Shown here: piece by piece, positions 1 through 64,000 of the stretch
Numbering within the stretch: position 1 is the first letter of the stretch
Layout: every line of letters begins with the position of its first letter
NCBI RefSeq assembly: GCF_006345805.1
Contig: NC_043001.1
Coordinates: 125,054,001-125,118,000 of the forward strand
DNA from: Octopus sinensis
Lineage: Eukaryota
DNA: 64,000 nt
Direction: 5' to 3'
Position numbers and translations under genes: made by a program
Notes under the pieces: model-generated
What the model saw: only the letters and a program-made list of their open reading frames with translations
What the model was told of the DNA's origin: nothing
Databases searched by the model: none

Positions 1-147
1 ACGGTCAGATTGGTGCATTTTACATGCCACCTGCACGGAAGCCAGTCGAGGCGGCACTGGCTTCGGCTACGATTCGGATGGTGCTTTTTACGTGCCACCG
101 ACACGGAAGCCAGTCGAGGCGGCGCTGGCATTGGCCACGATTCGGAT
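1..147 (-). mobile_element. Family D 67 bp subrepeat fragment; other D tails at about 2044-2240(-), 9482-9606(-), 13640-13780(-), 22470-22645(+), 25540-25800(+), 43212-43400(-), 54196-54420(-), 60370-60705(+), 62375-62637(+)
   Basis: Shared motifs gtgccggtggcacgtaaaaagcacc and ggttggcgttaggaagggcatccagc. Confidence 0.8.
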
Positions 148-676
148 ATTAAAGTGACAAAACTGGCAGAATCACTAACACCTGTGAAAAAAAGTGTTCA
201 ACAGCATTTTGTTCCTCTTTATGTTCTGAGTTCAAAGTTCTGTTATGGTTGATGTTACTTTTCATCCTTTCAAGGGTCAGTGAAACAAGTACCAGTCGAG
301 CACTGAGGTTGATGTACTCAACTTGCCTACTCACCCCAAATTTTAGGCCATGTGTGTATGTTAGAAAGGGTTATATTTCTGCCAAGGTTGACTTTGCCGT
401 TCATCATTTTGGTGACAGTAAAGTATTTACCAGTTAAGCAATGGGATCAATGTAATCGACTAGACCCTCCCCACAGAATTTTAAGCCTTGTGCCTAAAGC
501 AGAAAGAATTATTATTATTATTATGTAGGAGTGGCTGTGTGGTAAGTAGCTTGCTTATGAACCCCATGGTTCCGGGTTCAGTCCCACTGCATGGCAGCTT
601 GGGCAAGTGTCTTCTACAATAGCCTCGTGGATCCTTAGTGGATTTGACAGACGGAAACTGAAAGAAGCCCGTCGTA

Positions 677-710
<34 letters not shown>

Positions 711-849
711 CAAAGCCATGTTAGTGGATTTGACAGACGGAAACTGAAAGAAGCCCGTCATATATATGTATGTATGTTTGTGTGTCTGTGTTTGTCCCTC
801 CAACATCGCTTGACAACCGATGCCGGTGTGTTTACGTCCCCGTAACTTA

Positions 850-1099
850 ATCATCATCATCATTGTTCGACCGTGGACGAGACAATGGAATTTACCATGC
901 TATGCCAGACTTCACGGTCCATCATGGCATTACAGAGGTCCTGTTGCTGGATGCCTGTATCCCTGGAGATTACATCAGGGTAGGAGAGTGTGCGCCCTCT
1001 GGTATTGCGAGTAGATGGCTTCCAGAGGAGAAGAGTAGAAATTACCTCTTTTTCAGCTCTACAACAATGTCCAGCAAACTAGACTCTCTTACCTTTCAC
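850..1099 (-). mobile_element. Family E LINE 3' fragment inserted into a SINE
   Basis: Matches the 3' end of 26706-27488; flanked by aactta (844-849, 1100-1105). Confidence 0.85.
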
Positions 1100-3342
1100 A
1101 ACTTAGCGGTTTGGCAAAAGCGACCGATAGAATAAGTCCTGGGGTCGATTTGCTCGACTAAAGACGGTGCTCCAGCATGACCACAGTCAAATTACTGAAA
1201 CAAGAAAGAAGAGAGTGGTGGATTGGTCGAGTCAAATTTGTCTTTCGATAAAATACTGTTTACAAGTTGAGAAATGGGAGCAATGGTACCAACCAATGCC
1301 TTCCCTGAATTTTCTGGTCTTGTGGCCTATGATAGAAATATGGAGAGGGTACAGGTTTCTTGCAGAAATGGGGAAATGAATGCCTTGCAACGTTTATTCC
1401 AGTTGAACCATTTGTGTTTGAATCATCTAAGACTAACTTTGCTTTTCACTTTTCTGGGATTGATAAAATTAACTACCAGTCAAATACTGGGGTTCATTTC
1501 ATTCTTCTTTTCCCTAACTTTGTGGTTTTGTGCCTGTGTTTAAAATAATTTCATTACTATTATAATTAATTGTTTCTCTTCCGGGCCGACCAATGCCTTG
1601 TGAGTGGATTTGGTAGACGGAAACTGAAAGAAGCCTGTCGTATATATGTATATATATATATATGTATGTGTGTGTGTTTGTGTGTCTGTGTTTGTTCCCC
1701 TAGCATTGCTTGACAACCGATGCTGGTGTATTTACGTCCCCGTCACTTAGCTGTTCGGCAAAAAGAGACCGATAGAATAAGTACTGGGCTTACAAAAAAG
1801 AATAAGTCCCGGGGTCGAGTTGCTCGACTAAAGGCGGTGCTCCAGCATGGCCGCAGTTAAATGACTGAAACAACTAAAAAGAGAGAGTATTTCATTCAGA
1901 TAAGATCATTGACCTCATTATTACAAGGAAAGATAATGAAATACTTTGTAATGTGTAGTTACCTCCCTTTTCATTGAGTTTTAATCCTTTGGCATTCAGA
2001 TTCTTCTGTCGAGTGCAATGTTTATTTATTTACATTGTTTTGAATCATCATCGTTTAACGTCCGCTTTCCATGCTAGCATGGGTTGGACGGTTCGACTGG
2101 GGTCTGGGAAGCCAGGCGGCTGCACCAGGCCCAGTCTGATCTGACAGTGTTTCTACAGCTGGATGCCCTTCCTAACGCCAACCACTCCGCGAGTGTAGTG
2201 GGTGCTTTTTACGTGCCACCAGCACAGGTGCCAGGCGAGCATGCATTATCTTATAGCTTCGATATTTCGACGATGTGATGCTTTATTTGTCGAATGACAT
2301 TGTAGAGTAGGTGTGGGAGGCCATATATGGCTGCTTCGAACATAAAATTGGTAGAATTGGCCAGCTTAAATGTTCAAGGGCTAAAACAGTTTAACTTAAC
2401 CTTTCATCTGTCAGGAATCACAAAGCATCTTACTCGACCCCCTTACAGTTACTTCAACCCACTGCTCTAGATTTGAACTCAGGGTACCAATAGTCAGGAC
2501 AAGGTTGTGTATTCTGTGTTATGGTTAAAAGGTCTGCTTTTCTACTCCTCAGTTTCCAGTTCAATTCTTCTAAAAAGCCTGTGTCAGCCAAAACTTCGAG
2601 TGAAATTTAATCAATAGGCGCTATGTAGAAACTGTTCTTATGTAGTAGAAATTTACTTAATTCATCCTCTAATTTAACACCCCTACCACCTGTACTCCAG
2701 GTATGAGACCATTTTTTGGCCCAACCGTTTTAGCCCTGCCTATTTAGCATCGCTGATTCAATTTGTCATGAGACGTTTTATCCCCAATATATTTTAAAAC
2801 ATAACTAGATCACAAAAAGTACAAAAATGAATTTGTTTATTCGTTTTTGTACTTTTTGTGATCTAGTTATATACTCTTTTACTTGTTTCAGTCATTTGAC
2901 TGCGGCCATGCTGGAGCACCGCCTTTAGTCGAGCAACTCGACCCCGGGACTTATTCTTTGTAAGCCCAGTACTTATTCTATCGGTCACTTTTGCCGAACC
3001 GCTAAGTGACGGGGACATAAACACACCAGCATCGGCTGTTAAGCAATGCTAGGGGGACAAACACAGACACACAAACATACACGCACACACACGCACATAT
3101 ATACATATATACGACGGGCTTCTTTCAGTTTCCGTCTACCAAATCCACTCACAAGGCTTTGGTCGGCCTGAGGCAATAGTAGAAGACACTTGCCCAAGGT
3201 GCCACGCAGTGGGACTGAACCTAGAACCATGTGACTGGTAAACAAGCTACTTACCACACAGCCACTCCTGCGCCTATGTTTTAAAATATTTTTTTATTTA
3301 CGATTTGGTTTATGTCTATCATTGTTTGAATTGCATAATAGT

Positions 3343-4258
3343 GGCTTTTTCTCTCGGCAGAGTGTAAGTACCTTGAGAGAAAAGCTGGACCTAAGAAGCA
3401 TCAGTTGTGGTGTGCAAGAGAGACGTTTGCGCTGGTATGGTCATGTGGCGAGAATGGATGAAGATAGTTGTGTGAAAAAGTGCCACACCCTAGCGGTTGA
3501 GGGAACTTGTGGAAGAGGCAGACCCAGGAAAACCTGGGACGAGGTGGTGAAGCACGACCTTCGAACTTTAGGTCTCACTGAGGAAATGACTAGAGACCGA
3601 GACCTCTGGAAGTGTGCTGTGCGCGAGAAGACCCGGCAGGACAAGTGAGTCCACAACCCGTGGCCTTCTACATGGGATGGAGCCAGCCTACGTATGCATA
3701 CCTTCCCTTCTTGGGACACAAAACTCTACTTGTGAAGACGTGTTGAGGCAAGTGAGGATCAGAATCGAAATCGATCAATGGAAATTGCGGATGTGCTACC
3801 AGTGCCGGTGGCATGTCGAAACTCTGCTTGTGAAGACCCATTGAGGCAAGTGAGGATCAGAATCGAAATCGATCAATGGAAATCGATCAATGGAAATTGC
3901 AGATGTGTTACCAGTGCCGGTGGCATGTAAGAGAACTTTCCGTTTCGCGACCGTTGCCAGCACCGCCCCGTTTCGTGTCCGTTGCCAGCCTCGCCTGGCC
4001 CTCGTGCCGGTGGCACATAAAAAGCACCATCCGTTCGTGGCCATTTGCCAGCTCTGTCTGGCACCAGTGCGGGTGGCACGTAAAAAGCACCCACTACACT
4101 CACGGAGTGGTTGGCGTTAGGAAGGGCATCCAGCCGTAGAAACACTGCCAGATTTGACTGGGCCTGATGAAGCCTTCTGGCTTCACAGACCCCAGTAGAA
4201 CCGTCCAACCCATGCTAGCATGGAAAACGGACGCTAAATGATGATGATGATGATGATA
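3343..4258 (+). mobile_element. 5'-truncated RTE LINE, family D (ORF end plus 3' UTR with internal duplication)
   Basis: ORF 3322-3648 matches the C-terminus of 39224-40111; (GAT)n tail; short TSD-like atagtg. Confidence 0.88.
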
Positions 4259-4339
4259 GTGAGAATTTACAAAAAGAAGACGATGAATGTGTAAATAATA
4301 AACAGATGTATTAGTTTAACACTCAAGAAGTGAGAAAGT

Positions 4340-4375
4340 CTTTTATATTTCGAGCCTATGCTCTTCGACAGAAAG
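4340..4375 (-). ncRNA. Minimal (Penelope-type) hammerhead-like motif, variant core CUGUCGA
   Basis: CUUU-CUGUCGA-A-GAGC auag GCUC-GAAA-UAU-A-AAAG; helix I CUUU/AAAG, palindromic helix III. Confidence 0.55.
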
Positions 4376-4604
4376 GAACACGAGCTGGCAGAAACGTTAG
4401 CACGTCGGGCAAAATGCCTAGTGGTATGTCTGTCTTTACGTTCTTTGTTCAAATTCCGCTGGGGTCGACTTTGCCTTTCATCCATTTGGGGTCGGTAAAT
4501 TAAGTACCAGTTACACACTGGGGTCGATATAATCGATTTAATCCTTTTGTCCCCTCTATGTTTAGCCCCTTGTGGGCAGTGAAGACATAAGGAACACAGA
4601 AATA

Positions 4605-5535
4605 AACGTGTGTGTGTGTATATATGTAAGTATATATATATATAATATATATGTATATATATATGTATATATATATGTATATATATATGTATATATATAT
4701 TATATATGTATATATATATATGTATATATATATGTACATATGTGTATATATATATGTATATATATATGTACATATGTGTATATATATATGTATATATATA
4801 TGTACATATGTGTATATATATATGTATATATATATGTACATATGTGTATATATATATGTATATATATATGTACATATGTGTATATATATATGTATATATA
4901 TATGTACATATGTGGTATATATATATGTATATATATATGTACATATGTGTATATATATATGTATATATATATGTACATATGTGTATATATATATGTATAT
5001 ATATATGTACATATGTGTATATATATATGTATATATATATGTACATATGTGTATATATATATGTATATATATATGTACATATGTGTATATATATATGTAT
5101 ATATATGTACATATGTGTGTATATATATATGTACATATGTGTGTATATATATATGTACATATGTGTGTATATATATATGTACATATGTGTGTATATATAT
5201 ATGTACATATGTATATATATATATGTACATATGTGTATATATATGTATATATATATGTATATATATATATACGTACATATGTATATACATATATGTACAT
5301 ATGTATATATATATATATACGTACATATGTATATACATATATGTACATATGTATATATATGTATGTACATATGTATATATATGTACATATGTATGTATAT
5401 ATATGTACATATGTATATACATATATGTACATATGTATATATATATACGTACATATGTATATACATATATGTACATATGTATATATATGTACGTACATAT
5501 GTATATATATGTATGTACATATGTATATATATAAT
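4605..5535. repeat. (TA)-based compound satellite with 34 bp and 24 bp higher-order units
   Basis: Near-strict purine-pyrimidine alternation; recurring atatatatatgtacatatgtgt. Confidence 0.95.
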
Positions 5536-5645
5536 AAACCTTTACATAAATAAATAACGTGAAATACACGAAGGGACGAACATGTGTGTGTGTATATATA
5601 TATATAGAGAGAGAGATAAGAAATAATGAGATTCAGTTGAATTAG

Positions 5646-5696
5646 GTACTTAAGTTGAAGCACCAAGTCAATCCAGTATTATCTGTACAGCTCAAA
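5646..5696 (+). CDS. Tentative exon of an unidentified gene (phase 0 to 0; [17 protein letters not shown])
   Basis: Donor gtaagg; weak acceptor; phase-compatible with the 5897 exon. Confidence 0.35.
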
Positions 5697-5896
5697 GTAA
5701 GGTGAATAAAATCAAAATAAGCAACTGGATATTAAGTAGTGATGCAGTACGGCCATTTCAAGTGGCTGCATTTAATTGAACAATGCTATCATTACATCAA
5801 TTTAAGTGCAATGCCATCATCAGCTACACAAATAAATAAATAGAATTTTTTACTAGTTGGACACATTAATATAATTTTTCTCAAATACTTTAACAG

Positions 5897-5979
5897 AGAA
5901 AGAAGATGGAAGACATTCATGTTGTTGCTATTGTAGCTAAGAACAGACTTCACTTCCAAGAATATTGGAGTCGTAGCTT
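5897..5979 (+). CDS. Tentative exon (phase 0 to 2; RKKMEDIHVVAIVAKNRLHFQEYWSRS)
   Basis: Acceptor tttttctcaaatactttaacag, donor gtaaag, open frame. Confidence 0.42.
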
Positions 5980-6138
5980 GTAAAGGATTGTGATTCATTT
6001 GTAATTCATTTATCTCCTCATCAACTACTAAATCTAAGACTAGAAAATTTGTCTGTTTTGAATAAAGAGCAAGAGTGAGTTAACAGCTCATGGCTAGGTA
6101 TGGTCATAAATATTGTCATATGTATCTCTTTTCTTTAG

Positions 6139-6177
6139 GGAGGAAGAAGACATTTGGAGTAGTCATTTGGATATAAA
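6139..6177 (+). CDS. Tentative exon (phase 2 to 2; (L)EEEDIWSSHLDI)
   Basis: Acceptor tatctcttttctttag, donor gtaact, phase-compatible with the previous exon. Confidence 0.42.
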
Positions 6178-6757
6178 GTAACTGTTTATCAATAGAGGCT
6201 GGGTAGGGGAAGACTCTAAATCATGATGTTAACTATCAGTTAAAGGGGCAAGATGCTAAGAAACCTAGGATGTTAATACAGGCGAAATTTTATCTTGGGG
6301 CACTATGAGTGATTGTTTATAAACAATATTGTTATGTTGTATAAAAATAAAATTTAAGATTTTCAAAAATAATATCATAACCAAAATAGGTAAAATGTGT
6401 GTATATATCAATTATAAACATTAAAAAAGAAAGACTACATAGAATCAGTTTAATATTCATTCCAGTACTTAATTAATTACTCATTTGGTGGTTTCTATAA
6501 AAACTGCTCAGGGCATTTACTTATGAAATATTGGAAAGATAAATATGCTAACTATATATTAATCTTAAGTCATGAATCAGAAAAAAAAAAATAAAGTTGT
6601 GTACAGACACATGCACACTGTATTTAAATTGATGTAATGATTGCATTGTTCAATGAAATGGAGCTGCTTGGAATGGTCATACTGCATCACTGCTTGATAT
6701 CCTGTACCTTATTTTGATTGTATGTATGGATGGATGCATGCATGCTTGCATATGTGC

Positions 6758-7705
6758 CTTTGACAGGGTGGATCATAAGATCCTCTTGAAAATCTATCCA
6801 ACACTGTAGTCGAAGGAGTAAAATCAAGCCCAACCAAAGTCAGTAGTGGTGTTTCTCGAGGCACTGTGTTGGGCCCACTTCTTTTCATCGTCTACATCAA
6901 TGATATTACTGACATCATCAAGCACAGTAACATAAGAATCCTTGCAGATGATTCCAAGATCCGGAAGGTCATCAGTGAAGTGGGTGACTGGGAATGCCTT
7001 CAGTCAGATCTACAGGTTGTCATCCAATGGGCGTAAAAGAATAATATACTGCTGCTGAACAAGGACAAATTTGAGTTAATCCACTTCAGAAAAGAGGATA
7101 CCCTGAATCTCCCATACTCGCTTCCTTCAGGTGAAACTCTCATGGCATCAAACAACATCAGAGACTTGGGAGTAATTGTGGACAACAACATAAGCTGGGC
7201 TGCTCATATAAACAGCAAAGTTGACATGGTCCACAGAATGTGTTCCTGGATTCTCAGAACTTTCCAGTCAAGAGATATCCACATCATAATCCTTCTCTTC
7301 TCCACTTTTACCTGACCCCACCTTGAATACTGTTGTCCACTGTGGTCTCCCCATATGAAACAAAGTATCATGAGAATTGAAGCACCTCAACAGTCAATTA
7401 TAAAAACAATAAATGGCATGACAGGACCTTCACTATTTATTCTCTCCAACGCTGCCGTGAGCGCTACATCGTCTGCATGATGTGGAAAATATTCCATTAG
7501 CATTGTCAGAATGATGTTGGCATCATCTTTAAGATACACCCAACACTTGGGCCCCATGCTATCCACCCACAACAAAATTCATACTAGCATCACATAAAAA
7601 CAATACGGCACAATTATTCCACCTCAATTGACACTGTTCTCTTTAATGTTACACTAAAACACATTAAAGCAGAGACAGACCCCATAAAGTTCAAGAAGTC
7701 TTTGG
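6758..7705 (+). mobile_element. Degenerate CR1/Jockey-group LINE RT fragment
   Basis: FDRVDH, GTVLGPLLFIVYINDI, LADDSK, RDLGVIVD, PHLEYCCPLWSP, with stops. Confidence 0.85.
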
Positions 7706-7719
7706 ACAAATTCCTTCAA

Positions 7720-7738
7720 ATATATATATGTATGCATG

Positions 7739-7781
<43 letters not shown>

Positions 7782-9481
7782 GTGTGTCTGTGTATATATA
7801 TATATGTATGTATATAGATATATGTATTATATATATATATATGTGTGTGTGTGTATGTATATGTATATATCTATATGTATGTATATGTGTATATATATAT
7901 GGTATATATATATGTAATATATATAGATGTATATAATATATATATAGATGTGTATATATATATATAGATGTATATATATATATATATATATATAGATATA
8001 TATATATAGATGTGTATATATATAGATGTGTATATATATATATGTGTATATATATATATGTGTATATATATATGTGTATATATATAGATGTGTATATATA
8101 TAGATGTGTGTATATATATATATATATGTGTATACATATATGTATATGTATGTATACATATATGTATATGTATGTATACATATATGTATACATATATGTA
8201 TATGTATGTATACATATATGTATATGTATGTATATGTATATGTATACATATATGTATATGTATGTATATGTATATGTATACATATATGTATATGTATGTA
8301 TATGTATATATGTATACATATATGTATATGTATATATGTATACATATATGTATATGTATGTATATGTATACATGTATGTATATGTATATGTATACATATA
8401 TGTATATGTATGTATACATATATGTATATGTATGTATATGTATGTATATATGAATATATATATGTATGTATATATGAATATATATATGTATGTATGTATG
8501 TATATATATATGTATGTATGTATATATGTATATATGTATAAATAGGTATATGTATGTATGTCTATATGTATATATATGTATGTCTATATGTATATATGTA
8601 TGTATGTCTATATGTATATATATATGTATGTCTATATGTATATATGTATATCTATATGTATGTATATATGTATATCTATATGTATATATATATGTATATA
8701 TATATGTATGTGTATATATATGTGTATATATATATGTATATATATATGTGTATATAATATATGTATATATATATGTATGTATATATATATGTATATATAT
8801 ATGTATGTATATATATATGTATATATATGTTGTATATATATATGTATATATATATATATGTATGTATATATATATATATGTATGTATATATATATGTATA
8901 TATATATATATGTATGTATATATTATGTATATATATATGTATATAATATGTATATATTATATGTATATATATAGTATATATATATGTGTATATATATGTG
9001 TATATATATGTGTATATATATGTTATATATATATGTGTATATATATGTGTATATATATTATGTGTATATATATGTATAATATATATGTGTATATTATATA
9101 TGTATATATATATGTATATATATAGTGTATATATATATGTGTATATATATATGTATATATATATGTGTATATATGTGTATATATATATGTGTATATATAT
9201 AGTGTATATATATATGTGTATATATATATGTGATATATATATGTGTATATATATATGGTATATATATGTGTATATATATGTGTATATATATATGGTATAT
9301 ATATATGTATATATATATATGTGTATATATATATGTATGTATATATATGTATATATATATGTATATATATATGTATATATTATGTATATATATATGTATA
9401 TATATATGTATATATATATGTATATTATATGTATGTCTATATATATGTATGTATATATATATGTATATTATATGTATATAT

Positions 9482-9519
<38 letters not shown>

Positions 9520-9684
9520 TTAACGTCCGCTTTCCATGCTAGCATGGGTTGGACGGTTCAACTGGGGTCTGGGGAGCCCGAAAGCTGCACCAGTCCAGTC
9601 AGATCTGTATATATTATGTATGTAATATATGTATATATATATGTATATATAATGTATGTATATATATGTATGTATTATATGTAT

Positions 9685-9719
<35 letters not shown>

Positions 9720-9746
9720 GTATATATATATGTATGTATATATATG

Positions 9747-9786
<40 letters not shown>

Positions 9787-10359
9787 TATGTATATATATG
9801 TATGTATATATATATGTATATATATATATGTATATATATATATGTATATATATATAGTATATATATATATGTAGTATATATATATATGTATGTATATATA
9901 TATATGTATATATATATATATGTATATATATATATGTATGTATATATAATATATGTATATATATATATGTATGTAATATATATATTATGTATATATGTAT
10001 GTTATATTATATATGTATGTATATATGTATGTATATATATATATGTATGTATATATGTATGTATATATATATATGTATGTATATATGTATGTATGTATAT
10101 ATGTATGTATATATATGTATGTATGTATATATGTATGTATATATGTATGTATATATATATGTATGTATATATGTATGTATATATATATGTATGTATATAC
10201 ATATATATATGTATATATATATGTGTATATATATATGTATATATATATGTGTATATATATATGTATGTATATATATATGTATGTATATATATATGTGTGT
10301 ATATATATGTATGTATATATATGTGCATATATATATATGTATGTATATATATATGTATG

Positions 10360-10396
<37 letters not shown>

Positions 10397-10730
10397 GTAT
10401 GTATGTATATATGTATGTATATATATATGTATGTATATATGTATGTATATATATATGTATGTATGTATATATGTATGTATGTATATATGTATGTATGTAT
10501 ATATATGTATGTATGTATATATGTATGTATGTATATATGTATGTATGTATATATGTATGTATGTATATATATATATATGTGTATGTATGTATATATATAT
10601 ATATGTGTATGTATGTATGTATATATATATATATGTGTATGTATGTATGTATGTATATATATATATGTGTTATATATATATATATGTATATATATATAAT
10701 ATATGTGTATATATATATATATGTATATAT

Positions 10731-10761
<31 letters not shown>

Positions 10762-10796
10762 GTATATATATATGTATGTATATATTATGTAGGTAT

Positions 10797-10830
<34 letters not shown>

Positions 10831-11076
10831 GTATGTATGTAACCACATGTGAATCTTTGGTGATTTTACTGATTCTGAAGAAGAGCATTTGCTCAAAACG
10901 TTAAACTATCTTTCTTTCCTTCACTGAGCTTCTCCTAATGCTTTACATGTACCACATTCTCGCTTTGTTGTCTTTTTGCCTTTGTTCATGTTCTTTTTTG
11001 GTATTTACTATATGTGTATATACGTATGTATGTATATATATGTAAATATATGTATGTATATGTGTATATATATATA

Positions 11077-11107
<31 letters not shown>

Positions 11108-11162
11108 GTATGTATATACATGTATGTATGTATATATATATATGTATATGGATATGTCTGTA

Positions 11163-11193
<31 letters not shown>

Positions 11194-11280
11194 AATATGC
11201 ATGTATATATATGTATGTAATATATATATATATATGTACGTGTAAATATGTATGTATATGTATACGTGTGTGTGTGTGTG
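7720..11280. repeat. Compound (TA)/(TATG)/(TG) microsatellite array of about 3.5 kb with two inserts
   Basis: Direct reading; inserts at 9482-9606 and 10843-11010. Confidence 0.95.
10871..10906 (+). ncRNA. Decayed minimal hammerhead-like motif in a short insert (10843-11010) flanked by (TA)n
   Basis: GAUU-CUGAAGA-A-GAGC auuu GCUC-AAAA-CGUU-AAAC; G12 mutated to A. Confidence 0.55.
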
Positions 11281-11948
11281 TCGATTATTTTTGTGTGTAT
11301 CAAGAAGGAATGTATTTGTAGCACTGAAGGTCAATAAAAACGTTTTAAGTTTCATTCTCTATATATATCTAGTTATCTAGCTAGTTAGCTATCTGTATGT
11401 GTATATTTCTATACGTGTAAATGTGAGCGCTAAAAAAGTTTTGTTGTCAAAAGATTCCTTGCCAAAAGGGGTTCAATGTCCTATCAAATAATCTCATTTT
11501 GCAGATTTCTCTGTTTCAAACAATCGAGCATGATTTCCCATTCGTGGATAACTTCCTTACTCCGTTCGTGAAGGCTCAGCAAAGAATCATGGATTCTGCT
11601 CTACTTTCTCTAATTCAATAAATAGCAAATTCCTCCATAGACCATGAGTAACTATGAACTTACTTTGATTAATGAATTAAGATGATAATAAATGATCAGA
11701 AATATTAAATTTCTAAATATCTCATAGAGATATGTGCGGTGGTTGAGCGATAGAGTGGCTGTATACTGTCAACTTAACGTGACAGTTCCGTTAGGGAATT
11801 ACACCACCACTATTTAGCCCTAGGAAGCATCGACGCCTCCTGTCGGCCTTGACACATTTCCTGTGTCCTTATATATTTACGAAGGGGAGACAAACACTCC
11901 CAACAGCTAGGCCTGCATCTAGAGACATGCATGTTTCTGGGTCTAGAG

Positions 11949-12149
11949 CAGTGGTTTTCAACCAGGGTTCCGCCAGTACAGTCCAGGGGTTCCGCAAGAA
12001 GTTACAAAACTGCTAAAATCGGCAGTAATTTTTAATTCTCCTGTGCAGATATGTGTGCATAAGACTATTAGATTATTGCACAGGGGTTCCTCGAGCCAGT
12101 GGAATGTTTCCTTGGGGTTCCGCTCCAGCAAAAAGTTTGAAAAGCACTT
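11949..12149. mobile_element. hAT (Charlie-type) MITE; further copies at 19063-19281 and 19413-19586
   Basis: TIR cagtggttttcaa; 8 bp TSD gtctagag/gtttagag (NTCTAGAN type). Confidence 0.8.
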
Positions 12150-12899
12150 GTTTAGAGTAGCAAGGCCTGCTAGCTGAAGATATCTGTCTAGACTTCGTAA
12201 ATGATATATCAAGAAAATGATATATCAAGAGTTATTTCCCTTACATAATTTCCCGATTAATTTAATATCAATCGTCATTCTCATCATCACCGTTTTAACG
12301 TCCGCTTATCCATGAAATGTGTTGAGGTGAAGTTTCTATTGCTGGAGGCCTTTCCTGTCGCCAACCCTCACTTGTTTCCAGGTAAGGTAATATTTCCCAT
12401 GGCCAGACTTGTTTTCGTGGAAGATTGGAAACGAAAGTCACTGCTTGCATGAAGGTGACATTCTTTTACAACTATTACATGATATCAATTCAAGGGGACA
12501 GTAACACGCGTGCACGCACATGGGCTTCTTTCATTTTCCATCTACCAAATCCACTCACAAGGTTTTGGTCAGCCCAGGGCTGTTGTAGAAGACACTTCCT
12601 GAAGATGACATGCAGTGGGACAGAACCTGAGACTATATGGTTCGGATGCAAACTTCTTACCTCATGGCCGCACCTGCACTTCATTGAATTGAATGTGTAA
12701 CGGGAATAGGTTGCTTCTTGCACTTTTAGGGTGCAAATGGTGCATTCAATTTCCGTTGCTTAAATTTCCAGATTCTACCAGTCAAAGAACTCAAAACACA
12801 ACAGTAAAAATATATACTCTTTATTGTTCTTATAACAGTAAGAAATAAGGTGGTATTTGGTTCCGCTTGGTATGGATGTGTCAGAGCTGAAACTTTAAC

Positions 12900-13260
12900 G
12901 CTTGTAAGAATTTTACAAGTGCAACAGCAAACTGAGCTGGTCTTCTATGGCGTCCGTAGGGAGTGAAGATAATGTGGTCTGCAACAATGTCTGGTTGAAA
13001 GCCTTCTGGTGCGACTGCTACGTGTCCCTCTACGCCTTGTAAGTAGGCTCTCCCCTGCCTATCAGCTAATGACACATCAGCAATCCCTTTTTTCCGGTCT
13101 TCGCGCATGCGCGAGAGGGCCCTTCCCTTCTGCCACTACAAAAGGTTCCAAACTCCGCACACGCGAACTGAAATGGCGTCAGCGCGCGCGCGCTATTGGA
13201 ATAGCGTCACTACAAATGTTCTACCTTTGGCACTTGGGTATTTGTAGTTAAGTTTTTGTT
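12900..13260. promoter_or_regulatory. CpG-rich promoter-like patch
   Basis: Non-repeat GC/CpG-rich DNA in an AT-rich background; CGCGCATGCGCG palindrome 13102-13113 (NRF1-like), AAATGGCG 13171-13178 (YY1-like), ACTACAA at 13135, 13209 and 13241 (-), ATTGG 13195. Confidence 0.6.
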
Positions 13261-13792
13261 CAACTTCATTCAATATGTTCACTTTTACATAACTATTTCT
13301 AAGCTACATATTCAGAATCATAGCAGTCTTTATAGCCAGAATTATTGTACAGGTATGGGCATGTGAAAAGAAGTTTGCCTCCCAACCACATTGGGTAAGC
13401 CTCATAAGTGGATTTGGTAGATCTTATAAAGTGGTTGCTAATTCTGGCACGAATTCTGCAATTTTAAGGGCAAGAAGATTAATTAATATTGTCAACCCCA
13501 GTAATTGACTGGTACTTCATTTTGTGGGCCCCAAAAGGTTGAAAGGCAAAGTTGACTTTGATGGGATGTGAACCTCAAACTACAAACTGGTGTAACTAAA
13601 TACTGCAAAAAAAGCCCTTTGTGTGTGTGTGTGTGCATCATCACCATCATCATCATTTAGCATCTGTTGTCCATGCTGGCATCAGTTGGATGGTTTGACC
13701 AGAGCTGGCAAGCTGAAAGGCTGTACTAGCCTCTAATCTGATTTGACACAGCTTCTATGACTGGATTCCCTTCCTAACGCTAGTATATATAT

Positions 13793-14870
13793 TGTAAAGA
13801 GATTTGTTGTGTAAGGCAGAACAATGCAGGAGGGTACAAAGTAAACTACCAAAGGTAATTCCAGGTCTGAAACGTGCTTCCTTAAACTGCCCCACATCGA
13901 AGACAGAACAACTGCAGCTATACAACGTGTGATCTGCAGGGAGTAACTCAACATATGGATGGTGCACACCAGTCCATCCCTGAGGAAATTTCTGTCAAGG
14001 AGTAATACCACAGAAAACATCGTGAGGTGCACACTATCTAATTGCTCCATCAACAACATCAAAACATACTCAAAGGCCTATGTGGTATATCAAGTAGTCT
14101 GCAGTAAATGTGGGGCATTCTACATAGGGAGAATCACCAGGAAATTGCACATTCAAATAAAAGAATATATATTTCTTTACTACCCACAAGGGGCTAAACA
14201 CAGAGGGGACAAACAAGGACAGACAAACGGATTGAATCGATTATATCGACCCCAGTGCGTAACTGGTACTTATTTAATCGACCTCGAAAGGATGAAAGGC
14301 AAAGTCGACCTAGGCGGAATTTGAACTCAGAACGTAACGGCAGATGAAATACGGCTAAGCATGTCGCCCGGTGTGCTAACGATTCTGCCAGCTCAGCGCC
14401 GTTTAAGAATATAAATAAAAGAATATATACACACAAACACTTTAATAAAAAAAAAATGAAAGGAGTGCCAGACGCAGGATTTTAAGGTATCCATCAAGGC
14501 CACTCAATGCAACAGAGGCAACCTCAGAATCATGGAGGCCCTCCTTATCAACAAATTAAGACTAGCCATTAACAACAGGAAAGAACTACTGAAGCAGACT
14601 GGTTACTATAGCAACACCAGTCTGTGCATGGGACCTTACTCCTTCCTTCCATCTGAGCAAAGACTTTTCCACCCCTCGTTTTTCCAAATGTCTCGAAGAA
14701 GAGGTTATAGCCCCAAAATATAGAAATACAAAATAAAACTTCAACTTTGTTTTTGTTTTCTTTTTCCATTCCATTTGTAATTTATTTTTGTACCTTCCTG
14801 CATTGCTCCAGCCTTGTAAACAAATCTCTTTAAAGTAACACCACACAATGCTTCATCAGAATTACTCCAT
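13793..14870 (+). mobile_element. Degenerate Penelope-like element (GIY-YIG endonuclease remnant) interrupted by a SINE
   Basis: VVYQVVCSKCGAFYIGRITRKLHIQIKE (about 14080-14165) and EALLINKLRLAINNRKE (14535-14590); 13795-13848 is an inverted copy of 14777-14832. Confidence 0.75.
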
Positions 14871-16029
14871 ATATATATACCCAGAACCATGCTAATAGGT
14901 TAGGAGTGAAATTATATCTGTATAAATGGGTACTTAATAGGATACCATAATGTAAAGATTTTTTTTTTCTATATTGGACATAGCCTGATTAAATTGTAAT
15001 TGGTTTGTAGAGCACATTCAGTGAATAAATGGTTGGGTTAACTGAATCAGATGCACCTGTGAGGTGACATGTATGCCAATTTACCACATAAGATTTCTTC
15101 TAGCTATTCTGTTTTCTGCCTTAATATTTTATGTAGTAAATCACTATGGAAACATTTCCATTACTTCAGTAGGGCTGTAACTGTTGAGTTCTGTATAAAA
15201 ATGCTCATTTTGATCCCTTTGTATTGTCTGGTCATTTTATATTGAACCTCTTGAGGTCAACACATATTCATTAGTTTCTAAATCAATGATGGGAGATTTG
15301 ATTAGAATTAGAGCTCAAAAAAAAAAAATGTGTGCCATTTAGTCTAGTGGATAGGATTCAAAGCTTTCACACAGCCTGGGTTCAAATCTCATCATGAGAA
15401 TGCTATTTGTTTTCAAGGCAGTGCCCCAACATGACCACTGTCCAGTGACTAAAATCTAGTGTTGCTTCAAATAAGTTTTAACCTTTTTGATATCAACCTT
15501 CCTGAAACTGCCCCTGGTTCTATGATACAAAATTTCTGTTTTAAAGTGTTCTAAATTAAAAGCTTGCATCAAAATTTTGTTTCAAACTTGAACTTAATAA
15601 TGAAGATATTTCGCTAAATTTTTTATTATTTTCAAAATTATTTGAAACAAAAGCAGTGTATTTCAGCAGATATGGTAACAAAAGAATTGAGTAGATTTGT
15701 GTTGTATAGAACCTATTCAGATTCATGAGTAGGGGGCCATAGAAACAATGTTTAAAACATCTTGTAGTGGGTCTCAGAATATGAGGTAAGTTCCTGACCA
15801 GTAATATGGATTTCATATTCCATTTGAAACTAATTCAGTAATACTATTGATAAAATTATTTGAAAATAGGCACAGATGTGGCTGTGGTAGGAAGCTTGCT
15901 TCCCAACCACATGGTTTTGAGTTCATTCCCACTGTGTGGCACCTTGGGTAGGTGTCTTCTATTATAACCCCAGGCTGACCAAAGCCTTGTGAGTGGATTT
16001 GATAGATGGATAGTGAAAGAAGCCCATCG

Positions 16030-16061
<32 letters not shown>

Positions 16062-16394
16062 CAAGGCTTTGTTTGACCTGGGTGTACAGCAGAAGATACT
16101 TGCACAGTGAGACATACAAAGCAGCAAGCTTCTTCCTGTGTGGTTGATCTGCAATTCTTCCCATTCCTGTCAAATTGGCCCTAGTGCATCTGTGGTTATT
16201 CTGCAATGTCTAGTGCCAGCTGTTCTTAATCTGACTCTTTTTCCGTCTTCCTTCTGCCAGTGTCCACATCTGGGCAGCTAGCAGGTGTAAGTAATGCATT
16301 GGTCCAGGTGCATTTTCCACTATTTGAAGCAGTGTTGGAACTCTTGTGAAGTTATGCCTTTTAATGCCCCCATCATTTTTTTTTTTTTTTTTCA

Positions 16395-17067
16395 CCTTTT
16401 CCACATCTGCAAATTCTGTATCACCAGCTTTCACCAAAGGTGATGACCTTCAAAAAAAGGTCTGGATTAACTTCCAATTGTTCTTTCAGTTGTGACTGCT
16501 TTTGATCTTCTGTGAGCAAGTGAGGCACAAATTTTGTTGTAACTCTTTTCATTCGCAATTCCTCACTCAAAACTCGTTGGCAGGAGCTCCAGGATACACC
16601 AGTCCCATCAACAAGTTTTTCAATTGTTTGGTGATGGTCCTCCAGGATCAGTTCATGAATTTGCATGATTTTTCATTTGTTTGGGAGGTCGACAGTCATC
16701 TTGAATGAGGTTGGTCTTCAAGCGACAAGTGACCATTCCTAAAGTATGGAAACTACTCATAAACTTATGTTTTTCTCATGGTAGTGTCCTTGTAAGCTGT
16801 TTGAAGCATGACAACTGTTTTGGCCACTGTTCAGAAAACAGAATTTCATGGAAGCACGCTGTTCTTTCATTTCAGCCATTGAAAAATCAATGAACAGGGG
16901 AGAAACTTTGCAAAATAAAGATCACATGGCAGTACGACATAAACCAATGATGCAGGCTGGCAGAAGCCTGAGAACCACATCAAGTGGCTTCTAATGGTAG
17001 GAGCCTCAATTACAATGGCTTTCTCTCACAGAGAATGTTTCTGCTTAGTTTTGGGTACCACCTCATA
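16395..17067 (-). mobile_element. Mariner transposase remnant
   Basis: IEKLVDGTGVSWSSCQRVLSEELRMKRVTTKFVPHLLTEDQKQ; terminal tatgaggtggtaccc-like end. Confidence 0.75.
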
Positions 17068-17079
17068 TGTATTATATAT

Positions 17080-17374
17080 CACGTGATCACGTGACCGACC
17101 AGTCCATCAGATGTAGTTACACATCGCTGGTCACAATGCGTTCGCATTGTTTTAGCCTTCGAATGACGCCACCCCACTGGCTAAGCGAGCAGGCCAACAG
17201 AAGAATGAGTGGGTGAAAGAGTACAGCAGAGATCACCACTCCCTACCGGAGCCTCGTGGAGCTTTTTAGGTGTTTTCGCTCAATAAACACTCACAACACC
17301 CGGTCTGGGAATCAAAACCGCCATCCTACAACTGCGAGTCCGCTGCCCTAACCACTGGGCCATTGCGCCTCCAC
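17080..17374 (-). mobile_element. SINE with family B head and a different 3' tail
   Basis: 12 bp TSD tgtattatatat; the first roughly 150 bp match family B. Confidence 0.8.
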
Positions 17375-19649
17375 TGTATTATATATATAACAACTAAACT
17401 GTATACTTTACGCTTTATTGTTTTTTGTTATGCATGTGATCCCCCTATATGTGGAAAAATATTAATTCATGAAACCAGTCCGTGATACAGTGCTGCCTTA
17501 GATAACAGAAGCTGTCACTTACACCTATGGTGTCTTCGGAGCATTTGAATAAACCTATTTCATGGATGCCCCTACTGTTAATTACTTTGGTGCATCTGTT
17601 ACATAAGGAGTGTTCCTTTGTCAGTTTGCATTTAATCCCCATCACACTCCTTCTGCATGCATAATTTGAGATAGGTACACCATATGATGTTAGTATTACT
17701 CTTTACTCTTTTACTTGTTTCAGTCATTTGACTGTGGCCATGCTGGAGCACCGCCTTTTAGTCGAGTAAATTGACCCCAGGACTTATTCTTTGTAAGCGT
17801 AGTACTTATTCTATCAGTCTCTTTTGCTGAACCGCTAAGTTACGGGGGACATAAACACACCACTATCGGTTGGGGGGACAAACACAGATACACAAACATA
17901 TACACACATACATATACATACATATATACGACGGGCTTCTTCCAGTTTCCGTCTATCAAATCCACTCACAAGGCTTTGGTCGACCCGAGGCTATAGTAGA
18001 AGACACTTGCCCAAGGTGCCACACAGTGGGAATGAACTCGGAACCATGTGGTTGGTAAGCAAGCTACTTACCACACAGCCACTCCTGCGCCTATACTTTT
18101 TCTGCATATCAAGAACGGCTACTTTCCAGACAGCTGCAGAGTTCTGTCTTCACTTCTTTTGCTAACTAAAACTTTGACCATTTGCTCAGCTTACTTCTTT
18201 GAGGTTTCTCAAAACTCAATTTTGATTCTACATTTGGAATTTCTTTTCTAATCTTTCATAAATACGGCCATGAGAACTATGAGAACTAGGTCATTAGTGC
18301 ATATAAACGCATGTATGAACACATGCTTTAACATATGTATGTATGTGCCCACATGCGTGTACATACACAAGTATGTGTGTGTGTGCCCACAAGCGCATAC
18401 ATGCATGTACATATATATATACATATGTGTATGTATATATATATATATATATATGTATGTATATATGTGTGTGTGTGTGTGTGTATGCATGTGTGTGGTG
18501 TAGTCATTGTGTTTGCGTTGTACTAAAACATAAAACATGTTTAACCCATTTGTGTTTGAGAAGTAGAATCTCAGTCTAATGTGAATATATTTTAATCATA
18601 GCAACAATCTCAACATCTAAAGGCGTTTTTTTCCCATCCACTCTCAACTGATTACATATCTGTTGACATGTAATGATGCACACATATAATTCCCCCCCCT
18701 CCCTGCCCACCCACTCACCCGCATACATCTTTGTTTTATCAACTATTTACAGATTCATTTCCTAAACATCTGTGCAACATCAAAAATAAACCAATGCTGT
18801 TTTGCATTTATCTTCTTAAGAAAGGTCACCATTTAATTTTTCCTTCGTTAACATAAAATGTTAAAAAACAAAAAAAAAAAAGGAACTAATGAGATGTTGG
18901 CATGATCTTCATAGTTATCCCCTCTTCCTCCTGCTCATCTTCTTCCCCTCATCCCCTTCTCATTCTGCTTCTTCCCCATCCACATCCTCTTCCTCTGTAT
19001 ATGCTTGTGCAGGCTGAAAGTTGTCAGTAGCAAGTGTATTTTCTTTCAAACAGCCTCTATAACAGTGCTTTTCAAACTTTTTGCTGGAGCGGAACCCCAA
19101 GGAAACATTCCACTGGCTCGAAGAACCCCTGTGCAATAATTTAATAGTCTTATGCACACATATCTGCACAGGAGAATTAAAACTTACTGTCAATTTTAGC
19201 AGTTTTGTAACTTCTTGCGGAACCCCTGGACTGTACTGGCGGAATCTAAAGGTTCCGCGGAACCCTGGTTGAAAACCACTGACCCAGGCAATATCAGCTA
19301 AATAATGACTACGAAAATAGATAAATTAACTAAGTGCTTGAAAACGAAGTGAATAACATACTGCAAGTTGCTAGTGAACTCCCCCAAGAAGCACTTCCTT
19401 CCTGATAACTTTCCACTGGCTCGAGGAACCCCTGTGCAATAATTTAATAGTCTTATGCACACATATCTGCACAGGAGAATTAAAAATTACTGCCGATTTT
19501 AGCAGTTTTGTAACTTCTTGCGGAACCCCTGGACTGTACTGGCGGAACCCTAAAGTTCCGCGGAACCCTGGTTGAAAACCACTGCTCTATACATTCTCCT
19601 AAAGCAGACTGAAAGATACAACTGCAAGTAACAAAAGGGTTAAATTGGG

Positions 19650-20043
19650 TAAACGCGGTTCTCAATCATTTTTTATCTATGGACCCCTTTGATTACTATT
19701 TTATTCTGGTGGACCCTCATGGTCATTCATTTAAAAACTAGTTTTATAGAGGATTCCTTAAAAATTCCTATTTTGTTTATAACACATTCAGAGGGAGAAA
19801 CCTTAGCTGTATTCTTGGAATAAATACATCTATTCTTATATTCTTTTACTTGTTTCAGTCATTTGACCGCGGCCATGCTGGAGCACCACATTTAGTCGAA
19901 CTAATTGACCCCAGGACTTACTCTTTGTAAGCCTAGTACTTATTCTATTGGTCTCTTTTGCTAAACCGATAAGTTACAGGAACGTAAACACACCAGCATC
20001 GGTTGTCAAGCGATTGTGGGGGGATGAACAGACACAAACAAAT

Positions 20044-20078
<35 letters not shown>

Positions 20079-20321
20079 CAACAGGCTTCTTTCAGTTTCT
20101 GTGTGCCAAATCCACTTACAAGGCTTTGGTCGGCCCAAGGTGCCATGCAGTGGGACTGAACCTGGAACCATGTGGTTGGTAAACAAGCTACTTACCTCAC
20201 AGCCACTCCTGTGTCTAGGCGAAATCTTTTCATAGACCCTTAAAATACAACTGTGGACCCAATTTACTATTTTGCTAGTGTGGACCTCCAAAAATCTCAT
20301 ATGGACCCAGGTTGAGAACAC
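19650..20321. mobile_element. Second hAT-type MITE interrupted by a SINE (19843-20212)
   Basis: Ends gcggttctcaa / ttgagaacac. Confidence 0.55.
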
Positions 20322-21869
20322 TTGTGTAAAATATAATGTCTTGTAAATTATAAAGGAAACAAAAAATATAGACATGCTATGTATAAGTCTTTAATGTTAG
20401 ATCTTATAAAGTGGTTGCTAATTCTGGCACAAATTCTGCAATTTTAAGGGCTAATTAATATTGTCAACCCCAGTAATTGACTGGTACTTCATTTTGTGGG
20501 CCCCAAAAGGCTGAAAGACAAAGTCAGCTTTGATGGGATTACTTATTTAATCGACCCCGAAAAGATGAAAGGCAAAGTCAACCGTGGCGGATTTTGAACT
20601 CAGAAGGTAACGGAAGACGAAATTCCTATTTCTTTACTGCTCACAAGGGGCTACACACAGAAGGGACAAATAAGGACAGACAAACGGATTAAGTCGATTA
20701 TATCGACCCCAGTGCGCAACTGGTACTTATTTAATTGACCCCGAAAGGATGAAGGGCAAAGTCAACCTCGGTGGATTTTGAACTCAGAACATAATGGCAG
20801 ACGAAATTCCGCTAAGCATTTCACTCGGCGTGCTAACGATTCTGCCAGCTCGCCTGCCCTCTATGTACACATATATAATCGTGTAAATGACTGTATGTAT
20901 GTAACAGAATATCCACACATAAATGTGTGCTGCTAAAACATTTTACAGACTTGGTTGCGTATACACATATACAAGAGCAAACATTTCCTTTGTCTTGTGG
21001 TCCCTTGACAGTTCCCTGTTTTACCCACTCATTTACATCTCCCCTCACCAATCCCCATGCTCTCAGTTCTTCTATCATCATTAGCTATATCTTTCTGTCT
21101 TCCTTTTCTTCTGCCTTCTTCCACATTCATTTCCATTACTTCTTTCACTGTACTACATGGCCCGGGGTCCCCATCCTTTGCTAGCAATCTCATTCCATTT
21201 CTTTTCACAACATTCATCACTAGTTCAATTTTCTGCAAGTCAGTTTTTTTTTTCTCTCAGCAATACTCTGCTTATTCCTTGAGCCTTTTATCATTTCCAT
21301 ACTTTCCACCTTCTCTATTGTTCCATATTCATCACTTGTACCTCACTCTTATAAATCACATCACTTCTCACACATGCAAGCATCCATTTGTATAAGTGGA
21401 TCATTAGCAGAAATCTAAGCTTGAGGTTTTGAGTCAAACAAAGCAAAATAAAATCGGAAGTATCTCCACTGTATGTACTTCAATGTACTTCAACTCCTTG
21501 GGACAGCAAACACAGCCACAATAAATGCAAGATAAAGGAACATGGTTTTGGAGTTGGTCTGAAAAGGATGCAGATATTCTACAACTAAATAATACGGTTA
21601 TTTTTCAATTTGTATTGCATTGTGAACAATTATTAGTTGTTGGTTTCTAATGGATCAATTATTTGTTCATAGATTTTAGGATAATGAGAATGATACAAAA
21701 TTGTCAGTGTAATTTGAGCGGAGTGGCCTTTCAGTTACCTTACCAATATTTTACATTTTCCACTGAGAGATGTACATACATATACAAGATGGGAAGCAAA
21801 ACTTGCATTAAAAGTTACACTAATACTTCACAGCAATGACTACACCAAATATGAAACCTAATGCAGAAC

Positions 21870-22110
21870 AAAGAATACATTTCGTTTTTGGATTTGGTTT
21901 GCAAGATTCTTTATATGAGTTCGTGTATTGAAGCATATTCTGTTGTGTCTGGGGAGAGTCAAAACTATTGAAAAGGTTGCAAGACGCAACGAAAATTTTA
22001 GAAAATAAAAATAAGAAATAAGTGGAAATTTTACCAGTGAGTGTGTTAAATGATAAGGCACTAAAAGAGAATGACTCTCCCCAGACATAACAAAGAATAC
22101 ATTATTTATA
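21870..22110. mobile_element. MITE-like element with internal inverted repeat; partial copy at 40440-40510
   Basis: tgtctggggagagtca / tgactctccccagaca. Confidence 0.45.
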
Positions 22111-22334
22111 TAAAATCCTTTGCCTGTTCCCAATGCATTCTCAAACGGCTCAACCAAATCAAATTTTACATGGTAATACTATCAGACCCCATGAGTGTCA
22201 ACATGTTATTCTTTTGGATTAAAACAATGCAACATTGGCACTGGTTCCGTAATACGTGTCAAAACTTGAAGAATAAAATTGAAAGAATAACATCTATATT
22301 GTTATGTGATATATTGTTTCACTTTTAATTCTAA

Positions 22335-25300
22335 TGTCACATTTTGTATATATGACTGTATATCTGTGAATATATGCATGTGAGAGTATGTTTCACAGTG
22401 TGTGTCTTTCTGTGTTAGGTACATTATTAAACACACGTTTCACTTTTACATTTTTACTTTTAATTCTAACCACAAAAAGCACCCACTACACTCACGGAGT
22501 GGTTGGCGTTAGGAAGGGCATCCAGCCGTAGAAACACTGCCAGATCAGACTGGGCCTGATGCAGCCTTCTGGCTTCACAGACCCCAGTTGAACCGTCCAA
22601 CCCATGCTAGCATGGAAAGCGGACACTAAATGATGATGAAGATGACAACAATGTCACATTTTGTGTATGACTGTGAATGTATGTGTGTATAAGTATCACA
22701 GTGTGTATGTCTTTCCATGTTAGGTATGTTATTAAACACACTGTATGAGGGCTGGTCAGTGTCAATATGAAATTTTATTTTCATTTCAGTTAAAACAATA
22801 TAACATTTCATACAGATAATCTTTGTATTTATGGAAACATACTTGCATAGCAAGTGACTTAATCTGTGATCATGTGCTTGGAACATATATATATAACCTT
22901 CGGAGTAACAGTTATATATACAACTTGAACAGATACACATATTGGTACATAAACATACATACACATGCAGACACATCTACACATGTACATAAATGTTCAC
23001 ATGTGCATTTACACATATACATACACACACATACATACCATGAACTAACTGTTACTTTCTCAGATGCAGCATGAAGTTTTGTCAGTGAACAGATCACAGC
23101 TTGAAAGCGACGAAAATATTTTGACACAAATGAAATTTAAATTTTGAAGTGAAACTAACAGTTTTTGTGTTCTTCGATGGCTTACAAACATCTTCCACAC
23201 TGCAATCTTTCTATTGTCAACAACACATTTTATACCACCATGACATCACATTTTGTATATGACTGTAAGTGTATGATTGTGTACATCCCATATCATGGGA
23301 CATACACATCTGAACACCTTACTTTCCTGGGCATGGACACATTGAAACTCCGACGTCTGGCAGCTGACTTGGCAGACACCCATAAAATTATTAACCATCT
23401 TTAGTTGTGATACCTGTGCCGGTGGCACATAAAAAAGCACCATCCGAACGTGGTCAATGCCAGCGCTGCCTCGACTGGCTTCTGTGCCGGTAGCACATAA
23501 AAAGCACCATCCGAACGTGGCCGATGCCAGCGCCGCCTCGACTGGCTTCTGTGCCGGTAGCACATAAAAAGCACCATCCGAACGTGGCCGATGCCAGCGC
23601 CGCCTCGACTGGCTTCTGTGCCGGTAGCACATAAAAAGCACCATCCGAACGTGGCCGTTGCCAGCGCCGCCTTGCCTGGCTTCTGTGCCGGTGGCACGTT
23701 AAAAGCTCCAACCGATCGTGGCCGTTGCCGGACCCCCCTGGCACCTGTGCAGGTGGCACGTAAAAAGCACCCACTACACTTGCGGAGTGGTTGGCGTTAG
23801 GAAGGGCATCCAGCTGTAGAAACTCTGCCAGATCAGACTGGAGCCTGGTGCAGCCCCTGGTCGAACCGTCCAACCCATGCTAGCACGGAAAACGGACGTT
23901 AAACGATGATGATGATGATGATCTTACAAACAATAACTCTAAGCACCTTTTCAAACTCCACCCATCTAACACCCGTGGACATATTTACAAAGTCAGAAAA
24001 CAGCACAGCTCCCATGACTTTAGGAAACATTTTTTCACGCTGAGAGTTGCTGAAGCATGGAACAAACTGCCGGCATCAGTTGTTAGTTGTCGGAGCACTG
24101 CATCCTTCAAAACTTCCATGCTTCTTGAGATTCGCCAACACTACACCTGATTTTCTTCCCTCCATACACACACAAGCATGTATCTGACTCATACATTGTT
24201 CACTTTCCAGACATTTGTACATTACTGCATATGCTTTATATGCACTTTTGACAAGTTGTGGTACACCTGAGCACTGTATACAATAATTTCATTATTATGT
24301 GTGTCTTTCCACGTTAGGTATGTTATTAAACTTACACAACTACATATACATATCTAATGGTACATTATTAAACAAACACACACACACATCTACACATACA
24401 TATGTGATGACTGATGACGACAACAATATTATATTTTGTATATAACTGCGTATCTGTCTGTGAATGTATGTGTGAGTGTGTATATGTCTCAGTGTGTGTG
24501 TGATTCTGCATTAGGTACATTATTAAATATATGATATGTGAGGGCTGGTCAGTATCAATACAAAATTTTATTTTCATTTTGATCAGAACAATATAACATT
24601 TCATAGAGATAACCTTTCTAGTGTCAATAGTCATATTATACATCACATTTTGTATGACTGTGTATGTCTGAGTGTATGTATGTCTCTTTCTGCATTAGGT
24701 ACATTATTAAACACACATCTACGCATGTGACAACTGACATGCATGAATGTATATCCGTGTCTATCTTACTATATGTGAGGCTGACCAGTGTCAGTACAAA
24801 ATTTTATTTCCATTTCGATTAAAACTATAACATTTCATAGAGGTAATTTTTTCTATTGTCAACAGGACATTTGATACAACATCACATTTTGTATATGACT
24901 GTGAGTGCATGTATGTATAAGTGTATGAGTGTGTATATGTCTGTCTTTCCACGTTAAGTACATTATTAAACACACGCACATCTACACATGGAAGCACTCC
25001 GTCGGTTACGACGATGAGGGTTCCGGTTGATCCAACCAAAGGAACAGCCTGCTCGTGAAATTAACGTGTAAGTGGTTGAGCGCTCCACAGACACGTGTAC
25101 CCTTAACGTAGTTCTCAGGGATATTCAGCGTGACACAGAGAGTGACAAGGCCGGCCCTTTGAAATACAGGTACAACAGAAACAGGAAGAAAGAGTGAGAG
25201 AAACTTGTGGTGAAAGAGTACAGCAGAGATCACCACCATCCCCTGCCGGAGCCTTGTAGAGCTTTAGTTGTTTTCGCTCAATAAACACTCACAACGCCCA

Positions 25301-25545
25301 GTCTGGGAATCGAAACCGCGATCCTACGACCGCGAGTCCGCTGCCCTAACCACTGGGCCATTGCGCCTCCACTTCATCTACACATACATATGTAACGAAT
25401 GACAAGCGTAAATGTATGTCTCTGTGTGGCTATCTTAGTATATGTATGTGAGTGCATGTCAGGAACATTTTATACCACCACCACCACGTCATATTTTCTA
25501 TGTGAGTGTATATGTGTCTAAGTGTGCATTTCCACATTACGTACC
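22335..25545. repeat. Old diverged tandem array (units of about 150-250 bp) broken by TE insertions
   Basis: Recurring catcacattttgtatatgactg...gtctttccacgttaggtacattattaaac...gagggctggtcagtgtcaatacaaaattttatt. Confidence 0.7.
23412..23921 (+). mobile_element. Family D 3' UTR fragment with 67 bp tandem subrepeats, inserted into a CR1-like fragment
   Basis: Repeat period 67 (23471, 23538, 23605); (GAT)n tail; CR1 sequence resumes on both sides. Confidence 0.85.
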
Positions 25546-26303
25546 GTGCCAGTGGCACGTAAAAAGGCACCATCTGATCGTGGCCGTTTGCCAGCCTTGT
25601 CTGGCACCTGTGCCGGTGGCACGTAAAAAGCACCCACTACACTCACTGAGTGGTTGGTGTTAGGAAGGGCATCCAGCTGTAGAAACACTGCCAGATCAGA
25701 CTGGAGCCTGGTGCAGCCTTCTGACTTCCCAGATCCCTGGTCGAGCCGTCCAACCTGTGCTAGCATGGAGAACGGACGTTAAACGATGATGATGATGATG
25801 ATATATATATATATATACATACCACATAGTAAGCAATTATGCCTTATTTTATTAAGTAATTCATTACTACATATTCTCATGTAACTGCATGGGCTCTCTT
25901 TATGTTTCTTATTATACAGCCAAAACAGCAATCCAATGTCAACCCTTTGCCTTCTGCAACTTTTCAACAGTTCACTACTCCGTTGCTGTCTCCCATTGCA
26001 GCCCATTTCCGAAATGAACCCGTTTACGTACAATATCTCCATTCATTTGGCTGTTAATCAGATGATGGGTCATCTGAAGACACAGTGCTGACCACCTTAA
26101 AAGGCAAGTATATCCACAGAAAGCTTTTCAGCAGGTTCAAAAATTACATACCCCTACCCACTCTTAATTTTCCATGATAGGGCACGGAATCCTCCAAACA
26201 GACCTATTACGTGTCGCTTAGTTGAATTAGACCATCATTTTACTCCACAAATGTTTTGTCATCAACACTGCACTTTCCCCTATCACCTGTTTCAACATAA
26301 CTG

Positions 26304-26344
<41 letters not shown>

Positions 26345-26431
26345 AAGTTAATCCAAATACGAAAACACAACACGAGGACGTGGAACAAATATAGTGTTAT
26401 TGGAGGCTCAAGGAGGAAAGGAAGAAGGAGG

Positions 26432-26466
26432 GTTTAACATTTCGAGCAGAGCTCTTTGTCAGAAAC
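26432..26466 (-). ncRNA. Decayed minimal hammerhead-like motif in an insert of about 210 bp (26340-26550) flanked by (TA)n
   Basis: GUUU-CUGACAA-A-GAGC ucu GCUC-GAAA-UGUU-AAAC; two CpG-type changes from CUGACGA...GAAACGUU. Confidence 0.55.
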
Positions 26467-26705
26467 ATAGGAAAAAGAAAGATCCAGAGAAGGGAAGATG
26501 GAGGGAAAAAAATAAATAAATAAATCGCCAACTGTACACACACGGTCACATATATATATACATACATACACACACACACACATACATAATATATACATAC
26601 ATACACACACACACACAAACTATACCATTTTAATCCCAAGTAAGGCTAGGTATCTCTGGCAAGGGCTTTGAAATAAAACCAAGAAGTTCCAGACACCCAG
26701 CTGAG

Positions 26706-27488
26706 TACTTGACAGACACTGACTTTGCTGACGACATCGCTCTTATCAGTGATTCTCTCTCCAATGCCCAGTCTCTTTTACAATCTCTTGAACAAGCCTC
26801 AAATTGTGCAGGTCTTTACCTCAATGAGGCCAAAACTGAATGCATAAACAAGTGCCTGTCCAACAGTGATTGCATCATCCATACTCTCAACAATGCGCCC
26901 TTAAATATGGTTTCTGATTACAAATATCTTGGGTCATACATATCATCATCTGAAAAAGATTTTCTAACTAGAAAGGATATGGCCTGGTCAGCCTTTAATA
27001 ATATGCATAATATCTGGTCATCAAATCTAAGTAGAGATTTCAAACTTGAAATCTTCAAAGCCACAGTCGAACCAATTCTACTATATGGCTCAGAAACCTG
27101 GACGTTATCAAAGAAGCTTGAGAGGCAGTTGGATGGAACCTACACTCGCCTCCTTACTCCTTATGAGAGCTCAAAATCTCTCGTGGAAGCGTCATCCAAC
27201 CAAAATGCAAATATATGGGAAACTACCACCTGTGTCATCTCTTGTGAAAGGTAGGAGAGTCCAGTTTGCTGGACATTGTTGTAGAGCTGAAAAAGAAGTA
27301 ATTTCTACTCTTCTCCTCTGGAAGCCATCTACTCGCAATACCAGAGGGCGCACACTCTCCTACCCTGATGTAATCTCTAGGGATACAGGCATCCAGCAAC
27401 AGGACCTCTGTAATGCCATGATGGACCGTGAAGTCTGGCATAGCATGGTAAATTCCATTGTCTCGACCACGGTCGAACAATGATGATC
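26706..27488 (+). mobile_element. 5'-truncated RTE-like LINE, family E (stop codon runs directly into a (TGA)n tail)
   Basis: DFADD RT motif, YKYLG, ILLYGSETW; small insertion causes a frameshift. Confidence 0.88.
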
Positions 27489-27539
27489 TCCGCTAGTCAG
27501 TTCATAATTAATTTTTTTTTTTAAGGAATATTGGAGATT

Positions 27540-28170
27540 ATGTCTGTACAGGAAGGCAAATGCTAAAGAGTATGTGATTTGGTCCGTGCACAAGTCGCTC
27601 CAAAGAAGATCTCAAGCATAGTCAGAGTATCCTTATGCACAATTTATAACATCAAGAAGAGAATAGACATGGGCAACGGCATTCAGAGGAAGTCTGGCAG
27701 TAGTGGGGGCCAGCAAGTGGAATAAAGACTTCAACACTCAACCACATCTACAAAGAAGCTGGCTTGAAGTAAACCCCAAAGACAATCACCAAGACCCTGA
27801 GACACCTGCTGACAAGAACCTAGGAAAGCCAGCAGACTGGAGAAGTGCAAAACGGTTCTCACACACCTCAAGAAGAATGGGTCCACTGAAAATTCTCTTT
27901 GATGCAAAGATCTTCACAATGGATGCTGTTGTGAACTGCAGAAATTACACCAAGTGCACCTTCAAAACAAATTGTCCAGCCCAGGTCATGGCCTTCAGGA
28001 CTGTGGCAGCCGACAGAAGAAAGATGCCTACCTACATCTACAAAGTTCGAGAAAAGGTGGGTGCTGATGTCCGAGGTACCATGTCTTGCCATGGCTCAAG
28101 TCGAACTACCAAGAGGGCAACTATGTGTGGACCCAGGATCTAATACATCTGGCACAGATATGTGCTAATG
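27540..28170 (+). mobile_element. Tc1/mariner-superfamily transposase remnant
   Basis: KILFDAKIFTMDAVVN...PAQVMAFRTVAADRRKMP resembles the FSDEKIFTVD...HPAQVMV region. Confidence 0.7.
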
Positions 28171-29717
28171 GTAGAGATCTATGACAACTGCTGAATTACC
28201 AGCTCATTGAATTAGTCTGTACTCTCATGATAATTCTCAAGTAGAAATAGTGTGACAAGCCTGCACTGTTTGATAAAGTATAATCAACGTGAAACTAAAA
28301 TGACATCTACCACAGATGCTATGCAGCAGGATTGAAACTAGAACCTTGTGTTTGTGATGTGAACTTCTAAAATATTAGGCACCTATGGCTCCAACCTATC
28401 CATCTCAAAACATGTTTTTGAGAATAATATTCTGTTTAAAAAAAAAAAAAGGTTCTAATTAATTAAACAAAGCCAGAAATGTAGGAGAGGTTAGCCCATT
28501 AAATTGATTCCTATACTTGACTTTATCAACCCCAAAAGGTAAGACTGAACTGATTTAACCCTTTAGCATTTAAACTGGCCATATCCGGCCAAAAGTATTC
28601 TGCCTGTTTTATGTTCAAACTGGCCAGACATGAAGACAGAAATCTGTGGATCGAATAGAGTCCGTCACTTTAACTGGCTCCATTATTTGACCAGTAAAGA
28701 AACACTTTGGTCATGAATAACCATGGGATTGCACCGAGAAAGTTCTTTAAGGCACAAGTTCGGGCGAGGTTGTTTATGGAAGACCAGCAGTTGCTCATGC
28801 CAACCGGACTCACCACTGATGTAATCCATGGGTAAGACGAGGCTGATACAGGTTGGCACCAGTAATGTCCCAACTCATTTCTACAGCTGAGTGAACTAGA
28901 GAAACATAAAATAAAGAGTCTTGCTCAAGAACAAAACACAGCCCAGTCCAGGAATCGAACTATCTCATGATTGTGAGCCCAATGCTCTAACCGAGCCATG
29001 TACTCTTATACTTGTTTCAGTCATTTGACTGCGGCCATGCTAGAGCACCGCCTTTAGACGAGCAAATCTTTGTAAGCCCAGTACTTATTCTATCGGTCTC
29101 TTTCGCCGAACCGCTAAGTGATGGGGACATAAACACACCAGCATCGGTTGTCAAGCAATGCTAGGGGGACAAACAGAGACACACAAACACGTACACACAT
29201 ATATACGACAGGCTTCTTTCAGTTTCCGTCTACCAAATCCACTCACAAGGCATTGGTTGGCCCGGGGCTATAGCAGAAGACACCTGCCCAAGATGCCATG
29301 CAGTGGGACTGAACCTGGAACCATGTGGTTGGTTAGCACACAGCCACTCCTGTGCCTTCACTTTATTTTTTTTATACTCTGCTGCTGATTAAATCCTAAT
29401 ACTTGTTCAACCAATCCACTTTTTTCTGTTCACAAAGACCATTGTGTATAAGGACAAAGTGTTTGCTTTTATTCATCACATTAACCATTTAACATTTAAA
29501 CAGACCATATCCAGCTCATTTTATGTTCAAACTGGCCAGAACTGACCTCTCACACTTATCCTTCATTTTGAAGATAATCACATCACTGAAATATCAAAAC
29601 TACAAGATAATGTATGATCAATTTCAAAACAATATGAGTAAATAGGCTTTAGTTTTGACAGAGGAATTTGATTGTTAAAAAGTTAATAGATAGTACTGGC
29701 TAAAATCTATAGAAATA

Positions 29718-30266
29718 TTCTGTACAATTTAAAACTGTATACAGCTATGGTACGACCACACTTGGAATTCGCATCATCAGTTAGGAACCCCTATCTTGCT
29801 CAGAACATTGACCTCCTGGAATCTGTTCAGAGACGTGTAACCAAACGCATACCCTCCATCAGACACCTACCATACACTGAGCGCCTTGTTTCCCTGGGCA
29901 TGGATTCACTGAAGCTCCGGCGTCTGGCGATAGACTTGGTAAACACCCACAAAGTTATCAACCACCTCACCAACAACAACACTGAACACCTTTTTGATCT
30001 TCATGTGTCTAACACATGTGGACATGCCTACAAAGTCAGAAAACAACACAGCTCCCATGACTTTCGGAAACATTTTTTCACGCTCAGAGTTGCTGAAGCA
30101 TGAAACAAATTGCCTGCGTCAGTTGTTGACTGCCATGACACTGCATCCTTTAAGGCCCTCATGCTTTCTGAAATCCGCCGAAACTACACCTGATTATACA
30201 TACACTTTAGATGAGTTGTAATGCACCTGAGCACTGTACACAATGTTTTTATTATTATTATTATTT
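29718..30266 (+). mobile_element. CR1-like LINE 3' fragment (same family split at 23308-23401 and 23922-24297)
   Basis: VRPHLEFASSV...KHFFTLRV; (ATT)n tail. Confidence 0.85.
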
Positions 30267-30399
30267 TAATAAAAATAATTGCAAACATGCAGGAAATCAA
30301 GTAGTTTTCTGTTTAGTTTAATGATTTTTTAATTCAGATATCAACATAAGTTTTACAAATGCCAAAGAATAAAAAAAAAAGAGAAAAGAAAATGAACTC

Positions 30400-30405
30400 T
30401 TTATT
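30400..30405 (-). promoter_or_regulatory. Candidate polyadenylation signal (AATAAA) for the minus-strand gene, implying a 3' UTR of about 1.07 kb
   Basis: tttatt on + strand, followed on the - strand by a U-rich tract (30370-30392); AT-rich, TE-poor DNA between here and the stop codon. Confidence 0.4.
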
Positions 30406-31467
30406 TTAATACTTTTTTTTATTTTAATCTAAATAATATAACATATAATTCAAAATGAAAAAACAATTTTATATATATATGAATAATAAACTACTGATGT
30501 ATTAAAAAATTGCCTGAGTATATAAAGTAAACTATTTGAAACTGAAGAAAAAAATTTTAGAAGCCATGTTTGTTTATGTATATACATACATACATACATA
30601 CACACAGATATGCAAAGTGAGTCGTAAGTTGCTATGCAATAACATTATAAAATAATAATTAGTGAGTCAAATTGCAAGAGCCAATTAAATTTATTTGAAA
30701 ATTACTACAAAATGAAGTTTATATGCACAAGTTTTCTTGTTTGAAACCAGTCAGTTAGATGACAGCAATGTAAGATGTGACTTTCTGAGAAAGTATTTAG
30801 TTTACTTCAACATTCAACAATAGAAGTTCAGAAGTAATTCTACCAACAAGGAAAACTAATAATGTTTAGCAAGTAAGAAACTGTTTGGAAAGATTAATGA
30901 GGAACTACTATCTGGACATTCAGTGTTCAGTCAGAAGAGAGAGGAATGTTTGGCTGGACATCCAACATTATGAACAACACCTTCAAACATCTTTTACATA
31001 TGCCATGCCTCAAATATTTGCTAAACACCATTGCAATGTAATCACATGCATGTGTGCATATGTATGTTTTAATGTATAGATATCTATTAAAAAAACCCAG
31101 CAAAACATTGACTGATCACTCAATACTTTCCAGTTAAAGTATCAGATTATTTTATTCATACAAAGGAAAAGTTGACAGTGACTTCAAAATTTCAGCTTAG
31201 CTGCCTTTGTCAGAATGTCAATCTTTTCCTCTCTCTCTCACACACACACTAAAATTCGTTATGATCTTATTAAATGTTACTGTTTTTGTTTAAAAATCAA
31301 TTACAGCATTTGCATAAAACTTTCATTCTTGTAACCATATGCTATTATATAGCAACTTGTGGCAGACTGTATACTATATATATATAGGTAAACACACTCA
31401 CACACGTACAAATCTAGTTCATACTTCAATATAAATTCAAGTCAAGACTGACTTATTCAGACATTAC

Positions 31468-31589
31468 TCAATAAAAACGACTATGAGCTACATTGTTCTT
31501 CTGCTTGTAGTGCTTTACACCAATAACAATGCCAGCAATTGCCACTCCAATAGTTACAGCAATAGCAACATATATTCCCATCCAGGCCT
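31468..31589 (-). CDS. Terminal coding exon: transmembrane helix plus short basic tail; AWMGIYVAIAVTIGVAIAGIVIGVKHYKQKNNVAHSRFY*
   Basis: Acceptor ctttaatattttctattttcacag, hydrophobic run of about 23 aa followed by KHYKQK, TGA at 31468-31470. Confidence 0.9.
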
Positions 31590-32189
31590 CTGTGAAAATA
31601 GAAAATATTAAAGAGATTATTAATTATTAATAGTACATATCTTTCATATAATAAAGACAGCTGCTTATTAATTAGCTGTGATTATTAACATTTATTAAAA
31701 GAAAGTAATTATTAAAGTCTTCACTGCCTAGAAAATTCTTATAAATTTCAATTTTTAATATATTTTTATTAAAATATAGTTTTCAAGGATCCTATTGCAG
31801 ATTTCCATTACATGCCAATCACGAAACACACACTTATTGTGATATGCTTTTTAACATCTTATATTTGTATCCTTTTCCTTCTACTGCTTCCTAACTCTCT
31901 CTTCTTTGTTTACTTCTATTTCTATATCCTTAAAATTTCTCACCCCTTTCCAACAACTTTCTCCAGTCTTTATCTCTGTAACTCAATTTGAATCCCTTCC
32001 CCTGTTATTTCATTTAACAATTTTCATCTTTCTCTTGCATACTCCTTTACTTTCATTTTCTTTCAACACTCACTCTCTACTGCCTTTAATTGTTTAAAAA
32101 TAAGTGATTACAAAAATTTTTTACAATATTTATATCAAAATTACACAGAAATTATGTATATTTCTATTTTAATTCAGTTATATACAAAC

Positions 32190-33300
32190 CATCATCATTT
32201 AGCATCTACCTTCCATACTGGCATGGTTTAGATGGTTTGACCGATACTGATAAGCTGCACTAGGTTCCAATCTGATTTGGCACAGTTTCTACTGTTGGAT
32301 GTCCCTTCCTAACACCAACCACTGAGGGAGAGGGGCTTTGCGGATCCATGGAATAAGCTGCCGGACGAGATGGTGAGGATGCCGACGACCGCTCGGTTCA
32401 AAGTCTCCCTTGACCACAAGTGGCCTGAACTCTTTACATGAACACCACCCTGTACATAACTCCATGTCCCCCTACATGACCTTGCTTTTTGCTTTTTGAG
32501 CCAAAAAATTAACTAACAATGGGTGCTTTTGACGTGCCATTAGCATGGGTGCTAGTTACATGACACTGGCACCAGCTACAACAACGATTTCACTTAGCTT
32601 GACACGTCTTCTCAAGCTTGGCATATCACTAAAGGTCTCAGTTACTTATCACCTCCATGAGGCCCAACATTCAGAGTGCTTTTAACGTGTCACTGGCATC
32701 AGCCAGGAGTACAATTTCACTTGGCTTGACGAGTCTTCTGAAGCATGCATATCACCGAAGGTCTCAATCCCTTGTCATTGCCTCTATGAGGCCCAACGTT
32801 CAAAGATCATGCTTCATCACCTTGCCCCATGTCTACGTGGGCCTACTGTTCCACAGGTTACCTCCACAAAGATTGGCATTTTTTTTTTCAGCTGTCCACC
32901 TCCATATACATCACATGACCATACCAGCGCAGTCATCTCTCTTGTACATGTGATGCCTCTTATGCCCAGCTTTTCTTTCAAGATGCTTACACTGTCATAC
33001 ATGCACACCCAGTGAAGCATACTAGGTTAATTTCTTTCAAGCCTATGCATGCCCTCAGCGGTCACAGCCCATGTTTCACTGCTGTGCAGCATGGCTGTTC
33101 ACACACAGGAATCCCTCAGACAATAGGCTTTCACATTCTGACAACATTGCTTGCAACAACATATGCTAACCCCTGAGTAGCAGCCTTCCCTTTGGATAAG
33201 CTCCAGAGGCATAGAGAAGGGAACTTGCAAGCCTAGGAAACTACTAATCATATTAAAGGTATCTTGCCCAAGCTTGCACAAATTCTGGAAGATCAACATT
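32190..33300 (-). mobile_element. Degenerate family D-related RTE LINE remnant (similar remnants near 17500-17660, 20960-21400, 44120-44450)
   Basis: Frameshifted similarity to the 39224-40111 ORF and its 3' UTR. Confidence 0.65.
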
Positions 33301-34589
33301 AAGACAGGGATCTTGTATGCACAGGCAGAGATTGTTTTCTATTAAGGCCCCCTATAACCAATGCCTTGTGGGTAAATTTAGTAAACAAACCGTAGAAACC
33401 TGTCATGTTTCTTTGGATTTGTCTCTCACTGATTGATAAAGATGGTTTTATTTATTGCTTTTAATTTACTTTTTTTTCACCATTAGCCTAGTGGTATAGC
33501 TACCAACACAAAAAGTACTAAAATATGTACTAGAAGTGAATTGAACAAATACACCCCTTCAAGCTACTATCCTAGCAATAATAGTAACAATAATTGTTTT
33601 TAATAAATGCACAAGACCAGAAATTAGGAGGAACAGGTAGTCAATGACCTTGGCAGAATTTGAACTCAGAATGTAAAGACAGACAAAATGCTACTAAGCA
33701 TTTTGCCCGGCATGCTAACCATTCTGCCAACTCACTGCCTAAATAATAATCCTTTCTACTATAGGCACAAGGCCTGATATTTCGGAGAAGGGGTTAAGTT
33801 GATTATGTTGACCCAGTACACAACTGGTAATTATTTTATTGACCCCGAAAGGATGAAAGGCAAAGTTGACCTCAACAGAGTTTGAACTCAGAACGTGAAG
33901 ACAGACGAAATACCACTAAACATATTTTCTGGCGTGCTAATGATTCTGCCAGCCTGCTGCCGAAGACCAGAAAATTTGGGGATGGGATAAGTCGACTGCA
34001 TCAACCCCAGGGCTCAACTGATGTTTATTCTATCTACCCTGTAGGAATGAAAGCAAAGTCGACCTTGGTAGAACTTGAACTCAGAATGTGAAGACGACAA
34101 AATACCATTAAGCATTTTGTCCAGCATGATAAGAATTCTGCCAGTTTGCCAATTTTGGGAGAAGGGGGACCAGTAGATAAATTGACCTCAGTGTGTAACT
34201 GGTACTTAATTTCTCAACCCCAAAAGGATGAAAGGCAAAGTTGACTCCTGCAGCATTTGAACTCAGAACATGAAAACAGACGAAAAACCACTTAACATTT
34301 TTCCCAACATGCTAATTATTCTGCCAACTCGTCATCTTGATGATGATGATAATAATCCTTTCTACTAAAGGGACAAGGCCTGAAATTTAGGGGCAGGGGA
34401 CTAGTCGATTACACCAACCCCAGTGTTTCACTGGTACTTAATTTACTGACCCAGAAAGGATGAAAGGCAAAGTTGACTTTGGCGGAATTTGAACTCAAAA
34501 TATTGCAATGTGCAAAATACCGCTAAGCATTTCATCCAGAGTGCTAACAATTCTGCCAGCTTATCGCTTTGATGATAATAAGTCCTTAC

Positions 34590-34726
34590 CGTGGCTTAAT
34601 CCAGAGCATTTGCTATCCAAAACCTTTTTCAGACTTTTGTCCAAGACAACAGACATAAAATGTCTGGAACCGGGACTACATTCGCCTGCAGTGTCTAATG
34701 CACATTTCCTCACTTCTTTTTCCAAA
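34590..34726 (-). CDS. Coding exon, phase 2 to 1; LEKEVRKCALDTAGECSPGSRHFMSVVLDKSLKKVLDSKCSGLSH(E)
   Basis: Acceptor ctttatatttaatttcag, donor gtaagg, 137 nt open, phase-compatible. Confidence 0.9.
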
Positions 34727-35717
34727 CTGAAATTAAATATAAAGAATAATGCAAATTAACCAATCAAACTATTTAATCAGAGAAAAATGAAAAAGAATAA
34801 CTGAGCTTAAGGTAATAAACTACAAAACTGATCCTTATTACCATAAACCATTGCATTGCACCTTATTTAGAGAAGGGGTACATAGAAATAAGGAACTATG
34901 TGCCTTGACAGTACAATCTATGCTTATTTCTTTCTTTCTCAGCAAAACAAATATATACTAATATGAAACAAAAAGTTATAAAAAAATCAAACAAACAAAA
35001 AACAGTTTATTTAGCACAATGTGTCTTCTACCACAGCCCCAAACCAACTTTTAAGCTTTGAGTGAATTTGGTAGATGAAAACTGAAAAAAGCTTGTCATA
35101 TATGTATCATCATCATTGTTTTAACGATTACTTATCCATGCTTACATGAATCACCCAGAATTCTGAGTGACCCCTGTTAGGATGTTGAGGCGAGGTTTCT
35201 TAGCTGGATGACCGTCCTGTCACAAACCATTGCTAGTTTGCAAGCAAGGTAATATTTCCTCCATAACCAGACAAGTTTTCGTAGACATGAAAAGAAGCCA
35301 CTGCTTCTTTATTTCTTTTAAATTAAAGAAATATACATTTCTTTATTGCCCACAGGGAGCTAAACACAAAGTGATTAAGTCGATTATGTCGACACCGGTG
35401 CGTAACTGGTACTTATTTAATTGACCCCGAAAGGATGAAAGGCAAAGTCGACCTCGGCGGAATTTGAACTCAAAACGTAACGGCAGACGAAATACGACTA
35501 CGCATTTCGCCTGGCGTGCTAACGTTTCTGCCAGCTCGCCGCCTTAAATATAGATCTCTATATCATACCTCCTTAGTAGCTTATTACCTGATCGTGACAG
35601 CCACTTTGACAAAAAAAAAAAAAATAATAATAATAATAATAAGACCCCCCCCCCACCGCTGGCGCACACAACAATAAAAGTTCAATTAAAACTAGCCTAT
35701 AATCAAATTATACTTAC

Positions 35718-35835
35718 GCACAAACTTCTTCAATACTATGTACATGTAAGTGCTGAACTTTCATTCTCTCGGTGCATGTCTTTGTCTTTTTGAGATAGTT
35801 GGTATCATTGAAACATTGTGAATATTCCAAGAACT
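35718..35835 (-). CDS. Coding exon, phase 1 to 2; FLEYSQCFNDTNYLKKTKTCTERMKVQHLHVHSIEEVC(A)
   Basis: Acceptor tataatttttatcttcag, donor gtaagt, 118 nt open, phase-compatible. Confidence 0.9.
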
Positions 35836-36191
35836 CTGAAGATAAAAATTATAAAACAAAATGATTTCTTACACTGGAATATGGATGAAGACTGTAGTTG
35901 AAATACTCATGTATTTTAATCTATTGACCCTGGAGAGATGATAAAGCCAAATCCTGCCTAACCATTTTCATACCAGCCTGCACCAAGACCATTCTTGGTT
36001 CTATGGTACAAACCCTACATCAAAATTTGCTGTTAATTTATATTTTGAAACATCAGCTTAATAATGACAAGTTATTTTAATATAGTCTTCATTTTCTTTT
36101 AATTTAAAGAAAAACAGAATATTTCAACTGAAACAAGGTAACGAAAGGTTAAATCATAGTGGCAAAGAACTAAACAACAGAAATACATTAA

Positions 36192-36410
36192 CCCTTTAGT
36201 GTTCAGATTATTCTATCAAACATAATGCTTATTGATTCCCATTGATTTGAATTAATCGTGCATTATCTCATATCTTCAAGATCTTGATGGTGTAATTACT
36301 TAATGTAGAATAACATTGTAGGGTAGGTGTGAGAGCCTGGATCTGGTCAGTTTGAACATAAAACAGATTAACTATTTTGGCCGGATATGGCCGGTTTAAA
36401 TACTAAAGGG
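36192..36410. mobile_element. piggyBac-like MITE; partial copies near 1981-2395, 28557-28630, 29485-29600, 60727-60800
   Basis: TTAA on both sides; TIR ccctttag / ctaaaggg. Confidence 0.8.
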
Positions 36411-37348
36411 TTAAATCCAATACCCAACAATTTCTGTTATTTCCCCACCACCACACCCAATAACAAAGGTTTCTAACAGAGATACAAAGCCATAAATTCA
36501 GGGTGTGAGAGAGAGAGAGAGAACAGTTGATTACATTAATCCCAATACTTGACTGATATTTTATTAGCCCTACTCCCCATCTCATCCTTATAAGGATGAA
36601 AAGCAAAGTTGATGTTAGTAAAACCTGAACTCAGAAAGAATGTAATGGGCTGCTACAAGTATAGGGTGTTCAAAAAGTTTCTCCACAGTAAGTATTTTAT
36701 TGCAAAATAAATATTTATAAGATGGTATAAAACTACAAGACTTAAAAAAACTTTATAAGAGGTGTTGTCTATTTTCAATACATAAGTTAACTCTTTAACA
36801 CATGTTTTTGAAAGACATCTCGGAGAAAAAAAAAATTCACTGCAGAGAGATTTTTTGAACACTGCATCAAGTATTCTGACACCAGCATCTCTGCCAATCA
36901 ATTGCCCTTATAATTTTCAATATAGGCACATGGCATCAAACAGAGGAGGGAACAGTCAAATCAACCCCAGCACATGACTGGTACTTTATTATTGACCCTG
37001 GAAGGATGAAGTGCAAAATTAATCTTGGAGGAGGTTGAACTCAGAAGTAGAGGGTAATAGCTAAATACCACAAGGCATTTTGTCCAGTGCTTTAATGAGT
37101 TTTGCCAATAGATTAAATCTTTCATATATTTTGCCAATCGATTAATTCTTTCATATATTTTGCCAACAAGGCCCATCTATACATACATATCACAAATAGT
37201 AAACATACAGGGCTATATAAACAAATTTATATAAAAATGAGGCATGCAGCAAGGTATCCGTAAACTATCTTTACGACTTCCATAATTTATTTTATCTATT
37301 GTAGTTGAGATCTTTCAATCAATTCCTTTGCATGTTAAATATTAAAGT

Positions 37349-37390
<42 letters not shown>

Positions 37391-37581
37391 TTCTCTTTTA
37401 CTTGTTTCAGTCATTTGACTGCGGCCATGCTGGAGCACCGCCTTTAATTGACCAACTCAACCCCGGGACTTATTCTTTTTGTAAGCGCAGTACTTATTCT
37501 ATCAGTCTCCTTTGCCGAACCGCCAAGTGACGGGGACATAAACACACCAGCATCAGTTGCCAAGCAATGCTAAGGGGACAG

Positions 37582-37633
<52 letters not shown>

Positions 37634-38210
37634 GACGGGCTTCTTTCAGTTTCCGTCTACCAAATTCACTCACAAGGCTTTGGTCGGCCCGAGGCTACAG
37701 TAGAAGACACTTGCCCAAGGTGCCACGCAGTGGGACTGAACCCGGAACTATGTGGTTGGTAAACAAGCTACTTACTACACAGCCACTCCTATATAAAATT
37801 TAAAATGAGGGTGAAATTGATATTAATCAAATTAATGTTCAATTTTTCACCCTCATTTTAAATTTATATGTTCTCTAACTGGCATAACTCACTACAGAGA
37901 ATTATTTACGAGATTTTAGCGTGCCAAAACAAAGACTTTTGAGAAATAACCCTAAGTGTAATTAGTTGAAATGTATACATGTCCAATCTCATGTGGACAT
38001 TTCGTGTATAGTTCTTTCTCTTTTACTTGTTTCAGTCATGCTGGAGCACCGCCTTTAGTCGAGCAAATCAACCCCGGGACTTATTCTTTGTAAGCCCAGT
38101 ACTTATTCTATCGGTCCCTTTTCCCGAACCGCTAAGTGACGGCGATGTAAATACACCAGCATCGGTTGTCAAGCAATGCTAGGGGGACAAACACAGACAC
38201 ACACACACAC

Positions 38211-38252
<42 letters not shown>

Positions 38253-38652
38253 GACAGGCTTCTTTCAGTTTCCGTCAACCAAATCCACTCACAAGGTTTT
38301 GGTCGGCCCGAGGCGATAGTAGAAGACACTTGCCCAAGGTGCCACGCAGTGGGACTGAACCCGGAACCATGTGGTTGGTAAGCAAGCTACTTACCAGACA
38401 GCCACTCCTGCGCCTATGTTCTGCAAATTATATTTGCAATGACGATCATGCTGAGGAGCTACAGACAAATTGCATAAGTAAAATTACGTAAATATTGATA
38501 GCGAAACATGTCCATGATTAATCTATATTTTTGTTATTTCTCATTTGTCTTGCTCAATTACATTGACGTTTGCTGAATTTTCTTAGTGATAAGACCATAG
38601 CAGATCTACTTCCAGCATAAGGGCTGTCCACGTTGTGGTCATCCCTCATATC

Positions 38653-40117
38653 ATCATCGTTTAACGTCCGTTCTCCATGCTAGCATGGGTTGGACGGTTC
38701 GACCAGGGATCTGGGAAGCCAGGAGGCTGCACCAGGCTCCGGTCTTATCTGGCAATGTTTCTACAGCTGGATGCTCTTCCTAATGCCAACCACTCCGTGA
38801 GTGTAGTGGGTGCTTTTTACGTGCCACCTGTACTGGAGCCAGGCGAGGCTGGCATCGGCCACGGTCGGATTGGTGCATTTTACATGCCACCTGCACGGAA
38901 GCCAGTCGAGGCGGCACTGGCTTCGGATGGTGCTTTTTACGTACCACCGACACGGAAGCCAGTCGAGGCCACGATTCGGATAGTGCTTTTTACGTATCTC
39001 CAGTCCAGGGGTCCTGGCATCTGCCGGGTGCCAGTCATAGGATTGGTTCAATTTTGATTCTGATTTCGATTTCACTTGCCCCAACAGGTCTTCGCAAGCA
39101 AAGGGGGGGTTGGCATAGGTGCCTGTCGTCGGATGAGGTTCGATATCGACTTCGCTTGCCTCAACAGGTCTTTGTGTGTCCAAGGGAGGAAAGGCATGCA
39201 TAAGTGGGCTAGACTCACTTGTCCTACCTGGTCTTTTCACGCACAGCATATTTCCAAAGGTCTCGGTCGCAGATCATTTCCTCAGTGAGACCTAAAGTTC
39301 GAAGGTCGTGCTTCACCACCTCGTCCCAAGTTTTCCTGGGTCTACCTCTTCCATGGGTTCCCTCCACTGCTAGGGATTGGCACTTTTTCACACACCTATC
39401 TTCATCCATTCTCGCCACATGACTATACCAGCGCAATCGTCTCTCTTGCACACCACAACTGATGCTCCTTAGGGCCAACATTTCTCTCAGGGTACTAACG
39501 CTCTGTCGAGCATGCACACTGACATTACACATCCATCGGAGCATACTGGCTTCATTTCTCGCAAGCTTACGCATGTCCTCAGCAGTCACGGCCCATGTTT
39601 CACTGCCATGTAGCATGGCTGTACGTACACATGCATCATACAGTCTGCCTTTTACTCTGAGCGAGAGGCCTTTAGTCACCAGCAGAGGTAAGAGCTCCCT
39701 AAACTTTGCCCAGGCTATTTTTACTCTAGCCGTTACACTTTCAGCACACCCACCCCCACTACTGACTTGGTCACCAAGATAACGGAAGCTATCAACTACT
39801 TCTAGTTTTTTCCCCTGGAAAGTGACGGAAGTTATTTTCTGCAGATTTTCAGAGGTTAATGCTCCCGAGCATCTGCCACATACAAAAACTATCTTCCCAG
39901 TTAGCCTTCCTTTGACATTGCTGCACCTCTTATGTGTCCATAGCTTACACTGGGTACATCTTATAGAGTTTCTACCTACACCTTTTCTACAGATCGAGCA
40001 GGGCCATCTTCCTGAAGACATTTGTGGATTGTCTACCTTCCTACTTATTAGTACTTTGGTTTTAGCTAGGTTGACTCTAAGGCCCCTCGATTCTAGACCC
40101 TCCTTCCACACCTGGAA
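38653..40117 (-). mobile_element. 5'-truncated RTE-clade LINE (family D): 295 aa RT C-terminal ORF plus about 570 bp 3' UTR ending in (GAT)n
   Basis: ORF 39224-40111 with RT thumb-region motifs (GLRVNLAKTK, FRYLG, MLHGSETW, RGRPRKTW). Confidence 0.9.
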
Positions 40118-40133
40118 CTTCTCCTATATATAT

Positions 40134-40350
40134 ATATGAGGGGGTAATGAAAAGTTCCTAGTTTGAAGGATACCATGAAAGACCTGGTTGGAGGCCTGAC
40201 CTTCTGACTTTTTACAGGGCTTAGAATAATTGAAGGACCACTGCAAATGTGTGAATCTGAGAGGGGAACATGTTGAATAAAATCATAACTAATCCTGAAT
40301 TTTTTCTCTTTTACCAAAAGCCAGAAACTTTTCAGCAGCGCCTTGTATAT
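40134..40350. mobile_element. Mariner-derived MITE
   Basis: Imperfect TIRs (tatgagggggtaatgaaaagttc / gaaacttttcagcagcgccttgta); encodes a KCVNLRGE.VE*-like end. Confidence 0.6.
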
Positions 40351-42188
40351 GTTTTTCCAATAAACTCTAAGCTATCCTTACTTTTCATATTTTTCTGAAT
40401 TCTTCAAATTGTAATGGTAATTTATGGACAACCCTGTATTAAGATTTCGTTTTTGTATTTGATTTGCAAGATTCTTTGTGTGAATTCATGTGTTGAAGCA
40501 TATTTTAAGTTGCAGAAGTAAATGAACACACACACACACACACTGTATAGATATGAAGTATGTTTTCTAACAACATTGTTTATGATATGTAACATCTTGG
40601 ACAAATGTCTACTGGCCTCAGAAAGGTCAATGCCTTGTAAATGGAATTATTGATTTGCTGGAAAACATATAGCAGTCTATCATGAGAATAGGGTGTTGTA
40701 TGCACATTAAGACCTATATTTGCATGTTATATTTGAGCAAAGAGAGTGATGCCATGTTTATCATTCCATGCAGGTAATAATATATACTGATACTCTGAGT
40801 TTTCAAAGAGCAACAAAATAAAAAAAAAAAAACTTAAGGCATCTAGCTATAAAACACTGCACCAAAACAGAGCTTCGTCCAACCTATACCAGAATGAAAA
40901 ATGGATGTAAAAGACAAGTGAACACAATGAAGGCAATCTATTCACACATGGGTGAGGATGAAGAACCACCATTTGAATTTGATCAGAGCACCCCATTCTA
41001 AACCATGACTACCCTCAGCCTTCTCATACTCTGTATCCAGGTACTCAATGTTCAGATCTTAAAGTGGCCAGGTACTGCTGGTGGTTTTTACATTCGCAGC
41101 CAATCTGGGGCCCATTTCCTTCTTGCGAATCTGCACTTAATCATTTCCTGATTTTTCTTGCACATCATTTGAGTTGCCCACCAGTCACTTGTTGGCTTCT
41201 TCAAAGACTAAACTGCATGCAATTCCCAAGAGGAGCTATTTTAATAAGCAGCTAATTCAGTAGTTCAAATAACCAAATAATCATCACAGAAACCAACAAA
41301 CGTGTGTCCTTGCACCAGATTTAATTATAATGTGCAGTTCTGTGAGCAAGTGCCTTCCACCATTGTTTCTGGTCATAAACCCAAGTTTTGCAAATGAACC
41401 TGGGTACATGGAAGGGTTGAACTGGTTATGTGCAGACTTAATCCCAAGTTCAACACCACCACCTGACTCCTAAGGAGACTTTAGTGGAGTTTATTCTGTT
41501 GAAAGCATTCAGACCAGATTGCCAGTTTTAAAATGACAGTCTAGTGTTTGGGTGGTTTTAACAGAGGCCTTTTTTTCCTTTTTTAGAAGTAGGTTCATAT
41601 ATATGAAAACCTGGCGCAAATACATGCAACTGAATGGTCCCAGCTAAAGGCACCCACATACCAGGTTGGTGGTGCTAAATCAGGTGAAAGATTAAGTTTA
41701 ACAACCAAGCAGGGCATGATGGGATTTGAACTCAGAACACAAAGAGCCAAAACAAATACCACAAGGTATCTGGTCCAACATTGTTACGGTTCCACGAATA
41801 CACTGCTCTGTTTTTGTTTTTGTTTTTACTTTTACACTGAACCTCAACATGATTTTCAACACTGAGTGCCAAATGCCCCATGAGGTATCCATCTAGGCAC
41901 TCACATAACTGTCATCATCTGTTGTAAGCATCCAGACTAAATAGCCAGGTTTAACAATCTCCTTCAGTGCCTTCAGGAGACTCCAATCAATTACAAACAT
42001 TCAGACCAGTTTACCATCTGAAAATAAGTTAATCTTAAGTTACTTTGACTAGTCTCAGAGACCCTACACACAGGCTACTAATGCTGTCCTACCTTCTCTG
42101 ATCAAGCAGCAAAAAGAAATGAATCTAAAACACATCAGCAAAAATATTTTGTCAAACAATTGTTGAAAGCAAAACAGCAATTAATTAC

Positions 42189-42298
42189 CTCCACGTCCTG
42201 GGCCACACATGTAATCAAAGACCCCATACAAGTCAACTTTATCAAAATAACAGGAAGTATACAAAGGTTTGGTACATTCCTTGAACTCTGGAACACCC
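42189..42298 (-). CDS. Coding exon, phase 2 to 1; GVPEFKECTKPLYTSCYFDKVDLYGVFDYMCGPGRG(E)
   Basis: Acceptor ctttatatcttttaacag, donor gtaatt, 110 nt open, phase-compatible on both sides. Confidence 0.88.
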
Positions 42299-42400
42299 CT
42301 GTTAAAAGATATAAAGAATTGTTTTAATGTTTCTCTTATTTCAACTGGTTGTTTTGCATTTATAATATATACAAATTATACAAATAAAAAATATATATAC

Positions 42401-42557
42401 AGGAGTGGCTGTGTGGTAAGTAGCTTGCTAACCAACCAAATGGTTCCGGGTTCAGTCCCACTGCGTGGCATCTTGGGCAAGTGTCTTCTGCTATAGCCCC
42501 GGGCCGACCAATGCCTTGTGAGTGGATTTGGTAGACGGAAACTGAAAGAAGCCAGTC

Positions 42558-42600
<43 letters not shown>

Positions 42601-42836
42601 TGTGTGTGTGTGAATATGTTTGTGTGTCTGTGTTTGTCCCCCTAGCATTGCTTGACAACCGATGCTGGTGTGTTTACGTCCCCGTCACTTTGCGGTTCGG
42701 CAAAAGAGACCGATAGAATAAGTACTGGGCTTACAAAGAATAAGTCCCGGGGTCAATTTGCTCGACTAAAGGCGGTGCTCCAGCATGGCCGCAGTCAAAT
42801 GACTGAAACAAGTAAAAGAGTAAAAAGAGTAAAGAG
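42401..42836 (+). mobile_element. tRNA-derived SINE family A (complete example) with central (TA)n/(TG)n; copies also at about 527-1215, 1582-1888, 2874-3277, 17700-18093, 19843-20212, 29010-29355, 37392-37790, 38018-38416, 49456-50215, 52160-52535, 56750-57150, 57850-58845, 61640-62080, 63640-64000
   Basis: A-box TGGCTGTGTGG, B-box GGTTCAGTCCC, CORE-like ccttgggcaagt, (gtaaaaga)n tail. Confidence 0.9.
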
Positions 42837-44469
42837 TACTGTTTCTACTTTGTGTGGAGTTTCACTTTCACTTTGATAGTCAAGGGGTTACTGGAAATCA
42901 TTTCCATTTCAATAGCATTGTTGTAGAGATTATCAATCCAGAATAGGAAAACCTTTGATAAAACCATTCTAACCATGACCATTCCACCTTATTTTCAGAA
43001 AATGCAACCAGGCATAGCTAAGTGTTTAAGAACTTCGCTTTTCAACCATATGGTTTTGGGTTCAGTTTCACTGTGAAGCATATTGGGCAAGTGTCTTCTG
43101 CTCAATATACCTGAGCTTTGGTTACAGATGGTGACATCATTGTTTGTGGTTGAGCTCAAGCAATTATGTTAGGTTGATAGTTTCTGTCGAAAAATTGTCT
43201 GCCAGCACTTCATCATCATCGTTTAACATCTGTTTTCCATGCTAGCATGGGTTGGACGGTTTGACTGGGATCTGCGAAGCGAGGAGGCTGCACCAGGCTC
43301 CAATCTGATCTGGCAGTGTTTCTACAGCTGGATGCCCTTCCTAATGCCAACCACTCCGTGAGTGTAATGGATGCTTTTTACATGCCACCAGCACAGATTG
43401 TACTTTTGAATTTTGCTAGAACTAAAAAAAATCCTTTACTTGACAAACAGGTAAGGTTTGGTAACAACAAAAGCATCCGGTCATAAAAATCCTACCTTAA
43501 TTTCCTCCTGTCTAAGCCATGTTAGTATGCAAAAACAGACTTTAAACAAAAAAAACTACATTTATTCAATTTTTTTTATAGTTTTTTTTGTTTTGTTTTT
43601 AAGCTGATAAAATGTTGTTAGAGAAATTTGATTCTTATTTTAGTAGAGAAAGAGGGGGGGGAAGGAGAACTAGCATGATACTATAGTTAGAGTTGACAGT
43701 AGGAAGATCACTTAACCACAGATTATATCTGCCACAAGAAGTTTCTTATTTGTGTCAGCAAAGGCAAAATGGATGTAAAAGAGGATGATAATTTCCCCCA
43801 TCTTAAAACATCTTCAGACAACATGCTGAGCGAGAGTGGAGCAGAAAGAGAGAAATAGATTTAAAAAGGTATACAAAATATGAGGCCACCATAAAAAAAC
43901 TCCCTTACAAGTTTGCTTTCGTTGCTCTTATTGTTGAAGGTCTCCAAATGAGAATAAATTCAGTTTCCAGTGAAATGTGGAAGATATTTCAGAAGCATTT
44001 TCCAAAGAGCCAAGAAAGAAATTAAAAAGCACCACTTCCTAATGATGTGATAACCACAACTAATATTTTGCTGATAGCATGGGCAAAGTACGCTACTGCA
44101 TGGTAACAAGACATGGGCCATGAATTCCTTGACTGGAAAAGCTAGCAAGAAATGAGATGAGATGAGATGTTCGATGTCAGTGAACATGAATGATGAAGTA
44201 TAAATGAACTGAAAGAAAAACCAAGTATAAGAGGAATCATCTGTAGTGTGCAAGAGAGGAAATTGCATGTGATGTAAATGGAGGATAACAGGAGCTCAAA
44301 GTGAATAGTATCTGTGGAAGAGGGAGATGAAGGAAGACTCAAGATGAGGTGGTAAAAAATAATCTCCAAACAGATGACCTAGGACTATGTTGGTTGATGA
44401 GAGTGCTGCAGAAGACAGAACCTACTGCACAAACTAGTTGAAATGCCTATAAAGTACCTATTTTTTTTT

Positions 44470-44696
44470 TTACTACCCACAAGGGGCTAAACACAGAGAG
44501 GACAAACAAGGACAGACACACGGATTAAGTCATTACATCGACCCCAGTGCATACCTGGTACTTAATTTATCGACCCCGAAAGGATGAAAGGCAAAGTCGA
44601 CCTCGGCGGAATTTAAACTCAGAACGTAACGGCAGACAAAATGCGGCTACGCATTTCGCCCGGCGTGCTAACGTTTCTGCCAGCTCGCCGCCTTAA
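44470..44696 (-). mobile_element. tRNA-derived SINE family C; copies also at about 160-524, 4381-4600, 14172-14405, 20540-20860, 33620-34570 (cluster), 35335-35546, 36900-37110
   Basis: Head ggcggcgagctggcagaaacgttagc, B-box gagttcaaattcc, body gcctttcatcctttcggggtcgat. Confidence 0.88.
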
Positions 44697-45489
44697 AGTA
44701 CCCCCATGACACTGCCTATTGCTTATTCTACACCCTCAAGCTTCCCTCCCATCTCTTCTATCCATTTTACCTATTGCATTCTGAACTGACCTACTCCCAA
44801 CACTTACATCCTACTACTGTGTCTCCCTTTGTCCTTCCAAATCAGGAGTGGAGGCGTGTGGCTTAGCGGTGAGGACTCGTGATCATAAGATTGTGGTTTC
44901 GATTCCTGGACTGGGTGACACATTGTGTTCTTGTGCAAAACACTCCATTTCACGTTGCTCCTGTCCACTCAGCTGGAAAAAATAATTCTGCGACAGACCA
45001 GCATCCCATCCAGGTGAGAAATTTGTACAGCCTTCATGAGTCAACAGGACTTTAGAAGGTAACTTTTTTTTTTCCTACAAATCATGATACCTGAATAGGG
45101 AGGGGATGAATAACACTCTTGTAATTTTCACTCACTCTTCCAGAGTATTCAGTCAGCACACTTTACCTTGGCCATGTTACTTTGAGAATATGCTCTGGTA
45201 CCTTCTCATTTACTCTCTCACAATAAATCCACTCTGCCCATCATACCTAAAGTTATCACCCCCTCTCTCTCCTCTATTCCTTCTTCCAGTAGTGAATTTT
45301 GCTTCTCAAGTCATAAGGTGACATCAATACTAGAAAGATAAAAAGTACACGCTTTTAAGTAGTTGGTAAATCAAGTAAAGACAACACAGGGTTACAAGGA
45401 CTTTTTAGTTTTGCTGACAGTAAGACATGCTTTTCAGTCCTAGTGCCATGATAAAAAGCACCCAGTACACTGTCAAGTAATTAAGAAGG

Positions 45490-45803
45490 GCAGCCAGCGC
45501 CGCCTCGACTGGCTTCTGTGCTGGTGGCACATAAAAAGCACCATCCGAACATGGCCGATGCCAGCTCCACCTTGACTGGCTTCTGTGCTGGTGGCACGTT
45601 AAAAGCACCAACCGATCGTGGCCGATGCCAGACTCCCCTGGCACGCAAAAAGCACCCACTATACTCGCGGAGTGGTTGGCGTTAGGAAGGGCATTCAGCT
45701 GTAGAAACACTGCCAGATCAGACTGGAGCCTGGTGCAGCCCCTGGTCGAACCATCCAACCCCTGCTAGCGCAGAAAACGGACGTTAAACGATGATGATGA
45801 TGA
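45490..45803 (+). mobile_element. Family D 3' UTR fragment
   Basis: Same family, (GAT)n tail. Confidence 0.8.
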
Positions 45804-46184
45804 TCCATCCATAGAAAGCATATTGAACCAAAGATATCTTGATTTGTGGGATCTTGTCAAACGTCCAGCCCATACCAAGATGAAAAATAAATGAAAAATG
45901 ATGACTTCAAGTAGAAGTTATGTGCTTGAATAGTAAAGATATTGGACTGCTAGAAATAGCAGCTAAATCTGTTTCAAATCAAACATAACTACAATTTTGA
46001 AAATACTAATTTTTTTACCCGTTTCACTGAATTGTAACCATACTAGAACATCGCCTTTAAAGGGTTTCAGGCAATCATTTTGTCCTTAATACTCAGTCTC
46101 CTTTTCGTTAAATTTATTTTTTTATCGATTTATTGCAAACGTAAAGACAAATACAAGAACATGCAAATTTTCCACACCTATGAT

Positions 46185-46660
46185 GTGGCCGATGGCAGCG
46201 CCGTCTCGACTGGCTTCTGTGCCGGTGGCACATAAAAAGCACCATCCGAACGTGGCCGATGCTAGCGCCGCCTTGACTGGCTTCTTTGCCGGTGACACAC
46301 AAAAAGGACCATCCGAACGTGGCCGATGCCAGCGCCGCCTTGACTGGCTTCTGTGCCGGTGACACACAAAAAGCACCATCCGAACGTGGCTGATGCCAGC
46401 ACCGCCTTGACTGGCTTCCGTGCCGGTGGCACGTTAAAAGCACCGACCGATGCCAGACTCCCCCGGCACCTGTGCCGGTGGCATGTAAAAAGCACTCACT
46501 ACACTCGCGGAGTGGTTGGCGTTAGGAAGGGCATCCAGCTGTAGAAACACTGCCAGATCAGACTGGAGCCTGGTGCAGCTCCTGGCTTCCCAGACCCCGG
46601 TTGAAGCGTCCAGCCCGTGCTAGCGCGGAAAACGGACATTAAACGATGATGATGATGATG
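46185..46660 (+). mobile_element. Family D 3' UTR fragment with tandem subrepeats
   Basis: Same sequence family, (GAT)n tail. Confidence 0.85.
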
Positions 46661-47318
46661 AATTTTACTCACAAAGTGTTATTTTACAGTTTCAGGCTAT
46701 AGTAGAAAACAATTGTCCAAGATGGTGTACAATGGGACTGAACCTGAAACCACTTGATTGCAATGTTAAGTTAACCATTCAACCATGCATGAAAGGAAAG
46801 TAGCAGGGAGAGGACAAACAGCTAGAAATGTCTTTAATCATACATTGACTTGTACAATCAAACTAACTTGCAACTACGATTAAAAGGATATAAACAACAT
46901 CAAAGGCTCCACAATACAAAAAGCATGGGAGGACGGGCGAACAGATGGTGACGTAAGAGAAATGTCAGACAGAACTTTGAAGCTTCTGAAAGCTCAAGAA
47001 TGAAATGCAGTGAGGTGGGGAAAATATTATTTACTGCTTATAATTTAGCACAAATGTTAAGGCTAATGCTAGTAGTAGCTAAGCACACAGAGTTAACATC
47101 ATTAAACAGCTTCAAATGAATGCAACAAAAATGGCTGCTATGTGGTTGCTCCACAAGACCTGCTAGAAATAACAGCTAAATCTTTAAATTACATCTATGC
47201 TGTCTTTGAAATGATCTCATTAGTAAATAAGATCCTATATGCAATATTTGTTATTTATATATTACGGAGATGTACTTGCATAGCAAGTGATTTGATCAGA
47301 GATCGTGTGCTGGAACGA

Positions 47319-47584
47319 AAACTATTGCAGCATGGAAGGTGTTTGTAAGCCATTTAAGAAACACACAAAAGCCGTTCGATTCACTTCAACATTTAAGTTT
47401 AATTTGTCAAAATATTTTCATCGCTTTAAGACCGCGACCTGTTCACTACAGATTTTTGTCAGTGAACAGGTTGCGGTCTGAAAGCGACGAAAATACTTTG
47501 ACAAATTATATTTAAATGTTGAAGTGAATCGAACGGCTTTTGTTTCTTAAATGGCTTACAAACACCTTCCACGCTGCTATAGTT
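47319..47584. mobile_element. Palindromic foldback element (arms of about 125 bp); split relative at 22835-23195
   Basis: Long imperfect inverted repeat centred on 47448-47460. Confidence 0.7.
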
Positions 47585-48329
47585 ATTTATATAATATAAA
47601 CATATATAAAAGATAGCGGTCATGGCTGATTATAGGTCTGCTCAGTCATGGATTACATGGGTTAAACAACAACCACCACAATAAGGCATGAACCAATGAT
47701 GGATATTATGTTGATGGGAATAGCAACCAACTCATTCCTCACCTTTCATGCCCTAAATACAGGGATGGATTGGGTAATGTGTGAAAAGAAAAAAAAAGGG
47801 AATGATCACAGCAGGGAATGTGTATGACCATAAATCAAGTCATTCGGAGTAGACCTATGGGGTAAACAACTATATCCTTTTAGAAGTTTCATCTGCTAGA
47901 AATAGCACAAATAGTAAGGTCTCCCATGATTTGCAATCATCCTTCATGGACGGGTCCAAATATGTTTCATCCCTAGGACTACGAGTCAAATTTATTGCTT
48001 CAGCTAGGTATCTTTAGAGAGATATAAGTCCAGGGACGATAAGTTCAACAGAAGCTATGTCCAGCCATTTAGGATAGAGTGCTCAAAGTTTGAAGTTCTT
48101 GATGAACATTACTAGAAGAAAAAAAAAAAAAACTAACGATGTGGTCAAGGTTGGAATGTCTGATCCTAATCAACTTAGGAGATTCAGTGATGTGAGTAGT
48201 AGTAATATGATGTAAATTAGTTAAGTAATTTGATCCAATGTTTACACTGCCTCTCAGTAGGTAGGAGCAGCAGTTGGGGGAAGATGTGTGCTAAAGAACA
48301 TGGCTGTAAAGAACATTTTACAACTACAA

Positions 48330-48785
48330 AGAAACGAGAGAGAGAGAGCAAGGAAGAAGTTGAGAGAGAGCAAGGAAGAAGTTGAGAGAGAGCAAGGAAG
48401 GAGAGAGAGAGCAAGGAAGAAGAGAGAGAGAGCAAGGAAGAAGAGAGAGAGAGCAAGGAAGAAGAGAGAGAGAGCAAGGAAGAAGAGAGAGAGAGCAAGG
48501 AAGAAGAGAGAGAGAGCAAGGAAGAAGAGAGAAAGAGCAAGGAAGAAGAGAGAGAGAGCAAGGAAGAGAGAGAGAGCAAGGAAGAAGAGAGAAAGAGCAA
48601 GGAAGAAGAGAGAAAGAGCAAGGAAGAAGAGAGAAAGAGCAAGGAAGAAGAGAGAAAGAGCAAGGAAGAAGAGAGAAAGAGCAAGGGAGAAGAGAGAAAG
48701 AGCAAGGGAGAAGTTGAGAGAGAGAGAGAAGAGGAGGGAAGTTGAGAGAGAGAGAGAAGAGGAGGGAAGTTGAGAGAGAGATTGT

Positions 48786-48824
<39 letters not shown>

Positions 48825-48830
48825 GCAGAA
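48330..48830. repeat. Polypurine minisatellite, 21 bp unit (aagaagagagagagagcaagg)
   Basis: Direct reading. Confidence 0.95.
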
Positions 48831-49646
48831 AGACAAATAGAGAGGAGCAGAACCAGAGATAAACAAATAGATATCAAAAGTGTGCAGGATGAAATTGCCG
48901 AATTTTAAGCTCATTTAATAAATATAAACAAAGCTCATAGTGGAGAAACTTGCTATGATATATATATAGGAGAAATCAGTGCAAACAAGCCAGTTCTCTG
49001 TATCATGTGAAATAATGGGTCAATGACAAAAAGTAAAATGTCGTTCCGCAAAAATTAACTGAAAACCGCTTAACTTTAACTCTGTCCTGGCTTCATTGTG
49101 ATATAATCTGTTTATAATTTGCTTTCCAAATCAATAACATACAGAAACAATAGGGTTAAGTCACGTTTATTTTTACTTCTTTCAGTTATTGTTTACCGAA
49201 TCCATTCTGTTAGTCCGGAGTTTCAGAAGTAGAGGGCACATGCCCAAAAGTGATACGCAGTGGGAATGAACCTGGGTAATCTATAATTTACGATGCTCCT
49301 ATTCACAACAAAATGCAACATGGGCACTGGAATGACAAGAAGCTTGCTTAACAAACACATGGAAACTGCCTAGGGAAAGTTTCTTCTTCTACTACAGCTC
49401 TGGGCTGACCAAAGCCTTGTGAGTGGATTTGGTAGACGGAAATTGAAATCTCATAGGCACAGGAGTGGCTGTGTGGTAAGTAGCTTGCTAACCAACCAAA
49501 TGGTTCCGGGTTCAGTCCCACTGCCTGGCACCATGGGCAAGTGTCTTCTGCTATAGCCCCGGGCCGACTAATGCCTTGTGAGTGGATTTGGTAGATGGAA
49601 ACTGAAAGAAGCCTGTCGTGTATATATATTATATATATATTATATA

Positions 49647-49738
<92 letters not shown>

Positions 49739-49750
49739 TATTTTATAGAA

Positions 49751-49805
49751 GGAGCTTCTACAGGACTAGAACTGTTTCATTCAAAAGAAATCATCAGGAA
49801 GCTAC
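49751..49805 (-). ncRNA. Type I hammerhead ribozyme motif, intact-looking core
   Basis: GUAGCUUC-CUGAUGA-UUUCUUUUGAAU-GAAA-CAG-UUCUAGUC-CUG-UA-GAAGCUCC: helix I AGCUUC/GAAGCU, helix II UUC/GAA, helix III ACAG/CUGU, GUA cleavage triplet. Confidence 0.75.
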
Positions 49806-49807
49806 AG

Positions 49808-49862
49808 GTAGCTTCCTGATGATTTCTTTTGAATGCAACAGTTCTAGTCCTGTAGAAGCTCC
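49808..49862 (+). ncRNA. Inverted copy of the hammerhead with mutated core (GAAA to GCAA)
   Basis: Reverse complement of 49751-49805 except for one base in the conserved GAA. Confidence 0.65.
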
Positions 49863-49942
49863 TTCTATAAAATAAATTAATTTACTCTGCTATGTATTGA
49901 GTACCTTATTTACTGTGGTTAACCCCGACTCAACCCGGGACC

Positions 49943-49995
<53 letters not shown>

Positions 49996-50804
49996 GTGTG
50001 TGTGTCTGTGTTTGTCCCCCTAGCATTGCTTGACAACCGATGCTGATGTGTTTACTTCCTCGTCACTTAGCGGTTTGGCAAAAGAGACCGATAGAATAAG
50101 TACTGGGCTTACAAAGAATAAGTCCCAGGGTCGATTTGCTCGACTAAAGGCGGTGCTCCAGCATGGCCGCAGTCAAATGACAAACAAATAAAAGAGTAAA
50201 AGAGTAAAAGAGTATATGCGTGTATGTAGGTTTGTATGTATGAGAGTGTGTGTGTATGAGAGCATGCTTCATAACTGGTTTTAATTAATGTCCCCATAAC
50301 TTAGTGGTTCAGCAAAAGAGACTGACAGAAGTACCAAGCTTTGGAAAAAGTGCTGGGTTCAATTTGCTAGATGAAAAGCCCTTCAAGACTAGGGCCACAG
50401 TCCAATGATTTAAACAACAGATAAAAGATAGCAGTAGCTACTGCATAAGTCAAGGGATGATGTACTGAATGCTGTGAGCAAAAAATTCTTTATGCTAGTA
50501 AATAATCCATATTAGATAACAGTTTAGTATACAAACAAATTAGCTGACATAACAAGCTTTCTGCTGTTAGGGAAGCACTGAGTCAAGAAATATGTATTTA
50601 TAGCTACATACGATAATCTTTTCAGCAACATTGCCGTTGTTAATTTGTTTCAGTAATTAAGACAAGAATGGGTAAAACTATCAGCACAATTGATCTAATA
50701 AGGCTACACAATTTCTACCTAAAACAAATTTCTTTCACAAGATTTGGATCACCCTCAGGATATGGTGGAGAGAGAAGGAAGAGAGGGGAGACAAAGACAG
50801 ATGG

Positions 50805-50859
50805 TGGGGGGGGAGGGGGGAGAGAGGAAAGAGAGAGAGAGGGAAGAGAGAGAGGAAAG

Positions 50860-50890
<31 letters not shown>

Positions 50891-51255
50891 GGAAGAGAGA
50901 GAGAGAGAGGGAAGAGAGAGAGAGAGAGGAGAGGAGAGAGAGGGAAGAGAGAGAGAGGAGGAGAGAGAGGGAGGAAGAGAGAGAGGAGAGGGAAGAGAGA
51001 GAGAGAGGGAAGAGAGAGAGAGAGGGAAGAGAGAGAGAGGGAAGAGAGAGAGAGAGGGAAGAGAGAGAGGGAAGAGAGAGAGAGAGAGGGAAGAGAGAGA
51101 GAGAGAGAGAGGGAAGAGAGAGAGAGAGGGAAGAGAGGGGAGAGAGAGAGGGAAGAGAGAGAGAGGGAAGAGAGAGAGAGAGGGAAGAGAGAGAGAGAGG
51201 GAGAGGAGAGGGAAGAGAGAGAGGGGGAAGAGAGAGAGAAGGAAGAGAGAGAAGA
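50805..51255. repeat. Pure GA polypurine array ((ga)n gggaa units)
   Basis: Direct reading. Confidence 0.95.
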
Positions 51256-51276
51256 CAACAAATGTGTAATACTTAC

Positions 51277-51403
51277 TGACAAAAAGCATTTATCTGTTTC
51301 TTATCTAAATGCTGCATATAATAATTGGAGACGTCAATATTGTGGGGGCTAATTGACCTCAGACAGCTACGCAATGCTAGTGTATCACAATAAGCATTGA
51401 CAT
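51277..51403 (-). CDS. Coding exon (5'-most confidently found) of an unannotated Cys-rich type I membrane protein; phase 1 to phase 2; (D)VNAYCDTLALRSCLRSISPHNIDVSNYYMQHLDKKQINAFC(Q)
   Basis: Acceptor cttctttttttttttttttatacag, donor gtaagt, 127 nt open frame, phase joins to the 42298 exon. Confidence 0.88.
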
Positions 51404-51562
51404 CTGTATAAAAAAAAAAAAAAAAAGAAGAGATAAATTATTTCTTGTTAATGGCGATTTTAGACATTTCTTGGTTTGGTCAGTATGTAAACCTACAGTT
51501 AAATTATTGTAATAAGAAAAACCTCATCTCATTTTACACAAAAAAATTACAGAATCTATACC

Positions 51563-51950
51563 TTGGAAGCACTCCGTCGGTTACAACGATGAGGGTTCCG
51601 GTTGATCCGAATCAACGAAACAGCCTGCTCGTGAAATTAACGTGTAAGTGGCTGAGCACTCCACAGACACGTGCACCCTTAACGTAGTTCTCGGGGATAT
51701 TCAGCGTGACACAGAGAGTGACAAGGCCGGCCCTTTGAATAACATGTACAACAGAAACAGGAAGTAAGAGTGAGAGAAAGTTGTGGTGAAAGAGTACAGC
51801 AGGGATCACCACCATCCCCTGCCGGAGGCTCGTGGAGCTTTTAGGTGTTTTCGCTCAATAAACACTCACAACGCCCGGTCTGGGAATCGAAACCGCGATC
51901 CTATGACCGCGAGTCCGCTGCCCTAACCAATGGGCCATTGCGCCTCCACA
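51563..51950 (-). mobile_element. SINE family B, full length (another copy at 24990-25370)
   Basis: 14 bp TSD acagaatctatacc. Confidence 0.9.
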
Positions 51951-52844
51951 ACAGAATCTATACCACCACTATTTTTAAACAAATTAAAACAAAAACCACT
52001 TTGAAAATGTCATGGCTCAGTGGTTAGAGCATTGGGCTTCCAATCGTGGTTGTGGGTCTGATTCCTGGACTAGGCTGTGTGTTGTGCTCTTGAGCAAGGC
52101 ACTTCATTTCACATTACTCCAATTCACTCAGCTGTAGAAATGAGTTGTGACGTCACTGGCTTGCTAACCAACCACATGGTTCCGGGTTCAGTCCCACTGC
52201 ATGGCATCTTGGGCAAGTGTCTTCTGCTATAGCCCCGGGCCGACCAATGCCTTGTGAGTGGATTTGGTAGACGGAAACTGAAAGAAGCCTGTCGTATATA
52301 TGTATATATATGCATGTGTATGTGTGTCTGTGTTTGTCCCCCTAGCATTGCTTGACAACCGATGCTGGTGTGTTTACGTCCCCGTCACTTAGCGGTTCGG
52401 CAAAAGAGACCGATAGAATAAGTACTGGGCTTACAAAGAATAAGTCCCGGGGTCGAGTTGCTCGACTAAAGGCGGTGCTCCAGCATGGCCGCAGTCAAAT
52501 GACTGAAACATGTAAAAGAGTAAAAGAAAGAGTAATATAAAACACCTTTTCTTGAGGAACCTGAGAATATTTTCACATAATGGACTTAGCATAGGCCACT
52601 AACTGGTGAAGTAAATATGTTAATACTACTCACTAATACACTCAAACATCTGGCTCATAGATATATCTCTTCATGGACTTTTCTACTGTTACCGCAAAGG
52701 CCTCTGCTCTGCTCTTTGGAGCTGATTGCTCTTATGCACCAACTCTTTTAGATAACTGTTTCTTACAAGGTGCCAAGATATTGTGTACCAGTTCTAAAAA
52801 TTATATACATCAAATGTGCTGGATCCATGGCCATCCCACTGTAA

Positions 52845-53310
52845 ATCTGGTCATCAAATCTAAGTAGAGACTTCAAACTTGAAATCTTCAAAGCCAGTCG
52901 AACCAATTCTACTATATGGCTCAGAAACCTGGACGTTATCAAAGAAGCTTGAGAGGCGGTTGGATGGAACCTACACTCGCCTCCTTATGAGAGCTCAAAA
53001 TCTCTCGTGGACGCGTCATCCAACCAAAATGCAAATATATGGGAAACTACCACCTGTGTCATCTCTTGTGGAGGGTAGGAGAATCCAGTTTGCTGGACAT
53101 TGTTGTAGGGCTGAAAAAGAGGCAATTTCTACTCTTCTCCTCTGGAAGCCATCTACTCGCAATACCAGAGGGCGCACACTCTCCTACCCTGATGTAATCT
53201 CCAGGGATACAGGCATCCAGCAACAGGACCTCCGTAATGCCATGATGGAGGGTCTGGCGTAGCATGGTAAATTCCATTGTATCGACCACAGTCGAACAAT
53301 GATGATGATG
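52845..53310 (+). mobile_element. Family E LINE fragment
   Basis: ORF 52879-53262; same right junction as the 61444 copy. Confidence 0.85.
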
Positions 53311-54888
53311 ATGTTAGCAGATAAGTGTTAAGGAATGAAAAGACATGAGTGGGGCAAGAGTTGGTTCTTGTGATAAGGGAGCGACATAGCTACACACATT
53401 TAGAAGAGACAGAAATGAATTAGTAATAGCTGTGAAGAGAGTGGCAATGAGATGTCCAGGTGGAACCTCAAAGTATGAGTAGAAGTTAGCAGGGACAAAG
53501 AAACAGGCGCAGGAGTGGCTGTGTGGTAAGTAGATTGCTTACCATCCACACAGTTCCGGGTTCAGTCCTACTGAGTGGCACCTTGGGCAAGTGTCTTCTA
53601 CTATGACTGTAAATATGATCAAGGACAAGAAACAGGGATGGCACCAACAAGCATACAACATTGAGCAACTGAAGAGTCTGCACTAACAATGTTACAAACA
53701 CTGGCTTCAAGCATTTAAAATAAATCTGAAGAACTTAGTTCAAGATTAAGGTGATTGATGGCAGGAAAAAACATCAAGCTATCATATCATCGGCTATCAA
53801 GAGAATATAAGCCCTGATTTGAAAGAGGGGAAAAATATAAAATAGGCACAAACAGAGCCATATTGCCAAGTTCTCTTTGCAGCCATATAGTTCCAGTCTT
53901 GATCTTACTGTGCAGCAGAACCTTGAGTAATTGTCTTCTACTGTAGTATTGGATTTATCATTAATTTGGGAGTTCGTATATGTGTGTGTGTGGTGTGTGT
54001 GTGTGTGTGCTTGTGTGTGTGCAAGTGTATTTAATGTTTATTGGTTTAAAAATAGAATGTGTCAAAAAGTCTATTTCGTTGATCACTAAGCAGAAACTGA
54101 TATGATCAACTTAAAAACCTTAAAGGCAAGTACCCTGGTCACACCACTGAAGCTAACTAATGAAGGAGTAACATCTATATAACCTTTACATAATCATCAT
54201 CATCATCATTTAACGTCCGCTTTCCATGCTAGCATGGGTTGGACGATTTGACTGAGGACTGGCGAACCAGATGGCTGCACCAGGCTCCAATCTGATCTGG
54301 CAGAGTTTCTACAGCTGGATGCCCTTCATAACGCCAACCACTCCGAGAGTGTAGTGGGTGCTTTTACGTACCACCGGCATGAGGGCCAGTCTGGCGGTAC
54401 TGGCAAACGGCCACGTTTGAAATGGTGTTTCAATCAATTTAATAAATCAGATAAATTTTGAAACAACTGCTAAATGCACAACAGATTTCAAACCAAGAAA
54501 ATTATATAATTAGCTGACTCATTTTGAACTTAGTAAAAGACAATGGACATACCTTCCACACTCATGCTCTGTGAAAGGGATCAATCTGAACAACAGTTTG
54601 GAAAAGACTATGTGTAAACCAATAAAAAGAAAAACCGGATTGCTGACTTAGATCACAGCAAAATGTCCTGAATTTTTTAAAATTTTGCCTTTTTTGTTTC
54701 TCTACCCATGAAAGGGAGTTAGTTGAAATTTTTGTTTTGTAATGAAAGTCAGGAAGTATATGACTAACAAGCTTATTATCAATAGAGTAATTCTACCCAG
54801 TCCTGCTTGAACGAAGCTAGAAGGTCATCATTAAAATCCTGTAACTTAAGGAGACTCCTAGTACACAATATGAAACAATCTCCCTTAC

Positions 54889-54930
54889 CTTCATTCCTAA
54901 CGCTATTTACTACCAGAAATAATTGACCGA
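54889..54930 (-). CDS. Candidate upstream exon of the same gene (phase 1 to 1; GQLFLVVNSVRNE)
   Basis: Good donor gtaagg and phase matches the 51403 exon; acceptor (attacag) is weak and no start codon was found. Confidence 0.25.
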
Positions 54931-55147
54931 CTGTAATCCTAGATTACAATACTACAGTTTACCAATTGCAATATAAAAAATTTGAAAATAAATGAAATAC
55001 CAGAAATATCACCAAGATCTCTTTTCAATTTGCTGGGTCTGGAAGAAGGAGCAATGCCCATGACCTTCACCAGTGTTCTTAGACCAAAGAGATTCATGCC
55101 AATGTTATTTTTTGAACCATTATTAAGTCAATACATGCAGAATAAAA

Positions 55148-55800
55148 TATACAAGGTGTTTGGGCCAAATTTGACAGTTTGCATAAAGAAAGCAATATCC
55201 CATCCAAAAATAAAAGTATTTAAAAAATAAACAAATATCAACTCGATTATGGCTGAAAAATAAGTTTACTCAAAGTAGCCTCCCTCAGCTTCCACCACAG
55301 CCCCAAGGCAGCTCTGGAACCTAGTGCATGCTTTCCTCACTCTGTCCCTGGGAAGATCTTTGAACACATTGACCTTGGCCACATGCTCAACCGTGGTGTT
55401 GCAAGCAGAGCAGTTTGTGCCTTTTTTCAACCATGCCCCAAGCATAGTAATCCATGGGATTATAATCAGAGGAATTACGAGGCCAAAATCTGGGGCTGGT
55501 AAAGTCACAGAACTTTTCCAACAACCATTCCTGACAAAGAACTGAATCCTGCTCTCACACATATAGCGTTCCAGAAGCAACTCACTCCAGCCAGTGTTTA
55601 ACCACAATCTCCAGTAGCTTCTTATAGCCATCTGAATTGAGCCTAAGGCCTTGTTCATCAGTTGTTGGATAAATTTTGGTACATGGACACAGTCAGAATG
55701 CTTGCCATGTCCCTTCCTGCTGGCCACGGCTTTGTAGTTTCCATAAGTCGGTTATTTCAGAGAGACATTTCAAAGAGTGCAACATGGTTAGACTGAAGAG
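55148..55800 (-). mobile_element. Internally deleted Tc1/mariner-superfamily element
   Basis: C-terminus VRKACTRFQSCLGAVVEAEGGYFE*; TA-caaggtgt-type terminus near 55149. Confidence 0.72.
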
Positions 55801-55817
55801 TGATATATATATATATA

Positions 55818-56715
55818 TGTGTGTGTGTGTGTATGTATATATGTGTGTATGTATACATTTGTGTCTATGTTTGTTCCCCCAACATCGCTTGACAACCGAT
55901 GCTGGTGTGTTTACATCCCTGTAACTTAGCAGTTCGGCAAAAGAGACCAATAGAATAAGTACTAGGCTAACAAAGAAGTTCTGGAGTTGATTTGTTCGAC
56001 TAAAGGCGGTGCGCCAGCATGACCACAGACAAGTGGGTCCAGAATGCCCGAGTGCAGCTTTTAAGCTAGTATATACATATATATAAAAAGTAAAGGCCTC
56101 TTTTAGTCATCAATGACCATGGGATTGCACCTAGACAGTTCCCTTCAAAAGCATAAGTCCAGGCAAGGTTGTTTATGGGAGACCGGCAGTCACCCATGCA
56201 TACCAACTCCCCTCTTCATGCCACTGACGTTATCCAAGGGAAAGGTGAAGGCTGATACAGCTTGGCTTGAGAGACGTTGCAACTCATTTCTATAGCTGAG
56301 TAAACTGGAGCAATGAGAAAAAGTATCTTGCTGAAGAACACAACATAGCCCAGTCTGGGAATCAAACTCACTATCCTGTGAAAGAGAGCCCGACACTAAC
56401 CACTGAACTATGCACCTTCACGGTGAAGTTCAATTCCTGGACCAGGCTGTGTGTCATGCTCTTGAGCAAGACACTTTATTTCATGTTGCGCCAGTTCACT
56501 CAGTTGTAGAAATAAGTCGTGCCAAGCTGAATCAGCCTTTGCCTTTCCCTTGGACAAAATCAGTGGCATGGAGAGGGGAGGCTGGTATGCACGGGCGACT
56601 GATGGTCTTCCATAAACAACCTTGCCTGGCCTTGTGCTTTGGAAAGTAACTTTCTGGGCATAATCCTATGGTCATTCATGACTAAATGTGGTTTTTATCT
56701 ATATATATATATATA

Positions 56716-56747
<32 letters not shown>

Positions 56748-58006
56748 GCGTAGGAGTGGCCGTAAGTAGCTTGCTTACGAACCACATGGTTCCAGGTTCA
56801 ATCCCACTGCGTGGCACCTTGGGAAAGTGTCTTCTACTATAGCCTTGGGCCAACCAAAGCCTTGTGAGTGGATCTGGTAGACGGAAACTGAAAGAAGCCC
56901 GTCGTATATATATATATATATTATATATATATATATTGTGTGTGTGTGTGTATGTATATATGTGTGTATGTATACATTTGTGTCTATGTTTGTTCCCCCA
57001 ACATCGCTTGACAACCGATGCTGGTGTGTTTACATCCCTGTAACTTAGCAGTTCGGCAAAAGAGACCAATAGAATAAGTACTAGGCTTACAAAGAAGTTC
57101 TGGAGTTGATTTGTTCGACTAAAGGCGGTGCTCCAGCATGACCACAGACAAGTGGGTCCAGAATGCCCGAGTGCAGCTTTTAAGCTAGTATATACATATA
57201 TATTAAAAAGTAAAGGCCTCTTTTAGTCATCAATGACCATGGGATTGCACCTAGACAGTTCCCTTCAAAAGCATAAGTCCAGGCAAGGTTGTTTATGGGA
57301 GACCGGCAGTCACCCATGCATACCAACCTCCCCTCTTCATGCCACTGACGTTATCCAAGGGAAAGGTGAAGGCTGATACAGCTTGGCTTGAGAGACGTTG
57401 CAACTCATTTCTATAGCTGAGTAAACTGGAGCAATGAGAAAAAGTATCTTGCTGAAGAACACAACATAGCCCAGTCTGGGAATCAAACTCACTATCCTGT
57501 GAAAGAGAGCCCGACACTAACCACTGAACTATGCACCTTCACGGTGAAGTTCAATTCCTGGACCAGGCTGTGTGTCATGCTCTTGAGCAAGACACTTTAT
57601 TTCATGTTGCGCCAGTTCACTCAGTTGTAGAAATAAGTCGTGCCAAGCTGAATCAGCCTTTGCCTTTCCCTTGGACAAAATCAGTGGCATGGAGAGGGGA
57701 GGCTGGTATGCACGGGCGACTGATGGTCTTCCATAAACAACCTTGCCTGGCCTTGTGCTTTGGAAAGTAACTTTCTGGGCATAATCCTATGGTCATTCAT
57801 GACTAAATGTGGTTTTTATCTATATATATATATATAATATATATATATATGCGTAGGAGTGGCCGTAAGTAGCTTGCTTACGAACCACATGGTTCCGGGT
57901 TCAATCCCACTGCGTGGCACCTTGGGAAAGTGTCTTCTACTATAGCCTTGGGCCAACCAAAGCCTTGTGAGTGGATCTGGTAGACGGAAACTGAAAGAAG
58001 CCCGTC

Positions 58007-58040
<34 letters not shown>
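55818..58040. repeat. Tandem duplication of about 1.12 kb (two near-identical units)
   Basis: Identical ORFs at 56410 and 57531 (offset 1121); only a few point differences. Confidence 0.92.
56095..56690. mobile_element. Two head-to-head SINEs of a further family (F); also near 28700-28990, 44845-44990, 52010-52155 and in the duplicate unit
   Basis: tRNA-like heads with cttgagcaagacac...ccagttcactcagc body. Confidence 0.65.
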
Positions 58041-58045
<5 letters not shown>

Positions 58046-58051
58046 TATATA

Positions 58052-58570
58052 TAAGTAATACTAAGCAATTAAGGGTTCAGCAACGAATTACCTCACCACA
58101 CACCGAATTTAGAAATAGCAGTCAAAGAGTTATAGCTATTCTTTCTACTAAAAGGGAGATCTCAGTAAAAACACAGCACTTGAAAGGCAAACACAAAGAA
58201 GTTGGGTAAGATATAATTATCTAATTCTTATGCTTTCCTAAAACTTAATTTCGAAATGTACGTCCGTAGGTGACTTAAAATTGTATGATAGATTGCCGTC
58301 ATTTCATTCTCTCTTACCTGTCTGTGTTTGCCTTTCAAGTGCTGTGTTTTTACTGAGATCTCCCTTTTAGTAGAAAGAATAGCTATAAATCTTTGACTGC
58401 TATTTCTAAATTCGGTGTGTGGTGAGGCAATTCGTTGCTAAACCCTTAATTGCTTAGTATTACTTAAATTTTCCCCGAATGAGGCTTTTACATGTCGAAA
58501 TCTACTTGGTGTAATTAATAATTATTCCAAATTAATTAATTTCACCCTATATTGTTACTGATAACTATAT
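58052..58570. mobile_element. Foldback insert (144 bp inverted arms) inside a SINE-internal (TA)n; probably Penelope-like
   Basis: 58052-58195 is the reverse complement of 58323-58466 with 3 mismatches; TA tracts on both sides. Confidence 0.6.
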
Positions 58571-58610
<40 letters not shown>

Positions 58611-59421
58611 CGTGTGTGTGTGTGTATGTGTGTGTATGTATGTATACGTTTGTGTCTATGTTTGTTCCCCCAACATCGCTTGACAAACGACGCTGGTGTG
58701 TTTACGTCCCTGTAATTCAGCGGTTCGGCAAAAGAGACCGATAGAATAAGTACTAGGCTTACAAAGAATACGTTCTGGAGTTGATTTGTTCGACTAAAAG
58801 CAGTGCTCCAGCATGACCACAGTCAAGCGACAAACGAATAAAAGAATATTTGAGAGAGAGAGGAAGAGAGAGAGCACACTACTTAAGTCATGGAATTGAA
58901 ACCACGAATTTATGATTGTAGTTCAACATCCAAACAACTAAGCCAAGAGACCTTCTTCACATTATAAAACTAGTCAAATATGATTGGTACTGCTATTGTG
59001 TTGCAAATAGTCATAGTTGTCAAAAACTGAAAATTTTTTTTTCCCTATAAAGATAATTCCGTTGCCAGCCACTGATATTCAAATATTATCATGTGCTCAT
59101 GTGTTAGATTGCAATGTGCCTTGCTACTGCAACAAATGACTATAAGAGACTATTATGTTCTACAATGACCTCAAGTTAAATGTAGTCATTGCTACTGCAC
59201 TTGATTTGAAAGAACTAAGCTTGAAAGATAATTGCAGTTACAAGTTTTTCAACTCACTATTTTAAAAATGAGAGACTCTACTCTATATATAGAATACTAA
59301 ACACTCAGCTGAGGAATTTTCTCACCCATATTAACAATCATGCTACTGCATTGCCTCTAAATTTATCATCATCATCATCATTCGTTAAATATCTGCTTTT
59401 CCATGCTTCTACAAGTCATGA

Positions 59422-59807
59422 GGAGGCGCAATGGCCCAGTGGTTAGGGCAGCGAACTCGTGGTCATAGAATCGCGGTTTCGATTCCCAGACCGGGCGTTG
59501 TGAGTGTTTATTGAGCGAAAACACCTAAAAGCTCCACGAGGCTCTGGCAGTGGATGGTGGTGATTCCTGCTGTACTCTTTCACCACAACTTTCTCTCACT
59601 CTTACTTCCTGTTTCTGTTGTACCTGTATTTCAAAGGGCCGGCATTGTCACTCTCTGTGTCACGCTGAATATCCCCGGGAACTACGTTAAGGGTGCACGT
59701 GTCTGTGGAGTGCTCAGCCACTTACGCGTTAATTTCACGAACAGGCTGTTCTGTTCATTCAGATCAACCGGAACCCTCATCGTCGTAACCGACGGAGTGC
59801 TTCCACC
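59422..59807 (+). mobile_element. tRNA-derived SINE family B, full length
   Basis: A-box TGGCCCAGTGG, B-box GGTTTCGATTCCC; 11 bp TSD acaagtcatga. Confidence 0.9.
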
Positions 59808-60934
59808 ACAAGTCATGAAATTCACTGAAGTAAATTTTTTATGGATAGATCTTCTTCATGTTACCATCAGCTGTTTCCAAGCAGAGTGATCTTTCTTCTA
59901 GTTGTTCAAACACAAACCAATGAACAGCTGAATGTATTTTACACAAAAAAAAATTGCAAAGGACACTTGTTTTTGCATGAATTACTGTGTGATATCAAAA
60001 GAAGGAGACACACACATATGGAACAAGCTTCTTTCAGTGTGTCTACCAAACCATCGCAAAACTGAAGTTGGCTTTGGGCAACTTGCGCAAGATGCTGCGT
60101 AGTAGCACTGGATCCAAAACCATATGGGTATAAAGTAAAATTTTAACCACACTGCCATGCCTATACACATGGGGAAAGGAAACAGAAAGAGTGAGTGAAT
60201 TGATTTCTCTTAGTTTTGCCAGGCCCAGTGGTTAGGGCAGCGGACTTGCAGTCGGAGAATCGCGGTTTCAATTCCCAGACCAGGTATTGTGTGTGTTTAT
60301 TGAGCGAAAACACCTAAAAGCTCCACGAGGCTCCGGCATGGGATGGTGGTGACCCCTGTTGTACTCTTTAGGCCGTTGCCAGTTTCGCCTGGCCCCCATG
60401 CCGGTAGCACGTAAAAAGCACCATCTGATCGTGTCCGTTGCCAGCCTCGCCTAGCCCCCGTGTCGGTGGCATGTAAAAAGCACCATCCGACCATGGCTGT
60501 TTGCCAGCCTTGTCTGGCAACTGTGCCAGTGGCACGTAAAAAGCACCCACTACACTCACAGAGTGGTTGGCGTTAGGAAAGGCATCCAGCCATAGAAACA
60601 CTGCCAGATCAGACTGGGCCTGGTGCAGCCTTCTGGCTTCCCAGACCCCAGTTGAACCGTCCAACCCATGCCAGCATGGAAAGCGGACGCTAAACGATGA
60701 TGATATATTGCTTTCCCTCGTTCACTTTAACCCTTTAGCATTCAGATTATTCTGTTCAATAAAATGTTTATTCAATCATTGTTTTAAATTAATCATGCCT
60801 TATGATGGCCTTTCCTAATGCCAACCACTTAACAGTGTGTACTGGGTGCTTTTCTCGTGCCAACTGCACTACTAAGGTCACTAGTCAGCTTGAAAGCTTA
60901 CAAAACCCTTTGGGAGAGGTTTCATGTTAGCAGA

Positions 60935-61444
60935 AAGGGTATGGCCTGGTCAGCCTGTAATGACATGCATAAGATCTGGTCATCAAATCTAAGTAGAGAC
61001 TTCAAACTTGAAATCTTCAAAGCCACAGTCGAACCAATTCTACTATATGGCTCAGAAACCTGGACGTTATCAAAGAAGCCTGAGAGGCGGTTGGATGCAA
61101 CCTACACTCGCCTCCTTATGAGAGCTCAAAATCTCTCATGGAAGCGTCATCCAACCAAAATGCAAATATATGGGAAACTACCACCTGTGTCATCTCTTGT
61201 GAAAGGTAGGAGAGTCCAGTTTGTTGGACATTGTTGTAAAGCTGAAAACGAGGCAAATTCTACTCTTCTCTGGAAGCCATCTACTCACAATACCAAAGGG
61301 CGAACACTCTCCTACTCTGATGTAATCTCCAGGGATACAGGCATCCAGCGACAGGACCTCCGTAATGCTATGATGGACATGTGAAGTCTGGCGTAGCATG
61401 GTAAATTCCATTGTCTCGACCACGGTCGAACAATGATGATGATG
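60935..61444 (+). mobile_element. Family E LINE, 5'-truncated, 11 bp TSD
   Basis: atgttagcaga at 60924-60934 and 61445-61455. Confidence 0.88.
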
Positions 61445-61800
61445 ATGTTAGCAGATAAGAGTTAAGGAATGAAAAGACATGAGTGGGGCAAGAGTTGGTT
61501 CTTGTGATAAGGAAGCGACATAGCTAGACACATTTAGAAGAGACAGAAATGAATTAGTAATAGCTGTGAAGAGAGTGGCAATGAGATCTCCAGGTGGAAC
61601 CTCAAAGTATGAGTAGAAGTTAGCAGGGATAAAGAAACAGGCGCAGGAGTGGCTGTGTGGTAAGTAGATTGCTTACCAGCCACACAGTTCCGGGTTCAGT
61701 CCCACTGCGTGGCACCTTGGGCAAGTGTCTTCTACTATAGCCTCGGGCCAACCAAAGCCTTGTGAGTGGATTTGGTAGACGGAAACTGAAAGAAGCCCGT

Positions 61801-61843
<43 letters not shown>

Positions 61844-62815
61844 GTATATGTATATATATGTATATATGTGTGTGTGTGTGTGTGTGTTTGTGTGTCTCCC
61901 CAACATCGCTTGACAACTGATGCTGGTGTGTTTACGTCCCCGTTACTTAGCGGTTCGGCAAAAGAGACTGATAGGATAAGTACTAGACTTACAAAGAATA
62001 AGCCCTGGGGTCGATTTGCTCAACTAAAAGGTGGTGCTCCAGCATGGCCGCAGTCAAATGACTGAAACAAGTAAAAGAGAAAAACTAAGAGTGGGGATTT
62101 GCAAGAGTGTATGGTGAAGGAGAGGAAGGTAACATCAAGGATTGGCTAGGGTTGGAAGAGTGGATGCGGGGGGTGCGGATTGCCAGTGGTGCCTGAATTG
62201 GGGAGATAGATGGATGCAAGAAGAGAACAGCATCAGGATAATAATGATGATGTAGTTGACATAGGAGAGGACATGATTGATGAAGTGTTTGGGTCAGCTA
62301 CAGGAGAGAGAGAGAGGTGTGATGCATGAGGATAGAATTTGGTGGTCATATGAGTGTAGACAACAATATTAATGGGCCGTAGCCAGCACCGCATCGACTG
62401 GCCTCCGTGCTGGTGGCACGTAAAAAGCACCATCCGAGCGTAGCCGTTCGCCAGCCTCGTCTGGCACCTGTGTCGGTGGCACGTAAAAAGCACCCACTAC
62501 ACTCATGGAGTGGTTGACGTTAGGAAGGGCATCCAGCTGTAGAAACACTGCCAGATCTGACTGGCCTGGTGCAGCCTTCGGGCTTCCCAGACCCCATGCT
62601 AGCAAGGAAAGCGGAGGTTAAACGATAATGATGATGATACATTAACATTGTCCTGGAGAAACAGAAAGGGTAGCTGCAGTGGGAAAGATGGGCAGGAGTG
62701 GAGGGGGGATGAGGAGATATCTATTTGTGCACCTATATATATGTACACCCACAGAGCTTCACTAGTCAGCTTGAAAGCCTACAAAACCCATTGGGAGAGG
62801 TTTCATGTTAGCAGA

Positions 62816-63466
62816 AAGGGTATGGCCTGGTCAGCCTGTAATGACATGCATAAGATCTGGTCATCAAATCTAAGTAGAGACTTCAAACTTGAAATATTCA
62901 AAGCCACAGTCGAACCAATTCTACTATATGGCTCAGAAACCTGGACGTTATCAAAGAAGCTTGAGAGGCAGTTGGATGGAACCTACACTCGCCTCCTTAT
63001 GAGAGCTCAAAATCTCTCGTGGATGCGTCATCCAACCAAAATGCAAATATATGGGAAACTACCACCTGAGTCATCTCTTGTGAAGGGTAGGAGAGCCCAG
63101 TTTGCTGGACATTGTTGTAGAGCTGAAAACGAGGCAATTTCTACTCGTCTCCTCTGGAAGCCATCTACTCGCAATACCAGAGGGCACACACTCTCCTACC
63201 CTGATGTAATCTCCAGGGATACAGGCATCCAGCAACAGAACCTCTGTAATGCCATGATGGACCGTGAAGTCTGGCGTAGCATGGTAAATTCCATTGTCTC
63301 GACCACGGTTGAACAATGATGATGATGATGGCTCAGAAATATGGACGTTATCAAAGAAGCTTGAGAGGTGGTTGGATGGAACCTACAATCGCCTCCTTAT
63401 GAGAGCTCAAAATCTCTCGTGGAAGCGTCATCCAACCAAAATACAAATATATGGGAAACTACCATG
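62816..63466 (+). mobile_element. Family E LINE fragment plus a partial tandem re-start
   Basis: ORF 62648-63319; same left junction as the 60935 copy. Confidence 0.85.
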
Positions 63467-64000
63467 AAAGGCATCTTTTCTCAAGGAGTGTATTGCCAGA
63501 GAGGAAAATATGTAATATATAAAAACATTTTTCAAAAACTTTTTCAACTTGCTCTTATTGGGCCAGAAATGGCTGGTTCTAATTGCTAAAAGGGTTAAGC
63601 ACATCAAGAACTTTATTACTCTGCACATGTAGATAAAACTCTTGTGAGGAAGCTTTCTTCCCAGCCACATAGTTCTGGGTTCAGTCCCACTGTGTGGCAC
63701 CTTGGGCAAATGTCTTCTACTGTAGCTGCAGGCCGACCAAAGCTTTGTGAGTGGATTTGGTAGACAGAAACTGAAAGAAGTCAGTCATGTGTGTGTGTGT
63801 CTGTGTCCATCCTCCTCTACCACTTGGTGTTGGTGTGTTTATGTCCCTGCAACTTAATGGGTTCGGCAGAAGAGACTGACAGAATAAGTAACAGGCTTAA
63901 AACAAAAGAAAATCCTGCATTTGATTCATTCAACTAAAACTTCTTCAAGGCAGTGGCCCAGCATGGCCACAGTCTAATGACTAAAATATGTAAAAGATAT

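What the first reader, a model, noticed from the sequence alone, without database searches (positions are those of the whole stretch)
31468..51403. Hidden gene: single-pass membrane protein with two tandem 6-cysteine modules
Seen: five exons with canonical splice sites join in frame to about 204 aa with 12 Cys spaced C-7-C-27-C-8-C-7-C-14-C-12-C-12-C-17-C-8-C-7-C-23-C, followed by a TM helix and a 15 aa tail ending SRFY. None of these exons appears as such in the ORF track. Inference: a small helical disulfide-rich ectodomain, reminiscent of the lineage-expanded DUF19/CPG4-like secreted domains of invertebrates, here membrane-anchored. The C-terminal aromatic pair could be a trafficking signal (compare KRFY of VIP36). 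I cannot name the gene.
Basis: partly seen in the sequence, partly recalled or inferred. Interest (0 to 1): 0.7.

Follow-up and report, generated by a model that had tools for sequence, protein, structure and literature searches.

The report
Octopus membrane protein with neuritin-like modules
This is a real, expressed octopus gene, already in RefSeq as an uncharacterized protein; it encodes a small single-pass membrane protein whose outer part is two disulfide-stapled helical modules distantly related to vertebrate neuritin and to the invertebrate CPG4/DUF19 domains, so it is a remote member of a known kind with unknown function.

Summary
Five minus-strand exons (51277-51403, 42189-42298, 35718-35835, 34590-34726, 31468-31589) have GT..AG borders and join in frame. 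They give 12 Cys at exactly the stated spacing, a TM helix and a 15-aa tail ending SRFY.

The gene is not hidden. It is 100 % identical to RefSeq "uncharacterized protein LOC115211861 [Octopus sinensis]" (219 aa). Three intronless orthologous transcripts break at all four junctions. The signal-peptide exon lies beyond coordinate 64000, and the 3'UTR runs down to about 30588.

Distant relatives, including one from the bivalve Solemya velum, keep all 12 Cys. The Solemya gene keeps the same intron positions and phases (1-2-1-2-1).

On its own the octopus protein only grazes Pfam NRN1 (neuritin; 15.9 bits against a cut-off of 27). The family consensus passes NRN1 (34.5 bits). It nearly passes CPG4 (31 against 32.7) and RGM_N. 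One relative passes CPG4 outright. Both modules align in Cys register with human neuritin.

The AlphaFold2 model is all-helical, with no PDB fold match.

Best reading: a type I surface protein with tandem neuritin-like modules from the NRN1/CPG4/DUF19 superfamily, probably a tethered ligand or co-receptor. That function is inferred, not shown. Interest is modest.

The parts
51277..51403 (-). Coding exon 2 (first exon present in the window). It holds the end of the signal peptide and the cleavage region (H)VNA|Y, plus Cys 1-3 of module 1. A phase-1 intron lies upstream; a phase-2 intron lies in the codon right after Cys3.
   Evidence: Splice sites and frame. It matches transcript blocks L001 178-303 and L014 234-361.
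42189..42298 (-). Coding exon 3: Cys 4-6 of module 1, including the most conserved stretch, YTSCYFDKVD.YGVFDYMCGPGRG. It ends with a phase-1 intron.
   Evidence: The core at residues 71-115 has dN/dS 0.14-0.46.
35718..35835 (-). Coding exon 4: Cys 7-9 of module 2 and the single N-glycosylation sequon N104-D-T. A phase-2 intron lies in the codon right after Cys9.
34590..34726 (-). Coding exon 5: Cys 10-12 of module 2 and the juxtamembrane SGLSH. It ends with a phase-1 intron.
31468..31589 (-). Coding part of the last exon: TM helix (WMGIYVAIAVTIGVAIAGIVIGV), 15-aa cytosolic tail KHYKQKNNVAHSRFY and the stop codon.
   Evidence: Hydropathy.
30588..31467 (-). 3'UTR, the continuation of the last exon. 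The lower limit is a minimum, set by the end of the orthologous transcript L014. An AATAAA lies at 31156.
   Evidence: The blastn block L014 725-1779 matching window 31590-30588 at 88 % identity is continuous.
51404..64000 (-). Part of intron 1. The signal-peptide/5'UTR exon is not in the window.
   Evidence: No peptide or blastn match of the 5' parts of P0001, L001 or L014 anywhere in the window.

Best explanation
The region is most of the Octopus sinensis gene LOC115211861.

Shown:
- It is a six-exon, expressed, conserved gene.
- It encodes a 219-aa type I membrane protein: signal peptide, about 160-aa ectodomain, one TM helix and a 15-aa cytosolic tail.
- The ectodomain is a 12-Cys unit built from two tandem 6-Cys helical modules.
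- Each module is encoded by two exons, with a phase-2 intron directly after its third Cys, and is flanked by phase-1 introns.

Inferred from remote homology:
- Each module is a neuritin-like domain. The whole unit belongs to the same superfamily as Pfam NRN1, CPG4 and DUF19, and more loosely RGM_N and DUF1397.

Inferred by analogy only:
- Neuritin is a GPI-tethered surface ligand and the N-terminal domain of RGM is a ligand-binding domain. The octopus protein likewise probably sits at the cell surface as a disulfide-stapled helical binding module.
- Its tail is too short to signal by itself, so it would act as a membrane-tethered ligand or co-receptor.
- The very conserved segment (residues 71-115) would be the structural core. 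The fast-changing helices around it would be the candidate partner-binding surface.
- The conserved C-terminal RFY may tune ER export or retrieval.
For: Gene reality:
- 100 % identity to the RefSeq protein.
- Three orthologous transcripts break at every junction.

Family reality:
- phmmer against 1.84 billion representatives finds P0003 (E 3e-10), P0004 (1.7e-6), P0005 (3.4e-6) and P0007 (3.3e-4). They share the layout of signal peptide, 12-Cys unit and anchor.
- All 12 Cys plus Y87 and G92 are invariant.
- The Solemya velum gene has the same intron positions and phases.

Neuritin/CPG4/DUF19 link:
- NRN1 is the top Pfam hit for the octopus protein (15.9 bits) and for the O. bimaculoides orthologue (20.6 bits).
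- The family HMM consensus scores NRN1 34.5 bits (cut-off 27, two stretches), CPG4 31 (cut-off 32.7) and RGM_N 23.3 (cut-off 24.2).
- Each module's consensus separately has NRN1 as its best family (24.5 and 17.9 bits).
- P0004 passes CPG4 (38 bits). P0007 matches DUF19 positions 11-147 of 157.
- hhalign puts Cys1-5 of module 1 and Cys3-5 of module 2 in register with human neuritin (E 0.0018 and 0.001).
- Human neuritin itself grazes the first half of DUF19.

Internal duplication:
- Intron positions are mirrored in the two modules.
- Module against module by hhalign gives E 0.0013, in register.

Fold and constraint:
- The AlphaFold2 model is all-alpha, with pTM 0.66 and ectodomain pLDDT 65-87.
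- The core at residues 71-115 has significantly fewer non-synonymous changes than the rest (Fisher p 0.0003).
Against: - The octopus protein on its own reaches no Pfam cut-off.
- The consensus sequence that does pass is not a natural protein.
- hhalign probabilities are low (15-21 %), and the E-values are for single comparisons.
- There is no PDB match by sequence or by fold (best Foldseek E 0.9, TM below 0.3). The AlphaFold2 model is only moderately confident.
- The anchor is a TM helix plus tail, not neuritin's GPI.
- Overall dN/dS among the octopus orthologues is about 0.8-1.5 and does not differ from 1. That is unlike the well-conserved vertebrate neuritin.
- Nothing here bears on tissue of expression, localisation or binding partner.
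Confidence: 0.65

Rival explanations
1. A fast-evolving recognition or immune-type surface protein. The disulfide scaffold is kept while exposed helices diversify under host-pathogen or self/non-self pressure, as proposed for many secreted Cys-rich families, including infection-induced DUF19 genes of C. elegans.
For: - dN/dS is about 1 overall. It is about 2.1-2.4 in residues 17-70 when O. sinensis is compared with either orthologue, while all Cys and the core are kept.
- 14 of 51 C. elegans DUF19 genes are listed as up-regulated on infection (PMC3534327).
Against: - The elevated dN/dS rests on about 20 substitutions and is not significant (p 0.25).
- There is no local gene expansion and very few paralogues in the databases.
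- No expression data are available.
Confidence: 0.2
2. An extracellular-matrix or proteoglycan core protein in the manner of nematode CPG-4, carrying chondroitin chains.
For: - Relative P0004 passes the CPG4 Pfam cut-off.
- The family consensus scores 31 bits to CPG4.
- P0004 has a Pro/Thr/Arg-rich tail instead of an anchor.
Against: - The octopus protein is membrane-anchored.
- It has only one Ser-Gly (S175-G176), with no acidic context.
- It has no low-complexity GAG-attachment region, and no CPG4 hit of its own.
Confidence: 0.08
3. A resident or cycling protein of the early secretory pathway, kept there by the C-terminal RFY as with KRFY of LMAN2/LMAN2L, rather than a surface protein.
For: - The C-terminal H-x-R-F-Y is invariant in the octopus orthologues.
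- KRFY is described as an ER localisation motif whose loss sends LMAN2L to the plasma membrane (PMC6469342).
Against: - The Lys of KRFY is replaced by S or N.
- Remote relatives end differently (…EKMENC, a long tail, or a GPI-like hydrophobic end), so the motif is not a family feature.
- The related families are extracellular.
Confidence: 0.07
4. A decaying or non-functional gene. The near-neutral dN/dS would reflect loss of constraint.
For: Overall dN/dS is 0.98 (O. sinensis against O. bimaculoides) and does not differ from 1.
Against: - The reading frame is intact in three distinct octopus proteins, with transcripts for the two Logan orthologues.
- All 12 Cys are kept (P about 0.03 under neutrality for one species pair).
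- The core is significantly constrained (p 0.0003).
- The Cys pattern and intron positions are kept as far as a bivalve.
Confidence: 0.02

Closest known systems
Neuritin / CPG15 (NRN1, NRN1L; Pfam PF15056)
   Same: - Small, signal-peptide-led, membrane-tethered extracellular protein.
- One helical domain with six Cys, including the C-x8-C-x7-C core, which both octopus modules align to in register.
- It is the best Pfam family for the protein, for each module and for the family consensus.
- The bivalve relative P0007 even ends in a GPI-signal-like hydrophobic C-terminus.
   Different: - Two modules in tandem instead of one.
- A TM helix plus 15-aa tail instead of a GPI anchor.
- The octopus sequence scores 15.9 bits against a cut-off of 27.
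- The octopus orthologues evolve fast.
- Neuritin's neuronal, activity-regulated role (PMC12715718) is not shown here.
CPG4 domain (PF15481) and DUF19 (PF01579) of nematodes and other invertebrates, including a 'DUF19 domain-containing protein' K1PB63 detected in oyster (PMC10058639)
   Same: - A unit of about 150 aa with 12 conserved Cys in secreted or surface proteins. (That DUF19 is defined by 12 conserved Cys is from my memory of the Pfam description.)
- P0004 passes the CPG4 cut-off.
- P0007 matches DUF19 end to end, though weakly.
- The family consensus scores 31 bits to CPG4.
   Different: - The octopus protein gives no CPG4 or DUF19 hit at E<=10.
- It is membrane-anchored and single-copy, not lineage-expanded.
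- C. elegans DUF19 proteins are mostly small secreted proteins (51 genes, PMC3534327).
N-terminal domain of repulsive guidance molecules (RGM_N, PF06535)
   Same: A disulfide-linked helical domain at the N-terminus of a membrane-tethered protein. There are recurrent sub-threshold hits over the Cys3-Cys5 region.
   Different: - All hits are below the cut-off (best 23.3 against 24.2 bits, and only for the consensus).
- There is no vWD/GDPH autocleavage domain.
- There is no Foldseek match to RGM structures in the PDB.
GAS1 / GFR-alpha (GDNF/GAS1 domain, PF02351)
   Same: Tandem Cys-rich all-helical domains on a membrane-tethered co-receptor. This is the architecture the octopus protein 'works like' under my preferred reading. 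The resemblance is recalled from general knowledge.
   Different: - No Pfam hit at E<=10 for the protein, its relatives or the consensus.
- No Foldseek hit to GFR-alpha structures.
- The Cys count per domain differs.

Membership tests
Neuritin family (Pfam NRN1, PF15056) | Sequence reaches the curated cut-off of the family model (27 bits) | tested here: not met
   The octopus protein scores 15.6-15.9 bits and the O. bimaculoides orthologue 20.6 bits. Only the artificial family consensus passes, at 34.5 bits.
Neuritin family (Pfam NRN1, PF15056) | Six-Cys pattern with a C-x8-C-x7-C core in an all-helical domain | tested here: met
   hhalign puts Cys1-5 of module 1 and Cys3-5 of module 2 on the Cys of human NRN1. 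The AlphaFold2 model is all-alpha.
Neuritin family (Pfam NRN1, PF15056) | Single domain followed by a GPI-anchor signal | tested here: not met
   There are two tandem modules, a TM helix and a charged 15-aa tail. Only the bivalve relative P0007 has a GPI-like end.
CPG4 domain (PF15481) | Sequence reaches the curated cut-off (32.7 bits) | tested here: not met
   The octopus protein gives no hit at E<=10. It is met only by relative P0004 (38 bits). The consensus scores 31 bits.
DUF19 (PF01579) | Twelve conserved Cys in a unit of about 150 aa in a secreted or extracellular protein | tested here: met
   12 invariant Cys lie within residues 21-174, behind a signal peptide. The family definition is recalled from Pfam, not read here.
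DUF19 (PF01579) | Sequence reaches the curated cut-off (23.2 bits) | tested here: not met
   The octopus protein gives no hit. P0007 scores 14.4 bits over profile positions 11-147 of 157.
RGM N-terminal domain (PF06535) | Sequence reaches the curated cut-off (24.2 bits) | tested here: not met
   Scores are 7.3-13.6 bits (octopus), 19.4 (P0007) and 23.3 (consensus).
GDNF/GAS1 domain (PF02351) | Any detectable match to the family model or to solved GFR-alpha structures | tested here: not met
   It is absent from all Pfam scans at E<=10 and from the Foldseek PDB hits.
C-terminal KRFY-type sorting motif (LMAN2/VIP36, LMAN2L) | Terminal K-R-F-Y that controls ER localisation | not testable with these tools
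   The sequence ends S-R-F-Y (N-R-F-Y in the orthologues), so 3 of 4 residues match. The motif's function is taken from PMC6469342. Localisation needs an experiment.

The most novel reading that the evidence does not exclude
The octopus gene may represent an ancient, mollusc-wide family of membrane-anchored 'double neuritins'. The conserved two-exon module (phase 1 / three Cys / phase 2 / three Cys / phase 1) would show that vertebrate neuritin is one half-unit of the invertebrate 12-Cys CPG4/DUF19 domain. That would give neuritin, whose receptor and origin remain unclear, an invertebrate ancestry. It could also give it a cephalopod counterpart acting in neuronal surface signalling.
Probability: 0.3. 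Interest if true: 0.5.

Novelty: new member of a known kind. Interest (0 to 1): 0.3.

Why it matters
The databases carry this protein as 'uncharacterized' with no domain. Here it receives a domain assignment (tandem neuritin-like modules of the NRN1/CPG4/DUF19 superfamily), a corrected gene structure, and evidence of conservation from cephalopods to a protobranch bivalve.

If the link holds, it connects a vertebrate neurotrophic factor of uncertain receptor and origin with large invertebrate families of unknown function. The intron-phase pattern also gives a simple test of that link.

For cephalopod biology it is one more candidate surface molecule. Nothing yet shows a special role.

Tried and rejected
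- **PDB sequence searches.** Searches with the protein and with the family profile gave nothing relevant; IL-20 and AMPK appeared at E 0.2-0.8, which is chance.
- **First AlphaFold2 run.** With a two-sequence alignment it was too poor to use (pLDDT 49). The second run (7 sequences) was usable, but Foldseek against the PDB found no match (best E 0.9, TM below 0.3). No AlphaFold-DB library was on hand.
- **The search for homologous proteins.** With the family alignment it returned only sequences already in the query alignment, and with P0004 it returned only P0004 itself, because the word index is a limit. The taxonomic spread is therefore poorly sampled, and the species of P0003, P0004 and P0005 remain unknown.
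- **Literature search for the SRR run accessions.** No papers found.
- **Signal-peptide exon in the window.** Searched by peptide words and by blastn with transcript 5' ends; it is absent.
- **Paralogues in the window.** tblastn found none.
- **Shared repeats.** None between the remote relatives' transcripts and the window, so this gave no clue to their species.
- **Positive selection in residues 17-70.** Considered and not claimed: dN/dS is about 2, but p is 0.25 on about 20 changes.
- **GFR-alpha/GAS1 membership.** Considered and rejected; there are no hits.
- **Pseudogene reading.** Considered and rejected.

Full report
**What is there.** The window is eukaryotic and repeat-rich. A search for '...SRFY*' placed the last coding exon on the minus strand at 31468-31589. 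Searching minus-strand frames for the stated Cys spacings found the other four pieces.

At nucleotide level each piece is bounded by a polypyrimidine tract plus AG and by GTAAGT, GTAATT or GTAAGG. The coding exons are 51277-51403, 42189-42298, 35718-35835, 34590-34726 and 31468-31589. The intron phases are 1,2,1,2,1.

The joined frame gives 203 residues plus a split first codon. It has 12 Cys with spacing 7-27-8-7-14-12-12-17-8-7-23, then a 23-residue hydrophobic helix, then KHYKQKNNVAHSRFY.

**Is it a gene?** Yes, and it is already annotated.
- The joined protein is 100 % identical to 'uncharacterized protein LOC115211861 [Octopus sinensis]' (P0001, 219 aa).
- A 79 %-identical protein (P0002) sits on a 1,063-nt intronless Logan contig, L001.
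- Its last 150 residues are identical to the truncated O. bimaculoides RefSeq model XP_014789202.1. L001 is therefore most likely an O. bimaculoides transcript.
- L001 and two further orthologous transcripts (L014, L015) align to the window in five collinear blocks whose ends coincide with the four predicted junctions.
- L014 shows that the last exon continues as 3'UTR to at least 30588.
- The first coding exon (MELRLGHIIFLAILV plus one base; a typical signal peptide with cleavage after VNA) is not in the window. Intron 1 is at least 12.6 kb. The other introns are 8,978, 6,353, 991 and 3,000 bp.

**Relatives.** phmmer of P0001 against 1.84 billion representatives gave only five true clusters.

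| Protein | Length | E-value | Architecture |
|---|---|---|---|
| Octopus orthologues | 219 aa | 4.5e-121 | SP, 12-Cys unit, TM, 15-aa tail |
| P0003 | 223 aa | 3e-10 | SP, 12 Cys, TM, short tail |
| P0004 | 381 aa | 1.7e-6 | two 12-Cys units |
| P0005 | 335 aa | 3.4e-6 | SP, 12 Cys, TM, long tail |
| P0007 (Solemya velum) | 243 aa | 3.3e-4 | SP, 12 Cys, Ser-rich spacer, terminal hydrophobic stretch resembling a GPI signal |

P0006 is a Cys-free spurious hit. In the alignment all 12 Cys plus Y87 and G92 are invariant. P0003 and P0005 occur on many short intronless contigs, so they are transcribed.

The Solemya gene (L016) has the same exon plan:
- a phase-1 intron just before Cys1;
- a phase-2 intron in the codon immediately after Cys3;
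- a phase-1 intron six codons after Cys6;
- a phase-2 intron in the codon immediately after Cys9;
- a phase-1 intron shortly after Cys12.

The family and its gene structure therefore predate the cephalopod-bivalve split.

**Two modules.** Each half (Cys1-6 and Cys7-12) is encoded by two exons, is split at the same place (one codon after its third Cys, phase 2), and is flanked by phase-1 introns. The halves share the C-x8-C-x7-C core. They align weakly but in register by BLASTP (E 0.018) and by profile-profile comparison (E 0.0013). An ancient tandem duplication of a two-exon module is the simplest reading. It is inferred, not proven.

**Which known family?**
- Alone, the octopus protein only grazes Pfam. 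NRN1 (neuritin) scores 15.9 bits against a cut-off of 27, and RGM_N is weaker still.
- Relatives graze the same set. P0004 passes CPG4 (38 against 32.7 bits), and P0005 scores CPG4 22.7.
- P0007 scores DUF1397 21.3, RGM_N 19.4, NRN1 17.8 and DUF19 14.4; the DUF19 hit spans profile positions 11-147 of 157.
- The HMM consensus of the family's ectodomain scores NRN1 34.5 bits (above cut-off, two stretches), CPG4 31 and RGM_N 23.3.
- The consensus of each module separately has NRN1 as its best family, at 24.5 and 17.9 bits.
It is not a toxin or a prion. I validated it at 134 bits to PF15056.
- hhalign then places Cys1-5 of module 1 and Cys3-5 of module 2 on neuritin's Cys (E 0.0018 and 0.001).
- Neuritin itself weakly matches the first half of DUF19 (positions 10-83 of 157).

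Together this points to one superfamily in which neuritin corresponds to one module and CPG4/DUF19 to the double unit. No GDNF/GAS1 hit appeared in any scan.

**Structure.** AlphaFold2 with seven sequences gives an all-helical ectodomain with pTM 0.66 and pLDDT 65-87 for most of residues 50-170. Foldseek against the PDB finds nothing (best E 0.9), and PDB sequence searches are empty. No solved structure represents this fold detectably. The AlphaFold database could not be searched here.

**Evolutionary rate.** This was noticed in passing.
- Between O. sinensis and the two orthologous transcripts, dN/dS is 0.98 and 1.47. Between the two transcripts it is 0.82. For O. sinensis against L001 it does not differ from 1 (p 0.87).
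- Residues 71-115 are strongly constrained (dN/dS 0.14-0.46). They have fewer non-synonymous changes than the rest (p 0.0003).
- All Cys are kept, with P about 0.03 under neutrality.
- Residues 17-70 show dN/dS of about 2 when O. sinensis is compared with either transcript, but on few changes (p 0.25).

The gene is functional, but much of its surface evolves fast.

**How it most likely works.**
- Shown: an expressed type I membrane protein with a conserved 12-Cys helical ectodomain, one sequon (N104) and a 15-aa tail.
- Inferred: the ectodomain is a pair of neuritin-like binding modules at the cell surface. Because the tail has no signalling domain, the protein would act as a tethered ligand or co-receptor, as GPI-anchored neuritin (PMC12715718) and other tethered helical Cys-rich co-receptors do.
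- The terminal RFY is invariant in the octopus orthologues but absent from remote relatives. It resembles KRFY, the ER-localisation motif of LMAN2/LMAN2L (PMC6469342), without its Lys. A role in ER export or retrieval is possible but untested.

Rival functional readings are a diversifying recognition molecule, a proteoglycan core, and an early-secretory resident. None is excluded, and each is given with its test.

**Verdict.** The gene is known as a model but had no family assignment. It is a remote, membrane-anchored, tandem member of the neuritin/CPG4/DUF19 superfamily. I rate it a new member of a known kind, of modest interest.

Noticed in passing
window 50820-51252 and 48337-48724: A 430-bp purine-rich (GA)n-like tract begins only about 25 nt downstream of the donor of exon 51277-51403, inside the intron. 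A 21-mer array of 18.6 copies lies 2 kb further on. Both produce long spurious 'RERE/LSLS' ORFs in the ORF track.
   Followed up: partly
window 26709-27483, 52879-53262, 60857-61384, 62648-63319 (+); 39224-40111 (-): Several copies of one retroelement tail share '...FKATVEPILLYGSETWTLSKK...' and give weak RVT_1 plus DUF6451 hits. A 295-aa ORF with a weak PHD-like finger sits in the intron between exons 42189-42298 and 35718-35835, on the gene's strand. All are probably LINE fragments.
   Followed up: partly
window 4267-11355: About 7 kb is almost pure TA/CA-type microsatellite, with GC down to 16 % and strong GC skew. It gives ORFs of up to 618 aa made of Y/I/C/M/V/H.
   Followed up: no
window 38857-38996, 45493-45636, 46185-46444, 23246-23873, 3873-4208: Repeated SINE-like elements contain 57-67-nt tandem units (translating as '...HRHRSQSRRRWH...' or '...DALPNANHS...'). 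They are scattered on both strands within and outside the gene's introns.
   Followed up: no
P0008 (O. bimaculoides XP_014789202.1) against P0002 / L001: The O. bimaculoides RefSeq model is N-terminally truncated: 150 aa, starting at Met70. The transcript L001 encodes the full 219 aa with an identical C-terminal 150 residues.
   Followed up: yes
CDS, residues 17-219 (window exons) against L001 and L014: dN/dS is about 1 overall among the octopus orthologues (0.82-1.47). The 45-residue core is highly constrained. In the TM helix plus tail there are 10 non-synonymous and 0 synonymous differences from L001. The counts are too small to claim positive selection.
   Followed up: partly
L016 (Solemya velum JBHNWI010000380.1), locus 2001-94433: The bivalve homologue spans about 92 kb, with a first intron of about 58 kb. 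It ends in a Ser-rich spacer plus a terminal hydrophobic stretch, which looks like a GPI signal, instead of a TM helix plus tail. The family may therefore switch between GPI and TM anchoring.
   Followed up: partly
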